Below, one piece after another: positions 1 to 64,000 of a DNA stretch of 64,000 nucleotides. The stretch lies in NCBI GenBank assembly GCA_021604525.1, contig BQJD01000014.1, forward strand, positions 4,256-68,255, read 5' to 3'. Under the pieces are notes generated by a model, which saw only the letters and a program-made list of their open reading frames with translations, was not told the DNA's origin and did not search any database. Numbering within the stretch: position 1 is the first letter of the stretch; the number at the start of each line of letters is the position of its first letter. The stretch is from a marine bacterium B5-7 (lineage in GTDB: Bacteria; Pseudomonadota; Gammaproteobacteria; Arenicellales; CAJQKF01). The translations under genes were made by a program, and so were the position numbers.

Positions 1-173
1 ATCCCTGCAACGCGACCCTGAGGTCAACGGTGAATCGGAACAGAATGCTTTAAATGATGGTTCATCATCATTGACAATCGATCAACGCGCCGTGACGGCT
101 TTGCGTTAACTGCACCTGCATGAAATGCAGAATATCCTCACATACTATTTGTTAGCATTTTAATTCCAACGCG

Positions 174-920
174 TTGAACGATCTTGAGAGCTGGCAATAC
201 ATTGCCATTGGCCTGATGTTTGTCTGGGGCGGCACGGTGCGCTCAGGCCTTGGTTTCGGTGGCGCCGCACTGACTCTGCCGTTACTTTTACTCATAGTAG
301 ATAACCCGGTGATATTCCTGCCGATTATCGGCATTCAACTTGTCATATTCGGGCTGGTGACTATCGGCGTTCGGCCGACTCATGTGGATTACGCCTATCT
401 CGCGCGCAGCCTTGTGATTATTTTGCCATTCAAGTTTGTGGGCGTGTTCGGCTTGTTGAGTCTGCCGGCAAACGTTCTTACCGCCATGGTTTATGCCATC
501 ACGCTGTTTTATGCGATCGGCTATTTGACAGGTATACAGATTCAAAGTCGCAGTCGAATATCCGATTCGATTCTGCTCGCTGCCGGTGGTTATGTCAGTG
601 GCACATCGTTAATCGGTGCGCCACTGATTATTGCCGTGTATGTCAAATATGTAGCGCGTGAGAACCTGCGTGAAACGCTGTTTGTATTATGGATAATTCT
701 GGTCGTCATTAAGTTGGCGGCATTTGTTGGAACCGGTACCAATTTGCAACTTGTACATCAGTTATGGCTGTTTCCCTGTGCGTTAATCGGCCACTTGCTG
801 GGGTTAAGGCCCCATCACCACCTGCAGCAAGCTCGGCCGGAAACGTTCATGCGTGTGATCGGACTCGCGCTGCTGGTTATCACAGTAATCGGTATAACCG
901 TTAACTTTATTGTTGCTTAA
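174..920 (+). CDS. TSUP / TauE-SafE (DUF81) family membrane permease
   Basis: 248-aa polytopic hydrophobic ORF. The Gly-rich N-terminal segment GGTVRSGLGFGGAALTLPLL is typical of the family. The TTG start is uncertain. Confidence 0.65.
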   Translation: MNDLESWQYIAIGLMFVWGGTVRSGLGFGGAALTLPLLLLIVDNPVIFLPIIGIQLVIFGLVTIGVRPTHVDYAYLARSLVIILPFKFVGVFGLLSLPANVLTAMVYAITLFYAIGYLTGIQIQSRSRISDSILLAAGGYVSGTSLIGAPLIIAVYVKYVARENLRETLFVLWIILVVIKLAAFVGTGTNLQLVHQLWLFPCALIGHLLGLRPHHHLQQARPETFMRVIGLALLVITVIGITVNFIVA

Positions 921-1013
921 GTATTGAGTGGCGAGAAACTCGCAGCGCTTGTGTCGCGGCCGGCTAACCTCCATATTCACGGTTCCATTTGAACGATTCA
1001 ACGAAATTACCTT

Positions 1014-2465
1014 ATGTCAGATTCCGTTAAAGCTGCCCAAACCCAATTGCTGGAACCCGCCGGTATCGGCAACAGTCAGATTGATGAACTGCTTGGCGTG
1101 CTTCGTTCGCGCCAGATCGACGACGGCGACCTGTATTTTCAGTATACGAGTCATGAAAGCTGGTCGCTAGAGGATGGTACCGTTAAGTCTGGTAGCCGTA
1201 ATATTGACCAAGGGGTAGGTATTCGTGCTGTCAACGGCGACAAGACCGGTTTTGCCTATTCCGACGAATTACACATGCCGGTTTTGACCAGGGCGGCAGG
1301 TGCAGCACGGGAAATCGCGGTGTTGGGCGGTACCGACAAGGTAATGAACAAGGGTTTGTCGATAATCGAGCCGGGCAAACGGCTCTATGCACCTGCCGAT
1401 CCGCTGGCAAGCCTTGACGATAAAGACAAGGTGGCACTGCTAAAAACCGTCGAACAAGTGGCGCGTTCGGTCGACCCCCGTGTTAAGCAGGTCATGGCAA
1501 GCGTCTCGGCGGTTCAGCAGACGATTCTGATAGTTCGCCACGATGGCGCCATGAGCGCTGATGTAAGACCCCTGGTGCGATTGAATGTATCGGTCATTGC
1601 CGAGCACGAAGGCCGCCGCGAACAGGGATCCCATGGCGGTGGCGGCCGGGTCGATTACCAATATTTTTTAAATGAGAACCGGGCTGAGAGCTATGCCCGC
1701 GAGGCGGTGAGACAGGCGCTGGTCAATCTCGAAGCGGTTGACGCGCCGGCTGGTAACATGACGGTGGTTTTGGGTCCTGGATGGCCTGGCATCATTCTGC
1801 ATGAGGCCATCGGCCACGGACTCGAAGGCGATTTCAATCGCAAGGGCAGTTCAGCATTCGCCGGGCGAATCGGCGAGCGGGTAGCCACGGATGAATGTAC
1901 TGTGGTTGATGATGGCACGCTACCTGAACGTCGCGGTTCACTCAGCATCGACGACGAAGGCACCATCACCCAGCAAACCGTGCTGATCGAAAAGGGAATT
2001 CTTAAAGGCTATATGCAGGATCGCATGAACGCCCGATTGACAGGCGTTGCCTCTACCGGTAACGGACGCCGGGAATCTTATGCGCATCTGCCGATGCCGC
2101 GCATGACTAACACCTACATGCTGGCGGGACAACGCGATCCAGGTGAGATTCTGGAGTCAGTAAAAAACGGAATCTATGCAGTCAGTTTCGGGGGTGGCCA
2201 GGTGGATATCACCTCCGGTAAGTTTGTGTTCTCGGCAAACGAGGCGTACATGATCGAAAATGGGCGCATCGCCGCACCGGTCAAAGGCGCCACGTTTATC
2301 GGCAACGGCCCTGATGTATTGACCCGGGTGTCCATGGTGGGTAACGACCTGGAACTCGATAGCGGTGTCGGCACTTGCGGCAAGGAAGGCCAGAGCGTGC
2401 CGGTCGGTGTCGGTCAGCCGACGTTGCGAATTGACGGAATTACCGTCGGCGGAGTCAACGTCTAG
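1014..2465 (+). CDS. tldD: Metalloprotease TldD
   Basis: 483 aa with the [11 protein letters not shown] zinc-protease motif. The length and C-terminal GGQVD...GKF region are typical of TldD. Its partner pmbA follows. Confidence 0.92.
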
Positions 2466-2574
2466 CACGCATGCGACAACCTGCAAATGGTTGCGATGAC
2501 ATTGAAATCCATCACTAATAATTTAAACGGCGGACCGCCGTCGTACCATCTTTCAATTATCGAGGTTTAGATTC

Positions 2575-3933
2575 TTGACCCAGGATATTCAGACTAAAAG
2601 CACCGCCCCGTCCTTGAACGAACAAGAGCTGCATGATGCCCTCGATGTAGCCTTGGAACGCGCCAGTACACGGGGTGCCAGCAGTGCCGAGGCTGTCGCC
2701 AGCACCGGCGAGGGTTTGAGTGTCAACGTGCGAATGGGCGAGACTGAAACCATCGAACATCACCGCGACAAAGGCTTGGTAGTGACCGTATATGACGGCC
2801 ATCGGAGTGGCTCCGCCAGTACCTCGGATTATCGACGAGAAGCGGTGATCGCAGCGGTCGACGCGGCCATCAGTATTGCCGAACTCACCGAGGAAGACAG
2901 CGCTAACGGCTTGCCGGATGCCGATCGTCTGGCCACAGAATTTCCTGATCTCGATCTTTATCACCCGATGGAATTGTCGGTCGATGACGCAACTGCTGAT
3001 GCCATTCGCTGTGAAGACGCTGCGCGCGCGGTGGATTCACGCATCGTTAATTCGGAAGGTGCCGGTATGTCCATGGATCGAGGTATCGATGTCTTTGGCA
3101 ACTCGCTCGGCTTTCGTGGCATCAGTCGGCGTACGCGCTATTCGTTGAGCTGCGCGGTTATCGGCAAGACCGACCAGGGCATGCAGCGCGACTACTGGTA
3201 TCACACAACCCGGCATCGCGGTGATCTGGACAGCAGTGAGGAGATTGGTCGCCGCGCGGGTGAGCGTACGGCGCGACGCCTCGATGCACGACGCGTTAGC
3301 ACAGCCAAGGTTCCGGTCCTGTTTGAGGCGCCGGTGGCGTCTTCGTTGCTGTCGCACTTGATTGGCGCGATCAGCGGCGGCGCGCTGTATCGCAATGCGT
3401 CGTTCCTGATCGACCATGTCGGCAAGCTAATCTTCCCGCAATTCGTTCGCATTCACGAAGCACCACTATTGCCCCGTGCCATGGGCAGCGCGAGTTTCGA
3501 CAATGAGGGTGTTGCTACTTACGCGCGCGACATTGTCAGTGACGGCGTGTTGCGCGGTTATGTCCTGGGTAGTTATTCAGCCCGACGACTTGAGCTTGAG
3601 ACCACGGGTAACTCCGGTGGTGTACACAACCTCATAATTGAATCTGGTGAACATGATTTTGCTGGATTATTAGCCGACATGAACCGTGGTCTGCTGGTGA
3701 CGGAGCTGGCCGGCTTCGGCGTAAACACGGTGACCGGCGATTACTCGCGGGGTGCGTCAGGCTTCTGGGTTGAAAATGGCGAGATTGCTTACCCGGTCGA
3801 GGAAATTACCATCGCCGGTAATCTCAAAGAGATGTTCAAGGGCTTGGTTGCTGTGGGCAGCGATGTTGACTTACGCGGTAACTATCGTACGGGTTCAATA
3901 TTGATTGACCACATGACGGTGGCTGGCGAATAA
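2575..3933 (+). CDS. pmbA: Metalloprotease PmbA (TldE)
   Basis: 452 aa with a TTG start. The PmbA-like C-terminus is VTGDYSRGASGFWVENGEIAYPV. It lies next to tldD. Confidence 0.88.
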   Translation: MTQDIQTKSTAPSLNEQELHDALDVALERASTRGASSAEAVASTGEGLSVNVRMGETETIEHHRDKGLVVTVYDGHRSGSASTSDYRREAVIAAVDAAISIAELTEEDSANGLPDADRLATEFPDLDLYHPMELSVDDATADAIRCEDAARAVDSRIVNSEGAGMSMDRGIDVFGNSLGFRGISRRTRYSLSCAVIGKTDQGMQRDYWYHTTRHRGDLDSSEEIGRRAGERTARRLDARRVSTAKVPVLFEAPVASSLLSHLIGAISGGALYRNASFLIDHVGKLIFPQFVRIHEAPLLPRAMGSASFDNEGVATYARDIVSDGVLRGYVLGSYSARRLELETTGNSGGVHNLIIESGEHDFAGLLADMNRGLLVTELAGFGVNTVTGDYSRGASGFWVENGEIAYPVEEITIAGNLKEMFKGLVAVGSDVDLRGNYRTGSILIDHMTVAGE

Positions 3934-3971
3934 CGTCGGCCATCCTTAGTGAGATAATCTGGTATTGCTCG

Positions 3972-4265
3972 TTACATCTCCGATTCCTGTTGCCGCACTT
4001 TTGGCTCGGGTTTCGAAGTAGGTTGGGCATCACGGGTGGAACCTGAATCCTGTGATGATGCGCCGACCTGTTTTTTACGGGTCGTGTCGTCATCGCTATC
4101 TGCTTGATCCTGAGCGGGTGGCATTTCGTCGTCATCCATGAGAATTGAGTAGGCAGGCCCTTCGAGATCATCGAACTGGCCCGATCTGACTGCCCATAAA
4201 AACCCCACGATGATTATCAATACCAGCACGGCGGCGAGCGGTATGAGAAGGTAGATTGCTTCCAT
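3972..4265 (-). CDS. ccoS: cbb3 oxidase maturation protein CcoS/FixS with an extended acidic C-terminal tail
   Basis: The N-terminal single TM and signature are MEAIYLLIPLAAVLVLIIIVGFLWAVRSGQFDDLEGPA. The gene is 12 nt downstream of ccoI on the same strand. Confidence 0.8.
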   Translation of the reverse strand: MEAIYLLIPLAAVLVLIIIVGFLWAVRSGQFDDLEGPAYSILMDDDEMPPAQDQADSDDDTTRKKQVGASSQDSGSTRDAQPTSKPEPKVRQQESEM

Positions 4266-4277
4266 TATGGTTTGATG

Positions 4278-6749
4278 TCAGCCGGATTTTAGCCGCGTGG
4301 CATTGCTGATCACGATCAGTGAACTGAGCGACATGCCGAGCGCTGCCAACCACGGAGCGACCAGGCCAAGTGCTGCTGCCGGAACTGCCAGAGCGTTGTA
4401 TCCAATTGCCCAGATGAGATTCTGCTTCATGATTGTCAAGGTGCGCTTGCTGCAATCGTAAGTACTAACGACTGCGTATATCTGTTTCGATAGGGACACG
4501 ATATCGGCACTCGATATGGCCATGGCGCTAGCGCCGTGAGTGCTGAAAGATACATTGGCGCCCGCCAGAACCGGTGCATCGTTGATGCCGTCTCCGACCA
4601 TGGTAACGATCTCGCCAGCCGACTGCCAGCGTTTCACTGCATCGAGTTTATCTGCCGGCGTGCAATCTGCGATGACTTCATCCATCCCGAGTTCATCCGC
4701 AACAGCGCGCGCTACCCTTTCATCATCGCCGCTTAACAATATTGTCTTCATGCCGCGCGCTTCGAGCGCATCAATGGTCGCCTTGCTGTCTGGCCGTAAC
4801 TCGTCGCGCAAGTGAAATCGACCCATAACTTCACTATCGGTGGCCAGAAAAATCTCACTTTCCGAGCTATCAATACAACTGGAATGAAACCCGTCAGGAA
4901 GTGTCGCCGAGGTCTGTGATTCAATCAAGGCAGGATTGCCAAGCCAGTAATTACAGCCATCAATCCGGCCGCAAACTCCGGCGCCGGGCATGCTTTTGGC
5001 GGACTCTACAAACGATAACTCGGCATCGTTTCCCACGGCCCGCATAAAGGCCTGTGCCATTGGGTGTTCGGATCCGGATTCAAGGGCTGCGGCAATGTGT
5101 ATCAGGCGATCATTATCGCCCGGGTTCTGAGGCACCTGGTGGCCATTTTTGAACTGATCAACTCGTGTTATGGCCGGCTTGCCCAGAGTCAATGTACCTG
5201 TTTTATCGAAAACGAATAAGGTGGTTTTTGGAAGGGTTTCGAGGGCTGTTTCAGAAGTCACCAATATCTTGTCGCGCATCAATCGGGCAATCGTGGCGCT
5301 GATCGCCGTGGGTACCGCCAGTGACAGGGCGCAGGGACAGGACACCACCAGCACCGAGATCGTGATGGCGAGCCAGCGCGGTTCACCATGCAAGAACCAG
5401 AATATCGCGACCAGGACTGCAAGCACCAATATGGTTGCCACAAAGTAAGCCGCGACCCTGTCGGCGAGCTGTCCGATTGCTGGTTTTTCGGCAAATGCCT
5501 GGCTGAGTAGTCGATCGATCTCTGCCAGCAGTGATTCGTTACCGACTCGCGTCACCCGAACAACCAGCGGTGATCGGGTATTGATGCTGCCGCCGATGAC
5601 AGGCTGTCCCGGACCTCGCGAGACCGGCAGGCTCTCGCCGGTAAGAATGGATTCATCGATTCCTGACTCGCCCGAGACCACCACGCCGTCGGCAGCGATG
5701 GTATCGCCCGGACGAATCACAACAAGGTCATCCTCTTTGAGATCGATGGCGGCAACGTTCTCCTGCCTGCCAGTGATGTTGCCATCGAGCAGACGGCGGG
5801 CGCTCAAAGGTTTGATGGCGCCGATGCCCTGTGCCGCCCGCATCGCGCGCATGCGGCTGGATAACTCAAAGTAGCGGGCAGCGAGTAGAAACAGGATGAA
5901 CATGCACACCGATTCGAAGTACACAGCCCCTTCACCACTGATCACATGCCAGGTGCTGGCCAAAAATGCCAGGCCTATTCCAATACTCACGGGCACATCC
6001 ATGCCGACGCGCTTGAGCCGTAAGTCAGTGATGGCATTTTTAAAAAAGCTTCGGCCTGAATAGACCAGCACCGGTAACGTTAACAAGAGGGCGACGCGCC
6101 TGAAGAATTGCTCAAATTCGGCTTCCATTCCGTACCAGTCACCGGCATACAGTGCGACGGTGAGAATCATGACCTGCATCCCCAGCGCGGCGGCGACGCC
6201 TATTTGCCGAAGCAGGGTTTTACGCTGTTCGGCCAGGACGATCTGCTGCCGGTTTGCATCGAACGGGTGGGCTTTATAACCGATGGCGTGTATCGCCGCG
6301 AGAATATCGCTCAGGTGTATCGACTCGTTGTCCCAGGTTACGCTTGCCTGCTGGGTGCTGTAGTTGATCGATACTTCGCTGACTCCCGGCAGGGAGCGCA
6401 GGTGGCGTTCGTTCAACCAGATGCAGGCCGCGCATTCAATCCCCTCGAGAGCGAGATTTGCCTGCCTGACGGACCCCTGCTGGACCACTACGAACGTTCG
6501 CTGAATGGCTTCATGATCGTAGACCAGGAGCTGATCGAGGTCCTGAAGGATGGCACCCTTGAGACTTTTCGGGTTAGCCGTTCGGTGAGAGTAGTAGTCG
6601 CCAAGCCCCTCTTTTTCGATCACATCGGCGACCGCCGCGCAACCAGGACAACACATGACGCGCTGCATCCCACCGATTACCGCAAAGTAGCCATCAGCGG
6701 TGTGTGCAGGCAGTCCGCAATGAAAGCACAGAGTAGATGGATCAGTCAC
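4278..6749 (-). CDS. ccoI: Copper-translocating P1B-type ATPase CcoI/FixI
   Basis: 823 aa with CPC (VSCPCAL), DKTGTLT, GDGINDAP, and N-terminal CxxC/HMA-like motifs (CFHCGLP, CCPGC, ECAAC). It is adjacent to ccoS and divergent from ccoN. Confidence 0.9.
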   Translation of the reverse strand: MTDPSTLCFHCGLPAHTADGYFAVIGGMQRVMCCPGCAAVADVIEKEGLGDYYSHRTANPKSLKGAILQDLDQLLVYDHEAIQRTFVVVQQGSVRQANLALEGIECAACIWLNERHLRSLPGVSEVSINYSTQQASVTWDNESIHLSDILAAIHAIGYKAHPFDANRQQIVLAEQRKTLLRQIGVAAALGMQVMILTVALYAGDWYGMEAEFEQFFRRVALLLTLPVLVYSGRSFFKNAITDLRLKRVGMDVPVSIGIGLAFLASTWHVISGEGAVYFESVCMFILFLLAARYFELSSRMRAMRAAQGIGAIKPLSARRLLDGNITGRQENVAAIDLKEDDLVVIRPGDTIAADGVVVSGESGIDESILTGESLPVSRGPGQPVIGGSINTRSPLVVRVTRVGNESLLAEIDRLLSQAFAEKPAIGQLADRVAAYFVATILVLAVLVAIFWFLHGEPRWLAITISVLVVSCPCALSLAVPTAISATIARLMRDKILVTSETALETLPKTTLFVFDKTGTLTLGKPAITRVDQFKNGHQVPQNPGDNDRLIHIAAALESGSEHPMAQAFMRAVGNDAELSFVESAKSMPGAGVCGRIDGCNYWLGNPALIESQTSATLPDGFHSSCIDSSESEIFLATDSEVMGRFHLRDELRPDSKATIDALEARGMKTILLSGDDERVARAVADELGMDEVIADCTPADKLDAVKRWQSAGEIVTMVGDGINDAPVLAGANVSFSTHGASAMAISSADIVSLSKQIYAVVSTYDCSKRTLTIMKQNLIWAIGYNALAVPAAALGLVAPWLAALGMSLSSLIVISNATRLKSG

Positions 6750-6801
6750 ACAAATTGGCTTATTTTTGAGAGTTTAAAATGTTAGTGTTGCATTGCAAAG
6801 C

Positions 6802-6815
6802 GTGATTTTCATCAA
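6802..6815. promoter_or_regulatory. Fnr/Anr-type box GTGATTTTCATCAA (9/10 match to TTGAT-N4-ATCAA)
   Basis: Read directly from the ccoI/ccoN divergent intergenic region. An fnr gene is present in the window. Confidence 0.55.
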
Positions 6816-6831
6816 TGGATAAAAACTAAAA

Positions 6832-6845
6832 TTGATATAAATCAA
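6832..6845. promoter_or_regulatory. Fnr/Anr box TTGATATAAATCAA (perfect TTGAT-N4-ATCAA)
   Basis: Perfect palindromic consensus, 30 bp from the first box, between ccoI(-) and ccoN(+). Confidence 0.7.
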
Positions 6846-7028
6846 CTTCGCAGTATTGCGATGCTGAGACAATTCGTCGCGTCTTGCATTAGAGGTGTTT
6901 CGTCGACTGTTTGTGTGCAGAAATGCCGTTGTAATTGTGTGTTAATTATCACGTGGTCACGACGGACGATGATAACAGGAACGTTTCTACATTCGATTTT
7001 TCCGTGATATGTAAAGGGTCAGGATATA

Positions 7029-8452
7029 TGAGCACGAGTGAAACCTATAACTACAAAGTAGTTCGTCAATTCGCAGTAGTGACGGTAATCTGGGGAGTTG
7101 TCGGTATGCTTGTTGGCGTTCTCATCGCTGCACAACTTGCTTTTCCAGCATTGAATTTCGATACCCCCTGGCTATCTTTTGGCCGGCTTCGTCCGTTGCA
7201 TACCAATGCGGTCATATTTGCCTTTGGCGGATCGGCGCTGTTCGCGACGTCTTACTATGTCGTTCAACGCACCTGTCATGCGCGTCTGTTTGGCGGGCCA
7301 TTGGCCGCTGTGACATTCTGGGGATGGCAGCTCATCATCGTGCTCGCGGTGATCACGCTGCCGCTCGGTTACACCGCATCCAAGGAATATGCCGAACTTG
7401 AATGGCCGATTGATATATTGATTACCATCGTGTGGGTGCTCTACGCCATCGTGTTCTTTGGCACCATTGGCAAACGCAAGGTCAAGCATATCTACGTAGC
7501 CAACTGGTTTTTCGGTGCGTATATCCTGACTATCGCTATCCTGCATATTTTTAACAGCCTGGCGATTCCTGCCTCAATGACCAAGTCGTACTCGGTCTAC
7601 GCCGGGGTTCAGGATGCCATGGTGCAATGGTGGTATGGCCACAACGCAGTGGGTTTTTTCCTGACGGCCGGATTTCTCGGCATCATGTACTACTTCATCC
7701 CCAAGCAGGCTGAACGACCGGTGTATTCCTATCGCTTGAGCGTCGTGCACTTCTGGGCGTTGATCTTTACCTACATCTGGGCAGGTCCTCATCACCTCCA
7801 CTACAGCGCATTGCCGGAGTGGACCCAAAGCATCGGCATGGTATTTTCACTGGTGCTGTTGGCACCGTCCTGGGGTGGCATGATCAACGGTATCATGACG
7901 CTGTCGGGTGCTTGGGAGAAGTTGCGTACCGACCCGATCCTGAAGTTTCTGGTGGTATCGGTATCGTTCTACGGTATGTCGACTTTCGAAGGGCCGATGA
8001 TGTCCATCAAGACCGTCAACGCACTATCTCACTATACCGACTGGACCATCGGTCACGTCCACTCCGGTGCGCTTGGCTGGGTTGGTATGGTGACCATTGG
8101 TGCTATCTATTTTCTGATTCCGCCTCTGTTTGGCAAGCGTGAGTTATACAGTACCAGGCTGGTCGATGCGCATTTCTGGCTGGCGACCATCGGCATCGTT
8201 TTGTACATCACCGCCATGTGGATATCCGGTGTCATGCAAGGTCTGATGTGGCGTGCGGTAAACCCCGATGGCACGCTGACCTACAGCTTCATCGAGAGTG
8301 TACAGGCCATGCATCCGTATTACCTGATTCGTCTGTCAGGTGGTCTGATCTACCTGACTGGGATGCTGCTGATGGCCTACAACGTGTTTCGCACCATTGC
8401 CGGCGCGCGTGAGGCTGATACCACGATACCGGCTCCAGCTCACGCAGCTTAA
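7029..8452 (+). CDS. ccoN: cbb3-type cytochrome c oxidase subunit I (CcoN)
   Basis: Polytopic haem-copper oxidase sequence ([42 protein letters not shown]). I trimmed the start to the ATG at 7029 ([12 protein letters not shown]); the track ORF from 6935 is an upstream extension. Confidence 0.95.
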
Positions 8453-8492
8453 GTCGCATATACATTCGAACAGTCTAAAGGTCATTGTAACA

Positions 8493-9104
8493 ATGGGACT
8501 ACAGAAAAAATCTGAAACCAACCTGTTCTGGCTGATCGTGTTGATCATCCTGACGGTGAGTGTCGGCGGCATCGTACAAATCGTGCCGCTGTACTATCAA
8601 AAATCCACCACCGAAGCAGTAGCCGGGCTGACGCCGTATCCGGCGCTTCAACTCGCTGGACGCGACATCTATCAAAAAGAGGGTTGCATGAGTTGCCACT
8701 CACAGATGATTCGTCCATTCCGTGCCGAGACCGAACGCTATGGACACTATTCGGTCGCCGGTGAGTTCGTCTATGACCATCCGTTTCTCTGGAGCTCGAA
8801 AAGAACCGGGCCGGATCTTGCTCGTGTCGGTGGTCGATACAGTGACGAGTGGCATCGCGTTCACATGATCAATCCACGCGATGTGGTTCCTGAATCCATC
8901 ATGCCGTCGTATCCGTGGCTCGATAATAATGAAATCGACGGCCCAACGATTCAAAAGCATATGACGGCACTTCAGACCATCGGTGTACCGTACAGCGATG
9001 AGGAAATTGCTGCAGCCGCTGACGCTGTTTCCGGTAAAACTGAAATGGACGCACTGATTGCCTATCTGCAGGGCCTCGGTATACACGTCAAGATTCGGAG
9101 ATAG
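8493..9104 (+). CDS. ccoO: cbb3-type cytochrome c oxidase subunit II, monohaem (CcoO)
   Basis: Begins [14 protein letters not shown] with an N-terminal TM and the CMSCHSQ haem motif. The start is trimmed from 8397 to the ATG at 8493. Confidence 0.94.
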
Positions 9105-9106
9105 TC

Positions 9107-9292
9107 GTGACACTTATACAGATTGTCTGGACCGTGATCGCATTTGTCATATTTATCGGCATCGTCATATGGGCTTACAGCTCGAAGCAGAAAGAACGAT
9201 TCGATGAAGCGGCGCAATTACCGCTCGATGATGATTACGAACCCGATCCTGTAAAGGGTTCAAAAGTTACCCGGGAGAACAACAATGGCTGA
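9107..9292 (+). CDS. ccoQ: cbb3 oxidase small subunit CcoQ
   Basis: 61 aa, single TM, GTG start 3 nt after the ccoO stop. It overlaps the ccoP start by 8 nt and sits in the canonical position. Confidence 0.8.
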   Translation: MTLIQIVWTVIAFVIFIGIVIWAYSSKQKERFDEAAQLPLDDDYEPDPVKGSKVTRENNNG

Positions 9293-10187
9293 TTTCGTCG
9301 ATCCTTCATGGCACTGGTTTATCGTTATCGCGACCATCGTATCGCTGCTCGCCTGTCTGTGGCTGGTTTTGGCGAATCGTCGTTCCGATAGTGATTCTGT
9401 TGAAGGAGAACCTACCGGTCATGTATGGGATGAAGACCTGCGCGAGTTGAACAATCCTCTGCCGCGATGGTGGTTCAACCTGTTCTTGATCACTCTGATC
9501 TTTGGTGGCGTATACCTGGTGCTGTATCCGGGGCTTGGATCGTTTCCCGGGGTGCTTCACTGGACGCAGCTTGAGCAATACCAGGACGAAGTTGCCGAAG
9601 CAAATGCGACCTACAATCCGTTGTTCGAGAAGTTCATGAGTACCGACATTCCGGCTCTGGTTAAAAACAAGGAGGCCCAAGTGGCCGGTGAACGCTTGTT
9701 CGCGAACTATTGTACTCAATGCCATGGATCGGATGCGCGAGGTGCACCGGGCTTTCCCAATTTGCGTGATGACGCCTGGTTGTATGGTGGTTCGCCAGAG
9801 GCTATTACGCAGACTCTGACCAATGGCCGCAGAGGCGTGATGCCGGCATGGGCTGGAGCACTGGGCGAGGAGGGTGTTGAGAATGTGACCAGTTATGTTG
9901 AAAGTCTCGCCGGTCGTGATGTCGATGCCGACATGGCAGCCAAGGGTAAGGAAAAATTCAACATGCTCTGCATTGCCTGTCATCTACCCGACGGGACCGG
10001 CAACCAGGCACTCGGCGCGCCGAATCTGACAGACGATGACTGGCTATATGGTGGAACGCGACGCACTATTAGTGAAAGTATTGCAAATGGTCGTAACGGT
10101 GTCATGCCGGCCCATGGCGAATTTCTTGGTGAAGCTAAGATTCATGTGCTCGCAGCGTATGTCTATGGGCTCTCGAAGAATAACTGA
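9285..10187 (+). CDS. ccoP: cbb3 oxidase dihaem cytochrome c subunit CcoP
   Basis: 300 aa with an N-terminal TM, two CxxCH motifs (CTQCHG, CIACHL) and the repeated WLYGG motif. Confidence 0.93.
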   Translation: MADFVDPSWHWFIVIATIVSLLACLWLVLANRRSDSDSVEGEPTGHVWDEDLRELNNPLPRWWFNLFLITLIFGGVYLVLYPGLGSFPGVLHWTQLEQYQDEVAEANATYNPLFEKFMSTDIPALVKNKEAQVAGERLFANYCTQCHGSDARGAPGFPNLRDDAWLYGGSPEAITQTLTNGRRGVMPAWAGALGEEGVENVTSYVESLAGRDVDADMAAKGKEKFNMLCIACHLPDGTGNQALGAPNLTDDDWLYGGTRRTISESIANGRNGVMPAHGEFLGEAKIHVLAAYVYGLSKNN

Positions 10188-10231
10188 AAATGTTAAACGT
10201 CAACATGTCAGTAGAGATGATTGTGTAAACA

Positions 10232-10480
10232 ATGGCAATTCCAGTTATACAAAAAGCCGTGGCAATCTTTTGGTCATCATTCATCATGGCGGGTGTTGCC
10301 ACGTTGGTTTTCTTTGCCGTCTTCGATCCTTTTGAACTGATTGCGCCCACATGGTTTCCAAATCTCAGCCGACTTGGAGCCTACTCCATTGGTTTTTTTC
10401 TTTTCTGGATGCTTACGCTATCAACGTCTTTGTTGACAAGTTTTTTTCAACGCCCCGTTGAGCAGTTCAATAAATCCTGA
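10232..10480 (+). CDS. Small two-TM membrane protein of unknown function, between ccoP and ccoG
   Basis: 82-aa hydrophobic ORF in the operon gap. No recognisable motif. Confidence 0.45.
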   Translation: MAIPVIQKAVAIFWSSFIMAGVATLVFFAVFDPFELIAPTWFPNLSRLGAYSIGFFLFWMLTLSTSLLTSFFQRPVEQFNKS

Positions 10481-10515
10481 GCCTGGACTACCGGGCTAAG
10501 CGGAGTCAATTATTC

Positions 10516-11931
10516 ATGTCCGAGCGCCGTGTCGAATCGCCATCAGACGATGTCGACAGACAACTGTATGCCAAACGCCAGAAAATCTATCCGCGAGAAG
10601 TTCATGGGATCTTTGCGTTGCTTAGAACATCGGCTGTTCTGTTGCTGCTTGGGTTATATTATTTTTCGCCATGGCTGTATTGGGATGGTCGTCAGGCAAT
10701 TTTGTTTGATCTACCGGAACGTAAATTCTATCTGTTCGACCTGATCATCTGGCCACAGGATTTTATCTACTTAAGCGCCTTATTGATTATCGCGGCGATG
10801 TCGTTGTTCTTTTTTACTGCGCTTGCCGGTCGATTATGGTGTGGTTATGCCTGTCCGCAAACCGTGTGGACCGAAGCATTCTTATGGATTGAACGCAAGA
10901 TCGAAGGCTCTCGTCAGAAGCAGATAAAACGCGACAAGGCACCGCTGACGCTTAACAAGTTCGTGGTCAAGGCAAGCAAGCACGCAGTGTGGATCCTGTT
11001 TTCGCTTTGGACCGGTTTTACCTTTGTCGGCTACTTCACGCCGATACTTGAACTGGCAAACAAGATTGTCCACTTCAACACTGGCCCCTGGGAAACCTTC
11101 TGGGTTTTATTCTACGGCCTTGCTACCTATGGCAACGCCGGCTGGCTACGTGAACAGGTATGTATATACATGTGTCCGTATGCGCGTTTTCAAAGTGCGA
11201 TGGTCGACGCAAATACATTGATCATTTCGTATGACAGTGTGCGTGGCGAACCACGTGGACCGCGCAAGAAAGGCATCGATCCGGCCGATGTGGAATTGGG
11301 TAGCTGTATCGACTGTACGATTTGTGTGCAAGTCTGCCCAACGGGTATCGATATACGTGATGGATTGCAGTATCAATGTATCGGTTGCGCCGCCTGTATC
11401 GATGCCTGTGACGATGTCATGGAAAAGATGAATTATCCCAAGGGGTTGATACGATACACGACGCAGAAAGCACTTGCTGGTGAAGATACCCATGTGCTGA
11501 GACCGCGAATGTTTGTTTATGCCGGCCTCATGATCGTGGTTGTTACCGCCGTACTATTCGGACTATTGACACGCGATGTGATTGGACTTGATGTTATCCG
11601 TGATCGCAATGCCTTGTATCGCGAGACCGGTGACGGTTTAATCGAGAATGTATATACCCTCAAGATAGTCAACATGGATGGGGAAGCCCACGTGTTTGAT
11701 GTCGATATCGATGGCCTCGATGGTGCGCAACTCGTTGAAGACGGCGATTCAGTTGAGGTGGAAAGTGGCCGGGTGGTTAGTTATGTTGTGAGAGTTCAAG
11801 TCGATCCGAATCGGATGACGCAACAAAGTAGCGACTTTATGTTTCGGATTCATTCACCGACTGCACCCGGTCTGGATGCCGAGGAAAATGCACGGTTCGT
11901 CGGTCCACGCTGGTTAGGCACCGGCAGTTAA
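10516..11931 (+). CDS. ccoG: cbb3 oxidase accessory 4Fe-4S ferredoxin-type membrane protein CcoG/FixG
   Basis: 471 aa with CGYACPQ, CIYMCPYARFQ and two ferredoxin motifs (CIDCTICVQVCP, CIGCAACIDAC). Confidence 0.9.
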   Translation: MSERRVESPSDDVDRQLYAKRQKIYPREVHGIFALLRTSAVLLLLGLYYFSPWLYWDGRQAILFDLPERKFYLFDLIIWPQDFIYLSALLIIAAMSLFFFTALAGRLWCGYACPQTVWTEAFLWIERKIEGSRQKQIKRDKAPLTLNKFVVKASKHAVWILFSLWTGFTFVGYFTPILELANKIVHFNTGPWETFWVLFYGLATYGNAGWLREQVCIYMCPYARFQSAMVDANTLIISYDSVRGEPRGPRKKGIDPADVELGSCIDCTICVQVCPTGIDIRDGLQYQCIGCAACIDACDDVMEKMNYPKGLIRYTTQKALAGEDTHVLRPRMFVYAGLMIVVVTAVLFGLLTRDVIGLDVIRDRNALYRETGDGLIENVYTLKIVNMDGEAHVFDVDIDGLDGAQLVEDGDSVEVESGRVVSYVVRVQVDPNRMTQQSSDFMFRIHSPTAPGLDAEENARFVGPRWLGTGS

Positions 11932-11942
11932 ATTAAACAGGT

Positions 11943-12479
11943 ATGTTTAAACAGGTATGTATTGTGAAGCCGAACAAGTCCGATAGCAGACCGTGGTATC
12001 GCGTGGGTCTCGTGTGGATGTTAATATCAATCCCGCTTACTTCAGTTGTCGTTGGAATCGTCATGCTTACCTTCGCCATCACCAGTTGGGACGGCCTCGT
12101 AGCTGACGACTATTACAAACGCGGCAAAGAGATAAACCGGGTACTGGTTCGTGATCAATACGCGACTGAACACGGACTCGTGGCGCGTCTTGACTGGTCA
12201 GTCAATGATGGTCGGCTTGACCTTAATATTGATGCAGACGATATCGAGATGCGGGATCCCGAGATCAGCCTGCAGTTTTTACACCCGACACGAAGTGGCT
12301 TTGATCATACAACGCTGATGACGCAAGGCCCCAACGGCCATTATTACGGTGTGGCGCCCCAACTGCCCAAAGGCGACTGGATTATTCAGCTTGGCACCAA
12401 TGCATGGCGGCTTAACACTCGTACCGAACTCGATAGTGCACCCCTTGTTATTCATTTTGAATCGTTGCCGGCAACATAG
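11943..12479 (+). CDS. ccoH: FixH/CcoH family protein
   Basis: Has an N-terminal TM followed by DGLVADDYYKRGKEINR, typical of FixH. It follows ccoG. The start could instead be the GTG at 11964. Confidence 0.75.
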   Translation: MFKQVCIVKPNKSDSRPWYRVGLVWMLISIPLTSVVVGIVMLTFAITSWDGLVADDYYKRGKEINRVLVRDQYATEHGLVARLDWSVNDGRLDLNIDADDIEMRDPEISLQFLHPTRSGFDHTTLMTQGPNGHYYGVAPQLPKGDWIIQLGTNAWRLNTRTELDSAPLVIHFESLPAT

Positions 12480-12646
12480 CTATAAAACTTTTATGGACCA
12501 AATAGCGAGAAAGAATTCGGCAATTTTTATCAATCTCATAAAGATGATTATTGCCGGATGGCAAAGGCGTGATTGGTGCCACTCGAAGACGGATAATTAC
12601 TCGCCTCATTCAAGCTTGACGGCGCTTTAGCGAAGGTCTGATCCAG

Positions 12647-13378
12647 ATGGGTACCGAATTCGGTTTCGCTGCGGCCTTCATGGTAGGTTTTCTGGGATCA
12701 GTCCATTGCATCGGTATGTGTGGCGGTATCGTCGGCATCCTTAGTGTCGGCGGTGCGAGAAAAGATAATCGACCCATCACGGCGAACCGTCTTGCCAACC
12801 TGCTTGCTTATAACGCAGGTCGTATTGTCAGCTATTCACTGGCCGGGCTATTGGCCGGAATTGCCGGTAACGCCGCCTATGAAGTTTTTCCTTTAAGCAG
12901 GGTCGCCGAAGTTGGCATGATGTTATCCGGTGGGTTTCTGATTTTACTGGGGTTATATCTTGCCGACTGGTGGCGTGCTCTGGGTCGCATCGAGGCGATC
13001 GGCGCGAAGCTGTGGGCAAAAATCCAGCCTCTATCGCATCGCCTGTTGCCGGTGCGCTCACCACTTGCTGCTTTCCCGTTAGGTCTGTTGTGGGGTTGGC
13101 TACCCTGTGGACTCGTTTATGCCACCCTGGTATGGGCGTTGTTTGTTGCCGACCCGTTGATGTCCATGGGGCTGATGCTGTTTTTCGGCCTTGGCACTTT
13201 ACCCATGTTGCTTGCCATGGGGACCCTTGCCGACAGGCTTTCGAGGCTTCGTAGCCATCCGTATATCCGCCGTACTGCCGGTGTCCTGATTATCGTATTC
13301 GGAGTGATGACGTTTGTTGGCCTGGTACATCCGATCCAGCCGATTAATCACCCTGTTGGACTTATGTGCAGCGCATAA
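12647..13378 (+). CDS. COG2836-type membrane protein (often annotated sulfite exporter TauE/SafE), cco-associated
   Basis: 243 aa, polytopic, with the HCIGMCGG motif. In other gammaproteobacteria this family sits next to ccoS/ccoI. Confidence 0.65.
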   Translation: MGTEFGFAAAFMVGFLGSVHCIGMCGGIVGILSVGGARKDNRPITANRLANLLAYNAGRIVSYSLAGLLAGIAGNAAYEVFPLSRVAEVGMMLSGGFLILLGLYLADWWRALGRIEAIGAKLWAKIQPLSHRLLPVRSPLAAFPLGLLWGWLPCGLVYATLVWALFVADPLMSMGLMLFFGLGTLPMLLAMGTLADRLSRLRSHPYIRRTAGVLIIVFGVMTFVGLVHPIQPINHPVGLMCSA

Positions 13379-13389
13379 ATCCTGTCATG

Positions 13390-15606
13390 CTATATCGTGC
13401 GTGATTTGCCCCGCATCCGCAGATTATCCAGCTTGCGAAGGTTCTGCTTGCGCGCCGCCTGATACCGATTGGTAGCCATCTCAACGAATTTGTCCTGACT
13501 TGATTTTTCACCTTCAGTACGAAGTGAGCGGTAGTTTCCATCCGGTTGCATCTCCCATGCGCCGTGGCGATCGTTCATGTAGGTGTTCAGAATCATTCGC
13601 AAATCCTGTTTCAGGTCCACGGATTGGACTGGCGTTAAAATCTCCACGCGACTTTCAAGATTACGCTTCATGAGATCGGCCGAACCGATGTAGTACTCCT
13701 CATTTTCGTCCCCGCCGTTTCTGAAATAATAGATACGACTATGTTCGAGAAAACGACCGACGATGCTGATCACACGAATATTCTCGGATAGTCCCTTGAT
13801 ACCCACCTTCACCCTGCAACTGTCTCGAATGATGAGATCGACGGTGACCCCCGCCATGGATGCACGATATAACTCCTTGGCGATATCGAAGTCCTCAAGC
13901 GCGTTGCACTTGAACTGGATATGCCCGGGTTCACCATTCTTGTGTAGCTTTATCTCGCGGCGAATTCTGTTGATCAGAACGCTTTTCATTATTCTCGGCG
14001 CAGGAATAATTTTTTTGTAATTGCGATTCGGTGTATATCCGGTTGTCAGGAAATTAAAGAATTCAGCAATATCACTGGCAATCTCACGATCGCAGGTTAA
14101 AAGACCCAGATCGCAATACAGTTGCGCAGTTCCTTCATGATAGTTGCCGGTGCCTATGTGTACATAGCAGCGAATACCGTTGAAATCCTGCCGCACGACC
14201 ATGATGACCTTGCTGTGGGTTTTCAGTCCTACCACGCCGTAGGTGACATGAACACCGGCTTCTTCCATGTGGCTTGCCCAGCGTACATTGGCCATCTCGT
14301 CGAACTGCGCCTTGAGTTCTACCGCGACCGCGACCTGTTTGCCATTACGTGCTGCTTCAATCAGGCAATCGACAATTTTGCTTTGATCGGCGGTGCGATA
14401 TAACGTCATCTTGATGGCGCGGACCTTGGGATCGCGACTCGCTTCCTGGAGAAAACGCAGTACCGAGGTGGCGAACGATTCATAAGGATGTTGCAGCAGA
14501 ATATCGCCGTGTTCGCGGATGATGTGAAAAATACTGCGCGTTTCAAGTAGCTTGAAATGATCAACGGGGCGGTGCGGTACATCCCGCAAGCGAGGTATCT
14601 GCAGTGTGGATAGCTCGATCAGGTCGCGCTTTGCCATGAGTCCGGTGCTATCGAGTACGTTTGTTTCTTCATTGAGACCGAGTTCCGCCGACAGCATGCC
14701 TCGGCGCGATGGATTCATGTCTTTATGGACCAGAAGCTTGACGATCGGTGCGAACTTTCTTTCGCGAAGCTCCGATACGATCATCTCTAGAAGATCGTTG
14801 GCGGAGGCTTCGTTGCGTTCGGTACTGGCGTTTCGAATAACACGGAAGACTTCACAGCGATCGATGAGCATTCCCGGAAATAGCAGGTCCAGGTTGCCGG
14901 CCATGATCTGTTCGATAGGAACAAACCGGTTGCTTTTACCAATCGGTATAAAACGTTTGGTACCGGAACCGACCGGCACCTTGACTCGGGCTAACGATGA
15001 GAACTCACTATCGGGGTGGTGCAAGGTGACCAGCAGGTTCAGCGACAAGTTTGAGATGAACGGGAACGGATGCGCCGGATCGACAGCCTGTGGTGTTATC
15101 AGAGGGAAAATATTCTCCAGGTAAAATCGTCGCAAAACATGCTGTTCGTCATGGTCCAGCGTATCGTACTGGCAAATCTGTATATCGTATTCGGGCAGGC
15201 GCTTTAACAGGGCTGTGAGACTTTCCTCGATTTCAGCTTCAAGCGTATTGATAAATCGCGAACATAATTCAATCTGTTCTTTCGGGCTGAGACCGTCAAT
15301 TGTCAGTTCGCTATATCCAGCACCCTCCTGCTGCATCAGGCCGCCTATACGCTTCATATAAAACTCGTCGAGATTGGACGAGACGATGGCGATAAATTTG
15401 AGCCGCTCCAGAAGCGGTGTGGAATCATCACGAGACATACTGAGAACCCGCTGATTGAAACGTAACCACGTAATTTCGCGATTCTGATACAAAGATGGCT
15501 TTGACAGATCCACGGGGCGTCGATTCACGGATGCCTTGCTGGCAACGCTGATGTTATCGGCAGGTATGGTCGTTACCTTGGCTTCACTCTTGGAATTCGG
15601 GGTCAT
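13390..15606 (-). CDS. ppk: Polyphosphate kinase 1
   Basis: 738 aa with PPK1-typical blocks (NRELSWLxFN-like REITWLRFNQRVL, FIAIVSSNLDEFYMKRIG, HSKVIMVVR, two PLD-like C-domains). Confidence 0.94.
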   Translation of the reverse strand: MTPNSKSEAKVTTIPADNISVASKASVNRRPVDLSKPSLYQNREITWLRFNQRVLSMSRDDSTPLLERLKFIAIVSSNLDEFYMKRIGGLMQQEGAGYSELTIDGLSPKEQIELCSRFINTLEAEIEESLTALLKRLPEYDIQICQYDTLDHDEQHVLRRFYLENIFPLITPQAVDPAHPFPFISNLSLNLLVTLHHPDSEFSSLARVKVPVGSGTKRFIPIGKSNRFVPIEQIMAGNLDLLFPGMLIDRCEVFRVIRNASTERNEASANDLLEMIVSELRERKFAPIVKLLVHKDMNPSRRGMLSAELGLNEETNVLDSTGLMAKRDLIELSTLQIPRLRDVPHRPVDHFKLLETRSIFHIIREHGDILLQHPYESFATSVLRFLQEASRDPKVRAIKMTLYRTADQSKIVDCLIEAARNGKQVAVAVELKAQFDEMANVRWASHMEEAGVHVTYGVVGLKTHSKVIMVVRQDFNGIRCYVHIGTGNYHEGTAQLYCDLGLLTCDREIASDIAEFFNFLTTGYTPNRNYKKIIPAPRIMKSVLINRIRREIKLHKNGEPGHIQFKCNALEDFDIAKELYRASMAGVTVDLIIRDSCRVKVGIKGLSENIRVISIVGRFLEHSRIYYFRNGGDENEEYYIGSADLMKRNLESRVEILTPVQSVDLKQDLRMILNTYMNDRHGAWEMQPDGNYRSLRTEGEKSSQDKFVEMATNRYQAARKQNLRKLDNLRMRGKSRTI

Positions 15607-15767
15607 GTCCTTACAAGTCCAGTTAGTTCGATAGTCATTTAGTTATGTCGTCTGATCCAGTCTCTATCCGATAAAGGTAATGCTACACCTTGAGTTATCA
15701 AGATTGTTTGACTATAGATTGCGGGTATATCTGTTACATCTTTCATTGCCAGGCGGCATGATGCGAT

Positions 15768-15781
15768 TTGACCCAGATCAA
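15768..15781. promoter_or_regulatory. Fnr/Anr box TTGACCCAGATCAA (9/10)
   Basis: Centred about 98 bp upstream of the hemN ATG. hemN is a classical Fnr/Anr target. Confidence 0.6.
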
Positions 15782-15872
15782 CAATGACTATGTATTAGTT
15801 CGGTAGGCTATGCTGACCATTGCCGTACACCTTAAAGGAGCCAAGGCGTTGCCGGATTTGCGAATTGTCAAC

Positions 15873-17258
15873 ATGGGCTTTAATCTTGAACTGATCAAAA
15901 AATACGATCACGCCGGGCCTCGATATACATCCTATCCTACCGCAAATTTGTTTTCCGACAAATTCGACCGTAGCACCTATGTACACAATGCGAGGGCGAG
16001 TAACGAACATCTCGTTCCAGGCCAGATTTCACTCTATTTCCATATACCGTTTTGTGACACGCTTTGTTTTTATTGTGCATGTAACAAAATTGTCACAAAA
16101 AACCGTTCGCGAGCGGTGGAGTATCTTGACTATCTGAAAAAGGAAATTCGACTACAGGGAGAGTTGTTCGACAGTGACAGGGAAGTCGTGCAGCTTCATT
16201 TTGGTGGCGGCACTCCCACCTTTTTAAGTAACGAGCAGATTGCCGATTTGCTCGAATACACCAGTTATCACTTCTATCTGAAACAGGATTCAAGGCGTGA
16301 GTTTTCCATCGAAATCGATCCGCGTGGTGTCGATGTCGCCCGGCTGGCCGGTCTTAGGGAACTCGGTTTTAATCGCATCAGTCTTGGTGTGCAGGACTTC
16401 GATCCAAAGGTACAACGTGCGGTTCACCGGATACAGTCACCTGAAGAAACGTTGAACCTGATAAAAGCGGCGCGACAGATGGGGTTCGTTTCCACAAATG
16501 TTGATCTGATTTATGGTCTGCCACTACAAAGCGAGAGCACGTTCAGGGAAACGGTCGAGAGGGTGCTCGAGTCAGAACCGGAGCGACTCAGTATTTTCAA
16601 CTATGCTCATCTGCCGCAGATGTTCTTTCCCCAGCAGCGCATCCGCGAGGCTGACCTGCCGCGTCCCGAAGAAAAGCTGGCAATTTTAAATTCAACCGTA
16701 TCAATACTTGGCAAGGCCGGTTACAAGTATATTGGGATGGACCATTTTGCCAAGCCCGACGATGGTCTTGCGCTCGCCCAAAAAAATGGCACTCTAAACC
16801 GCAACTTTCAGGGCTACTCGACATATGCAGACTGTGATTTGATTGCGCTTGGGGTCAGCGCGATTTCCAAGGTTGATTTGTGTTACAGCCAGAATCACAA
16901 GAAACTGGAGGATTACTACGCTGATCTCGACCATGATCGTCTGCCGATTGCGCGTGGTACCGAGATGTCGCAGGATGATCTGACCCGCCGAGCAGTAATT
17001 GAGAAACTCATTTGCTATTACACAGTAGATCTAAATACGGTGTGTCGCAGTGCCGGTGTCGACGCTAAAGAGTATTTCGGGTACGAATGGGAAGTGCTTG
17101 AGAATCTGCAATATGACGGCCTGGTCAAGCTGGACCATCGTAATCACCGTGTAGACGTGACGCCAAGCGGTCGGTTTTTGCTGCGGACTATCTGTATGAC
17201 ATTCGACCACTACTTGCGCCGGCCGGGAGCTCAGGGAACCTATTCCAAGGTAATCTGA
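15873..17258 (+). CDS. hemN: Oxygen-independent coproporphyrinogen III oxidase (radical SAM)
   Basis: Contains YDHAGPRYTSYPTA, the CDTLCFYCACN radical-SAM cluster and GGGTPTFL. The start is trimmed from 15810 to the ATG at 15873. Confidence 0.93.
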   Translation: MGFNLELIKKYDHAGPRYTSYPTANLFSDKFDRSTYVHNARASNEHLVPGQISLYFHIPFCDTLCFYCACNKIVTKNRSRAVEYLDYLKKEIRLQGELFDSDREVVQLHFGGGTPTFLSNEQIADLLEYTSYHFYLKQDSRREFSIEIDPRGVDVARLAGLRELGFNRISLGVQDFDPKVQRAVHRIQSPEETLNLIKAARQMGFVSTNVDLIYGLPLQSESTFRETVERVLESEPERLSIFNYAHLPQMFFPQQRIREADLPRPEEKLAILNSTVSILGKAGYKYIGMDHFAKPDDGLALAQKNGTLNRNFQGYSTYADCDLIALGVSAISKVDLCYSQNHKKLEDYYADLDHDRLPIARGTEMSQDDLTRRAVIEKLICYYTVDLNTVCRSAGVDAKEYFGYEWEVLENLQYDGLVKLDHRNHRVDVTPSGRFLLRTICMTFDHYLRRPGAQGTYSKVI

Positions 17259-17306
17259 AAGCCCAAAAAGGTTTTCATCCGGACCTTAGGATTGTGATTC
17301 ATGAGG

Positions 17307-18845
17307 TCAGGTCGATTCATCCATAGGCATGACTTCTATTTTGAAGCCACGGTTTGCGATCAGTTTGTTCTCTTCTCGAAATTGCTCCGCAGTCAGCGGA
17401 TGTGACTCCAGCCATTCAGGTGGAAAAAAAAGTGTCAGGAATTTACCAGATGCCTTGAGCTGCGTGTCGGGCACGCCCAATGGGCTTCGCGGCCGATGCA
17501 ACGTTGTCGCCAGCCGTAACAACATCACCAGGTTTTCGACATGCTTCAGGTTATTGTCCGGGATGGTGTTGAAAACAAGCTGGTTGAGTTTTCGGCGGTG
17601 GCCCCGAACCAGCGTCGCGATGATGGCGCGTTCGGGCAAAGAGAAACCGGTGAGATCGGTATTGGCGATGATGTAGGCGCCATGTTTATGGTACTGATGG
17701 TGTGAGATATCCATACCAATTTCATGCAGCTTTGCCGACCAGCGAAGAAGTGATCTGAATTCCGATTCGTTTATATCGAGATCACCGGCAGCTTGATCGT
17801 AGAAGGCGAGGGCGGTGTGTTCAACGCGCTCGGCATGTGCCTGATCGACATGGTAACGCATGGCCAGATCGTTAACGGATTCCTCACGAACATCCTGATG
17901 CTGCTGACGTCCGATCAGGTCATGAATGACACCCTCACGAAGGGCTGCATCGGAGACTTCCATCTTGTCGATACCAAGCAGATTAAAACAGGCGTTGAGA
18001 ACCGCAACCCCGCCGGCAAATACCGGCGCCCGTTTATCACTCAGGCCGGGCAACGATTTTGGCGAGCACTGCCCTAATTGAATCAGGCGATTGGTTAATT
18101 TATCGAGACCTTTGGCAGTAATCAGATTTTTACACCAACCGGCTTCGCGAACGGTCTTGAGAACCGCCTTGACCGAACCCGATGAACCGATGGCTGTGTC
18201 CCAACCGATTTTTTTGTAATTCTCGACAATAGGCAGAAGTTCGATACTTGCAGACAGGATGGCATCGTCCATGCGCGTACGGCTGACTTCACCGTCCTTG
18301 AAGAATCGATTCGACAACGAAACGCAGCCCATGAACAGAGATTCCATGCAAATTGGCGACTCATTACTACCAATAATCAACTCGGTGCTACCGCCGCCAA
18401 TGTCGATAATCAGATTGTTGCCAGGACCAGAGGCACGGGTGCGCGATACGCCAAGATGAATTAACCGGGCTTCTTCCTTGCCGGAAATTATTTCCACAGG
18501 CTCATCGAGCACTGCCTCTACTCGACTGACAAATTGCAGTGCGTTCTTGGCCTTTCGAAGCGTATTGGTGGCGACAATGCGAATATTGTCGTGGTCGATA
18601 TGACGCAGCCTCTGGGCGATTCGTGACAGGGCTTCGAGCGCCTCCACCATTTTCTCTTCGCTTAGACGATTATCCTCATCAAGCCCCTCTGCCAGTCGGA
18701 CATATTCGTTAAGGCGGTCGAGAGTGCGTATTTGCCCCGCTTCCTCGCGAACGATGATCAGGTGAAAGCTGTTGGAACCGAGATCCAGCGCAGCGAGATC
18801 CCGCCCACCGGATTCGACAGGTTCGGCGGGGTTACTTGATTTCAC
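17307..18845 (-). CDS. ppx: Exopolyphosphatase (Ppx/GppA family)
   Basis: 512 aa with LAALDLGSNSFHLII, IDIGGGSTELI and a C-terminal HD-like region. The GTG start overlaps the fnr stop codon by 1 nt. Confidence 0.9.
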   Translation of the reverse strand: MKSSNPAEPVESGGRDLAALDLGSNSFHLIIVREEAGQIRTLDRLNEYVRLAEGLDEDNRLSEEKMVEALEALSRIAQRLRHIDHDNIRIVATNTLRKAKNALQFVSRVEAVLDEPVEIISGKEEARLIHLGVSRTRASGPGNNLIIDIGGGSTELIIGSNESPICMESLFMGCVSLSNRFFKDGEVSRTRMDDAILSASIELLPIVENYKKIGWDTAIGSSGSVKAVLKTVREAGWCKNLITAKGLDKLTNRLIQLGQCSPKSLPGLSDKRAPVFAGGVAVLNACFNLLGIDKMEVSDAALREGVIHDLIGRQQHQDVREESVNDLAMRYHVDQAHAERVEHTALAFYDQAAGDLDINESEFRSLLRWSAKLHEIGMDISHHQYHKHGAYIIANTDLTGFSLPERAIIATLVRGHRRKLNQLVFNTIPDNNLKHVENLVMLLRLATTLHRPRSPLGVPDTQLKASGKFLTLFFPPEWLESHPLTAEQFREENKLIANRGFKIEVMPMDEST

Positions 18846-19582
18846 TACGCCGACTTAACTCCGGATTGATGGCCGATTTTGTCGGTTAATGCAGCCCTGT
18901 CAAGAATGATGACGCGGCGCCTGTTAACAGCGAGAATGCCGTTTTCCTGGAACTTTGAGATTAAACGACTGATGGTTTCTGCGGCGAGACCCAGATAGTT
19001 GGCTATATCGTGACGAGACATTGACAGATTGAATTCGGATTCGGAAAACCCCCTTGAGCCAAGTCGTGACGACAGACTGATCAGGAAGGTTGCCAGTCGG
19101 CTTTCCGCAGTGCGCCTTGCCAGCAACAGCAGCATGGACTGCTCCTGGCTGATTTCGCGACGCATTACTGTGTACACCTCACGATGCAGGCTGGGTACTT
19201 CTCTTGAAAGTTCCTCGAGATCATTCAACGGAAGCTCGCATACGCTGGAACGTTCAAGACAGACGACTGTGCAGTTGTGCACCGCGTCGACGCCATCGAA
19301 GCCAATCAGCTCGCCCGGCATGTGGAAGCCGACAATCTGTTCTTCGCCATCTTCGGTTGTGACGACTGATTTTAACGCACCGGATTTAACCGCGTAGAGG
19401 GCGCTGGCCTTCTCACCGCTGTGATACAACGTGCCACCCTTGGGCAGAGGTGGACGCTGAGCTATGATTTTCTCAAAACGCACGAGATCTTCCTGTGATA
19501 AACATCGCGGCAGGCACAGCTCTGACAGTGAACAGTTCTTGCACGATAACTTGACGCTATCCAGATTGATAAGATTTGTCAC
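18845..19582 (-). CDS. fnr: Fnr/Anr oxygen-sensing Crp-family transcription regulator
   Basis: 245 aa with an N-terminal Cys cluster (CKNCSLSELCLPRC) and a central Cys. The HTH carries the E--SR recognition motif (AAETISRL). Confidence 0.92.
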   Translation of the reverse strand: MTNLINLDSVKLSCKNCSLSELCLPRCLSQEDLVRFEKIIAQRPPLPKGGTLYHSGEKASALYAVKSGALKSVVTTEDGEEQIVGFHMPGELIGFDGVDAVHNCTVVCLERSSVCELPLNDLEELSREVPSLHREVYTVMRREISQEQSMLLLLARRTAESRLATFLISLSSRLGSRGFSESEFNLSMSRHDIANYLGLAAETISRLISKFQENGILAVNRRRVIILDRAALTDKIGHQSGVKSA

Positions 19583-19725
19583 GATAGTGAGCCTGTTTCG
19601 GGAACTTGAATTAATTCGGGTCGACGGTGTCTTGGCCAGATTACCAAATATGCCGGGACTTGATCATATTGTCTGTAAAACTCGCCAGCGGATGCACAAA
19701 ATATATCTATAGGGCCTGAAGTATA

Positions 19726-20304
19726 TTACAGCAACATCATCATGCCGCTGTCGGCGATTGGCTTGACGATCAGTTTCAGTACTAGGGTGAGCAGGATAAT
19801 CAGCACAAATGGTGAGAAATCGAGTCCGCCAACGGGCGGTAAAACACGTCTGATCGGAGCCAGCAACGGCTCGCTCAACGAATCCAGCAAACGGGTCAGA
19901 GGAGAATATCCACCTTGCTGAAACCAGCTCATGATTGCCCTTGCAAAGGTCACGAAGATAAAAATATATACAATGGTCTGCAACACGTCAGCTATGGCAA
20001 GGATCACGGCAGCGCCCATATCAAGGGGGTAGCCCTTGAGCATAGCAATCAAGGCAATTTTGATGACAGCAATAACGATTGCTAATACGACCGCAGCCAT
20101 ATCGAAACCAAAAATTCCCGGTATGAACTGCTGTAACGGTTTAAGTGGTGGATTGGTCAGAACCAGTACAAACTGCGTGAGTGGATTGTAAAAGTCCACC
20201 CGAAAGAGTTGGAACAGAAATCGTAGAATTACCACCAGCAAGTAAAAACCGACCACCGACTCGATCAGGAAAAGTCCGGCATCGCCTACATACGACTGGT
20301 TCAT
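19726..20304 (-). CDS. yggT: YggT family membrane protein
   Basis: 192 aa, duplicated YGGT-type hydrophobic repeats. ATGA overlap with the proC stop. Confidence 0.82.
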   Translation of the reverse strand: MNQSYVGDAGLFLIESVVGFYLLVVILRFLFQLFRVDFYNPLTQFVLVLTNPPLKPLQQFIPGIFGFDMAAVVLAIVIAVIKIALIAMLKGYPLDMGAAVILAIADVLQTIVYIFIFVTFARAIMSWFQQGGYSPLTRLLDSLSEPLLAPIRRVLPPVGGLDFSPFVLIILLTLVLKLIVKPIADSGMMMLL

Positions 20305-21134
20305 GAATCGTCTCCGCTATCTTTGGAAAGTTCGATGGATCTTAAACGGGCCGCATCAATCGCGTCCGTCGCCGCCGCAACGATGCCGCCGCGTTGCAAG
20401 GCTTCGACACCGCGTTCTGTAGTACCCGCAGGTGAGGTAACACGGCGACGTAACTCGCTGAGCGATACGTCGCTCTTGCCAGCAAGCTCGGCTGCACCGA
20501 GCGCCGTTTGAATACACAAATCCCGGGCGATTTTTGTATCGAGACCGTGCTTGCAGGCGGCCTCGATCAGAGATTCCATCATAAGGAAAAAATATGCCGG
20601 ACCACTACCGGACAGTGCTGTGACCACATCCAGCAAGGACTCACTATCCAGCCAGCGTGTAATACCCGTGGTCTGCAAGATGAATTCGGCACGCTCATGC
20701 TGCGTACTGCTGACATTCTCGCCGGCGAATATGGCAGTAGCGCCGCGACCGACCAGGGCCGGCGTGTTGGGCATCGCCCGGACGATGGCGCAGTGACCAC
20801 CCGACAGGGATTCAAGGCTCGCCACGGTAACACCGGCGGCAACCGACACCAGTAGCGGTCGATACTTCTCAAGTACCTCCGCTAAGGGCTGCAGGACCGA
20901 TCGCATGACCTGTGGCTTAACCGCCAAGACACAGGTTTCGCAATTTTCCACAAGTGTGTGATTATCAGCACTAGTGTTAATGCCATAGCGTGCCTTTAGT
21001 GTGTCACGGCGTGTTGCATCTGGCTCTGATACAAAAATGGTCGTGGCATCGAAGTCGGCGCGGCAAAGCCCTGCGATCAGCGCTTCGGCCATATTTCCAC
21101 CGCCGATAAATCCTGTATTTCCACTTGATTTCAT
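20301..21134 (-). CDS. proC: Pyrroline-5-carboxylate reductase
   Basis: FIGGGNMAEALI Rossmann motif and a C-terminal VTSPAGTTE motif. I trimmed the start to the ATG at 21134 because the track extension to 21245 would overlap yggS. Confidence 0.9.
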   Translation of the reverse strand: MKSSGNTGFIGGGNMAEALIAGLCRADFDATTIFVSEPDATRRDTLKARYGINTSADNHTLVENCETCVLAVKPQVMRSVLQPLAEVLEKYRPLLVSVAAGVTVASLESLSGGHCAIVRAMPNTPALVGRGATAIFAGENVSSTQHERAEFILQTTGITRWLDSESLLDVVTALSGSGPAYFFLMMESLIEAACKHGLDTKIARDLCIQTALGAAELAGKSDVSLSELRRRVTSPAGTTERGVEALQRGGIVAAATDAIDAARLRSIELSKDSGDDS

Positions 21135-21189
21135 TTTGTGATGGTGAGTTGCTGTTTCCAAATAGTACAGTTTGCCGACGTTGTTGATT

Positions 21190-21918
21190 TTACGCTTCGG
21201 CCGGATAGTGGCGTGGACCGAATAGTGCCGTACCGATTCGCACATGACTTGCCCCTTCAGCTACTGCCGCTTCCAGATCAGCGCTCATTCCCATGGACAG
21301 GCAGTCAAGCCGCGCACCATTTACCGAAGCACTCTGTGAATTGGCAGCATCGAGCAGGTCATGCAGCCTTTTGTACGGTTCACGAGCCTGCTGCGGATCG
21401 TCGGATGGCTTCGGGATAGTCATCAGGCCACGTAATTGTAAATGAGTAAATCCTCGAATTGCTTCAACCATGTCGGGAACCTGATCTGGTGAGACTCCTG
21501 ACTTGCTCGCCTCGCCGTCAATATTAACCTGAATGAGCACATTAAGGCGTTTGCCGAATTGTCCGGCAGCGTCATTCAGGCGACGAGCGATTTTCAATCG
21601 GTCAACACTATGTACCCAGTCGAAGAGCTCAGCAATCTCACTACATTTATTCGACTGGATATGGCCGATAAAATGCCACACGATCGAAAGTGATTCGAGT
21701 TCGTGAATCTTTCCGGCTGCCTCTTTAAGATAGTTTTCGCCAAAATCGGTGTGTCCCTCAAGCGCCAGTTGACGCACCGCACTCGCCGGATGAGTTTTTG
21801 AAACCGCAATCAAGGTGATATCGTGCTTATTTCGGCCTGAACCGCGCGCAGCTTCACTGATACGTGAACGGACAGCGTATAACCGATCGGCGGGTGACAT
21901 CGAAGGTGTCTCAGACAT
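21190..21918 (-). CDS. yggS: PLP-binding homeostasis protein YggS
   Basis: 242 aa with LIAVSKTHP (PLP lysine), WHFIGHIQSNK and SMGMSADLEAA. Confidence 0.9.
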   Translation of the reverse strand: MSETPSMSPADRLYAVRSRISEAARGSGRNKHDITLIAVSKTHPASAVRQLALEGHTDFGENYLKEAAGKIHELESLSIVWHFIGHIQSNKCSEIAELFDWVHSVDRLKIARRLNDAAGQFGKRLNVLIQVNIDGEASKSGVSPDQVPDMVEAIRGFTHLQLRGLMTIPKPSDDPQQAREPYKRLHDLLDAANSQSASVNGARLDCLSMGMSADLEAAVAEGASHVRIGTALFGPRHYPAEA

Positions 21919-22089
21919 ACGTATCAGTGATTATTGTGACCATGTTAATGCTTTGGGCGTTGTTGCGTATTAGACCGCAGCGCGCGGGGCTGTATTATAC
22001 TTGGCACAAGGGGGGTCCGGTCGATTGCCCGTTTATCTCGTCGCAAAACCGGATTCGTGAGTCTACTTAACAACTAAAGAGTCGGTTGC

Positions 22090-23124
22090 ATGGATCTTTC
22101 AGAATTACTCGCCTTCTCCGTTAAGCATAAGGCGTCCGACCTTCATGTGTCTTCCGGCCTGCCGCCAATGATCCGTATTGACGGCGATATCAAGCGAATT
22201 AATGTCGATCCGCTCGACGGCCATGCTGTTCACGGCATGATTTACGACATCATGAATGATAAGCAGCGCAAGGATTACGAGGAATTCCTCGAGACCGATT
22301 TTTCATTTGAATTGCCCGGTATTGCGCGATTTCGAGTCAACGCATTCAATCAGGCGCGTGGTCCTGCGGCGGTGTTTCGAACCATCCCCGACAAAATCGT
22401 CACCTTGAGCGATCTAAATGCACCGTCGATATTGGCACAGCTTGCGCTCAAGCCGCGCGGTCTGGTGTTGGCGACCGGGGCCACCGGCTCCGGGAAATCC
22501 ACCACTTTGGCTGCAATGGTGGATCACATCAACGAGAGCAAGCGCTCGCATATTCTTACCATAGAAGATCCTATCGAGTTCGTACACGTCAGTAAAAATT
22601 GCGTTGTCAATCAGCGCGAGCTCGGTATTCATACACACAGCTTTGCCAGTGCGCTGCGATCGGCGCTGCGTGAAGATCCGGACGTCATACTGGTCGGCGA
22701 AATGCGCGACCAGGAAACCATTCGCCTCGCACTCACCGCAGCTGAAACCGGACACCTGGTATTCGCAACCCTGCACACCTCGTCAGCATCGAAGACGATC
22801 GACCGAATCATCGACGTGTTTCCGGCGGGTGAGAAGGAAGTGGTACGTACCATGTTGTCTGAATCCTTACAGGCGGTCATCTCGCAAAGTCTCCTGAAAC
22901 GTATTGGCGGCGGTCGAATTGCCTCCTGGGAGATTTTGCTGGGTGTGCCAGCGGTGCGGAACCTCATTCGTGAAAACAAGATTGCGCAGATGTACTCGGT
23001 AATGCAAACCGGACAAGACGCAGACATGCAAACTATGGATCAATCATTACTGGATCTGGTGAAGCGACGCCTGATATCGACAGAATCAGCCAAAGCCCTG
23101 GCAATGGACCGATCCAAGTTTTAG
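22090..23124 (+). CDS. pilT: Type IV pilus retraction ATPase PilT
   Basis: 344 aa with ASDLHVSSGLPPMIRIDG, Walker A GATGSGKST, and Asp/His boxes (ILVGEMRD, GHLVFATLHT). Confidence 0.95.
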   Translation: MDLSELLAFSVKHKASDLHVSSGLPPMIRIDGDIKRINVDPLDGHAVHGMIYDIMNDKQRKDYEEFLETDFSFELPGIARFRVNAFNQARGPAAVFRTIPDKIVTLSDLNAPSILAQLALKPRGLVLATGATGSGKSTTLAAMVDHINESKRSHILTIEDPIEFVHVSKNCVVNQRELGIHTHSFASALRSALREDPDVILVGEMRDQETIRLALTAAETGHLVFATLHTSSASKTIDRIIDVFPAGEKEVVRTMLSESLQAVISQSLLKRIGGGRIASWEILLGVPAVRNLIRENKIAQMYSVMQTGQDADMQTMDQSLLDLVKRRLISTESAKALAMDRSKF

Positions 23125-23262
23125 CTACCAATCAAAGTATCGCTTCAAGCCTGCTATAAGATGCGTGCCTGATTCCTGTGTTTGAAATGCGGACCACAGG
23201 TTATTGGTCAGAGCCCGCAAGTTGCATTTGAGACAACTCGATTAATGGGATGGGATTTTGAT

Positions 23263-24372
23263 ATGAACATTTCCGATTTGCTGCACCTGATGCTCAAACA
23301 GGAAGCATCCGATCTTTTTATCACCGCCGGTGCGCCGCCCAGTCTGAAAATAGACGGACGGATTATCCCGGTTAAAACTTCTGCACTCAGCGCAGAGGAG
23401 TCTCGTGATCTGGCTTATTCGATCATGAACGATCAGCAGCGGCGCGCATTTGAAACGGATAAGGAATGTAACTTCGCCATCAGCCCAATCGAGCTCGGGC
23501 GATTTCGGGTGAACGCATTCATTCAGCAGGGTCAGGTCGGCATGGTGCTTAGAAACATCAAGATGCATATCCCGACATTCGACGAGCTGTATTTACCGCA
23601 GATTATCGGCGAGTTGGCTCTGAAAAATATGGGTCTGGTATTGTTTGTGGGTGGTACCGGAACCGGTAAGAGTTCATCGCAAGCGGCCATGGTCGGTTAT
23701 CGCAACAAACATACCAAGGGTCACATTATCACGATCGAGGATCCTATCGAGTACGTTCACAAACACGACAATTGCATCATTACCCAGCGCGAGGTAGGAC
23801 TTGATACGGATTCATTCGAGATCGCCCTGCAAAATGCCATGCGGCAAGCCCCGGATGTGATCCAGATTGGAGAGATACGCCGCCGCGAAACCATGGAGAA
23901 CGCGATTGTTTTCGCAGAGACCGGGCACCTGTGTCTGGCGACATTGCACGCCAACAACTCCTACCAGGCGCTTGACCGCATCATCAACTTCTTCCCCGAC
24001 GATCGTCGCGACCAGTTATTGATGGACCTGAGTCTTAATCTCACTGCCATAATTGCCCAGCGTCTTATACCTCGCAAAGACAAGACCGGGCGCGTGCCGG
24101 CGCTGGAGGTCATGATCAATACGCCATTGATGGCCGATTTAATTTTGCGCGGCGAGTTACAAAAACTGCACGACCTGATCGATCGATCCACCGAATTGGG
24201 TATGTGCACCATAGACCAGGCTTTGTTCAAGCTCTATCGCGAGGGGCTCATCACCTACGAAGATGCGTTGCGCAATGCCGAATCAGTCAATAATCTGCGT
24301 ATTCGTATCAAGCTTGAAAGCGGCGACAGCCGTGATCGGCTCGGCAAAAGTCTCGATGGAGTCGGTTTCTGA
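23263..24372 (+). CDS. pilU: PilT-paralogous type IV pilus ATPase PilU
   Basis: Contains ASDLFITAGAPPSLKIDG, GGTGTGKSS and GHLCLATLHANN, and lies directly after pilT. The start is trimmed from 23182 to the ATG at 23263. Confidence 0.88.
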   Translation: MNISDLLHLMLKQEASDLFITAGAPPSLKIDGRIIPVKTSALSAEESRDLAYSIMNDQQRRAFETDKECNFAISPIELGRFRVNAFIQQGQVGMVLRNIKMHIPTFDELYLPQIIGELALKNMGLVLFVGGTGTGKSSSQAAMVGYRNKHTKGHIITIEDPIEYVHKHDNCIITQREVGLDTDSFEIALQNAMRQAPDVIQIGEIRRRETMENAIVFAETGHLCLATLHANNSYQALDRIINFFPDDRRDQLLMDLSLNLTAIIAQRLIPRKDKTGRVPALEVMINTPLMADLILRGELQKLHDLIDRSTELGMCTIDQALFKLYREGLITYEDALRNAESVNNLRIRIKLESGDSRDRLGKSLDGVGF

Positions 24373-24403
24373 TCACCGCGTCAATTAACGCAAAAAGACC
24401 TCG

Positions 24404-25678
24404 TCAGCCGTTGTAGACGATTTTCCCTGCGACCAGCGTCGTGTGGACTTTGCCATAGAGCTCCGTGTCGTAGAACGGTGTGTTGGCGCCGCGACTGGTC
24501 ATCCCATTAAGGGACAGGGTATAAACCTCATCAGGATCGAATACGCATAGGTCGGCAATTTGTCCGACTTCGATTCGACCACGATCAAGATCCAGAATGC
24601 GTGCCGGATTACTGGTTAGTGCAGCCAGTGCTGTTGTCAGCGGCAGGTTATCTTCACGCACCAGCTTCATGGTTAAGCCGAGTAACGATTCTATCCCGGC
24701 AATGCCACTCGCCGCTTCGCTGAACGGCGCCAGCTTGGCGTCCTTGCCATGGGCTTGATGATCTGAGCATATTGCGGCGATCGCACCGCTTGCCACTGCA
24801 TTGCGCAGTGCCGTGCGGTCGTCTTCGCTGCGTAACGGCGGCATAACCTTGCACTGTGTGTCGAAAACGCCGACATCCTGTTCACACAAATGCAGGTGAT
24901 GCGGCGTCACGCTGGCCGTAACCGGAAGACCGCGTGCGCGGGCATCGACAATCATGGCTATCGCCCGGGCGCTGGACAGGCAGTTGAAATGAGCCCTGAT
25001 TCCAGTTGTTTCGATAAGCGCCAGGTCGCGTGCAACGCCGACGGTTTCAGCCGCTTCCGGAATGACCGGCAGACCGAGGCGAGTGGATATCTCGCCTTCG
25101 TGAACACAGCCGTTACCGACCAGCCAGGGATCCTGTGCATTCAACAATACCACCAGGTTGAATGTGCTGGCGTACTGCAGGGCGCGCCGCATGACCAGGG
25201 TATTTACGATTGCCCGGTCGCTATTGCCGAGCGCGGTGCAGCCTGCCTGATGCAGCGATCCCATGTCTGTCAGGCGTTCACCTTCGAGATTGACAGTGAG
25301 TGCGCCGATGGGCAGTACACGCGCCAGTCCAACGGCATCGACGCGCTGCTTGATCATGTGCACCATCGCCGGCGTATCGATTGGCGGGTATGTGTCGGGC
25401 GGAACGCAGACGGTGGTCACGCCGCCTTTAACCGCTGCTGCCAATTCCGATTCCATGCTGCCAGTATGATCTTCGCCAGGTTCGCGCAGTCGCGCCTGCA
25501 TGTCGATGAGCCCGGGTGCGACAATCAATCCTTTGGCATCGATTACCCCGGTGTGATTGGCATCGGGCGGCGCGCCACCGATGGCAACAATTCGTTCATT
25601 GCGGATATGCAAATCGCAAATCTGGTCGAAGCCGCTGGCCGGATCGATCACCCGCCCACCACGTATGCAAAGATTCAC
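24404..25678 (-). CDS. pyrC: Dihydroorotase-like protein, probably non-catalytic PyrC-prime (ATCase-associated)
   Basis: 424-aa amidohydrolase fold. The first metal motif reads [10 protein letters not shown] instead of D-x-H-x-H-x-REPG. GTGA overlap with the pyrB stop. Confidence 0.82.
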
Positions 25679-26655
25679 GAGTGTGACTCCCGATGGGCGT
25701 CACCAGCAAGTTTGGCCATGATGGCCATGCGTACTGCGATGCCGTTAGTGACCTGCGACAGGATAACCGACCGGGGCCCGTCGGCGACGCCTGATGCAAT
25801 TTCAAGACCGCGATTCATTGGTCCCGGATGCATCACGATAGCATCCGGTCGGGCGAGTTTAAGTCGCTTTTCGCTCAAACCGTAATAGCGAAAATACTCC
25901 TCCGGTCCGGGTAGCAGTTGGCCGTCCATGCGCTCGGTCTGAACACGCAGCATGATCAGCACATCGGCATCGGCGACGCCCTCGTCCATATCGTAATAGG
26001 TGCGCACGCCCAGCTTCTCGATGCGAGTTGGTAACAGGGTAGCCGGGCCGATGATTCGTATGTCTTTTACGCCGAGTTGCCGCAGGGCATGAATCTGTGA
26101 CCGGGCTACACGTGAATGCAGGATGTCGCCGGTGATCGCGATGCTGAGCGGTTCGAAGTCATTTTTATACTGGCGGATGGTGAATACATCCAGCATTGCC
26201 TGGGTCGGATGCGCGTGGCGTCCATCGCCGGCATTGATAATGCTGACCCCGGGAGGCATATGGCGAGCAATCAGATGGGCTGTCCCGGACGCCTTGTCGC
26301 GTACCACAAACATGTCGGTATGCATGGCTTCGAGCGTCTTGACGGTGTCAAGAACGGATTCCCCTTTGCTGGTCGACATGCGTGCACTGGACAGATTAAT
26401 GACGTCGGCAGACAGTCTTTTGGCGGCAATTTCGAAGGTCGTACGGGTACGGGTGGAGGGTTCAAAAAACAGATTGACGACTGTTTTGCCGTGCAACAAC
26501 GGGACTTTCTTGATGCGCCGTTCACCCACGCTGATAAACGATTCGGCAATATCCAGGATTTCGACAATGGTTTCCCGGCCAAGTCCCTCGGTTGTCAGGA
26601 AATGTCGAAGCCGCCCAGGTGCTTCGAATTGTACGGACGACTCTTCAACGTTCAC
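25675..26655 (-). CDS. pyrB: Aspartate carbamoyltransferase catalytic subunit
   Basis: 326 aa with [13 protein letters not shown], the HPTQ motif ([11 protein letters not shown]) and HPGPMNRG. Confidence 0.95.
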
Positions 26656-27161
26656 GTATCGCTTGCATCCTTGTCGGTAATGGTAAGTTTGAGCGTATCC
26701 GGTCCGGATAACTTGATCTGACGCTGTGCGTCGAGGTCGATTTTCAGGCCGCAGACGTCCGCCTGTATGGGTAATTCGCGAAGTCCACGATCAACCAGTA
26801 CCGCCAGTACGACTGAATTCGGTCGTCCGTAGGAAAAGACCTCATTGAGTGCGGCGCGGATGGTACGGCCGGTTTGCAATACGTCGTCGACCAGGATGAT
26901 GTCACGGCCTTCAATGTCTTCCGGGAGGTTTGAGGGATTTACCTGTGGATGCAGGCCGATTGTTGAGAAATCGTCTCGATAAAAGGTGATGTCCAATGTG
27001 CCGAGGGCGGTTTCGAGCCTAACAAGATGGTGCAGCTTTTGTGCCAGCCAGACACCGCCTGTATGAATACCGATCATGAGTGCCTGAGATGACGACATGG
27101 ACTTGATCTGCCTGGTCATCTCGTCCAGAAGCGTGTCGACGTCAGGTAGTTTGGAATTCAA
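26652..27161 (-). CDS. pyrR: Bifunctional pyr operon regulator / uracil phosphoribosyltransferase PyrR
   Basis: 169 aa with the PRTase motif [14 protein letters not shown]. It overlaps the pyrB start. Confidence 0.9.
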
Positions 27162-27582
27162 AATGACTTCTCAGGATAAGTTCAGCCGCAAGCTGATCCC
27201 TGTTCATTTGCTTGCGGCGGGAGAATTTTTTACCTGCGCTGAGCGTTTGTTTCAACTGCGACTGGGCGGCGGAACTGGTCAGAAATTCGTTGACCCAGTA
27301 TACCGGCAAGTCAAAGCGTTTGCCGAGTGCCTCACCGAACTTTCGGGCGGCGCGTGAGCTGACAGTCTCGTCGCCTTCCGAGTCCAGTGGCAAGCCTACG
27401 ACAAGGGCGCCTGGACGCCACTCAATCAGTAAACTTTCAATATCTGACCACGGTGGTTGATGACCATTAACCGAGACACTGGCGATGCCGCTGGCGGTGC
27501 CGGTTATGCGTTGTCCGACAGCGATTCCGATCTTGCGGGATCCGTAATCGAACGACATGAAAGTCGTCTCACGTGAAATCAT
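27142..27582 (-). CDS. ruvX: YqgF/RuvX putative pre-16S rRNA nuclease
   Basis: 146 aa with FDYGSRKIGIAVG at the N-terminus. It overlaps algH (4 nt) and pyrR (20 nt). Confidence 0.87.
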   Translation of the reverse strand: MISRETTFMSFDYGSRKIGIAVGQRITGTASGIASVSVNGHQPPWSDIESLLIEWRPGALVVGLPLDSEGDETVSSRAARKFGEALGKRFDLPVYWVNEFLTSSAAQSQLKQTLSAGKKFSRRKQMNRDQLAAELILRSHFEFQTT

Positions 27583-28139
27583 GCGTGACCCGCATCGGTT
27601 GATAATGTCATCAAATCGACGCCGAGCAGTGCCGCGGCTGCCGACCAGCGTTCATCCACCGGGGTATCGAAAACGATTTGCGAATTAACCGGCGCGCACA
27701 ACCAGGCGTTCTCCTGCAGTTCATGCTCCAGTTGCCCCGATCCCCAGCCTGCATAGCCCAGCACCATCATGCTGCGCGCGGGCCCCTCGCCGCGGGAAAT
27801 CGCCTGCATGATATCAAGCGATGTAGTCAGGCCCAGCGATTCGCTGATACGCATGGTTGATTCCCATTGGTGTTGATCGTTGTGCAATACCATACCGAGT
27901 TCCGGATGCACCGGTCCGCCTGAGAATACCGGGTTGGCGGCTTCTGCAGTTTCGGGCTTCAGGTCGAGATGCTCAAGCACGTCAGCAAGCGAGAATTCGT
28001 CGATGCGGCGGTTGATCACAAGCCCGAGGGAGCCATTTTCATCGTGCTGGCATAGCAGCGTCACCGTGCGTTCGAAGTTCGGATCGCGCATTGACGGCAT
28101 GGCGATCAACAGGTGGTTGGCAAGCGCTGTAAATTCCAT
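27579..28139 (-). CDS. algH: YqgE/AlgH family protein
   Basis: 186 aa with LLIAMPSMRDPNFERTVTLLCQHDENGSLGLVINR. Confidence 0.87.
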   Translation of the reverse strand: MEFTALANHLLIAMPSMRDPNFERTVTLLCQHDENGSLGLVINRRIDEFSLADVLEHLDLKPETAEAANPVFSGGPVHPELGMVLHNDQHQWESTMRISESLGLTTSLDIMQAISRGEGPARSMMVLGYAGWGSGQLEHELQENAWLCAPVNSQIVFDTPVDERWSAAAALLGVDLMTLSTDAGHA

Positions 28140-28142
28140 GGG

Positions 28143-29126
28143 TTAATTCTGAATCAAGGTGCTGTTATGCAGGAATTGCCAGGTACGGGTAATGTGCAAA
28201 ATATCAGCTTCTTTGCGAATGTCATCCGGGAAGGGGCTGTATGGTGCAGCCATCATGACGATGCGCACGGCTGCGTCATCCAGCACCTTTTGCCCCGATG
28301 ATCGAACCACCTCGATATCCTTCACCGACCCGTTGGCGAGTATCGATACATCTAATACCAGATTGCCGCTGAGCTTCCTTGATCGCGCCGCATCCGGATA
28401 GTTGGAATTTCCAACCTGCTCGATGCGTGCCCGCCACGCTTCCATATATGCCGCATATTTATGTTCGCGGGTTCTCGAACTGATGAACTTTTGTTTGTCA
28501 GATATCGTACCGGTGCGTAGTTCGGAATCGAAGTCGGCCTCAACGGGAGATCGAATCAGCGCCTGCGCGCCTTCCTGTTCGGGCGCATTTTCCGCTTCAG
28601 CGTTATGGTCTGGATCACGTGCTTCAAGGCCCGCCAGCAGCGATGCAGGCAGTTCGACATAAATAAACGGGCTATCGACAACGCTCGGAGTAGAATCGCG
28701 GCGCGCAATTTGCTCTGCTTGTGTATCAGGATCGTTTATCAGCGGTAGCGGCGTGCTGGCCGGTTCATCATGCTCATTCAGGCCGCCGCCGCTTTGCGCG
28801 CTTTCGGCAAACAGATCGGCGTCATTGACCTCGTCGCTTTCAACTGCGCTGGATATTGTCGTTGCCAGTGATTGGAAATCCTGCGAATCACGGCTGCCGA
28901 TGGTATAGGTGAAGCCGATTCCCATAATCACAACGATGTGAATCAGTGCCGAACCGAACAAGGTGAACCCGGTTCTGTCGCGCTGACTCAAGGATTCAAC
29001 ATTTATCGACAACGCCATTTTTAATGGGGATCCCCTTAAGTAGTCTTGTATGGCGAGAATGTCTTGCAATCCGTGTGAGAACCCGGAAACAAGTCTGTTC
29101 AACTCGCATAAACTCTCATTTATCAC
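28143..29126 (-). CDS. TonB-family protein (TonB3-like), no ExbBD adjacent
   Basis: Single TM followed by a long acidic/Pro-poor linker. The C-terminal TonB_C-like block is GNLVLDVSILANGSVKDIEVVRSSGQKVLDDAAVRIV. The start may instead be the internal Met at 29018. Confidence 0.72.
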   Translation of the reverse strand: MINESLCELNRLVSGFSHGLQDILAIQDYLRGSPLKMALSINVESLSQRDRTGFTLFGSALIHIVVIMGIGFTYTIGSRDSQDFQSLATTISSAVESDEVNDADLFAESAQSGGGLNEHDEPASTPLPLINDPDTQAEQIARRDSTPSVVDSPFIYVELPASLLAGLEARDPDHNAEAENAPEQEGAQALIRSPVEADFDSELRTGTISDKQKFISSRTREHKYAAYMEAWRARIEQVGNSNYPDAARSRKLSGNLVLDVSILANGSVKDIEVVRSSGQKVLDDAAVRIVMMAAPYSPFPDDIRKEADILHITRTWQFLHNSTLIQN

Positions 29127-29666
29127 CGTGTTTTTCCACGGATTTCGCCTTGCGATGGCATCTGTCAGGGATTATTTGGCACCCTGATGGGTCTTGTCTA
29201 CCGCAGATATCCAGCGTATTTCCATTTTAAACAAATCCGGCACCCCGCCCAATTAAAATTACCCCACCTGAATCAAGGGGCCTTGGAGAATGATGACCAA
29301 TGACTTGAAGGCTATGTTGCGTGATCTAAAGCTGCTTTTCCTTAAGTCGGCGCTACAGTCCGTTGGTCGAGGATATTTCGCCGCCAGGGGGCGAAATATC
29401 GGTGTATACTATTTTAAAAGGTTCATTTTTTGACGATTCGAAGGTGTTGCCACGGTAACACGCTCGTCGTCACAAGGTGGGAAGTGCGCAGAGTTCGTGA
29501 GTATCCTGGATGGATGATTGCGAAACCGGATTGGCGGTAGTGCGATTTTGTTTGTGTCCTTCCGGTCAACCTTGACAGGTCATTGCGGTTCACCTGTTTT
29601 AGAAATAAAATCCATAAGTTACGGGCAATAGTTCAAGTCAGACGGGGCGCCAAGAGTGTCGGGGCG

Positions 29667-30131
29667 ATGACTAAGATAATGGTAATTGACGATAGCAATA
29701 CAGTGCGACGCGCTGCGGAATCCGCGTTGCGCGGATCCGGCTACGATGTGGTCACAGCCGCCGATGGCTTTTCCGCCATGTCGCAGATTACCGATCACCA
29801 TCCCGATCTGATCTTCATCGACATAGTAATGCCACGTCTGGATGGCTATCAGGCCTGCGCATTGATTAAACGAAATCAACGATTTCGCGATACACCCGTT
29901 GTCATGTTATCCAGTAAGGACGGCTTGTTCGACCGTGCCCGAGGGCGTATTGTTGGTGCCGAGGCACATATCAATAAACCGTTCAGCAAAGCGGATTTGC
30001 TCGACGCCGCGGCACTGTATGTCGGTGAGGCAAGCAATGTCGATAATGACAGCGAGATCAACGATCAGGCGCCATCGATAGCGGGATTCGAGCTTGAATT
30101 GGGCGATTCGGTTTCGGGATGGTCGCGCTAA
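29667..30131 (+). CDS. pilG: CheY-like response regulator PilG
   Basis: REC domain (MVIDDS, IFIDIVMPRLDG, SSKDGLFD, NKPF) with a roughly 35-aa acidic C-terminal extension. The start is trimmed from 29583 to the ATG at 29667. Confidence 0.87.
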   Translation: MTKIMVIDDSNTVRRAAESALRGSGYDVVTAADGFSAMSQITDHHPDLIFIDIVMPRLDGYQACALIKRNQRFRDTPVVMLSSKDGLFDRARGRIVGAEAHINKPFSKADLLDAAALYVGEASNVDNDSEINDQAPSIAGFELELGDSVSGWSR

Positions 30132-30222
30132 ACCCTCGCCCATCAGACGCTAATACTTTAATAGGCCCTAACATAATTACGTCTAAATTATTGATGTCCC
30201 AAGTGTTCGTGAAGTAAACCCA

Positions 30223-30585
30223 ATGGCAATCCAGACAGTCCTAGTGATAGATGATTCACCTACTGATCAACACATGATCAGTGGCTATTTGAGGAATCAC
30301 GGCTATCAGGTGCTAACGGCCAAAGACGGTGAGCAGGGTATCGGTCTCGCTCGATCGGAACTTCCCGATTTGATCCTTATGGATGTTGTCATGCCGGGTA
30401 TGAATGGATTCCAGGCAACCCGACGATTGAACCGGGATCCTGATACCCGGGCGATACCGGTGATTATCGTGTCCTCCAAGGGGGAGGTTACCGACAAGGC
30501 CTGGGGACTTCGGCAGGGCGCGGTGGACTACTTGACGAAGCCGGTGACGGAGTCGGAACTCATCAAAAAAATCAGGGCGATGTGA
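30223..30585 (+). CDS. pilH: CheY-like response regulator PilH
   Basis: 120-aa stand-alone REC (VIDDS, ILMDVVMPGMNG, SSKG, TKP). Confidence 0.87.
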   Translation: MAIQTVLVIDDSPTDQHMISGYLRNHGYQVLTAKDGEQGIGLARSELPDLILMDVVMPGMNGFQATRRLNRDPDTRAIPVIIVSSKGEVTDKAWGLRQGAVDYLTKPVTESELIKKIRAM

Positions 30586-30586
30586 C

Positions 30587-31138
30587 GTGGTTGAACAACG
30601 CAGCAAAGCGCTTGAACAAACCCGTCGCTTATTGGAAGCACAGCACCAGCAAGCAAGCGATGATGACAAGGTTTGGCGCGCACTGGCTATAGAAGCCCGT
30701 GATGTACCACTGGTGATTCCCATAAATAATGTGGTTGAACTGGCAGTGTGTGAAAACATCACGCCAATACCGTTGACCCAGACGTGGATCCGGGGACTGA
30801 CGAATCTTCGCGGGCAACTGTACACCGTTATCGATCTATCAGTATTTTTTGGTGGCCATGAAACCCGCTTGAGCCGCGATGCGAGAATCGTGCTGCTGTC
30901 TGATGATGGTTTCAACACCTGTCTTTTGGTTAATAGCGTACTCGGACTCAAAGTGTTCGGTGAAGATCAACCGCTGGGCGATGTTGCCAATGTGTCGACT
31001 GACATCAAGCCATTTTTTCGTGGACAGATTGACGAGGGTGAGCGGCAGTGGGCTGTGCTTGATGTCGACGCATTGATTACCGATAAGCGTTTTTTGACAC
31101 CAGGCAGGTTGGAGGCAGTACCCGGGCTGGAACACTGA
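30587..31138 (+). CDS. pilI: CheW-like coupling protein PilI
   Basis: 183 aa with a GTG start 1 nt after pilH. CheW-type core IRGLTNLRGQLYTVIDL. Confidence 0.83.
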   Translation: MVEQRSKALEQTRRLLEAQHQQASDDDKVWRALAIEARDVPLVIPINNVVELAVCENITPIPLTQTWIRGLTNLRGQLYTVIDLSVFFGGHETRLSRDARIVLLSDDGFNTCLLVNSVLGLKVFGEDQPLGDVANVSTDIKPFFRGQIDEGERQWAVLDVDALITDKRFLTPGRLEAVPGLEH

Positions 31139-31235
31139 AATTGGTAGAAACAATCTGTGGATGGGAGGTTACGGGTCGAGTTCACCGTACCCGTGATTAA
31201 TTAGATAACAAAACAGCAACGCTGGACTGAAGACT

Positions 31236-33419
31236 ATGGCAACGACGAGTCAATACAAGCCGCTTGAAGATCTGGATGGGGCGAGCGGGAACGAACCGTT
31301 TGACGATCTCGGCGACACTGGCGACATGAATATGGACAGTGAATCCGTCAGCCACTCACACGACAGTGAAACTGAGCGACCTGCGGTTTCCACTATAAAG
31401 CGCCGTTCGAAACGTCGTGGCGGACGATTCATCGTGTTTCTGCTGGCCTTGTTGTTGGTATTCGCGGTGGGTGCGCTGGTGGTGAACGTAACCCTCGAAG
31501 CACGACGCAGTGCCATTGAAGCCAATCAGGTGGAGATCAGTTCACGTCTGTTGATGTTGTCGCAGCGACTTTCAAGACAGGCCCGCGAGGCAACGCTTGG
31601 CGACCCGGCCGCATATCCAGGGCTCGAGGATTCGCGCGATGCGGTAAATGGAATTTTGGCCGCGCTGGATCTGGGTGATAGCGAGATTGATATCGAGCCG
31701 CTTGTGGGCGAATCACGACTCCTTTTGCAAGCGGTCAGTGGAACCTGGCAATCGGTCCGCGGCAACACCGAGACGATTCTTGGAAATCGTGACGCGGTAT
31801 TGTCAATTCGTGAAGCTCGCGATACCGTTAATGAGCTGGTTCCATTACTGCTCGCACAATCCGACGAAGTCGTCGAGGAAATGGTTGTTGAGCAGGCCGA
31901 TGCGTCGCTGATTAATCTTGCCGGCCGGCAGCGAACGCTGACTCAGCGTATACGTGCGTCAGTCAATGAGTTTGCGTTGGGCGAATCCGGGGCTGAAGTG
32001 GCGGCAACCCAGTTTGGTCGCGATCTCAGATTGTACGGGCGTACCGTGCGACTACTTGAAAGTCGGGTATCACCACCCGTAGCTGCCAAGCTGGATAGTT
32101 TGAAGGCGACTTATCAGGAACTTTCCTCTGCTATCGAACAGGTTCTTGGCGGTGTCGCAGAATTTTTCTCGGCGCAGGTTGCCGCACGAGCAATCAACGC
32201 CGAATCGGATGTGTTACTGGAACAGTCACAGCGTCTGGTTCGCTCGATCTCGGACTCGACTCCGCTACCGCTGGTTGAGGAATATGTGCCCGCGAATGTC
32301 GATGCGAATCTCGTCTTCAAATGGCTGCCGTGGGTACTTGGCGCGCTCAGTCTGTTGCTGCTATACATACTCATAAGGATTTTCCTGGGTCGTGCCCAAA
32401 CCGAGGCTCGCGAGAGTACCGAGGAAAACCAGCAGAGCCAGGAAGCTATCATGAAATTGCTCGATGAGATGAGTGATCTGGCTGATGGCGACCTGACGAT
32501 CGAGGCTGAAGTAACCGACCAGATAACCGGTGCGATTGCCGACTCGGTTAACTTTGCGGTTGAAGAAATGCGTAACCTGGTGCGCCGTATTAAAAGTGCT
32601 GCGGAAGCAGTAACAATGGAAACCAGTGGTTCCAGGCAAACCGCTGATAGTCTCGCCCAATCGGCAGACCAGCAGCTCCAGGCAATCAATACGGCAACCC
32701 GCGAAATCCAGCTCATGGCGCAGTCGATGCAGGAACTGTCATCCGATGCCAATCGCTTCACCGAGGTGGCCCGCAGCTCCCGTGATGTCGCCAAACGGGG
32801 TGCTTCTTCGGTACGCCAGACGATCCAGGGCATGAATGACATGCGCCAGCAAATTCAGGAGACGGCAAAGCGTATCAAGCGTCTTGGCGAAAGTTCCCAG
32901 CAGATCAACGACATCGTGTCACTGATCACCGACATTGCCGAGCAAACCAACGTACTATCGCTTAACGCCTCGATTCAGGCTGCCATGGCAGGCGAGGCGG
33001 GTCGTGGATTCGCTGTCGTAGCTGACGAGGTGCAGCGTCTGGCTGATCGTTCAGGACAGGCGTCACGGCAGATCAACGAACTGGTCAATACCATTCAACG
33101 CGATACTAACGACGCGGTCAGCTCCATGGAACAGGCCACCCGTGAAGTGGTCGAAGGCACAAACCTGGCCGATGCTGCCGGCCGTGCACTGGTCGAGATC
33201 GAGCAGGAGTCCGAGCAGCTTACCAATCTGATTCAGGAAACCGCGACCAAGACACTGACCCACTCGAAGACCGCTGCCGATGTATCGAATCGAATGACGA
33301 CCATTCGCAAGACGACCGAAGATGCGGTACAGGGTGTGCGCCGTACTGCTCAGTCGATAAGTAACCTGGACAAGGTGGCGCGCGAACTCGAAGAATCCGT
33401 TAGCGGATTCAAGGTCTGA
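31236..33419 (+). CDS. pilJ: Methyl-accepting chemotaxis-type receptor PilJ
   Basis: 727 aa with an acidic cytoplasmic N-tail, TM, a large periplasmic domain and a second TM/HAMP. Highly conserved MCP signalling hairpin ([37 protein letters not shown]). Confidence 0.9.
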
Positions 33420-33470
33420 CCTGGAATTGACCAGTTTGGCCGTACATCCGGGTAATCGAAGGCAGGCTGC

Positions 33471-36400
33471 GTGATGAGCACACTTCCGACAATTGATTCG
33501 GGAACCCTTGGCTGGGTTAAATCCGAAATCGAGGACACCGCCGCCCAGGCTCGCAGTCTACTCGATCAATTTGATTCTGACGCCAGCGACCGTTCACTGA
33601 TGCGTATGTGCAGCACCCATCTGCATCAGATTTACGGCACCCTAACCATGGTGGAACTGGACGGTGCGGCGCGTTTGATTAGCGAATCCGAACAGCTAAC
33701 GCAGAAAATTGCCGAAGGTAAAATCGAGTGGCAGGCGCAGACCGGGTCAACGCTCAGACGCAGTCTTGACGATCTGACGAGTTACCTCGAAGGGTTGCAG
33801 TCGCCACCAGTGCCTTCGCCACTCCAGTTGATCGAGTCGATAAATCGTGTTCGCGCAACTCGCGAGGCAGAAGCCATATCGGAGTTGGAGCTGTTTGCCC
33901 CGGATTTGTCAGCGCGTCCACCGGACCCGACCAGTCAGGTGAAGTTCGAGTCGTCGTTATTCCTGGAGCTTGCCAATGATCTTCGAATACATTTCGAGCG
34001 GGCGTTGTTAACGCTACTGCGAAATTCTGAAGATCGCGATGCCATTAATGAAATCTCCCGTGTTTTAAAGCACCTGTTATCAATCGACCGGCGTGCGTCT
34101 TTGCGTCAACTGTGGTGGATTGCAAGCGGAATTTCCGAAGTGCTACTGGATGGCTCAGTGGTGATGAACGATGAAATTCGCCAGATTTTCGCGCAGGTCA
34201 ACGAACAACTTAAACGATTGCAGGAAAAATCCCAGTCGTCCAGACGTCGCGCTCCGCCGGATGATCTCATCAAGCGCGCGCTGCTGGTTTTAGCTCGAAG
34301 TGGAGGCACTGGGCCGACGGTGTCCAGTATTCGCGAACGCTTTGGCCTGGATGACTGGATCCGCAAGGAGTCGTCTGGTGCGATGCCGGACATCAATCAA
34401 TTAAGCAGCGGACTAACGATATTTTCTTCCGAGTCGGAAGTCGATTTGCGACAAGCCCAGAGTCTGTTGGCACGGTATTTTTCGCCTCAGGGTGGTAATA
34501 CACAAACCCTTGAGCGTTTGGCAACCCGACTGCAGTCTTTGAAACAGGCGGCAGAGCGAAACAACATTAACATCATGGCGCGTTTACTAAACGCCCTGCT
34601 GACAATTGTCGATGGACTTGGTAACAAGAAAATTGATGATCTTGATGCCGCTTCGATGCAGATAGCCAGCTCGTTGCTGTTTATTGAGGACAGCACCACC
34701 GGTGTCAGGCCCGGGGTCGAATGGCACGCTCAAGCGGAAGCAACAATTTCTTCGCTCAAGTCACTTGGCACGAATACAGATGATCTATCTGTAAAGGATT
34801 CAGGTGTTCACGAAGTCGCTGTCGGCACGGCTACGCCTGCTCGTGGGATGGGTGATGACAAGGTCATTCGGGCAGCCGCATCCGAGGTCAGCGGCGAACT
34901 GCAGTATGTAGAGCATACCCTTGAGAAAGTCGCCACTGGTGAGGTGCCAAGTGCAAACCTTAAATCAGTCGAGCCACATTTAAAACGCATTGAGGGCACC
35001 CTCGAAATTCTCGAGCATGCCGATGTTGCAGCTCTGGCCGAACAACTTCGCCTGAGCCTGCATCAGTTGGTTGAAGATGACGCCGTCGATACGCGCGGGC
35101 TGGATGCTCTCGCCATGGCTGTCGGTACCATCAGTCTTTGCGCCGAGCAAATCGGTAAGGGCAGTAACCTCAACGACCTTGCATCGACAATCACCCGGGC
35201 AAAAACCGAGCTGCAAAGTCTTGGCGGGACTCAGGCAGCCGGATTGGGAGAAGACCGCTCATCGGTTCACCTTGATCTGGTTCGTGGTAGTGCTAATAAA
35301 TCGAATAATCGATCGGATGATCTTGCGCTTGATTTCGATGATGGCCTTGAACTTGATACGGACCCACTTGTAACAGCCAACTTGCCGTTAGCGGATGTTG
35401 TTGATGACCAGGAGGACGAACTGGTCACGGTGTTCTTTGAAGAGGCGCGCGAGATTGATGAGGAGATCACCAGCGCAAAACATCGTTGGCAGGAGGAGCC
35501 TGATAATTTCGAGACGCTGAAAGCATTGCGACGCGGATTTCACACCTTGAAAGGTGGCGGTCGTTTTATCGGCGCCGGGTCCATAGCTGAACTGTCATTC
35601 GTTGCGGAAGACCTTCTGAACAGCGTACTCGAAGGTGACGTCATCCCGTCAAGCGGCATCCACTCATTCGTTGACAAAGTCCACCAACGTCTGACACAAC
35701 TGATTCACGCACGCGATATTGGTAGTGATCTCGATTTGACTCCCTGGCAAGCGCGAGCCGGGGCATTGAAAAATGCCTCAGTCGAAAGTGCGGACATCGA
35801 TACAGACAGTGCTCTTGATATCAATCTTTCAGAGCCTCGGACAATGCGCCCTGCTGTGGGAATAGCCGATACCCGTCAGGCGTCTGATACAACAGAGGTT
35901 GACTCGGTATTTCGCGATGAGCTTGATGGCCATATTCAAGTCATCGTCGATAGCGTCGCCGACGCCCGGCAAAGCTTCCCCAATTGGCAGCCCCCGGATG
36001 TGTTATTGCGCACCGCACATACGTTGCGCGGAGTGTTTCGTTCCGTGGGTCTCAATGCCTGTGCGCGAATGGCGGATAGTCTTGATGATCTGTTGAATTT
36101 TCAGCGAAAGTCGACATTGTCTATCCAAGAGGTGGATCTGGTACTGCTTGACCAAAGTGGCCGCCTGATCCGATTCGCCACGGGTAAGCTTGGCGCCGAA
36201 CTGAAACTCGGTGCCGAAGTTGGACTGCAGTTCGACGAACTGGCCGGTGCATTAACACAAAGATTGCGGTTCCTTGAAGCAGCGGCGCCAACAACCGTAT
36301 CGATGGCGCAGCCACCGCCGGTTCCGGCCGATGTTGCGCATGGTACGGCAACGTCGCAAGTCGTCTCGCTGACACTAAAGGACGATGATGCGGATATCGA

Positions 36401-38735
36401 TCTCGTCGATGCTTTTCGCGAGGAAGCGCAAGAAATTCTCGAACGATTTGGTCAGTCGCTCGACCAATGGCGCGAGGGTTCTGCTCTCACCGTTATACTG
36501 CCGGCTATGCGCCGTGAGCTGCATACCTTCAAGGGCGGAGCTCGCACCGTTGGCTGGACCGCATTAGGCGATCTTGCGCATAACACCGAAACCCTGCTGG
36601 AGTTCGATCAGGATGTTAAATCCGGCCCTGATCGCGTCTTTACGCTCGTCCAGGACGTGTACGATCTCGCTGCATCGGTCATTGCATCCAATGAGGAAGT
36701 GCTGCGTAACGATATCGAACGACTCAATCACAACATTCTCGATTTCGATGTCAGCGCGTCGCCTGCTATTGAAACGGTTGATGAAGACGATGCCCGTCGC
36801 CAGCATGACGAATTGTTGAACGTCGCCCTTGATGCAGCAACCGTGGCCGGCAAGTCTCTTGACGAAAAATTGCCAACCTCACCGGCGGTGCTGCTTGAAT
36901 CCGATGCGCGCGTTGTTCGTGTCAATACGGAACTGCTGGATGAACTGGTTAATCATGCCGGTGAGGTAAGTATTCTGAGATCCAGGCTGCAGCAGCAGAT
37001 CTCCACGGTGAAATCCAATCTTGGTGAATTGGGCATGACCGTAAGGCGGTTTCGCGAACAGCTTCGCGATCTTGAGATCGAGTCGGAAGCGCAGATGCTG
37101 GCAAGCAACGAGCGTCTTCGCGAAGATGGCGCGAGTGCGTTTGATCCCCTCGAACTCGACCGTTTCAGCCGTTTGCAAACGGTATCGCGACAGCTTGGCG
37201 AAAGCCTCGGTGAGTTGGCATCGATCCAGGCCGGTATCTCCGAGTTTGCGGGTGATGCGGAAAATACCCTGCAACAGCAGGCACACTTAAGCGAAAGCTT
37301 GCAAGATGGATTGCTGCGAACCCGAATGGTGCCGTTCGCAAGTATTGTCCCAAGGTTGCGTCGACTGACACGACAAACGGGGCGTGAACTCGGCAGCGCG
37401 ATTAATCTGGAAGTACGCGGCGAGAATGTCGAAGTCGACCGTAAAGTGCTCGAGCAAATGAGCGCTCCATTCGAACACATGATCAGAAATGCGATCTCCC
37501 ACGGTATCGAAGAGGCATCTGTGCGTACTGCTGCCTCTAAACCTGAGATTGGCACTATTGTCATGTCGCTTGGTCAGGATGGTAACGATATTGTTATCGA
37601 AATTAGCGACGACGGACGTGGCCTCGACCTCAAAGCAATCGAAGACAAGGCTCGCAACCTGGGTCTGTTGAAGCCGGACCAGCCTCTCGGTGAAGACGAC
37701 CTCATGCGTGTTCTGTCTGCACCGGGCCTGTCTACAGCCAGCAGCCTCACTCGGGTATCCGGCCGCGGTATCGGCATGGATGTGGTAAGCGACATGATTC
37801 GCCAACTTGGTGGATCCATCAATGTCGAGTCGAAGACCGGTAAAGGCGTGACCTTCACTTTACGGCTTCCGGTCACTCTCGCAGTCAGTCATGCGCTGCT
37901 GGTTTATGCCGGTGAGCAAATGTTTGCCGTGCCGGCACGACTTATTGTCAATGTACTGCGTATTCCCGCCGATGATATCGAAGCTTCCGATGCCGAGGCG
38001 GATGGTTATACCTACTATAACGACAGGCGTATCCCGGTACTCAATCTGGCGCATAGGCTGGGTTTGCCATTCCGCGGTTCTGATCGCAATATTGCGCAGG
38101 TCATTGTCGTGCGTTCTGCACGTGGAGAGATCGGCTTGTGGGTAGAATCAATATCAGACACGCGTGAAGTGGTGGTCAAGCCACTCGGCAAGATGCTGCA
38201 GTCAATATCCGGAATAGGTGCGGTTACCTTGCTCGGCGACGGCAGTATCGTATTGATCCTCGATATCCCCGGCCTGTGGCAAAAGCGTACGTTGAGCGTG
38301 ACAGCCGACAGTTATGCAACAGCGCCACGACAATCTGACAATCTCACTGTCATGGTAGTCGATGATTCCATGACGGTAAGAAACGTAATGGGCCGCGATC
38401 TGCAGAACAGCGGCTACGAGGTGATCCTGGCGAAGGACGGCGTAGACGCTATCGAGCAATTGCGTCACACCGTGCCCGATATTCTGCTGGTGGATCTTGA
38501 AATGCCGCGTATGGACGGTTTCGAGCTTACCCGACGGGTGCGTGCCGATAACCAGCTTGGAACTGTGCCGATTCTCATCATTACCTCACGAGCGGGTACG
38601 CGGCATCGTGACCAGGCGATGGGTTTAGGCGCCAATGGATACATGAGTAAACCCTATCGTCTCGATGAACTGGTGAAATCGATCAATTCGTTAACAAATA
38701 ACCCGACACAAATGCCCTTGGAGACTGTTCACTGA
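33471..38735 (+). CDS. chpA: ChpA-type multi-Hpt hybrid histidine kinase (CheA family) with C-terminal receiver
   Basis: 1754 aa with Hpt-like motifs at about nt 33616 (THLHQIYGT), 35538 (FHTLKGGG), 36015 (AHTLRGVF) and 36518 (LHTFKGGA). HATPase N/G boxes (HMIRNAISHG, DDGRGLD, GRGIGMD), a CheW-like domain and a REC (MVVDDS...DLEMPRMDG...SKP). Confidence 0.9.
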   Translation: MMSTLPTIDSGTLGWVKSEIEDTAAQARSLLDQFDSDASDRSLMRMCSTHLHQIYGTLTMVELDGAARLISESEQLTQKIAEGKIEWQAQTGSTLRRSLDDLTSYLEGLQSPPVPSPLQLIESINRVRATREAEAISELELFAPDLSARPPDPTSQVKFESSLFLELANDLRIHFERALLTLLRNSEDRDAINEISRVLKHLLSIDRRASLRQLWWIASGISEVLLDGSVVMNDEIRQIFAQVNEQLKRLQEKSQSSRRRAPPDDLIKRALLVLARSGGTGPTVSSIRERFGLDDWIRKESSGAMPDINQLSSGLTIFSSESEVDLRQAQSLLARYFSPQGGNTQTLERLATRLQSLKQAAERNNINIMARLLNALLTIVDGLGNKKIDDLDAASMQIASSLLFIEDSTTGVRPGVEWHAQAEATISSLKSLGTNTDDLSVKDSGVHEVAVGTATPARGMGDDKVIRAAASEVSGELQYVEHTLEKVATGEVPSANLKSVEPHLKRIEGTLEILEHADVAALAEQLRLSLHQLVEDDAVDTRGLDALAMAVGTISLCAEQIGKGSNLNDLASTITRAKTELQSLGGTQAAGLGEDRSSVHLDLVRGSANKSNNRSDDLALDFDDGLELDTDPLVTANLPLADVVDDQEDELVTVFFEEAREIDEEITSAKHRWQEEPDNFETLKALRRGFHTLKGGGRFIGAGSIAELSFVAEDLLNSVLEGDVIPSSGIHSFVDKVHQRLTQLIHARDIGSDLDLTPWQARAGALKNASVESADIDTDSALDINLSEPRTMRPAVGIADTRQASDTTEVDSVFRDELDGHIQVIVDSVADARQSFPNWQPPDVLLRTAHTLRGVFRSVGLNACARMADSLDDLLNFQRKSTLSIQEVDLVLLDQSGRLIRFATGKLGAELKLGAEVGLQFDELAGALTQRLRFLEAAAPTTVSMAQPPPVPADVAHGTATSQVVSLTLKDDDADIDLVDAFREEAQEILERFGQSLDQWREGSALTVILPAMRRELHTFKGGARTVGWTALGDLAHNTETLLEFDQDVKSGPDRVFTLVQDVYDLAASVIASNEEVLRNDIERLNHNILDFDVSASPAIETVDEDDARRQHDELLNVALDAATVAGKSLDEKLPTSPAVLLESDARVVRVNTELLDELVNHAGEVSILRSRLQQQISTVKSNLGELGMTVRRFREQLRDLEIESEAQMLASNERLREDGASAFDPLELDRFSRLQTVSRQLGESLGELASIQAGISEFAGDAENTLQQQAHLSESLQDGLLRTRMVPFASIVPRLRRLTRQTGRELGSAINLEVRGENVEVDRKVLEQMSAPFEHMIRNAISHGIEEASVRTAASKPEIGTIVMSLGQDGNDIVIEISDDGRGLDLKAIEDKARNLGLLKPDQPLGEDDLMRVLSAPGLSTASSLTRVSGRGIGMDVVSDMIRQLGGSINVESKTGKGVTFTLRLPVTLAVSHALLVYAGEQMFAVPARLIVNVLRIPADDIEASDAEADGYTYYNDRRIPVLNLAHRLGLPFRGSDRNIAQVIVVRSARGEIGLWVESISDTREVVVKPLGKMLQSISGIGAVTLLGDGSIVLILDIPGLWQKRTLSVTADSYATAPRQSDNLTVMVVDDSMTVRNVMGRDLQNSGYEVILAKDGVDAIEQLRHTVPDILLVDLEMPRMDGFELTRRVRADNQLGTVPILIITSRAGTRHRDQAMGLGANGYMSKPYRLDELVKSINSLTNNPTQMPLETVH

Positions 38736-38825
38736 GGCGTGAACAGGTAGAATAGGGCGCGCTGCCGAAGGGTGTGCAATCCGTTCGGCGCTTTGCAAAG
38801 CGTATGCCTTATCTCCAGAGGGATC

Positions 38826-39662
38826 ATGCCCGATCTGAAACGAATTACATCCATTGTTCAGTCAGCCGGCGATCAGTTTCTCCACTATCCCCGGGTGGAT
38901 GATCGAGACGAAACACGCAAGGATGACGGCAGCCTGGTGACTCGAACGGACGCCGCGATCCAGGACTTCATTCAGCATCAGCTCAACGCGCTTTATTCCG
39001 ATATCGCCTTCGTCGGTGAGGAAATGGCTCATGAGACGCAGATGTCGGTGCTCGAGTGCGATAGCGATCGCCTGTGGGTTCTCGATCCCCTCGACGGCAC
39101 CACCAATTTCGTTGCCGGTTTTCCCTTCTACGGTATCTCGTTGGCCTTGATCGAGAACGGCAAGGCGGCCTTGGCAGTGATTCACGACCCGGTACGCGGC
39201 GAGACGTTTACCGCAAATCGCGGGCAGGGTGCCTTCCTGAATAATGTACCGATCAGGCCGCGATCGGTCGATCGCCTCAGTCGATGTGTTGCAAACATCG
39301 ACTACAAACGCCTGACTCGATCGGTGGCGGAACGTCTGGTGCGCTCGCCACCCTACCAGTCGCAGCGAAACCTCGGTTCGTGCGTGCTGGAGTGGTGCTG
39401 GCTTGCAGCCGGCCGTTTTCATTTGTATTTGCACGGTGGGCAAAAACTCTGGGACTTCGCAGCCGGCTCATTGATTCTGGAGGAGGCCGGCGGGCGGGCT
39501 AGAACTTTTGAAGGTGAGAGACTTGACTGCGAATCACTGATGAAACGATCAGTAATCGGTGCGGTATCACCTGAACTTCAGAGACTGTGGAGTGCCTGGA
39601 TCTTTCGGGACGGTTGTCTGGAAAAGCCTGCGGGACGCGTTGGTGCTGTACCTGGAAGATAA
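38826..39662 (+). CDS. Inositol monophosphatase family phosphatase
   Basis: Contains WVLDPLDGTTNF and WDFAAG motifs. The start is trimmed from 38772 to the ATG at 38826. Confidence 0.85.
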   Translation: MPDLKRITSIVQSAGDQFLHYPRVDDRDETRKDDGSLVTRTDAAIQDFIQHQLNALYSDIAFVGEEMAHETQMSVLECDSDRLWVLDPLDGTTNFVAGFPFYGISLALIENGKAALAVIHDPVRGETFTANRGQGAFLNNVPIRPRSVDRLSRCVANIDYKRLTRSVAERLVRSPPYQSQRNLGSCVLEWCWLAAGRFHLYLHGGQKLWDFAAGSLILEEAGGRARTFEGERLDCESLMKRSVIGAVSPELQRLWSAWIFRDGCLEKPAGRVGAVPGR

Positions 39663-39889
39663 CCGTTTCCGTACGATCAGACCGCATTCGTACTGCTTAA
39701 TTTATACATTAGATCAAAAACTTTTACTGGAAGTTCATTTTCGTAATAGGCATATTCGAGGCCACCTTATTTCATTGGCGTTGGTAAGTGATCTGCTTTC
39801 AGGCGGTTGGCGCCGTGGCCTGATCTGTCTCTTTGTGCGGACTTTCCATGCCTTCAAGATCACCCGTTTCAAGAGGAAATTACATCATC

Positions 39890-41911
39890 ATGCCAGATGC
39901 GCAACCGGTCACCGAACCGAATCGTCGGGATAAAGCAAACGCCATTCGGGCTCTCGCCATGGATGCGGTGCAAAAAGCCAGATCGGGTCATCCTGGCGCG
40001 CCTATGGGCATGGCTGATATCGCCGAAGTACTGTGGTGTGACTACCTCAAGCATGATCCTCAAGATCCGCAGTGGCCTGATCGGGACCGCTTCGTCCTCT
40101 CCAACGGCCATGGTTCGATGTTGTTGTACTCACTGCTCCACTTGAGTGGTTATGCGTTGACTATCGATGACCTGAAAGCCTTCAGGCAGCTTCATTCAAA
40201 AACACCGGGTCACCCCGAGTATGGTTATGCGCCGGGTGTTGAAACCACTACCGGACCGCTTGGTCAGGGGTTCACCAATGCCGTTGGCATGGCTATCGCG
40301 GAGAAGGCCTTGGCGGGGCAGTTTAATCGTGAAAACTACCCTGTTGTCGATCATTACACCTACGTCTTCATGGGTGATGGCTGCATGATGGAAGGCATAT
40401 CCCACGAAGCCGCATCGCTGGCGGGAACTCTCGGGCTCGGTAAGCTTATTGCCATCTGGGATGACAACGGTATTTCAATCGATGGTGAAGTGGATGGCTG
40501 GTTCACCGATGATACGCCGGCACGATACCGCGCCTACGGCTGGCAGGTACTGGACAATGTTGACGGGCATGACCCCAAGGCCATTGCTGCTGCCATCGAG
40601 GTTGCTCGTGGTCATGACGCGCAGCCGACGTTGATCTGCTGCAAGACGATCATCGGCTGGGGTTCACCCAATAAGCAGGGTAAGGAATCCTGTCACGGTG
40701 CGCCACTTGGCGACGACGAGATTGCATTGGTTCGCGAAGCCATAGGTTGGCCTTATCCGCCGTTCGAAGTGCCAAAGGCAATCTACGATGCGTGGGATGC
40801 GAAGGTGAGCGGTAGCGCTGCACACAGGGACTGGAGTCAGCGTTTTGAAGCGTATCGTGCTGACTACCCGGAACTTGCGGATGAATTTGAGCGACGGATT
40901 GCTGGCGACCTGCCGGCAGGCTGGTCGAGTGGTGTGGCGAAGTTTGTCGATGACACCCGTCGAGATGCGGCAACCATTGCCAGTCGCAAGGCGTCCCAGA
41001 ATACACTCAACGGATTTGGTCCACTGCTGCCGGAACTCATTGGTGGTTCGGCCGATCTGGCCGGTTCCAACCTCACTCTTTGGTCCGGATCGAGGCCATT
41101 GTCGCGTAGTTGCGATGACGCTAATTATATTTATTTCGGCGTGCGTGAATTCGGCATGTCGGCGATGCTCAACGGCATTGCCCTGCATGGTGGATTCATC
41201 CCCTATGGCGCGACATTCCTGATGTTTTCCGAATATGCTCGAAACGCCTTGAGAATGGCGGCCCTGATGGGTGTCGGCTCGATTTTCGTCTATACCCATG
41301 ACTCGGTCGGCCTCGGTGAAGACGGCCCAACCCATCAGGCCGTGGAGCAGACCGCGACCTTGCGCATGATGCCGCGTATGTCAGTGTGGCGGCCATGCGA
41401 TAGTGTCGAGAGCGCGATAGCATGGCAGCATGCCATTGAACGTCGCGATGGACCGACGTGCCTGCTATTTTCCCGTCAGAATCTACCTTTCCAGGAACGT
41501 TCCGACGATACAGTTGAGGCAATTCATCGCGGCGGATATGTCATCCGGGACTGCCAGGGAACGCCCGAAGCGGTTATCATTGCCACCGGATCGGAGGTGG
41601 CGCTGGCGGTTGACGCGGCCGCGAAACTTACTGAATCCGGGCGTCGGGTTCGAGTGGTATCGATGCCGTCCACTGATGTGTTCGACGCCCAGGACAGCGC
41701 ATGGCGTAATAGCGTGTTACCGGAGACGGTGACCGCTCGAATTGCGGTTGAGGCGGGCGTGTCGGATTACTGGCGTAAATATGTCGGCCTTGAAGGCCGG
41801 GTTGTCGGAATCGATACTTTCGGCGAATCGGGTCCGGCAGATGAAGTGTTCGTGCACTTTGGCTTCACAATCGATAATGTGGTTGCGCAAACGTTAGCGG
41901 TTATCGATTAG
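39890..41911 (+). CDS. tkt: Transketolase
   Basis: Contains [27 protein letters not shown], and a TPP/pyrimidine-binding core. AAGAGGA RBS upstream of the ATG at 39890; the track start at 39833 is an extension. Confidence 0.95.
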
Positions 41912-42099
41912 GTGCACAGCTAGACACGCATCGATATTATCCGATCGTTTAGCCAGATCCATAATTCGATTGGGTAACCTATCAGCTGCTGCGAGAGCCG
42001 CTTAAGCAGGATTTGTGATGGCGGCGTTGCTGGATCAGTTTCCAATTTTTTCAATTTCAAACCCTTATACATTTAAATCAGGTTACACAGGAGTCACCC

Positions 42100-43113
42100 A
42101 TGGCCATCAAGGTTGCGATTAATGGTTTCGGCCGCATCGGACGTAACGTCACGCGCGCGTTGTTTGAAAGCGGACGCCAGGACGAGATAGAGATTGTCGC
42201 TGTTAATGATCTAGGCGATGCAGCGACTAACGCACACCTACTCAAATACGATACTGTGCACGGCCGATTCGGTTTTGACGTCGAGGTTGACGGCGATTGC
42301 TTTGTGGTTGGCGATACACGTGTCAAAGCGTTGGCTGAACGCGATCCCACCAAGCTGCCGTGGAAAGATCTGGGTGTCGATGTGGTGTTGGAGTGCACCG
42401 GGCTTTTCACCAGCAAGGCCAAGGCTGGCGCACATCTGCAGGCTGGCGCCAGTAAGGTTATTATCTCTGCGCCCGGAGGCAAGGATGTTGATGCAACCAT
42501 CGTTTTCGGTGTTAATCACGACGTGCTCAAATCGTCGGACACGGTTATCTCCAATGCCTCCTGTACTACCAACTGCCTGGCGCCGCTGGTCAAACCCTTG
42601 AACGATACCATCGGTCTTGAATGTGGATTGATGACGACCATTCATGCGTATACCAATGATCAGGTGCTGACCGATGTCTATCATTCAGACTTGCGGCGCG
42701 CGCGATCTGCAACCCAGTCCATGATTCCCACCAATACCGGCGCAGCAGCAGCCGTTGGCCTGGTGCTGCCGGAGTTGAACGGCAAACTGGACGGCTTCGC
42801 GGTGCGTGTGCCGACTATCAACGTATCAATGGTTGATCTTACCTTTCATGCCAAAAGGGCCACCAGTGTCGACGAGGTTAATGAGATCATGAAAGCTGCC
42901 TCGCAAGGCGAGCTGAAAGGTATCCTCGCGTACAACGACTCTCCCCTGGTGTCGGTTGATTTCAACCATTCTGCGGTCTCGTCAACCTACGATTCATCAA
43001 TGACCCGGGTAGTCGGTGGAACCACGGTCAAGGTCTGTTCCTGGTACGACAACGAGTGGGGCTTTTCCAATCGCATGATCGACACGACCATCGCATTGAT
43101 GAATGCGGCTTGA
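42100..43113 (+). CDS. gap: Glyceraldehyde-3-phosphate dehydrogenase
   Basis: 337 aa with INGFGRIGR, the active site SCTTNCLAP, and WYDNEWGFS. Confidence 0.95.
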
Positions 43114-43362
43114 TAAAACCTGGTTGACACTGGCGCATTAGAGCCCGCTATTGCAACGCTCATGTAATGGTATGTACACAGAGTTTCAATTCGCGGGTTT
43201 TAATATCAATAGTATTCAGCCTTGAATGTTTCAGCGAAGAGAGAACGAACGGGTAATCCGATTTCCATTTCAGGTTAGTCTACTTTGTGAATTCTTCGAA
43301 GATCATCATTGATTTATTACTGCCGCGTGTACCCGGTAGGCATATTACGGATAGATAGAATC

Positions 43363-44541
43363 ATGGCCATCATCAAGATGACAGATCTCGATCTGAACGG
43401 GCAGCGGGTGCTGATTCGCGAAGATCTGAACGTGCCGATCAAGGATGGTGAGGTAACCAGCGATGTGCGAATTCGTGCCGCCTTGCCAAGCATACGTCAG
43501 GCCCTCGACGCAGGTGCGCGAGTGATGCTCATGTCTCATCTCGGCAGACCTGATGAGGGAGAATATGACGAGGACCTGTCTCTGGCGCCGGTGGCGGCAC
43601 ACCTGTCAGATCTGCTCGGTGTGGAGGTGCGTTTTACCCGTGATTGGCTGAACGGCGTCGAACTCAACGATGGCGAAGTGGTGATGTGCGAAAACGTTCG
43701 CTTCAACATCGGTGAGAAAGCGAATGATGAGGCACTCAGCCGTCAGATGGCGGCGCTTTGCGATGTGTTTGTCATGGATGCCTTTGGAACCGCCCATCGT
43801 GCTCAGGCATCCACTCACGGCGTGGCCCGCTTCGCGCCGGTTGCCTGTGCCGGACCGTTACTTGCCAATGAGTTGGAGGCTCTTGGAAAGGCGCTCGATA
43901 ATCCTGCCCGACCCTTGGTGGCCATTGTCGGCGGTTCCAAGGTATCCACCAAATTGACGGTTCTTGAAAGCCTGTCAACGGTCGTCGATCAGCTCATCGT
44001 AGGCGGTGGTATTGCCAACACGTTTATTGCTGCAGCGGGTTATTCGGTTGGTAAATCATTATACGAACCCGATCTCGTCGACGAGGCCCGTCGTCTTAGT
44101 GAGCAGGCTAAAGCGCGTGGTGGTGATATACCCGTGCCGGTGGATGTGGTGACTGCAAAATCGTTCGACGAATCAGCCGAGGCGACCCAAAAACGGGTGG
44201 ATCAAGTCGCAGATGATGACTTGATACTCGATATCGGCCCACAAACGGCTGAACAGTTTGCCGCTATCCTGGTCACTGCCGGTACTATTGTCTGGAACGG
44301 CCCGGTCGGCGTATTCGAGATCGAACAATTCAGCGAAGGAACGCGGCGGCTGGCGGCGGCAATTGCAGAGAGCCCGGCATTCTCCATCGCTGGAGGTGGC
44401 GACACCCTGGCGGCGCTGGATCGTTTCAGAATCGCCGATCGCATTTCCTGTATATCAACCGGTGGCGGAGCTTTTCTCGAGTTTCTCGAAGGCAAGGAAC
44501 TGCCCGCTGTCGCCATACTTAAAGAACGCGGCACGGGCTGA
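43363..44541 (+). CDS. pgk: Phosphoglycerate kinase
   Basis: Contains [18 protein letters not shown] and GGGDT motifs. The start is trimmed from 43309 to the ATG at 43363. Confidence 0.95.
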
Positions 44542-44601
44542 ATTCTGTCGTGCCAATCACTAATTTAATATTACTTTCAAGATTTCCACGAGGCTGACCC
44601 A

Positions 44602-45666
44602 ATGGCACTGATTTCCCTTCGACAATTGCTTGATCATGCGGCTGAGAACGACTACGGATGCCCGGCGTTCAACGTCAATAATCTGGAACAGATGCGCGCC
44701 ATCATGGAGGCTGCGGACGAGACCCAAAGTCCCGTCATCGTTCAGGCCTCGGCGGGCGCACGTTCCTATGCAGGCGCACCGTTTTTAAGGCATTTGATCG
44801 AGGCCGCTATTGAAGAATGGCCACATATCCCGGTGTGTATGCACCAGGATCATGGCGCATCGCCAGGTGTCTGCCAACGATCCATTCAACTCGGTTTCTC
44901 CTCAGTGATGATGGATGGCTCGCTGGGTGAAGACATGAAAACGCCGATGGACTATGACTATAACGCCTCGATCACCCGACGCGTGGTGGACATGGCTCAT
45001 GCCTGTGGCGTCTCGGTGGAAGGAGAACTGGGCTGTCTCGGTTCACTAGAAACTGGTGAAGCAGGTGAAGAGGACGGCTCGGGCGCTGAAGGCAAGCTCA
45101 GCCACGATCAACTATTGACCGACCCGGAGGAGGCCGCGCAATTTGTTGCCGATACCCAGGTTGATGCGCTTGCCATTGCAATTGGCACCAGCCATGGTGC
45201 TTATAAGTTCAGCCGGCCGCCGACAGGCGACATCCTCGCAATCGAGCGGATCAAGGAAATCCACGCGAGGATTCCTGACACCCATTTGGTGATGCATGGT
45301 TCAAGCTCGGTTCCACAGGATTGGCTAGCCATCATCAATGAATATGGCGGCGATATGGGTGAGACTTATGGCGTACCTGTTGAAGAAATCGTCGAAGGTA
45401 TAAAACACGGTGTCCGCAAGGTGAACATCGATACTGACCTGCGCATGGCGTCCACCGGTGCGATTCGTAAACATTTGCAGGAAAATCCAGCTAACTTTGA
45501 TCCAAGAAAATATCTTGCTGCCGCCACAGCCGCAATGAAGCAGATTTGCAAGGAGCGTTACGAAGCATTTTCGACTGCCGGTCAGGCGCCGAAACTACGT
45601 GCCTTGAGTCTTGAAGCGATGACCTCACGCTATGCCAGTGGTGAACTCGATCCAAAAGTAAATTGA
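44602..45666 (+). CDS. fba: Class II fructose-bisphosphate aldolase (Calvin-cycle/CbbA type)
   Basis: 354 aa with [30 protein letters not shown] and VMHGSSSVP. Confidence 0.94.
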
Positions 45667-45819
45667 CGTTTTGTATCCACTGACATACCGGCCAGATCTG
45701 TCTGTTTGCAACCAGAGTTCCAATGGTTCGTTAGTCGGGGCAGGTGATTATTCGGGTCAGTATCCCGGCATCTGACCAGTGTCATCACATCGATAGATTT
45801 TGTAGCGTAGGCTGTCGAT

Positions 45820-47346
45820 GTGATGACCGAGACAAGCGATATCTTTTTAAACGGGGACCGACTTGATTTAACCGGTTTTGATGAGTCCGGTAAGACTGCA
45901 CAGTGGACTGAAACACACATCTCATGGGTGGTTCTAACAGATCGCCACGCCTTCAAGATCAAGAAACCGGTACGTTTCGGATTCCTTGATTTCTCAACCC
46001 TCGATAAGCGTAAAAATTTCTGCGAACGCGAATTTTCACTCAACTCGGTATTCAGCCCCGAGCTTTACCTGGGTGTCGTTTCGTTGTCCAGCGTCAACGA
46101 GAAAATCAGGCTCACGCAATCAGGCGAAGAACCGGTTGAATATGCGGTCAAGATGAAACGCTTCGATTCCAATGCGCTTTATCGGACGAGAATAGAAAAT
46201 AACCGATTAACGCTCGCAGAGCTTGAATCACTCGCCGAAGCCGTCGCAGGGATACATCGCCTAACCGCGGCCGCTGACCCAGAGAGTGACTTCGGTACAC
46301 TGGAACGATTCATCTACTGGAACAATGAAAACTTCGATGCAATACGCGAGCGTATAGACGACGATAAATCCTTATCGAGAGTCATGGGGCTGCAAGCCTT
46401 CATGAATGATTTTATTCACAACAATGAATCACTACTCAAAGCGCGAAAAGACGACGGGTTCATACGGGATTGCCACGGTGATCTGCATCTCGGTAATGTG
46501 ATTTGGTCACACGGCCAGGCAAGACTGTTTGATCGAATAGAGTTCAATGATGAACTTCGATTTATTGATGTGATCAACGACATTGCATTCACAGTGATGG
46601 ATCTTTTTTACTATCGCCGGTCTGATCTCGCCTGGCAATTTTTGAATCGATATCTTCGCCAGACAGGTGACTATGCGGGTATTCTGCTGGTGGGCATGTA
46701 TGGCGCCTATCGCGCATTGGTACGTGCCAAGGTTACATTGCTTACAAATGATCAAGATAACGGCACGACAGGCATCCCGCCAGATTTTTTGCGGCATCTG
46801 GACATCGCCGAAAAGATGATCCGATGTGGCGATTCTGGCGCCTCTCATGTCACGCTTACAATAACCTGCGGATTGTCCGGATCGGGTAAAAGTTATTGTG
46901 CCGGGCGATTGTCCGGTGAATGGGGCGCGGTCATTGTTCAATCTGATGTTGAGCGCAAACGAATGGCCGGACTCGATGCAAGGGAGCCGGGCAAAGATCG
47001 GATCACAGAAGGGCTGTATAGCCGACAATCAAGCGATAACGTATACCAAAAGCTGATTACGATCGCCGATCAAGTGTTGGCTGACGGTTACCCGGTCATT
47101 GTCGATGCAGCGTTTCTGCGGCGATCTGATCGGGATCGATTTCGTTCGTTAGCTGCCAGGCATAAAGTTCCTTTCAGTATTCTTTTTTGCCAGGCATCGC
47201 CGGAAACGTTGCGGCAACGAATTATCGACCGCACCGGCAAGGGTGATCCATCTGATGCCACCATCGAGGTGTTGGAACACCAGCTAATCACTGCCGAATT
47301 ACCGGCAGAGGATGAGGCGGTTTATATCGACATGCGCTGTAACTGA
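45820..47346 (+). CDS. Fusion of an aminoglycoside-phosphotransferase-like kinase domain and a P-loop (AAA_33-like) kinase domain
   Basis: 508 aa. The N-half has the APH-type catalytic motif DCHGDLHLGNVIW and the C-half has Walker A GLSGSGKS. The GTG start is uncertain. Confidence 0.72.
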   Translation: MMTETSDIFLNGDRLDLTGFDESGKTAQWTETHISWVVLTDRHAFKIKKPVRFGFLDFSTLDKRKNFCEREFSLNSVFSPELYLGVVSLSSVNEKIRLTQSGEEPVEYAVKMKRFDSNALYRTRIENNRLTLAELESLAEAVAGIHRLTAAADPESDFGTLERFIYWNNENFDAIRERIDDDKSLSRVMGLQAFMNDFIHNNESLLKARKDDGFIRDCHGDLHLGNVIWSHGQARLFDRIEFNDELRFIDVINDIAFTVMDLFYYRRSDLAWQFLNRYLRQTGDYAGILLVGMYGAYRALVRAKVTLLTNDQDNGTTGIPPDFLRHLDIAEKMIRCGDSGASHVTLTITCGLSGSGKSYCAGRLSGEWGAVIVQSDVERKRMAGLDAREPGKDRITEGLYSRQSSDNVYQKLITIADQVLADGYPVIVDAAFLRRSDRDRFRSLAARHKVPFSILFCQASPETLRQRIIDRTGKGDPSDATIEVLEHQLITAELPAEDEAVYIDMRCN

Positions 47347-47491
47347 GGAATGTTCAGGTTCTATGATTCAGGGCTTAACAAGTCCAAATGGGTAGCATGT
47401 TCACCAATGGTGATATGGTAAATAAGTATTAAATAATATATTAATGATTCTTCGGTTCCAGTTCAGTTTCAATTACCCGGGAGAATTTCTC

Positions 47492-48073
47492 ATGAAGCGA
47501 AACCATTTAATTCCAATCCTCGTCAGTCTGGGGCTATTTGTGGCTCCCACCTTGAGTATTGCTCAAACGGATTCAATAGCCGGGCAAATGCCGGGCGGTT
47601 ATGATTTTTCTGCATTGTCGCAAATGTTTGCCGTGCCCCAAGGCGTACCACAACTCAACATGTCGACACCGAACGGTATGGCCGCGTTCATGAACCCGAC
47701 GCTATACGCGCAGATGATGAATCCGGCATTCTATACACAGATGATGTCACCAGGCTTTTATACCCAATTCATGAATCCGCAAAACTGGATGTCATGGTTT
47801 AATCCATCTGCTTATTCATCGTGGGTAGATTCGGCAACGTATCTGCAGGCGATGAATCCGATGTCCTATATGCAATTCATGAATCCCCTGACTTACTTGC
47901 AGTGGGCTAACCTCAACAATTACATGGGCTATGTGAATCCATCGACTTACACGCAGTGGCTGAATCCGGGCGCCTATCAATTTGGCAACACGTCAACGTC
48001 AACCGGTCAGGCTACCGACGCCAACTGGTTTGATCCCGCGGCCTGGTCTAAAGAAGTCGAAAAGACGGAATAG
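47492..48073 (+). CDS. Secreted nonapeptide-repeat protein (NPxxY repeats), unknown function
   Basis: GGGAGA RBS 7 nt upstream of the ATG. Sec signal peptide MKRNHLIPILVSLGLFVAPTLSIAQ, then 11 tandem 9-aa repeats. Paralogous to the ORFs at 57408 and 58067. Confidence 0.8.
   Translation: MKRNHLIPILVSLGLFVAPTLSIAQTDSIAGQMPGGYDFSALSQMFAVPQGVPQLNMSTPNGMAAFMNPTLYAQMMNPAFYTQMMSPGFYTQFMNPQNWMSWFNPSAYSSWVDSATYLQAMNPMSYMQFMNPLTYLQWANLNNYMGYVNPSTYTQWLNPGAYQFGNTSTSTGQATDANWFDPAAWSKEVEKTE
47687..47983 (+). repeat. 11 tandem 27-nt (9-codon) coding repeats, consensus [FMW]-M-N-P-x-x-Y-x-Q
   Basis: Read directly: FMNPTLYAQ MMNPAFYTQ MMSPGFYTQ FMNPQNWMS WFNPSAYSS WVDSATYLQ AMNPMSYMQ FMNPLTYLQ WANLNNYMG YVNPSTYTQ WLNPGAYQF. 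Confidence 0.9.
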
Positions 48074-48173
48074 CCAGGTATCTTCATTCTTGCGCAAAGG
48101 GGGTGCTTTCAGTTGCTGCTCTTTATGTTCTTATGGAAATGATTACACGTAAAATTCTAAGGAGGCATTCGTA

Positions 48174-48557
48174 ATGTATGGATTTTTTAAGACGTTAGAC
48201 GGTACCGTAGACGACGTCAAAGCGGCGGTGGTCAATGCACTCGCTGAAGAAGGCTTTGGCGTGTTATCCGAGATTGATGTTAAAGCGACTCTTAAAAAGA
48301 AGCTCGGTATTGATCGGCTCCCATATATTATTCTCGGTGCCTGCCAACCTGCCTTGGCGAATCAGGCAATCGAAGCGGAACCTGACATCGGTCTGCTTCT
48401 GCCCTGTAACGTGCTTGTACGGGAGGAAGTTGACGGTAGCGTATCGGTAGGGTTTATCGATCCTGAAGCCATGCTCAGTGTGACCGGTCGCGACGACCTG
48501 AAGCCGTTCGCGAATGAAGTGCGAAATCTCCTCGAACGGGTTCGTGACAGGCTTTAA
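48174..48557 (+). CDS. DUF302 domain protein (no signal peptide)
   Basis: 127 aa. GFGVLSEIDVKATLKKKLG...YIILGACQPALANQAI...LLPCNVLVRE matches my recollection of the DUF302 pattern. Confidence 0.78.
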   Translation: MYGFFKTLDGTVDDVKAAVVNALAEEGFGVLSEIDVKATLKKKLGIDRLPYIILGACQPALANQAIEAEPDIGLLLPCNVLVREEVDGSVSVGFIDPEAMLSVTGRDDLKPFANEVRNLLERVRDRL

Positions 48558-48616
48558 AGTCGTCGTGATCTGTATTGCAGTGGTAATGAAATTGTTGCCA
48601 GGAAAATCATGACGTC

Positions 48617-49195
48617 ATGCAACTTGAAGAGGTCAAACCCGGGAGTTTTATTTACCGCCGTCGACAGGCGCTGGAAAACAATTTTTGTGATGATGTTGTT
48701 GCACGATTCGAGCATGCTGTGGACGAACAATATCCTGGACGAATTGGCCAGGATCAACAGAGCCATGCCGACATCAAGAAAACGGTTGATCTTCGGGTAT
48801 CCGGTAAACCGCAGTGGGCGGATGTCGATTCGACGCTGTTTGAATCGTTGCGGAATTCGTTGTCAGAAGTTTGCGCGGTACATCCGTTTTTCTCAAGCAA
48901 TTCATTCAAGGATCATGGATACAATCTGCAGCGATACAGGGCAGGTGAATATTATCGCTGGCATGTAGATGCCGGCCCCGGGCCTTTCAGTCAGAGACAG
49001 CTCGTCGCCATCTGGTATCTCAATAATGTCGATGGACCAGGCGGTGAAACCGAGTTTGCGTTTCAGGATATCAAGATTAAGCCAACTGCCGGCGACCTGC
49101 TGTTATTCCCGCCGTTCTGGACCCATGTTCACCGCTCAATCGAGCTTCAAGCGGGTAGTAAGTATATTGCCACGACCTGGGTATGTTTTAGCTGA
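48617..49195 (+). CDS. 2OG-Fe(II) oxygenase, prolyl-4-hydroxylase-like
   Basis: 192 aa with the HxD facial triad WHVDAG, distal His in FWTHVHRS and a basic 2OG-binding residue in SKYIATTW. Confidence 0.78.
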   Translation: MQLEEVKPGSFIYRRRQALENNFCDDVVARFEHAVDEQYPGRIGQDQQSHADIKKTVDLRVSGKPQWADVDSTLFESLRNSLSEVCAVHPFFSSNSFKDHGYNLQRYRAGEYYRWHVDAGPGPFSQRQLVAIWYLNNVDGPGGETEFAFQDIKIKPTAGDLLLFPPFWTHVHRSIELQAGSKYIATTWVCFS

Positions 49196-49287
49196 TGATT
49201 ATTGTGAACCATATCGCTATGATGCTGATCGCAACTTGAGAAGTTTGCGCGGTACCCATCCGGTTAACAATTTCTGATTTGAAATCG

Positions 49288-49719
49288 CTACCGTCTCCGG
49301 GAATGCAGTGCCGCAACTTCATGGATAATGATGCCATAGGGGAGATCCTTTAAGCTGCCGAAGTGTTCCTCGGCAAGGCTGGTCAGTTCGTTCACGTCGT
49401 TAATCGCAGCGTGCCCCGTATCTTCAATAATTATTCGCAGACCATTTAACGCCCCCATCTCATAGCGAAAGCGCTGCGCAAATGACATGGTGTCGATATC
49501 TATTCTGCCGTGGTTGAGAAACCGGCCCTTATCAATAACGGTCTCGAGAAGCTCACGACAACGTTGTAAGCAGTAGCTGTTATCGCAGTTAATCTCTTCA
49601 CGTTCAGCGATGATCGCGCGTTCAGCATGCAGGCATTGAAAGCGTCTGGCTTTAAGTGCTCTCTCGAAGACGCAGATTCTGGCGGCCGGGTTGCCGACAG
49701 ATTCCGATTTGTCATTCAT
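49288..49719 (-). CDS. Hypothetical protein with a Cys-rich N-terminal half
   Basis: 143-aa ORF with balanced composition and five Cys in the first 55 residues. No recognised motif. Confidence 0.45.
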   Translation of the reverse strand: MNDKSESVGNPAARICVFERALKARRFQCLHAERAIIAEREEINCDNSYCLQRCRELLETVIDKGRFLNHGRIDIDTMSFAQRFRYEMGALNGLRIIIEDTGHAAINDVNELTSLAEEHFGSLKDLPYGIIIHEVAALHSRRR

Positions 49720-49857
49720 TGCCGTTAGCTATCAGAGCGTGCTGTCGTATTGCCAGCTAAATTGTGATTCGAAACTTGAGGTATCATCATGCGGTGGTGC
49801 GATAGTGGTTGGCGGGTGAATATATTGGAGCACAATGCCTTGGGAACGCAAAATTTA

Positions 49858-50073
49858 TTAGTCGTCTTCTGAAGGAATACGTTCACGACGAGTCCGGAGT
49901 AGCACTTCGGCGTGTTCCTCGTCGTTGGCAAAAACCATTTTGTATTCGATGATGTCGGACGATTCATCCAGGCGTTGCAAGCGTACCTGTCCTCGCGCTT
50001 CACGATAATCATCATGGTGACCAAGACAGTGGTATTCGCGATGATTGTTGATCTGGAAAACGAAGTAGGGCAT
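49858..50073 (-). CDS. Small hypothetical protein (71 aa), His/acidic-rich
   Basis: ORF with a plausible GGAG upstream. Its ATG shares the CATG tetranucleotide with a plus-strand ATG. Confidence 0.4.
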   Translation of the reverse strand: MPYFVFQINNHREYHCLGHHDDYREARGQVRLQRLDESSDIIEYKMVFANDEEHAEVLLRTRRERIPSEDD

Positions 50074-50104
50074 GTTATTTTCAAACTCCGTGCGGAGACA
50101 TTAC

Positions 50105-50440
50105 ATGAACGATAGCGAATCTGCTGCAAACGACGGCAACCGTACCGAGCGGCGTGTGTTGAGTGTCATGAGAGATATTTTAACGCGTGTTGCGCGAGAG
50201 ACCGCCACAACTCCGGGTACACGCCATGTTTTAACGGATGAAACCATAGAACAGATTCGCCATTGTCTGTCCCTCATCAGTGCCCGGGAAATGGAACTTG
50301 CAAAAGACCCTGACGAGATTTCTGCCAACAGGCCTCGTTATCCAGGACAGACGAGCCGTCGCGACAAAGTCCGGCTGAGCATTCAATCAATTACTGGCCA
50401 GTCTGGCAGTTCTGACAAGGATGATTCATCAGAGCAATAG
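50105..50440 (+). CDS. Hypothetical protein (111 aa)
   Basis: GGAGA RBS 6 nt upstream of the ATG at 50105. Hydrophilic, no recognised motif. Divergent from the 71-aa ORF with only 31 bp between the starts. Confidence 0.45.
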   Translation: MNDSESAANDGNRTERRVLSVMRDILTRVARETATTPGTRHVLTDETIEQIRHCLSLISAREMELAKDPDEISANRPRYPGQTSRRDKVRLSIQSITGQSGSSDKDDSSEQ

Positions 50441-50563
50441 ACAAACCATTCCATGATCTCATGCCGCGCTGTTCATCCGTTGAATCTTATATTGTATGGA
50501 TTGATACGGCCGACCGATTGAGTATGTGGCTTGCTAATTTGATCGGTAATGCCGTCTATCGAA

Positions 50564-51043
50564 TCAAATAAACAACGATACATCTGACTCGCCGGCATGT
50601 TCGAAGTAGGTTGCAGCGCCACCCAGCTCGATCTCGTCGATGAAGTCGCTTCGTTTCATATCAAACAGATCAATAGTCATCTGGCAGCCGATCAACTTCA
50701 CATCGGCTTCGATGCACAAGGACCTCAAATCTTCGATAGAAGCAACACCCTTGCTTTTTATCTTGTTCTTCATCATTGAAGTCATCATGGTTTCCATACC
50801 TGGAAGGGCGGTACCGAGAACCGGAAACCATTTATCCATCCCAAGCGGCATGGGCATGCCCGGGTTCCCCAAGGGACTCACTTTAAGATTCAGTTTTTTT
50901 CGTAGTAATTGTAGTCCGTAAAAGGTAAAAAACATGGTCGTTTCATACCCCAATGCCGCGGCAGTCGATGCGAGAATGAAAGGCGGGTAGGCCCAGTCGA
51001 GCGTGCCTTTGGTTGCGATTATCGTAAGTTTTTTCTGATTCAT
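50564..51043 (-). CDS. DsrE/DsrF-like sulfur-relay family protein (soluble, DsrE3-like)
   Basis: Begins MNQKKLTIIATKGTLDWAYPPFILASTAAALG. GGAGA RBS upstream of the ATG at 51043. Immediately downstream of tusA. Confidence 0.78.
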   Translation of the reverse strand: MNQKKLTIIATKGTLDWAYPPFILASTAAALGYETTMFFTFYGLQLLRKKLNLKVSPLGNPGMPMPLGMDKWFPVLGTALPGMETMMTSMMKNKIKSKGVASIEDLRSLCIEADVKLIGCQMTIDLFDMKRSDFIDEIELGGAATYFEHAGESDVSLFI

Positions 51044-51086
51044 GGAAGTATCTCCAGCGACCATGGAGGTCGCACCGGTAAAGTCT

Positions 51087-51320
51087 TCAGGCAGACTTCT
51101 TCATCAGGAAATGAAATTCACCATTGGCTTCTGTGGATTCCATTAACTCATTCCCTGTCTGGTTAGCGAATGCTTCAAAGTCTTTTACCGAACCTGGGTC
51201 GGTTGCGATGATCTTCAGAACCTGTCCACCTTCAAGACCATTCAGTGCCTTTTTTGCGCGCAGAATGGGTAGTGGGCAGTTCAATCCACGTGCGTCGAGT
51301 TCTTGATCAAAATCAGCCAT
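51087..51320 (-). CDS. tusA: TusA/SirA-family sulfurtransferase
   Basis: 77 aa with LDARGLNCPLPILRAKKAL (CPxP active-site Cys). Confidence 0.88.
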   Translation of the reverse strand: MADFDQELDARGLNCPLPILRAKKALNGLEGGQVLKIIATDPGSVKDFEAFANQTGNELMESTEANGEFHFLMKKSA

Positions 51321-51917
51321 CTTGTGTTATCTCCAGCAAAAGAATATGTGATTATATTGTGCGTCGCGAAGCTATCGAGTTGTCGATTACGCTACGCGTC
51401 TGGTGGTTGTAAATTCTATTGTTAATCCTGTTCACGACTACTATCAAGCAGCCGACATCATCGATTTAAAGCGATATTCGGCATGGATGATTCCATTGCC
51501 AGTTTCGCTCAATCTCAGGCATTGTAAGACCATATTAGAAAATTATCAAATTGTAATTAACCAGTGAAGGGCCAGCCATTCCAGGATTAAAGTGCGTCTA
51601 TAAAAATGAGCTGTAAAATTCATTTCACCTGGCGTTTTCAGTCAGATTAACGAAAGAATGTGCCGAATTATTGTCAAATGATAATGTTACCTCAGCACCC
51701 ATTGCAGACAATTTCAGATGTATTATTGCGGGTGTCCCTCTCAAGCAGGTGACCATTAGTGTTCTAATTCGTCACTTGCTGGCATCAGCCGTCTGCGAGG
51801 GTCGGGCAACGATACCATCCGGTCTACCTGATAACGTTCAGATAAGTTACCAGGCCTTAATAGTGCCGGACTTTAGGAAAATATCAGAAACTCATATACA
51901 AACCCACGATTTTATCG

Positions 51918-53363
51918 ATGACGATTCAACGAACCCTGTTCATTTCAATCGCGCTTGTCGTCGCCCTGACGTCCTCCGTTAATGCCGGCCAACAGCAGTT
52001 GCCGGCACTCGGCGATCCATCCATGAGTATCATCAACTCGAATGAAGAACAGCGTCTGGGGCGTCAATTCATGCGTTCTGCCTTGGTGCAGATGAATTTT
52101 ACCGATGACCCGGAGACCCGCGATTACATACGGGATCTCGGTGATCGATTGGTTGAATCGATCGGCCTGTCTGCTTCCGATTTTACATTTTCCGTAATCA
52201 TCGACCCGCATCTGAATGCATTTGCAGTCCCAGGCGGCTTCATCACGGTGCATACTGGTTTAATTACAACCACTGAAACCGAAAGTGAACTGGCATCGGT
52301 CATCGCCCACGAAATTGCACATATTACCCAGCGACACCTTCCACGCATGATTGAACGTTCCAAACAGCGCTCATTACCGGCGGCAGCGGCCATGGTTGCT
52401 GCAATTCTTCTGGGTGGTCAGGCAGGTTCCGCGGCTCTGGTAGGTGCCAACGCAGCAGTGGTAGCCGATCAGCTTCGTTATAGCCGGGATTTTGAGCAGG
52501 AAGCCGATGCCGTCGGAATACGCATCCTTGCGGCATCGGGTTTTAACCCTCAGGCGATGCCGGCATTTTTCCTGAAGCTGGAAAAAAGCTCGACTGTGCA
52601 GGCGAGTGAAGTTCCGGAATATTTACGAACCCACCCGTTATCAGTGGCTCGTGTTGCGGATTCCGAGGCGCGTGCCGCCAATTACCCGGTTACAAAACGT
52701 GATTCAAGCGAGAGTTATTATTTTGTCCGGGCCCGTACGCGCGCATTAACTGACGATGATCCAAAACGCGTTGCCGACTACTTTGCCAGCGTTGATACAG
52801 TGAATGAGACTGATGCTGCCGCGGCGCGCTACGGACAAGCCCTGGCGCTGTCCCGGACAGGAGATTTCGCATCTGCCAAAAAGATTTTCAACGAACTGAC
52901 GAGGACAATGCCCAACAATCTGTATATCAATCTGGCAGTCGCGCAACTTGAACTTCGCCGTGGAGCTTCGGCACGAGCAGTGGCTTTTCTCGAGTCGCTG
53001 TATAACGAGGATCCGGCCAACTCTTTGCTAGCACAATATTACAGTGAAGCGTTACTGGCGGCGAAACGACCCGATGACTCCTATCGGGTGCTGCGAAAAT
53101 GGCAGCGCAGTGAGCCGAAAAATGCGGTTATCTACAAGGATTTGAGTCGCGTATATGGCGAAACTGGTCGGCGTGCCGAATCATTTCAGGCTCTTGCTGA
53201 GTATTTTGCGCTCCGTTTTCAACCGAATCGCGCTATTGATGAACTGGAAAGGGCGCGCCAATACAGCACCGGCAATTACTATCTCACATCAAGCATTAAC
53301 GCTCGTGTCAAGGAGTTGACCGAAGAAATGCAACGGTACGATGAGTTGATTCCGCCAAAATAG
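51918..53363 (+). CDS. bepA: Periplasmic M48 metalloprotease with TPR domain (BepA/YfgC-like)
   Basis: 481 aa with a signal peptide, the HEIAHITQRH zinc motif and a C-terminal TPR-like helical region. Confidence 0.8.
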   Translation: MTIQRTLFISIALVVALTSSVNAGQQQLPALGDPSMSIINSNEEQRLGRQFMRSALVQMNFTDDPETRDYIRDLGDRLVESIGLSASDFTFSVIIDPHLNAFAVPGGFITVHTGLITTTETESELASVIAHEIAHITQRHLPRMIERSKQRSLPAAAAMVAAILLGGQAGSAALVGANAAVVADQLRYSRDFEQEADAVGIRILAASGFNPQAMPAFFLKLEKSSTVQASEVPEYLRTHPLSVARVADSEARAANYPVTKRDSSESYYFVRARTRALTDDDPKRVADYFASVDTVNETDAAAARYGQALALSRTGDFASAKKIFNELTRTMPNNLYINLAVAQLELRRGASARAVAFLESLYNEDPANSLLAQYYSEALLAAKRPDDSYRVLRKWQRSEPKNAVIYKDLSRVYGETGRRAESFQALAEYFALRFQPNRAIDELERARQYSTGNYYLTSSINARVKELTEEMQRYDELIPPK

Positions 53364-53691
53364 CGTAAACCACAGTTTGGGCTCAAGAAATACTTGTCAA
53401 TTAACAAGCCTCCTTTAATCAATTATCTAATGCAGATCGAACGACCGGGATCAAATCTCACTAATACGACTATAAGTAAATACGATTAATGATGAGTGGA
53501 AGGGTTGAAGTCGGCACTTGCCAAAGGCGAGTACATGTGGTCTGATTATTTTGGAATGTTACAGTTACGCAACCGATAGATATGATAATCCGGTGCGTAT
53601 ACGGTTTCGACATTTTGGTTCGAGACCGTAAATACGGTTAGAAAACGTGCTGCTACATCACGAAAAATCACATGACAGGAGGATATTTCTT

Positions 53692-54114
53692 ATGCTGAGG
53701 CTCAGAAAAACCATCACCGCTATCGGCCTTGCCAGCGGCTTGATGATCTCTATGAGTTACGCGCCGCAATTATTCGCGCAAACTTATCCAAACGATTCGG
53801 GTTGCAAGAAAATCGAGAACCCGACCGTAGAGCAGAAGGGCTGGTGTGTTGCTATCGATCGACGCAAGGGCAATTGCCTGGCCTGTCATACGATTATGGT
53901 TGATCCCTGGCCTGAAGGTTTCCCCCCGGGCGGCAATGTCGCGCCCGCGCTGGTATCAATGAAAGACCGGTTCCCTGATCCTGCCAAACTGCGCGCGCAG
54001 ATCTACGACTCAACAGCCATGAATCCGAATACCCGCATGCCGCCATTTGGCAAGCACAAGATGTTGACGGACGAACAGATCGATGAAATCGTGGCGTTTT
54101 TAATGACGATCTAG
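53692..54114 (+). CDS. soxX: Sulfur-oxidation c-type cytochrome SoxX
   Basis: AGGAGG RBS upstream, signal peptide, GNCLACH haem motif and MPPFG. The start is trimmed from 53647 to the ATG at 53692. Confidence 0.85.
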   Translation: MLRLRKTITAIGLASGLMISMSYAPQLFAQTYPNDSGCKKIENPTVEQKGWCVAIDRRKGNCLACHTIMVDPWPEGFPPGGNVAPALVSMKDRFPDPAKLRAQIYDSTAMNPNTRMPPFGKHKMLTDEQIDEIVAFLMTI

Positions 54115-54220
54115 CGGTCATTAATGCATATGTTTGAGTGTTGGTATGTTCATTGAGCAACCGTAATCAAGTGCGTGTTGCTCACACCCAAAACGAAATT
54201 TAACAGGAGAAAACTCAGCC

Positions 54221-54685
54221 ATGAAACGTAGAACTTTCGTTAAAGGCTCAATGGCAAGCGTCGCCTTGGCAGTCGCTGCTGGTGCCGGTTTATTACATCC
54301 GCGACGGGTGATGGCCGCCAGTTGGCCAGAAGCGGCATTGAGCGCGGATAATGTAGACGCGGCGCTCCAGGCCGCATTCGGAACGACCGAGATGACCGAC
54401 AGCGACGACGTGACTATCAAGGCGCCACTGCAGGCAGAAAATGGTGCGGTTGTGCCGATACAGGTAACAACGACTCTCGATGCTGACACGATTGCCGTCA
54501 TCTCGGAAAAAAACCCGGTACCGATGGTCTCCATGCTTAATGCAGGTGATGGCGTCGGCGGCGTATATAGCGTACGTATCAAAATGGGTGAAACCTCGCC
54601 AGTGCATTGCGTGGTTCGTTCCGGCGACAAGCTGTTTCGCAAAACCCAGGAAATCAAGGTGACGGTTGGCGGTTGCGGCGGATAA
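54221..54685 (+). CDS. soxY: Sulfur carrier protein SoxY
   Basis: Twin-arginine signal (MKRRTFVKG) and the diagnostic C-terminus VTVGGCGG. Confidence 0.94.
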   Translation: MKRRTFVKGSMASVALAVAAGAGLLHPRRVMAASWPEAALSADNVDAALQAAFGTTEMTDSDDVTIKAPLQAENGAVVPIQVTTTLDADTIAVISEKNPVPMVSMLNAGDGVGGVYSVRIKMGETSPVHCVVRSGDKLFRKTQEIKVTVGGCGG

Positions 54686-54761
54686 CTTTATAAGCCTCTG
54701 CCGAGATCGTAAAACCTTATTGGGTTTCCACTAACAGAATTTATATTACGCGAGGTTTTAT

Positions 54762-55073
54762 ATGGCTACCAAGATGAAAATAAAGACCGGCTCAACAGGC
54801 GGTTACGACGTTCTGGTGCTGGCTAAACATCCCATGGAAACCGGTAACCGAAAGGATGAGAAAACCGGTGAGTTGGTACCTGCACACTTCATTCAAACCA
54901 TGGTATTCAGTGTAAACGGCGCCGAGGTGGCACAGGCTAATCTTAGTCAGGGTGTCTCCGCCAACCCATTGGTCGGTATCAACATTCAAACTGCCAAGGC
55001 GGGTGATACAGTATCCGTCAACTGGACCGACAATAAGGGCGAATCTGATAGCGTTGAAGGCAAGGTCGCCTAG
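54762..55073 (+). CDS. soxZ: SoxZ
   Basis: 103 aa with MKIKT...VLAKHPMETG...HFIQ typical of SoxZ. It directly follows soxY. Confidence 0.9.
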   Translation: MATKMKIKTGSTGGYDVLVLAKHPMETGNRKDEKTGELVPAHFIQTMVFSVNGAEVAQANLSQGVSANPLVGINIQTAKAGDTVSVNWTDNKGESDSVEGKVA

Positions 55074-55206
55074 GGTATTGAGTAAGGATAACGAGTAAAA
55101 ATCTTAAAAATTAACAGCTATTTACATAGCTATTCGATATTTCAACAATATGTGACCGGAGTCGCCCCGTGACTTTGAATTTACATAAATTAAAGGAGGA
55201 GTTTGT

Positions 55207-56052
55207 ATGCGCAAACTACTAGTGACCGCGATAACAACCGGTTTTGCGGTATTCAGCTTTGCGGCTTATGCCACGCCCCAGGAAGATATCGAAGCGTTTC
55301 AGGGATACTTCAAGGAACGCTTTTCGGATGTTCCCCTTGAAGCTTATAACGATGGTGTAAACGCCTTGCCGCAATACGCAGAACGCCGAGAAAATTGGGT
55401 GCTTCTCATGGAATTCCCGCCGTATGAGGAACAAGTCGAAGTTGGCCGTCAGGAGTGGGCCAAACCTTTTGCTAACGGCAAAACATTCAACGATTGCGCA
55501 AAAGACTGGCCGCCTGCGAACGTGTATCCGGTCTACGATCCTGCAAGTGATGATCTGCGAACCATTGTTGGAGACATTAATGCATGTCTCAAGGCAAACG
55601 GTGAGGAGCCCATCAAGAATGTCAAAAATGGCAAGATGGCTCGTCTGGTCATCGCCTATAAAGAGCAGTTTAACGGTGAGCCAATCAATGTCGATATCTC
55701 CGATGCTGGTGCCGTTAAATGGTATGAGAAGGGTAAACAGTTTTACTGGGCCAAGCGTGGCCAGCTTAATTTTTCCTGTGCCGATTGCCACGTACATTCA
55801 GCCGGACTGAGTGTTCGCGGCGACGTGCTGAGTGCGGGCCTTGGACACACGACTGGCTTCCCTGTTTATCGGACAAAGTGGGCGCTGGCGGGTAAGCCGC
55901 TTGGAACAATCCATCGCCGTTACGGTGGTTGCAACGGCCAGGTGCGGGCTCAGGCATTCAAACCCCAGGGGCCGGAGTACAAAGCGCTTGAATTATATGA
56001 AGCGGTCATGAACGCGGGTATTCCTCTGAAGGTTCCTAGCCAGAGGCAGTAA
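55207..56052 (+). CDS. soxA: Cytochrome c SoxA (single CxxCH)
   Basis: Signal peptide, FSCADCHV haem motif and a conserved Cys-ligand region RRYGGCNGQ. Confidence 0.9.
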   Translation: MRKLLVTAITTGFAVFSFAAYATPQEDIEAFQGYFKERFSDVPLEAYNDGVNALPQYAERRENWVLLMEFPPYEEQVEVGRQEWAKPFANGKTFNDCAKDWPPANVYPVYDPASDDLRTIVGDINACLKANGEEPIKNVKNGKMARLVIAYKEQFNGEPINVDISDAGAVKWYEKGKQFYWAKRGQLNFSCADCHVHSAGLSVRGDVLSAGLGHTTGFPVYRTKWALAGKPLGTIHRRYGGCNGQVRAQAFKPQGPEYKALELYEAVMNAGIPLKVPSQRQ

Positions 56053-56075
56053 TCGACGATCACCAACATGACAAT

Positions 56076-56109
56076 GAAAGCCCGGCCATTCGCCGGGCTT
56101 TCTTGTCTT
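56076..56109 (+). terminator. Rho-independent terminator after soxA
   Basis: 11-bp perfect GC-rich stem GAAAGCCCGGC / GCCGGGCTTTC with a 5-nt loop, followed by TTGTCTT. Confidence 0.75.
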
Positions 56110-56257
56110 AAAGATACCGGTGTTAGCGTTACGCGATATTTTTTCTGCTACAAATCAGTGATTGCGAACGAATATTCATTGCCTTATCTGCAAACGATCC
56201 TTTGATTTTCTAAAGGTGGTTAAAGTACCTGATATTCCGCGAGATCAATCATCTTCC

Positions 56258-57247
56258 ATGACTCAAAACCGCGAGCAAATCATAGACGACGGCGCGCTAC
56301 GATTTGACGACACGCCACAGATTCGAACCATTAACCACCCCGACTGGTTCAAGGTTGGATTCCTTGATCTTCGTGAGGACTTAAGTGAGGCGATTAACTC
56401 GGGTAAAAGCGCGCTTGCCGTTTATTTTGGCCAGGAAAATTGCGCGTATTGCAAAGCGTTGATGGAGGTAAATTTCACTCTCACCGATGTTGTTGATTAC
56501 ACCCGGAAAAATTTCGATGTGGTTGCAATTGATATCTGGGGTGCCGCCGAGATGGTTAACATCGACGGCGTGGAGCTGACTGAACACGAGTTCTCAATCG
56601 CCAATGAAACCAATTTCACACCGTCGTTTTTGTTCTACGATGCAAACGGTGAGCTTGTTTTCCGCTTGAGGGGGTATTACCCACCTTACAGGTTTCGTGC
56701 CGCGCTTGAATATGTTGCCGACGGTCACTATCGTGACGAATCGTTTCGAAGCTACCTCGAGCGGGCGCATCCGCCACCCAAGTTTGACCTCGAGGAATTG
56801 AACGAGGAAATATTCTTTGACTCACCACCATTTTTCCTCGATCGATCCCGGTTTCCTGCAAGTAAGCCTCTGGTGGTATTTTTCGAGCAACGTAATTGTC
56901 ATGCCTGCGATGTACTGCATTCCGACCCGTTATCGGATGAAAGCACGCGTACCATGCTGGAGTTCATGCAGGTAGTCCAACTCGATATGTGGAGCGATAC
57001 GCCAGTGTTAACGCCAACCGGGGATCGTCTGACAGCACGTCAATGGGCGGAGCAGCTTGATATTTCTTATGCCCCGACACTGGTTTTTTTCGATGAACGG
57101 GGAAGGGAGATTATTCGTATCGGCTCCGTCGTACAGCAATACAGGCTTGGGCGGGTACTTCAGTATGTCGCCGAGTCAGGCTATAAAAGCGGTTTGAATT
57201 ATCAGCAGTGGCACGGGCTTCGTTCTGCTACCCCGGGTACATCTTGA
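56258..57247 (+). CDS. Tandem thioredoxin-fold protein (two CxxC motifs)
   Basis: Two repeated Trx-like halves: FGQENCAYCKAL and FEQRNCHACDVL. No signal peptide at any candidate start; the start is uncertain (track ORF from 56162). Confidence 0.68.
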   Translation: MTQNREQIIDDGALRFDDTPQIRTINHPDWFKVGFLDLREDLSEAINSGKSALAVYFGQENCAYCKALMEVNFTLTDVVDYTRKNFDVVAIDIWGAAEMVNIDGVELTEHEFSIANETNFTPSFLFYDANGELVFRLRGYYPPYRFRAALEYVADGHYRDESFRSYLERAHPPPKFDLEELNEEIFFDSPPFFLDRSRFPASKPLVVFFEQRNCHACDVLHSDPLSDESTRTMLEFMQVVQLDMWSDTPVLTPTGDRLTARQWAEQLDISYAPTLVFFDERGREIIRIGSVVQQYRLGRVLQYVAESGYKSGLNYQQWHGLRSATPGTS

Positions 57248-57407
57248 CAATTTGCCAACGCGATAAAATGATTTTTGATCGCCAGCAAAAAGCCGGATAC
57301 ACCGTAATATGCGTAATGAGAGATACTAAAGGTATGCAATACATTATTGTGCCTTTGATCAGGTATCAATAAACACCCTCACTCATACAGCAACAGAGGC
57401 AACTCAA

Positions 57408-57956
57408 ATGAAAATATTCTCAACCATAGGGCTTTTGCTCGCATTGACGACTTTCAACACCGGCACCCATGCACAAATGCCGATGCAAATGCCGAATCTG
57501 GGTGGGTTCTTCGGTGGCCAGCAACAGGCCAATCCGTTTGCCGGACAGCAAGCCAACGCGTTTACCAACATGATGGCACCCATGGGCATGATGGGTGGTG
57601 CCAATCCCATGATGATGATGGTTAATCCGGCTAACTGGCTTAATCCTAATGCCTACGCCCAGTTTGCAAACCCCATGAGTTACATGTCGATGATGAACCC
57701 GATGAGCTACATGGCAATGATGAATCCGATGACTTATCTGCCCATGATGAATCCGAACTCATACATTCAGATGATGAACCCAGCGCTTGGCCTTGCCGGC
57801 GTACAGCCCATGGGAAACATTGCGGCTATCGACCCCAACACATACTGGCAAGTGCTGGTGCAACTACTCGGTGGTATTCATGGTCAACCTGAAACCAGCG
57901 AAGGTTTTCTCGACAAACTCAAGGAAATTGGAGAAAAGGTCGCACCTGAACAATAG
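57408..57956 (+). CDS. Secreted Met-rich NPxxY nonapeptide-repeat protein, paralogue of 47492
   Basis: Signal peptide MKIFSTIGLLLALTTFNTGTHA. Repeats are NPNAYAQFA NPMSYMSMM NPMSYMAMM NPMTYLPMM NPNSYIQMM. About 26 Met in about 160 mature residues by my count. Confidence 0.8.
   Translation: MKIFSTIGLLLALTTFNTGTHAQMPMQMPNLGGFFGGQQQANPFAGQQANAFTNMMAPMGMMGGANPMMMMVNPANWLNPNAYAQFANPMSYMSMMNPMSYMAMMNPMTYLPMMNPNSYIQMMNPALGLAGVQPMGNIAAIDPNTYWQVLVQLLGGIHGQPETSEGFLDKLKEIGEKVAPEQ
57603..57782 (+). repeat. Coding repeat tract, N-P every 9 codons (five regular units preceded by irregular ones)
   Basis: N-P dipeptides occur at residues 66, 73, 79, 88, 97, 106, 115 and 124 of the ORF. Confidence 0.85.
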
Positions 57957-58066
57957 AACGTAGTTCGCGGAGCATTTATGTTGTTAATTGCTTATTTGTG
58001 TCGACCACGACGTTTGTTCCGATTGCATATTTTTAAATCAAAACCTAACTTAAACGGACAATTGCA

Positions 58067-58522
58067 ATGAAGTCTTTCAAGGTCACGTACATAACGGGAG
58101 TTTGCCTGTTGGCAAGTTCATTTCTGCCTGCCGCCGTATCCGCCCAGAATCAATCTGCCAATTCTGCAATCCACAGTTTGCAGCAGACTCTGAGTACCGA
58201 TGCCTATGCCGGTATTTTAAAGGCGATGGTAAATCCGGCAACTTTAAAAAACCCGGTAGTCGTGTGCGCTCAATGTCATTCCGATGAGGATGCGGCACGT
58301 TACAGTAAAGTACTTGGGCCAATGCTGCAGATGGCCAATCCACTTAACTGGGTTAATCCAATGGCCTATGTCAACATGGCGACACCGATAATGGATCCGG
58401 AAACCTATGCCGAGTGGTACAAGGCATACACCAAAAAATATGGTGGCCTGTTGGGTTACAACCCGGACACTGCTGCCGGGGAGACAACAGCCGACCCTGA
58501 AACCAAGGATCCCACAGAGTAG
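58067..58522 (+). CDS. Secreted protein with one CxxCH haem-c motif plus NPxxY-type repeats
   Basis: Signal peptide ending AAVSAQ. CAQCH lies at nt 58265-58279, followed by MANPLNWV NPMAYVNMA TPIMDPETYAEW. Confidence 0.75.
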   Translation: MKSFKVTYITGVCLLASSFLPAAVSAQNQSANSAIHSLQQTLSTDAYAGILKAMVNPATLKNPVVVCAQCHSDEDAARYSKVLGPMLQMANPLNWVNPMAYVNMATPIMDPETYAEWYKAYTKKYGGLLGYNPDTAAGETTADPETKDPTE

Positions 58523-58637
58523 TAGTTTTGGCTGACAATATGCGCAGTGTCTATGGCTGGCTCGTATCGGCTATTGGTGGGTTGTAGCCATTTTGAGACA
58601 GGTTCCAGGAACAGACAAAAAACAGGAGGATGCTAAA

Positions 58638-59369
58638 GTGAAGAGAGTCATCGGTTTCATCTTCGCTCTTATCGTTTCGGTGAGTTTGTGTGCCCAGGCA
58701 CAACAGGACAGCTTCAGTGTGCCTGAAGGGGCAAGTGATGAAGTGCGCGATGCATTACAGCCACATCCAGAACTTGGTGATCGGTTGTTGTCCGATCAAC
58801 CGGACGAGATTCAGGAGATCATGCGTGCGCAACTCGTAGAGCAGAGTAATCGACCATTGCCGCCAGTCCCGGCCGCGACCAAGAAGCAGTTGTTTGATCA
58901 GCTTACGGCAGTGAGTGGTTTGGGAATGCGTGACCTGTTTAACTTCATGACATCCAAGAAAAAGGTTGCTGAGGGTATTACATTCGATGAGGTCATAGAG
59001 GCCATGTTGATCAAGGCGAATGAAGTGAATTTCAAGAATGTTGGACACAACTTGTTCTGGAAAGATGCCTCCGCAGTGACAGGTGTTCCGGCACTGCGAG
59101 TCGAGATTCTACAATTCTGCGACGCTGTGGTCGGCCGTCGGATGCTCGATTTCAGCCCGGAGTTTTCGATTTTTATTCCCTGTCGTATTACCGTTATGGA
59201 AGATGCCACTGGTGATATCTGGCTAATGACAATGGACTGGGATGTCAGTTGGCTGGCAAATGCGTGGCATCCGGACTCTGAACTGAGCGATCAGTTAAAA
59301 GCCGATGCGGTACGTATTCGTGATTCGATGGAAGCCATTATGCAAGCTGGTGCTAATGCTGAGTGGTAG
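58638..59369 (+). CDS. Secreted DUF302 domain protein with an N-terminal extension
   Basis: AGGAGG RBS 8 nt upstream of the GTG at 58638. Signal peptide VKRVIGFIFALIVSVSLCAQA. The C-terminal half (ILQFCDAVVGRRMLDFSPEFSIFIPCRITVMEDATGDIWLMT) is DUF302-like. Confidence 0.7.
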   Translation: MKRVIGFIFALIVSVSLCAQAQQDSFSVPEGASDEVRDALQPHPELGDRLLSDQPDEIQEIMRAQLVEQSNRPLPPVPAATKKQLFDQLTAVSGLGMRDLFNFMTSKKKVAEGITFDEVIEAMLIKANEVNFKNVGHNLFWKDASAVTGVPALRVEILQFCDAVVGRRMLDFSPEFSIFIPCRITVMEDATGDIWLMTMDWDVSWLANAWHPDSELSDQLKADAVRIRDSMEAIMQAGANAEW

Positions 59370-59427
59370 CGTGTTATATGGACCAGTATTGGCTACTTGT
59401 TCTACTTGTTCAACGACATATTTTGAC

Positions 59428-60543
59428 TTACTGGCCACCGCATGCAATTCGTAACTCGTCGCATACCGGGTCGAGTACAGGTGCCAGTTGCTTACGCATC
59501 AACGAGCCAACCGCGGAGCTTTTTACACAATAGTCGCGGATGAGTGAATCGCCTGCCATCGATAAAAATCGTAGCGCGTAAACTCTTTTTTTCAGTTCAA
59601 CCGGAAAAACACCAAAGCCTGGCGAGGAGTGTTCAGTCAGTCGTTGGTGTATCTCATCAATACTGGCGCATTCTTCGCCAGGTGGCCGTAGTGGAGCCAG
59701 GGTTGATGTAATAACTCCAAGGCAGGCGCTGACGATTTCCTGGTCGGCTGCCTGTGTCAGTACTTTCTCGGTGACTCTGCAAAATTGTTGTCCGGGCGTA
59801 TCGAGTAACAGGGGCATCAAGTTCCCGAAGTCATTCCCGGTATCAACTGACGATGTGCCCCGGTTCCATGTGAGTGACGGATCGGTGCCGTGATTTCTGT
59901 ATTGGCCGGTTTTCATAACCGGTGGAAGATTAAGGGGTCGCGCCATCAGGAAACCAAGCAGGATACTGGTTTTTCTTTGGGCCCGCCGCCACAGTGAATT
60001 GACGATATCGCCATCAATACTTGCTACTTTGAGAATGAGTGCCGTATCCCGCGCCACCATTAAATATTCAGTTTCAAATGGCAGGAATTCAAGGAGATAG
60101 TCAGCGACCTCCTGACCGATCGACGCTTCGCAAATACGGTCATGTTCGAGTAGAAAACGCGCTGTTTCCGATGACTGATAGGCCCACCAGACTTTGGCCG
60201 CCGTTGTCGGATCAAGTGTCGTTGCCGCGGCGACTGCAATCACCGCTTCCGGTTCCCCCAGCTTTAACAGATCGTTCAAGCGGTTACTCTTGACTTGCCG
60301 CATTCTCGTCCAGCGCGACAGAAATCCTGGATAGCCTGAAGGTGAGTCGATTGCCTGGCTGGACAACAGTTCCCGCACCTTTTTAAGGTAGCGTTGGTTT
60401 TGTCCAGCCACATTCAAACGTACCATGTGTTCGGTATCTTCCCCGAGTCCGTACACCGTCATGGTCGCTTCGTCGATGCGAATGGCATCGGAGCGGGCGA
60501 TAAGAACCTGTAGACGCAGGGCATCCTCGGCATTCAGTTCCAT
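59428..60543 (-). CDS. Hypothetical cytoplasmic protein (371 aa) ending in CDELRIACGGQ
   Basis: Long ORF with balanced composition and no motif I can name. Its size and context are compatible with what is reported for DsrS, but I cannot verify similarity. Confidence 0.62.
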   Translation of the reverse strand: MELNAEDALRLQVLIARSDAIRIDEATMTVYGLGEDTEHMVRLNVAGQNQRYLKKVRELLSSQAIDSPSGYPGFLSRWTRMRQVKSNRLNDLLKLGEPEAVIAVAAATTLDPTTAAKVWWAYQSSETARFLLEHDRICEASIGQEVADYLLEFLPFETEYLMVARDTALILKVASIDGDIVNSLWRRAQRKTSILLGFLMARPLNLPPVMKTGQYRNHGTDPSLTWNRGTSSVDTGNDFGNLMPLLLDTPGQQFCRVTEKVLTQAADQEIVSACLGVITSTLAPLRPPGEECASIDEIHQRLTEHSSPGFGVFPVELKKRVYALRFLSMAGDSLIRDYCVKSSAVGSLMRKQLAPVLDPVCDELRIACGGQ

Positions 60544-60687
60544 CGGCCTTGCCTGTGTAATGACGCACCACCACGATAGGGGGCGCTAATGGAGATATTA
60601 GAAATCACTAAAGGCGGCTGCTGTTCTTAAATCAAATGAATTGAGATAATACCTGAGTTGTGTATCACTTATCTCAGAGGAATTATC

Positions 60688-60882
60688 GTGAACGAGGCTT
60701 ACTACAAAACCGTTGATGAGCTTGAAAAAATGGGCGTTGATGCTGACTATATCAAAGGCTGGATGGGTGGATTTTTAGGAAATCCCCATCGTGAGGAGCA
60801 GCGTGTAACCGATGCGTATACGGCAGGTTATGAAGACGGCCAGAGTCAAACAACCAGCAAAGCCGAACAGTTCAAGCATTAA
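60688..60882 (+). CDS. Small hypothetical protein (64 aa from the GTG)
   Basis: AGAGGA RBS 7 nt upstream of the GTG at 60688. Hydrophilic. The track ORF starts at 60658. Confidence 0.4.
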   Translation: MNEAYYKTVDELEKMGVDADYIKGWMGGFLGNPHREEQRVTDAYTAGYEDGQSQTTSKAEQFKH

Positions 60883-60967
60883 TCAGCAAGCTGAGTAACC
60901 GAATCCTGAAAGGAAAGGTTGTAGCAAATTGGGTATTGATCGATCCGTTATTCACTGATTGACGGTG

Positions 60968-61570
60968 TTACTCCGGGGGATTCATATTGGACATGACGTT
61001 CGCCGTACCAAAAAGACTATCCATACCGTTTTTAAGTTCGAGCACCGCCTCCGGGGCATCGATTTCCATCACCTGATCGATCACCCAGCGGTTGGCCTGG
61101 GTGTCCCCCATGAGGTCCTGGGCATGTCTGCCGAGGCCTCGCATCATCGTGTAACCGGGTTGGTTGCTGTCAAAACCGTAGGCGGAATATTCTTCGATAC
61201 GGTTGTTGACAAGTTCGATGAATCGGCTGCTGTAGTCCGATCCATGACCATAGACATCTTCGAGATTGCGCTGATAATGGCGTGCCGCCTGTTGCGCTAA
61301 CGTGCTCACAAACGCTGCACGCGCATCTGCATCAAGGGATGTGAAAGAAAGCCGGTCGGCAACATGTATGAGAAAGCAAAGATATTCAGCAAGTACGCCG
61401 GTTCGCTGGTCGTCGTCTTCATAGTCGAAGTCTTCGCGATGCAGGTTCCTGGTTTTGTCGAGAGCAATTTGCCATGCTATGTATGCAAGGGCGGTGGCGT
61501 TTTCTTCTAGCGTGACATTACTTTTTGAGTCCCGCCACTTACTGCGTACTCTCAGGTGCTTGTTGGACAT
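60968..61570 (-). CDS. Hypothetical protein (200 aa)
   Basis: Uninterrupted ORF with helical-looking, balanced composition and no recognised motif. The antisense ORF at 60959..61300 looks like a shadow. Confidence 0.55.
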   Translation of the reverse strand: MSNKHLRVRSKWRDSKSNVTLEENATALAYIAWQIALDKTRNLHREDFDYEDDDQRTGVLAEYLCFLIHVADRLSFTSLDADARAAFVSTLAQQAARHYQRNLEDVYGHGSDYSSRFIELVNNRIEEYSAYGFDSNQPGYTMMRGLGRHAQDLMGDTQANRWVIDQVMEIDAPEAVLELKNGMDSLFGTANVMSNMNPPE

Positions 61571-61675
61571 GTTTAAATAGTGAGGCGATTATGGCAATAC
61601 ATCACGCGACCTGTTTTCCTTATTGAACAGCGCATGCTAGTTTATCATGCAGATTACCTTAAGCTGGTTTAAAAG

Positions 61676-62713
61676 ATGCACCCCGCAGAATCCCGCCTGA
61701 TATCCGAAGTGCAGTACAACTGCGACGTATCCGATGCGCGCTTCGCCGGCAATTATACGATGTGCGTGTACTTGTTAAAGATGCGTGAATACTATCGATG
61801 GCGTCATGGGTTCGGCTTCGCTGAAAATCTGTCGATGAGCGACGTCGGTGAATGGGTTCAGCAAACTGAAAGCCTGTGGGAAACTCTGGAAGACAGGCAG
61901 CATACACCGCTGATTGTCGATGGTACTTCATGCGATGTCTTTGATGATGAACGTATAAATCAACGGTTGCCTGACCGATGTCTGTTTAGCAGTGGAATCG
62001 GACGATTCGGCAAGCCGGTATTCGTTTTGGCGGAACTTGTCGACGTCAGGCATGTGGATGGCATGACCGTGCACATCGCCGGCCGTGAGTTTGCCAGGGA
62101 GCTGTCAGCACCGCCGGCCATGATCAGACAGAACCGACTATTTATTCGTCGGGAAAGTCTTGAGAGAATGCTGTGGGAGACTGTCGAGGAATGGCGCTGG
62201 CATCGGCGACCAGGGCCCATGGCCAACGTGGTTGCACACTATGATTTCGATCGTGATGAATCAAAGGCATTGTCTGATCTGCTCAATGATCAGTTGGAGC
62301 AAATGCTGCTACATGAAGTCGGTGAGTTTCGTGCCGGTCAACTGCTTGGCGATGACTGGGACAAGTTGATACTTGAACATGCCGGCAGTCAGGTTGAAAC
62401 GATCGCGCGCGCCATACGCGACTGTCTTGCCGACTGCCTGGAAGTTATTCCGCAACTTGCTGAATCGTCCCGCCGAGAATTATTGGACTTTTATATTGCC
62501 GTGTTGACACCGCTGCGTCGGGAGATGTTTCCATCAATTATTAAAGCGTATCACCAATGGCTCGATGACGGATCGCTGGGTTCTATCATCGATGTTGCCG
62601 AGAACGGTCGGCAACATTTTGAGTCCCTGGCGCGTGAACTCCTTGAATTGCATCGTAACGGATTGTTGAGCGATGCCCTTTACATGCCTCATTTTCGCCA
62701 ACAAGCGTTATAG
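61676..62713 (+). CDS. Hypothetical protein (345 aa)
   Basis: Uninterrupted ORF, soluble, no recognised catalytic motif. Divergent from the 200-aa ORF. Confidence 0.6.
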   Translation: MHPAESRLISEVQYNCDVSDARFAGNYTMCVYLLKMREYYRWRHGFGFAENLSMSDVGEWVQQTESLWETLEDRQHTPLIVDGTSCDVFDDERINQRLPDRCLFSSGIGRFGKPVFVLAELVDVRHVDGMTVHIAGREFARELSAPPAMIRQNRLFIRRESLERMLWETVEEWRWHRRPGPMANVVAHYDFDRDESKALSDLLNDQLEQMLLHEVGEFRAGQLLGDDWDKLILEHAGSQVETIARAIRDCLADCLEVIPQLAESSRRELLDFYIAVLTPLRREMFPSIIKAYHQWLDDGSLGSIIDVAENGRQHFESLARELLELHRNGLLSDALYMPHFRQQAL

Positions 62714-62875
62714 CAGTAAGGGCAGATAAGTTATTCCCGGTTACACCAGCAGCACCTCTGTAATAGCAAAACTGCTTAAGCGCACGTTTACACTATACTG
62801 CCTGGGTGGACATCTCGTTGTATAGCGCTGTCCAACAAAGTATTTGAACAACCTGTCATACCGTAGTATCAGAAA

Positions 62876-63547
62876 ATGCTCGTGACCATAGAAAAGTTGA
62901 TATCGCCGCAAGAGGTCATGGAGGTTCGACGTATCCTTGATGAGGCGACTTTTGTATCGGGACGTGTCAGCGCTGGCAAGCGGGCCGCTGCAAGGAAAAA
63001 AAATTCAGAAATTCCTGTCGGCGCGAATTCGCTTGATTCGCTCAACCGGATAGTGATGGGTGCATTGGTGCGTAATGAAACATATCGTCTGGCGACCTTG
63101 CCACTTAAAGTCGCCGCTCCATTTTATGCACGTTATGTTTCCGGTATGTACTACGATTCACACATTGATGATCCGGTGATGGGAGACGGTCCACGATATC
63201 GATCCGATGTATCGATCACCATTTTCTTGAATGCGCCGGAGGAATACCAGGGTGGGGAATTGTGTATTGATACTTCCTTTGGCGAACAGCGGATCAAGCA
63301 AAGCGCCGGTAGCGCGGTTTTATATCCATCGTCGACCCTTCACCGTGTTGATGAAGTGACAGGTGGTGAGAGGCTGGTTGCTGTGACCTGGCTGCAAAGC
63401 ATGGTGCGCAGTGAAGCTCAGCGCGAGCTGCTGTATAAATTGGCCATGGCCCGTGATCAACTGTTTTGTGAACTTCCTGATAGCAGCGCTTGCGCCACGG
63501 TCGAACAGACCTATGTCAATCTTGTGCGAATGTGGAGCGAGGTATAG
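62876..63547 (+). CDS. Fe(II)/2OG-dependent PKHD-type hydroxylase (PiuC/YbiX-like)
   Basis: 223 aa with HIDDPV (HxD), STLHRV (distal His) and RLVAVTW. The N-terminus MLVTIEKLISPQEV is typical of the family. Confidence 0.83.
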   Translation: MLVTIEKLISPQEVMEVRRILDEATFVSGRVSAGKRAAARKKNSEIPVGANSLDSLNRIVMGALVRNETYRLATLPLKVAAPFYARYVSGMYYDSHIDDPVMGDGPRYRSDVSITIFLNAPEEYQGGELCIDTSFGEQRIKQSAGSAVLYPSSTLHRVDEVTGGERLVAVTWLQSMVRSEAQRELLYKLAMARDQLFCELPDSSACATVEQTYVNLVRMWSEV

Positions 63548-63796
63548 CAGAAATTGACCTGATATCAAATTCTCACAAGAACCAATTTCAAACTGGCTGT
63601 AACTACTCCACAATACGGTGTTAATTGCTGGTTCAAATGCTCGTTTACCAATGTAAACTGCGCGTTCTCTCTCATTTTCCTTGTCTTGGCGGCCTTCGCT
63701 CAGTTTAAGGCAGGTTCTAAGCAGGTATTCATGAGGTTTTATCGGCTGAGCCCTTATCGACTGGATGAAGTCTTTATCAAATCGGTCTATTGGTCG

Positions 63797-64000
63797 CTAG
63801 CGACGCGAACCTTTTTCCTCGTGCGCCATATCTACCAATCGGTTGGCCAATTCCTGGTACTTCTGCCTGAATCCATCAAGTGTGTGACCCGCTTCCGGGT
63901 TGAAATAGTCACTTGGGTCAACGCCATTTTGATGTTCATAGTCAATAAACGTTTTTTGTAACTGAATCATCTCAGCGATGATTTGCTGTTTCTCGCTCAT
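63797..64000 (-). CDS. Small hypothetical protein (67 aa); the start codon coincides with the window edge and the gene may extend beyond it
   Basis: Hydrophilic ORF MSEKQQIIAEMIQLQKTF... Preferred over the overlapping plus-strand ORF at 63686..63961, which has an odd composition. Confidence 0.4.
   Translation of the reverse strand: MSEKQQIIAEMIQLQKTFIDYEHQNGVDPSDYFNPEAGHTLDGFRQKYQELANRLVDMAHEEKGSRR

Follow-up and report, generated by a model that had tools for sequence, protein, structure and literature searches.

The open reading frame described here, which we term MetNPY, lies at 57408..57956 on the forward strand of the window, that is, the whole stretch of 64,000 nucleotides that was analysed. 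The sequence-only reading that preceded this work had listed the ORF with exactly these boundaries and with a signal peptide, and our inspection of the sequence bore out both. Translation starts at an ATG, about 10 nt downstream of a Shine-Dalgarno-like AGAGG motif, and yields a predicted secreted, Met-rich protein of 182 amino acids with NPxxY nonapeptide repeats. The product is 100% identical to the hypothetical protein DHS20C01_19410 of "marine bacterium B5-7". Residues 1-22 (57408..57473, +), MKIFSTIGLLLALTTFNTGTHA, show the n-h-c arrangement of a Sec signal peptide and are followed by a Gln; the layout is conserved in orthologues, as is the AxA-like cleavage site between THA and Q. Because the protein contains no Cys and no RR motif, we ruled out that it is a lipoprotein or a Tat substrate, and a role as a covalent persulfide carrier was rejected for the same lack of Cys.

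The mature part of 160 residues (17.5 kDa) contains 26 Met (16.3%), a single His, and no Cys, in agreement with the composition given by the sequence-only reading (about 16% Met, one His, no Cys). It begins with a charge-free leader rich in Gly, Gln, Met, and Phe (residues 23-72; 57474..57623, +), which runs from QMPMQMPNLGGFFGGQQQANPF to NMMAPMGMMGGANPMMMMV. Six NPxx(Y/W) units follow (residues 73-123; 57624..57776, +): NPANWL starting at residue 73, NPNAYAQFA at 79, NPMSYMSMM at 88, NPMSYMAMM at 97, NPMTYLPMM at 106, and NPNSYIQMM at 115. Five of them are exact nonapeptides of the NPxxYxxMM type, and the spacing of these last five units is exactly 9 residues. Pro and Tyr each return every 9 residues through these five units, and the hydrophobicity period across the repeat region is 3.0 residues. 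The charges are confined to the C-terminal tail, DPNTYWQ...HG...FLDKLKEIG (57831..57953, +): all 10 charged residues of the mature protein (a share of about 6%) fall within its last 41 residues, and D142 is the sole charged residue among the first 135 mature positions (23-157). The mature protein has a GRAVY value of -0.13, and residues 23-157, an Asn/Gln-rich segment with a single charged residue in 135, reach +0.05.

Genes surrounding MetNPY

The genes soxX, soxY, soxZ, and soxA (53647..56052, +) lie 5' of MetNPY in a sox cluster that contains no soxCD. A strong terminator-like hairpin follows soxA (56076-56102; a consensus match only), and a gene for a double thioredoxin-fold protein with two CxxC motifs (56162..57247, +) is placed between soxA and MetNPY. 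The gap immediately 5' of MetNPY contains a sigma-70-like promoter match, TTGACA-17-AATGAT (57244..57272, +; 10/12 positions), which is likewise a consensus match only, the number of sites not being above that in shuffled sequence.

On the 3' side, a gene for a secreted protein of 151 amino acids (58067..58522, +) begins 110 bp from MetNPY. Its product carries an invariant CAQCH haem-c motif, to which haem is probably attached, followed by NPLNW, NPMAY, and DPETY units, and its tail (DPETY..W..KKYG) is similar to that of MetNPY. The CxxCH haem-attachment motif is confined to this neighbour, MetNPY itself being Cys-free. The gene for a long exported DUF302 protein (58593..59369, +; Pfam PF03625, E = 3.6e-11), with two conserved Cys residues (FCDA...IPCR), starts 636 bp 3' of MetNPY.

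Further sulfur-related genes and a paralogue are found upstream. The paralogue NPY1 (47492..48073, +), which probably starts at the second ATG of ORF 47444-48073, has ten NPxx(Y/W) units and 9.5% Met in its mature part. Directly 3' of it is a short DUF302 gene (48174..48557, +; 127 amino acids, no signal peptide), and in relatives a gene for a dihaem cytochrome c is inserted between the two. The sulfur-trafficking genes for DsrE2 (50564-51064) and TusA (51087-51320) occupy 50564..51320 on the reverse strand and are syntenic in the related loci L002 and L032. The sole copper gene of the window, encoding a CcoI-type ATPase, belongs to a cbb3 oxidase cluster about 50 kb from MetNPY. Two 2OG-Fe(II) oxygenases were considered as hydroxylases of the NP repeats and rejected as unsupported: the one at 48617-49195 has no signal peptide and is kept in L002, where NPY1 is missing, and the one at 62876-63547 is of the PKHD/PiuC type.

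In a six-frame translation of the window, NPxx[YW] motifs form clusters in three ORFs and no others (47444-48073, 57408-57956, and 58067-58522). The earlier description of MetNPY as the second member of an NPxxY family is therefore correct; it is the middle one, and the CxxCH gene is the third.

The repeat array and its family

Among the 85 ORFs of at least 100 amino acids in the window, MetNPY is the most Met-rich (14.8%, against a median of 2.8% with SD 2.0). The repeat register is free of indels both in orthologues with 64-78% identity and in relatives with 38-48%. At the DNA level, a 27-nt repeat underlies the units in 2.4-2.8 copies, and since these copies are only 81-86% identical, the sequence points to an old array that has probably been maintained at the protein level. 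Recent DNA slippage was rejected on the same grounds, together with the preservation of the register across distant orthologues.

The family-wide repeat logo reads N-P-(A/N/M)-(T/S/A)-Y-(M/A/L)-(Q/A)-(F/M/W)-M. Because Met fills position 9 in 67% of the units and position 8 alternates between Phe, Met, and Trp, the logo is more in keeping with a contact surface that is hydrophobic and polarisable than with a fixed metal site. The number of units varies by population (230 versus 247 amino acids in L064 and L065), which is typical of a spacer or matrix and less so of a precise fold. In relatives, the leader is lengthened into long MMNPMxMM or MGMPG tracts.

The family comprises about 170 clusters, seen so far in uncultured Gammaproteobacteria alone, several of them Arenicellales. 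All 23 loci from a scan of species-representative genomes come from metagenome-assembled genomes, and no cultured carrier of the gene is known. Scans against Pfam and NCBIfam returned no family at E <= 0.1 except a spurious, sub-threshold JmjN match (20.7 bits, under the cut-off); copper-protein families (CopC, CusF, multicopper oxidase, PcoE/SilE, and others), the comparison that the sequence-only reading had proposed, gave no match. A sequence-profile search of the PDB gave no match, a COMMD10 entry at E = 0.85 being noise, and across Pfam, NCBIfam, and the PDB we found no homology to a known structural protein. Three long proteins of 396-1928 amino acids (P0030, P0090, and P0103) from the search of representatives were discarded as unrelated 9-residue tandem repeats matched by their periodicity.

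AlphaFold2 modelled MetNPY with low confidence (pLDDT 48, from an alignment of 12 sequences), rendering each repeat unit as a 7-residue helix with pLDDT of about 55-58, and modelled the CxxCH neighbour with pLDDT 54. Foldseek searches against the PDB returned zero matches for either model. Given the low pLDDT and the lack of matches, we draw no conclusion about the fold of either protein. MetNPY is a real, conserved, secreted Met-rich repeat protein without known relatives, and because homology is not detectable, any functional reading of it rests on gene context and composition. We found no publication on such a protein in the literature on sulfur globules, sulfur oxidisers, SUP05, and DsrE2.

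Linkage and fusions of the Met-rich repeat

We assessed gene linkage in 34 distinct Met-type genes drawn from 63 related loci and the window, 28 of which were evaluable. A long exported DUF302 gene lies within 1.5 kb of 24 of these 28, a CxxCH gene bearing NP repeats within 300 bp of 10 of the 28, and a sox gene within 5 kb of 10 of all 34. Paralogues of the NPY1 type seldom adjoin DUF302 (6/23). The gene order in Arenicellales is soxXYZAB - MetNPY - CxxCH - DUF302 - YeeE-like, and the double thioredoxin-fold gene also adjoins the module in L014, L016, and L017. Some distant members stand apart from sulfur genes, P0021 beside a class I cytochrome c and P0029 beside a cd1-type protein, and P0026 is accompanied by a CxxCH protein only. 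Across the contexts with Pfam-annotated genes, there were no copper-homeostasis genes (copA, cusCFBA, copCD, or multicopper oxidase), and msrP/Q-type genes (PF00174, PF01794) were found neither in the annotated contexts nor near MetNPY in the window.

The same repeat also occurs fused to the partner proteins in other marine lineages. In L027 and L024, a Met-rich NP-repeat region precedes the DUF302 protein on its N-terminal side. This Met::DUF302 fusion of 431 amino acids is matched by 407 clusters at E <= 1e-20, and about 50 among the 120 matches listed cover it at full length; P0268 and P0238 are examples with long MMNPMMGMMNP tracts. Where the CxxCH partner is fused to a Met-rich region, that region contains 22-32% Met. 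In four further lineages, the fused forms appear in the arrangement DsrE2 ... fccB-fccA-tetrahaem cytochrome / Met::DUF302 - CxxCH::Met - YeeE-like (PF04143) - soxZ soxY.

Independent evidence links DUF302 to systems that form S0. A DUF302 gene is located between soxA and soxB in Acidithiobacillia without soxCD, and the Synechocystis sqr1 plasmid operon includes another. The marine loci resemble these and the soxCD-less sox clusters of Thiobacillus in combining DUF302 with a truncated sox cluster, but they add the NP/Met module as a separate protein or a fusion, and the DUF302 papers on Acidithiobacillia and Synechocystis mention no Met-rich partner or extension.

Possible roles in sulfur and metal chemistry

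Gene context is the strongest evidence for the role of MetNPY. Because the gene nearly always adjoins the same periplasmic partners inside sulfur-oxidation clusters, the protein more likely handles elemental sulfur than copper. The sequence-only reading had put copper first and had named a sacrificial antioxidant and a hydrophobic sulfur-contact surface as alternatives; the last of these is the part favoured by the context (soxXYZA, thioredoxin, DUF302, and DsrE2-TusA) and by the fusions of the Met module, whereas copper remained unsupported beyond composition. The best explanation, to which we assign a probability of roughly 0.4, is that MetNPY, without catalysing a reaction itself, acts as a sulfur-philic matrix or tether for zero-valent sulfur in the periplasm and works together with the DUF302 and haem proteins.

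In this view, MetNPY is an "NP-punctuated Met-rich repeat" module that exists as a separate protein, a presumably Sec-exported, nearly charge-free, low-complexity sequence of Met, Asn, Pro, and aromatic residues. At the locus described here, a signal peptide, a Met-rich leader, NPxx(Y/W) nonapeptides, adjacent DUF302 and CxxCH genes, and soxXYZA occur together. The module marks a conserved set of periplasmic accessory genes situated beside soxXYZA (without soxCD), fccAB, and DsrE2-TusA. The set encodes an exported DUF302 protein and a small CxxCH protein, probably with one haem, and many genomes add a YeeE/YedE-like sulfur importer. Most likely without a catalytic role of its own, MetNPY would offer thioether- and aromatic-lined repeats, which are likely to make up a matrix or coat that is flexible and sulfur-philic. 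This matrix would hold hydrophobic zero-valent sulfur (S8 or polysulfide) produced by Sox or Fcc, the affinity of thioethers for S8 being a chemical supposition, and the shared repeats probably allow the protein to assemble with the haem and DUF302 proteins. Flexible Met-rich segments also occur in GroEL, as Gly-Met-rich C-terminal tails, and in the M domain of SRP54, as Met "bristles"; there they provide a malleable hydrophobic surface that binds non-polar ligands promiscuously. The MGGM and MMGP tracts of MetNPY relatives recall the GGM repeats of GroEL by analogy only, since compartment, ligand, and architecture differ.

As a sulfur matrix, MetNPY would correspond in function to the envelope proteins of sulfur globules, or to coats of the apolipoprotein or phasin type. 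The sulfur-globule proteins SgpA/B/C/D of Allochromatium vinosum have been characterised in Chromatiaceae only, and SgpD homologues are reported to be almost wholly confined to that family (PMC10386293). MetNPY shares with them a Sec signal, small size, regular Pro/aromatic repeats, the lack of catalytic residues, several paralogues per genome, a Sox system without SoxCD, and a long stretch almost free of charge (features as described in PMC10386293). It differs in being rich in Asn, Pro, and Met. In hydrophobicity the comparison is less clear: MetNPY is uncharged over most of its length but has many Asn and Gln residues and a GRAVY of about 0, and SgpA-C were reported to be "extremely hydrophobic" (PMC10386293). 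It is also tightly linked to DUF302 and the CxxCH protein, a linkage unreported for sgp genes. No relationship is apparent from the Pfam and NCBIfam scans, in which no model matched MetNPY, and the likeness is one of described features.

A related possibility, which we consider unlikely, is that the NP/Met repeats act only as "stickers": they would bring the CxxCH and DUF302 proteins together near the YeeE-like transporter and DsrE2 as a scaffold or condensate, without touching sulfur themselves. One repeat type is present in three different module proteins and fused to two of them, the tail is common to P0018 and the CxxCH protein, the leader is like FG, Q/N, and Met-rich low-complexity sequences, and AlphaFold2 gave no stable fold. 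The sequence does not separate such a scaffold from a sulfur matrix, but a scaffold alone leaves unexplained why Met, rather than any other hydrophobic residue, is enriched up to 32%.

Binding of Cu(I) by MetNPY is chemically possible but without contextual support, and a periplasmic Cu(I)/Ag(I) sponge or chaperone, using Met thioethers and Tyr/Trp cation-pi contacts as in CusF to protect or supply periplasmic enzymes, seems to us quite improbable. The mature protein has 7 MxM, 9 MxxM, and 4 MxxxM motifs and 9 MM pairs, and sulfidic and hydrothermal habitats are rich in metals. Other Met-rich Cu(I)-recruiting domains include PcoA/CopA, PcoE/SilE, CusF, and the Mets motifs of Ctr1. In CueO, whose Met-rich domains are established Cu(I) recruiters, the ligands of the Cu5 site are M355, M441, D439, and D360. 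MetNPY resembles such domains in its dense MxM/MxxM/MM motifs, its flexible or poorly ordered chain, and its presumed periplasmic location. They occur, however, within or beside copper-homeostasis proteins and usually add His or Asp ligands, whereas MetNPY keeps to a strict nonapeptide register of NPxxY units, lacks MxH and HxM motifs, and offers only 1 His and 2 Asp as potential co-ligands. Several of its Met positions are freely exchanged for Phe, Trp, or Leu across the family, no copper family was matched in Pfam or NCBIfam, and instead of copper genes its constant partners are DUF302, the haem-motif protein, YeeE-like, DsrE2, Sox, and Fcc. Composition aside, nothing supports copper, the leading idea of the sequence-only reading.

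A sacrificial redox buffer, in which exposed Met residues scavenge oxidants that arise around sulfur oxidation in the periplasm or where oxic and anoxic zones meet, to be re-reduced afterwards, is very improbable. The precedent and sole characterised example, the periplasmic hypochlorite scavenger MrpX of Azospira suillum, is like MetNPY small, exported, and Met-rich (about 16-20% Met in the two, with 20% in MrpX), and MetNPY with its signal peptide, 16% Met, and no Cys would suit such a role. MrpX is, however, 44% charged and co-transcribed with yedYZ (msrPQ) under SigF, a poor fit to a nearly charge-free, structured repeat in a sox/DUF302 context without msrPQ/yedYZ, and a sink for oxidants needs no strict 9-residue NPxxY register. 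Least probable of all is a docking protein or other electron-transfer or haem-handling partner of c-type cytochromes unconnected with sulfur storage: family members do repeatedly adjoin the CxxCH protein, NPY1 orthologues are followed by a dihaem cytochrome c and P0021 by a class I cytochrome c, and a cd1-type protein precedes P0029, but MetNPY has no CxxCH and a single His, cytochromes abound in sulfur-oxidation neighbourhoods anyway, and the most constant partner is DUF302 rather than a cytochrome (24/28 versus 10/28).

The sulfur-matrix reading can be extended to a specific hand-over, which we regard as doubtful. A thioether "brush" of NP repeats would capture hydrophobic zero-valent sulfur from SoxYZ or FccAB. 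Acting jointly with the monohaem protein that bears the repeats and with the periplasmic DUF302 protein and its two Cys residues, it would activate this sulfur for passage through the YeeE-like importer to DsrE2/TusA. If true, this would be the long-sought hand-over of sulfur from periplasm to cytoplasm in rDsr-type oxidisers, and it would operate in uncultured Gammaproteobacteria that are abundant in the sea.

Whether or not the sulfur reading proves right, a Met content of 16-32% within a strict NP-punctuated register makes these proteins biochemically unusual, and DUF302, previously noticed in truncated sox clusters, gains concrete partners. The unannotated gene set (Met-rich repeat protein, exported DUF302, CxxCH protein, and often a YeeE-like transporter) is widespread in uncultured marine Gammaproteobacteria, among them a lineage known from Tara Oceans samples, and it is placed exactly between S0-producing enzymes and sulfur-trafficking proteins. 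It bears on how zero-valent sulfur is held in the periplasm when SoxCD is absent and how it is mobilised into the cytoplasm for oxidation by rDsr or sHdr.

Sequence and repeat array of MetNPY

The Met-rich ORF at 57408-57956 on the plus strand, here termed MetNPY, was found exactly as the sequence-only reading had described it, with an ATG start, 182 codons, and a ribosome-binding-like AGAGG motif ~10 nt 5' of the ATG. Its N terminus (MKIFSTIGLLLALTTFNTGTHA/Q) reads as a Sec signal peptide, with charge, hydrophobic core, and small-x-small site, a layout also kept among the orthologues. The mature protein of 160 residues contains 26 Met (16.3%, confirming the earlier estimate of about 16%), 17 Pro, 17 Asn, 16 Gly, 16 Ala, and 14 Gln, together with the single His and the lack of Cys noted before. 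Only one charged residue falls within mature residues 1-135, and the rest are confined to the C-terminal tail (...ETSEGFLDKLKEIGEKVAPEQ). Among the 85 window ORFs of at least 100 aa, MetNPY ranks top in Met content (14.8% versus a median of 2.8%). Six-frame translation of the window placed NPxx[YW] clusters in three ORFs only (47444-48073, which encodes the paralogue NPY1; 57408-57956; and 58067-58522), in agreement with the description of MetNPY as a second family member.

MetNPY carries six NPxx(Y/W) units starting at residues 73, 79, 88, 97, 106, and 115; the exact 9-residue spacing claimed for them holds for the last five. From 131 family-like proteins, we extracted 594 units with the consensus N(86%)-P(100%)-(A/N/M)-(T/S/A)-Y(84%)/W-(M/A/L)-(Q/A)-(F/M/W)-M(67%), and 9-residue spacing was the commonest by far (523 cases). 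The 27-nt DNA units of the MetNPY array are just 81-86% identical to one another, and the repeat register is conserved among proteins at 38-78% identity, which indicates that the array is old and maintained at the protein level.

The AlphaFold2 model of MetNPY (pLDDT 48; zero Foldseek matches in the PDB) draws every unit as a 7-residue helix, despite a sharp hydrophobicity period of 3.0 rather than 3.6 residues in the repeat region (57624-57776). With this period, N1, S/T4, and x7 share one stripe and Met and Tyr fall on the other two, a pattern that fits either short N-capped helices or an extended chain of the PPII type.

Genomic surroundings in the window and in related loci

MetNPY is preceded on its own strand by soxX, soxY, soxZ, soxA, and a gene for a double-thioredoxin-fold protein. 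As weak evidence, a strong terminator-like hairpin was seen 3' of soxA and a promoter-like site directly before MetNPY. Starting 110 bp downstream, the gene at 58067-58522 encodes a secreted 151-aa CxxCH protein in which an invariant CAQCH precedes NPLNW, NPMAY, and DPETY units (AlphaFold2 pLDDT 54); it has no relative in Pfam or the PDB, and a word-indexed search returned only nine. The next gene encodes an exported long DUF302 protein (PF03625; 58593-59369). DsrE2 and TusA are encoded ~6 kb upstream of MetNPY, and ~9 kb upstream NPY1, with ten NPxxY/W units, is followed after 100 bp by a short DUF302 protein lacking a signal peptide (the pair spans 47444-48557) and then by a 2OG oxygenase.

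DsrE2 (50564-51064, minus strand; 7.8% Met) has a Met-rich loop, GNPGMPMPLGMDKWFPVLGTALPGMETMMTSMMKN, that is conserved in locus L064 and echoes the QMPMQMP leader of MetNPY. The prolyl-hydroxylase-like 2OG-FeII_Oxy_3 gene (48617-49195) lies directly 3' of short DUF302 in the window and in loci L031 and L032; a tie to the NP repeats is doubtful because L002 keeps the gene but lacks NPY1. L031 and L032 also encode a dihaem cytochrome c (CADCH, CASCH; 267-363 aa) between NPY1 and short DUF302, which is absent from the window genome. Beyond long DUF302 (59428-63547), three genes are syntenic with L002 (10136-12583): one for a 200-aa protein that matches no family, one for a member of the DUF6866/Sfum_1244 family, and one for a 2OG-Fe(II) hydroxylase of the PKHD type. 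L002 has no counterpart of a 371-aa minus-strand protein (59428-60543).

Elsewhere in the window are Calvin-cycle and polyphosphate genes, a cluster for cbb3 oxidase, and a chemosensory cluster of the Chp type. The minus-strand CcoI-type copper P-type ATPase adjoins ccoNOP, ccoG, FixH, and a DsbD_2 protein (4278-13378); part of cbb3 oxidase assembly, it is the sole copper-related gene of the window. Ppk1 (polyphosphate kinase) and Ppx (exopolyphosphatase) flank a radical SAM gene (13390-18845), two PilT/PilU-type ATPases lie at 22090-24372, and the Pil-Chp-type cluster (29583-38735) comprises a response regulator, CheW, a PilJ-like MCP, and a ChpA-like kinase (1754 aa, three Hpt stretches). 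A TauE/SafE sulfite-exporter-like gene occupies 174-920.

We compared 63 related loci by mapping the window proteins with tblastn. Among 34 distinct genes of the MetNPY subtype, 28 were evaluable; long DUF302 lay within 1.5 kb in 24 of these and the CxxCH gene within 300 bp in 10, and a sox gene lay within 5 kb of 10 of the 34. For the 23 evaluable NPY1-type genes, long DUF302 within 1.5 kb and short DUF302 were each found in three. Arenicellales chromosomes show the order soxXYZAB, regulator, MetNPY, CxxCH, DUF302, and a YeeE/YedE-like transporter (PF04143).

Fused forms and extent of the family

In loci L027 and L024, the DUF302 protein (431-447 aa) has a membrane anchor, then an acidic linker, then a region rich in Met and punctuated by NP (...MNPMMQMMAPMMNMMTPMMNPYVYMNPMTMMNP...), with DUF302 last. 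This Met::DUF302 architecture is common, with 407 clusters at E ≤ 1e-20 and ~50 full-length examples among the 120 matches listed; one, from Tara Oceans samples, has a long MMNPMMGMMNP run. The gene 3' of Met::DUF302 encodes a CxxCH protein that is 22-32% Met and contains MMNPAMYMNMMNP or MMNPMMGMMNP tracts. In four further lineages, DsrE2 and a divergent fccB-fccA-tetrahaem cytochrome set precede Met::DUF302, CxxCH::Met, a YeeE-like gene, soxZ, and soxY, in this order. The relative P0018 ends in the tail of the CxxCH protein (MDPETY...W.KKFG), and its locus has no separate CxxCH gene. These fusions to DUF302 and CxxCH proteins make MetNPY the free-standing version of a repeat module that is elsewhere built into its two partners.

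In L067-L069 (~2200-4900), the fused module is divergent from fccB, fccA, and a NapC/NirT-type tetrahaem cytochrome, with an Rrf2-family regulator and a Tll0287-like protein nearby. The Met-rich CxxCH proteins of L064 (8101-8793; 230 aa) and L065 (8101-8844; 247 aa) differ by one 17-residue Met-rich unit, a repeat copy-number polymorphism between contigs that come from different samples and are syntenic in all else.

A hypothetical protein from the unclassified gammaproteobacterium 'marine bacterium B5-7' matches MetNPY at 100% identity. A word-indexed search gave 29 relatives, none named. When 1.84 billion representatives were searched exhaustively with a profile, 172 clusters matched at E ≤ 1e-3, 81 of them at E ≤ 1e-10; the few long matches among the 172 are unrelated 9-residue tandem repeats and not family. 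The 23 loci found by scanning one genome per species all belong to Gammaproteobacteria MAGs, several labelled Arenicellales. MetNPY matched nothing in Pfam, NCBIfam, or PDB sequences, and the literature, curated families, and solved structures searched hold no description of it or of the Met-rich DUF302 extension. Sulfur oxidisers are already known to export low-complexity proteins, and periplasmic domains rich in Met are known as well, so that MetNPY is not categorically new; its function is proposed from context and composition.

A possible sulfur matrix

Periplasmic zero-valent sulfur is produced by flavocytochrome c sulfide dehydrogenase and by Sox systems lacking SoxCD, and YeeE-like transporters, DsrE2, and TusA bring sulfur into the cytoplasmic oxidation pathway. 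By established family knowledge, the constant neighbours are thus all either producers of zero-valent sulfur or sulfur importers and traffickers. In Acidithiobacillia lacking soxCD, DUF302 is reported to lie between soxA and soxB, and the Synechocystis sqr1 plasmid operon includes a DUF302 gene.

MetNPY cannot carry sulfur covalently because it has no Cys. Given these neighbours, the missing Cys, a charge-free chain of Met, aromatic residues, Asn, and Pro, and no confident fold, we propose tentatively (probability about 0.4) that MetNPY is non-catalytic and provides S8 or polysulfide with a sulfur-philic matrix or coat; its repeats, shared with the haem and DUF302 proteins, would gather these around it. 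It would then act as a functional analogue of sulfur-globule proteins, with which it has in common a Sec signal, small size, Pro at regular intervals, and several paralogues (PMC10386293). Of the roles first suggested, a hydrophobic sulfur-contact surface is the one best supported by gene context.

A scaffold without direct sulfur contact is inseparable by sequence from such a matrix. A role as cytochrome partner is suggested by the recurrence of cytochromes as neighbours, but DUF302 is the more constant one. Cu(I)/Ag(I) binding, the lead idea of the sequence-only reading, is chemically reasonable, with seven MxM, nine MxxM, and four MxxxM motifs and CueO as a precedent; it is not supported, however, as MetNPY shows no copper-family homology in Pfam and NCBIfam scans, has almost no His or Asp co-ligands, and has no copper genes in the annotated contexts of the family. 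Several Met positions also swap with Phe, Trp, or Leu among family members. A sacrificial Met sink like MrpX, which is 44% charged and encoded in a yedYZ operon, is disfavoured, as neither property holds for MetNPY. The gene module is widespread and bears on how S0 is retained in the periplasm and imported.

What the first reader, a model, noticed from the sequence alone, without database searches (positions are those of the whole stretch)
59428..62713. Four consecutive unannotatable genes in strictly alternating orientation (-,+,-,+)
The genes are 371 aa (-), about 64 aa (+), 200 aa (-) and 345 aa (+). They form two back-to-back divergent pairs with short shared promoter regions of 144 bp and 105 bp. 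All are predicted soluble. None has a motif I can assign, and all lie between the sulfur genes and a PiuC-like hydroxylase. The alternating architecture implies at least four promoters in 3.3 kb, and hence independent regulation.
Basis: seen in the sequence. Interest (0 to 1): 0.55.

Follow-up and report, generated by a model that had tools for sequence, protein, structure and literature searches.

The report
Conserved dsrS-linked sulfur-oxidation accessory gene cluster
The four alternating genes are a detached dsrS, an Alvin_2107-family sulfur-oxidation protein, an unnamed ~195-aa family and a DUF6866 protein, kept together in the same orientation in many marine sulfur-oxidising bacteria; this ties two uncharacterised protein families to stored-sulfur oxidation.

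Summary
Four soluble-protein genes lie at 59428-62713 in -,+,-,+ order, with divergent spacers of 144 and 105 bp. "Unannotatable" is wrong for three of them.

- **A** (371 aa) is DsrS. It is 37-47% identical over its full length to proteins named DsrS, and three of those homologues are the last gene of dsrL-J-O-P-N-R-S operons.
- **B** (64 aa) passes the NCBIfam model "Alvin_2107 family globule sulfur oxidation protein".
- **D** (345 aa) passes the Sfum_1244 and DUF6866 models.
- **C** (200 aa) has no Pfam, NCBIfam or PDB relative. It still belongs to a real family found in 491 species genomes.

C and D both gave confident AlphaFold models with no PDB fold match.

The neighbourhood is conserved. 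Over 81 related loci, D is divergently adjacent to C in 53 of 78, B is convergently adjacent in 49 of 78, and the full four-gene arrangement in the same orientation occurs in 20 of 69. PKHD-type and other 2OG-Fe(II) oxygenases and sox genes are often nearby.

Best reading: a cytoplasmic accessory module of reverse-Dsr / sulfur-globule oxidation. Each gene has its own promoter, but the genes are inherited, and probably used, together. The biochemical roles of C and D remain inferred. I rate this as moderately interesting.

The parts
59428..60543 (-). dsrS, detached from the dsr operon (371 aa, soluble, pI 5.7)
   Evidence: 1960 homologues. The named ones are 'sulfur reduction protein DsrS', 37-47% identical over 96-100% of the length; homologues P0064, P0083 and P0080 are the last gene after dsrL-J-O-P-N-R. 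There is no Pfam or NCBIfam model for this family.
60544..60687 (.). 144-bp divergent control region between dsrS and gene B. It holds a -10-like GATAAT at 60645-60650, 37 nt before the B start, and an AGAGGA ribosome-binding site.
   Evidence: a TAATAT-like box at a similar distance upstream of B recurs in many lineages. This is a consensus match only, with no transcript data.
60688..60882 (+). Alvin_2107-family small acidic protein (64 aa, no Cys)
   Evidence: NCBIfam NF049856, 97.6 bits against a cut-off of 60, E 3.9e-28; 54 distinct homologues share YY..lE..Y.qGW.GG.lgNP.REEQR..aY.aGyeDG.
60883..60967 (.). 85-bp convergent spacer between B and C
   Evidence: The scan found no terminator-like site inside this spacer. 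Its only nearby hit, on the - strand at 60866-60854, lies inside the end of gene B. Several other lineages carry a clear bidirectional terminator hairpin here.
60968..61570 (-). Gene C: an unnamed ~195-aa family with a predicted six-helix bundle and a basic, disordered N-terminal tail (R7, W12 invariant)
   Evidence: No Pfam, NCBIfam or PADLOC hit. Relatives in 491 species genomes. 547 representative clusters, none of the 150 listed carrying an added domain. AlphaFold pLDDT 89.3, pTM 0.84. No PDB match by sequence or fold (best E 0.11, TM below 0.35).
61571..61675 (.). 105-bp divergent control region between C and D. It holds the palindrome GCATG-N9-CATGC at 61632-61650, enclosing a -10-like TAAACT on the minus strand.
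   Evidence: a TAAAAT/TAAACT box occurs in this spacer in most lineages, often inside short inverted repeats. The palindrome is not statistically unusual in the window.
61676..62713 (+). DUF6866 / Sfum_1244-family protein (345 aa). Invariant C16, C30, H213-E214-x-G216-E217 and D249/D253.
   Evidence: DUF6866_N E 1.3e-53, DUF6866_C E 1.7e-55. NF045620, 393.7 bits against a cut-off of 150; list of invariant residues. AlphaFold pLDDT 92.9, pTM 0.90; no PDB relative by sequence or fold.
62876..63547 (+). PKHD-type 2OG-Fe(II) dioxygenase. Same strand as D and a frequent fifth member of the cluster.
   Evidence: 2OG-FeII_Oxy_3 plus PKHD_C; NF003974, 227.7 bits against a cut-off of 143; a homologue is present in 25 of 72 related loci; where present it lies on D's side of C, usually directly after D.

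Best explanation
The four genes form a conserved cytoplasmic accessory module of the reverse-Dsr / stored-sulfur (globule) oxidation pathway of sulfur-oxidising Gammaproteobacteria. The module sits directly after the soxXYZA-thioredoxin-DUF302 block.

It contains:
- dsrS. From my own knowledge of Grimm et al., this is a non-essential factor that raises dsr expression after transcription.
- An Alvin_2107-family small protein. From my own knowledge of Weissgerber et al., it is abundant and induced on reduced sulfur compounds in A. vinosum.
- Two partners that have never been studied: the unnamed helical protein C, and DUF6866.

Most likely mechanism (inferred). A, B and C are acidic, lack conserved Cys or His, and are probably non-catalytic. 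They would act through protein-protein contacts to adjust the amount or assembly of the Dsr machinery. DUF6866 has an invariant Cys pair and a His/Glu/Asp cluster, so it would be the one enzyme or thiol/metal protein of the set. It often works alongside the 2OG-Fe(II) oxygenase encoded next to it. Each gene has its own promoter. The two short divergent spacers would allow paired induction.

Shown here: the family identities, solubility, synteny, taxonomic range and the absence of known folds. Inferred: every biochemical role.
For: Identities.

Synteny over 81 loci from species-level genomes: D divergently adjacent to C in 53 of 78; B convergently adjacent to C in 49 of 78; DsrS after B in 23 of 72; all four in the same orientation in 20 of 69.

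Carriers are sulfur oxidisers: Arenicellales, Acidiferrobacteraceae, a Thioglobus MAG, Chromatiaceae, Sedimenticola, lucinid symbionts and a Rhodocyclaceae MAG.

The module abuts dsrABEFHC in L001. SoxA lies within a few kb in about 25 loci. In the window it follows soxX, soxY, soxZ and soxA, and a DsrE2-like gene lies about 9 kb upstream.

Literature: Alvin_2107 sits next to the soxYZ cluster in A. vinosum (PMC3368242). dsrS outside the dsr cluster is already recorded in Acidiferrobacteraceae and Thioalkalivibrio (PMC5024460, PMC5328954).
Against: There are no expression or genetic data for this organism, or for C and D anywhere.

Linkage is lineage-dependent. C stands alone among housekeeping genes in 16 of 69 loci, in Chromatiaceae, lucinid symbionts and sponge-associated Arenicellales. 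DsrS is the least constant member; it is lost or fragmentary in L018 and L023-L027.

The 80 loci examined are the best matches out of 491, so they are biased toward close relatives.

The Sfum_1244 family is named after a locus tag that I take, from memory, to be from Syntrophobacter fumaroxidans. If so, D is not confined to sulfur oxidisers.

The roles of DsrS and Alvin_2107 quoted here rest on papers I could not open.
Confidence: 0.65

Rival explanations
1. There are two modules, not one. C, DUF6866 and the 2OG-Fe(II) oxygenases form a separate unit, for example an oxygen- or iron-dependent hydroxylation system with its substrate or partner. This unit merely tends to lie beside sulfur genes, while dsrS and the Alvin_2107 gene are the only true sulfur-oxidation genes here.
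For: C-D pairs occur without DsrS in more than 30 loci. The PKHD-type oxygenase E accompanies D in 25 of 72 loci. The second oxygenase type F appears in 27 loci and even takes D's place next to C in Thiorhodococcus fuscus (L073). D appears to be named after a non-sulfur-oxidiser (the organism is from memory). D's many invariant polar residues look enzymatic.
Against: B, the sulfur-oxidation marker, is the immediate neighbour of C in 49 of 78 loci. Nearly all named carriers are gammaproteobacterial sulfur oxidisers or unclassified Gammaproteobacteria MAGs, with single Nitrospiraceae- and Muproteobacteria-labelled MAGs among the 80. In L001 the C-D-B unit lies beside dsrAB without DsrS.
Confidence: 0.2
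2. Chance juxtaposition of four unrelated genes, each with its own unrelated housekeeping role.
For: Alternating orientation alone has a probability of about 0.04 per position in this window. The three larger families show no detectable relationship to each other. In some lineages the genes are dispersed.
Against: The same order and orientation recur in 20 of 69 loci, and pairwise adjacency reaches 63-68% among the 80 best-matching species-level genomes, which carry several order- and family-level labels. Two of the four already carry sulfur-oxidation annotations.
Confidence: 0.05
3. A defence, toxin-antitoxin or mobile-element island.
For: Short genes of unknown function in mixed orientation are typical of such islands. 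A gene with a Cas6 Pfam hit lies near the module in L001.
Against: A to D have no PADLOC hit. Nothing integrase- or transposase-like appeared among the window ORFs I scanned on either side. GC content is flat across the region. The chromosomal position next to sox genes is stable across lineages.
Confidence: 0.02

Closest known systems
dsrNRS tail of the Allochromatium vinosum dsrABEFHCMKLJOPNRS operon
   Same: Gene A is a full-length homologue of DsrS. Its homologues in Endoriftia, Thiodiazotropha and another genome end dsrL-J-O-P-N-R-S operons. dsrS is transcribed from its own promoter in A. vinosum as well (PMC3368242).
   Different: Here dsrS is detached from the dsr genes, is divergently paired with an Alvin_2107-family gene, and travels with two families that are not part of any described dsr operon. 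No dsrAB, dsrEFH, dsrC or dsrMKJOP gene turned up among the window ORFs I scanned.
Alvin_2107 locus of A. vinosum (next to the Alvin_2108-2112 soxYZ cluster)
   Same: Gene B passes the family model, and here too it lies close to sox genes (soxXYZA at 53.6-56 kb) (PMC3368242).
   Different: In the Chromatiaceae loci examined, the C family is not near B, D or DsrS. The four-gene arrangement belongs to Arenicellales/Acidiferrobacteraceae-type genomes, not to the model organism.
Detached dsrS reported in Sulfurifustis, Sulfuricaulis and Thioalkalivibrio genomes
   Same: dsrS lies 'elsewhere in the genome' while dsrABEFHCMKLJOPNR stays together (PMC5024460, PMC5328954).
   Different: Those papers do not describe what lies beside the detached dsrS. 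The partnership with B, C and DUF6866 is not mentioned in any paper I could search.

Membership tests
DsrS | Full-length sequence homology to proteins annotated as DsrS | tested here: met
   E 1e-63 to 1e-88, 37-47% identity, 96-100% coverage; the window protein keeps all 37 invariant columns of a 40-sequence alignment in which it is the reference row.
DsrS | Encoded as the last gene of the dsr operon, after dsrN and dsrR | tested here: not met
   The window gene sits between a DUF302 gene and gene B, with no dsr gene beside it. Its homologues P0064, P0083 and P0080 do occupy that position. Detached dsrS is a recorded variation, so position is typical of the family rather than obligatory.
DsrS | Enhances dsr expression and the rate of sulfur oxidation | not testable with these tools
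   This needs genetics or reporter fusions. The primary papers were not available to me.
Alvin_2107 family (NCBIfam NF049856) | Score above the curated cut-off of the equivalog model | tested here: met
   97.6 bits against a cut-off of 60; model positions 2-59 of 59 aligned.
Sfum_1244 family / DUF6866 | Both Pfam domains and the NCBIfam model above their cut-offs | tested here: met
   181.3 and 188.1 bits against a cut-off of 27; 393.7 bits against a cut-off of 150.
Any described family, for gene C | A match to Pfam, NCBIfam, PADLOC, PDB sequences or PDB folds | tested here: not met
   no hits; best PDB sequence E 0.69; best Foldseek E 0.11; no relationship to D or DsrS.
PKHD-type (YbiX/PiuC-like) Fe(II)/2OG dioxygenase, for the downstream neighbour | 2OG-FeII_Oxy_3 plus the PKHD_C domain, with the NCBIfam equivalog above its cut-off | tested here: met
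   NF003974, 227.7 bits against a cut-off of 143.

The most novel reading that the evidence does not exclude
Gene C and DUF6866, together with the Alvin_2107 protein and DsrS, form a previously unrecognised cytoplasmic complex. This complex would carry out or gate a missing step of stored-sulfur oxidation. One candidate step is accepting or processing the still-unidentified persulfide carrier that brings globule sulfur into the cytoplasm before the TusA/DsrEFH/DsrC relay. DUF6866's invariant Cys16/Cys30 and His/Glu/Asp cluster would be the active site, and the neighbouring 2OG oxygenases would make it oxygen-responsive.
Probability: 0.12. Interest if true: 0.75.

Novelty: new variant of a known kind. 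Interest (0 to 1): 0.45.

Why it matters
DsrS and Alvin_2107 are among the least understood components of reverse-Dsr sulfur oxidation. This pathway is used by abundant marine and symbiotic Gammaproteobacteria.

These two genes are kept beside two uncharacterised families. One has no family model at all, and both have confidently predicted folds with no match in the PDB. That gives concrete candidates for the missing accessory or regulatory steps, and a defined four-protein set to test for physical interaction.

It also supplies a first functional context for DUF6866, and for a family that still needs a model in Pfam or NCBIfam.

Tried and rejected
- **Common ancestry of the large proteins.** Profile-profile comparison of C, D and DsrS found no relationship.
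- **PDB relatives.** None by sequence for A, B, C or D, and none by fold for C or D.
- **Domain fusions.** None of the 150 listed representative clusters of C (of 547 found) carries an added domain; all are 109-283 aa and most about 180-200 aa.
- **RNA elements.** Rfam gave only sub-threshold noise. A hairpin that could sequester the ribosome-binding site of B (arms 60645-60654 and 60678-60687) is no more stable than shuffled sequence (z = -0.4), and no such structure is conserved in 43 other B leaders.
- **Shared operator or regulon.** The C|D palindrome GCATG-N9-CATGC occurs once in the window against 4.8 expected at one mismatch or fewer. My motif search of the C|D spacers recovered only an AT-rich -10-like box. 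The sigma-70 and terminator scans were at background level.
- **Defence island.** No PADLOC hits for A to D.
- **Primary literature.** The papers on DsrS, DsrR and Alvin_2107 could not be opened. Statements about their phenotypes are from my own knowledge.
Full report
**Observation.**
- A: 59428-60543 (-), 371 aa.
- B: the longest ORF is 60658-60882 (+), 74 aa. The true start is GTG 60688, giving 64 aa. It follows an AGAGGA ribosome-binding site, and it is where all homologues begin.
- C: 60968-61570 (-), 200 aa.
- D: 61676-62713 (+), 345 aa.

The divergent spacers are 144 and 105 bp, and the convergent B-C spacer is 85 bp. None of the four has a hydrophobic segment or signal peptide, and all are acidic. 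GC content is flat across the region.

Alternation alone is weak evidence. A crude greedy ORF call of the window, which makes some errors, switches strand at about 35% of gene junctions, so three in a row have p of about 0.04.

**Identities.** "Unannotatable" is wrong for three of the four.
- **A is DsrS.** It has 1960 homologues. The named ones are "sulfur reduction protein DsrS", at 37-47% identity over essentially the full length. Homologues from Candidatus Endoriftia, Candidatus Thiodiazotropha and a third genome are the final gene after DsrL, DsrJ, DsrO, DsrP, DsrN and DsrR. There is no Pfam or NCBIfam model for DsrS, which is why the family scans were empty.
- **B** passes NCBIfam NF049856, "Alvin_2107 family globule sulfur oxidation protein", at 97.6 bits against a cut-off of 60.
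- **D** passes DUF6866_N, DUF6866_C and NF045620 "Sfum_1244 family".
- **C** matches nothing in Pfam, NCBIfam or PADLOC.

The best hit for A, C and D is 100% identical and comes from a MAG labelled "marine bacterium B5-7", an unclassified gammaproteobacterium.

**Gene C is a real family.** A word-indexed search found 90 relatives, all unnamed. A profile search of 1.84 billion representative proteins found 547 clusters. The 150 listed are 109-283 aa, most about 180-200 aa, and none carries an added domain. A scan of one genome per species found relatives in 491 species.

The alignment has 16 invariant positions, listed. They include R7, W12, W33, E62, D72, R73, R84 and W162, and there is no conserved Cys or His.

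AlphaFold gives a confident six-helix bundle behind a disordered basic tail (pLDDT 89.3, pTM 0.84). It has no PDB relative by sequence or fold (best E 0.11, TM below 0.35).

**DUF6866.** The 42-sequence alignment has 42 invariant positions. These include C16, C30, the H213-E214-x-G216-E217 motif, E241, R245, D249 and D253. That density of invariant polar residues suggests an enzyme or a metal/thiol site.

The model is very confident (pLDDT 92.9, pTM 0.90). It has three N-terminal helices, a beta domain (residues 79-158) and a C-terminal helical bundle. Again there is no PDB relative. C, D and DsrS are unrelated to each other.

**Neighbourhood.** I fetched 80 species-level loci around C homologues and two long metagenomic contigs, one of which duplicates a species locus. 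I scored them with tblastn and with HMMs for A to F. Denominators count only loci with enough flanking sequence.

| Arrangement | Loci |
|---|---|
| D divergently adjacent to C | 53 of 78 |
| B convergently adjacent to C | 49 of 78 |
| B anywhere in the flank | 55 of 78 |
| DsrS just beyond B, divergent from it | 23 of 72 |
| All four in the window's orientation pattern | 20 of 69 |
| C without A, B or D nearby | 16 of 69 |

- Carriers of the full arrangement include Arenicellales (two complete genomes among them), a Thioglobus-labelled MAG, an Acidiferrobacter-labelled MAG and many unclassified marine Gammaproteobacteria.
- A PKHD-type 2OG oxygenase (E) is present in 25 of 72 loci; where present it lies on D's side of C, usually directly after D. 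A second, shorter 2OG oxygenase (F) appears in 27 loci. The window's copy of F is 12 kb upstream, at 48617-49195.
- SoxA lies within a few kb in about 25 loci.
- The window's own upstream block (soxA, double thioredoxin, Met/Pro/Asn-rich protein, DUF302) is syntenic in L018 and L023-L027.
- In L001 the D-C-B unit lies beside dsrABEFHC.

Linkage is not universal. In Chromatiaceae, lucinid symbionts and sponge-associated Arenicellales, C stands alone among unrelated housekeeping genes, and DsrS is back in the dsr operon. DsrS is missing or fragmentary at this position in L018 and L023-L027.

**Regulatory signals.** Both divergent spacers carry AT-rich -10-like boxes that recur across lineages.
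- A TAATAT-like box lies about 35-45 nt before the B start. In the window it is GATAAT at 60645-60650.
- A TAAAAT/TAAACT box lies in the C|D spacer. In the window it sits inside the palindrome at 61632-61650.

Nothing stronger survived testing. The palindrome is not unusual, the ribosome-binding-site hairpin of B is no more stable than shuffles and is not conserved, Rfam found nothing, and the generic promoter and terminator scans were at background. None of the four proteins has a DNA-binding domain, and all are acidic.

**Literature.**
- dsrS lying outside the dsr cluster is recorded for Sulfurifustis, Sulfuricaulis and Thioalkalivibrio.
- dsrS has its own promoter in A. vinosum, and its function is described there as unresolved.
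- dsrS is described as non-essential.
- Alvin_2107 lies next to the Alvin_2108-2112 soxYZ cluster. It is cited as a sulfur-oxidation gene in a nematode ectosymbiont study.
- No held paper mentions DUF6866 or Sfum_1244, and none describes what lies beside a detached dsrS.
- The primary papers on DsrS, DsrR and Alvin_2107 were not available. What I say about their phenotypes is from memory.

**Interpretation.** The best-supported reading is a conserved cytoplasmic accessory module of reverse-Dsr / sulfur-globule oxidation. A, B and C are probably non-catalytic partners. DUF6866, often with a 2OG oxygenase, is the likely enzymatic or thiol/metal component.

The main rival is that C, D and the oxygenases form a separate unit that merely neighbours sulfur genes. 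Chance juxtaposition and a defence island are effectively excluded.

**Novelty.** The component families A, B and D are known by name, and detached dsrS is known. The conserved four-gene partnership, and the existence of family C, are not described in anything I could search. I therefore rate this a new variant of a known kind, of moderate interest.

Noticed in passing
window 57408-57956 (+) and 58067-58522 (+): Two secreted proteins just upstream of the cluster share an 'NP..W.NP.AY' segment. The first (182 aa) is an extremely Met/Pro/Asn-rich repeat protein (MMNPxxY repeats). The second (151 aa) carries a single CAQCH haem-binding motif. Neither has a Pfam family. Homologues of the first are syntenic in L018 and L023-L027. 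They could be periplasmic sulfur-globule or sulfur-handling proteins.
   Followed up: partly
window 48617-49195 (+), with 48174-48557 and 47444-48073: A second, short 2OG-Fe(II) oxygenase sits next to a DUF302 protein and a 209-aa protein with no family. In 27 other loci its homologue lies inside or beside the C-D-B-DsrS cluster.
   Followed up: partly
window 50564-51064 (-) and 49288-50129 (-): A DsrE2-like protein (Pfam DrsE_2, E 7e-55) lies next to two small ORFs with no family hit. These may be part of a cytoplasmic sulfur-trafficking set.
   Followed up: no
window 58593-59369 (+): A 258-aa protein has a C-terminal DUF302 domain and an N-terminal hydrophobic segment. It is the immediate neighbour of dsrS and is syntenic in several loci, including 88% identity over the part of it that lies inside L003.
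   Followed up: no
L018 8916-9486; L023-L027: In one deep-sea Arenicellales MAG, DsrS at this position survives only as two short fragments. In related MAGs it is absent, with B followed directly by the DUF302 gene. This suggests recent loss of dsrS from the cluster.
   Followed up: partly
L001 4309-6894: In a 7.2-Mb metagenomic contig the module lies between dsrABEFHC and a flavocytochrome c sulfide dehydrogenase region. It is preceded by a TauD-family dioxygenase and a gene with a Cas6 Pfam hit.
   Followed up: no
window 31236-38735 (+): A PilJ-type methyl-accepting protein is followed by a 1754-aa CheA-like hybrid kinase with three Hpt matches, CheW and a receiver domain. This looks like a Chp-type type IV pilus chemosensory system.
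   Followed up: no
window 39833-45666, 6935-11931, 13390-18845: The rest of the window encodes an autotroph-like core. It includes transketolase, GAPDH, PGK and class II aldolase; cbb3 oxidase components including a FixG-like protein; and polyphosphate kinase with exopolyphosphatase.
   Followed up: no
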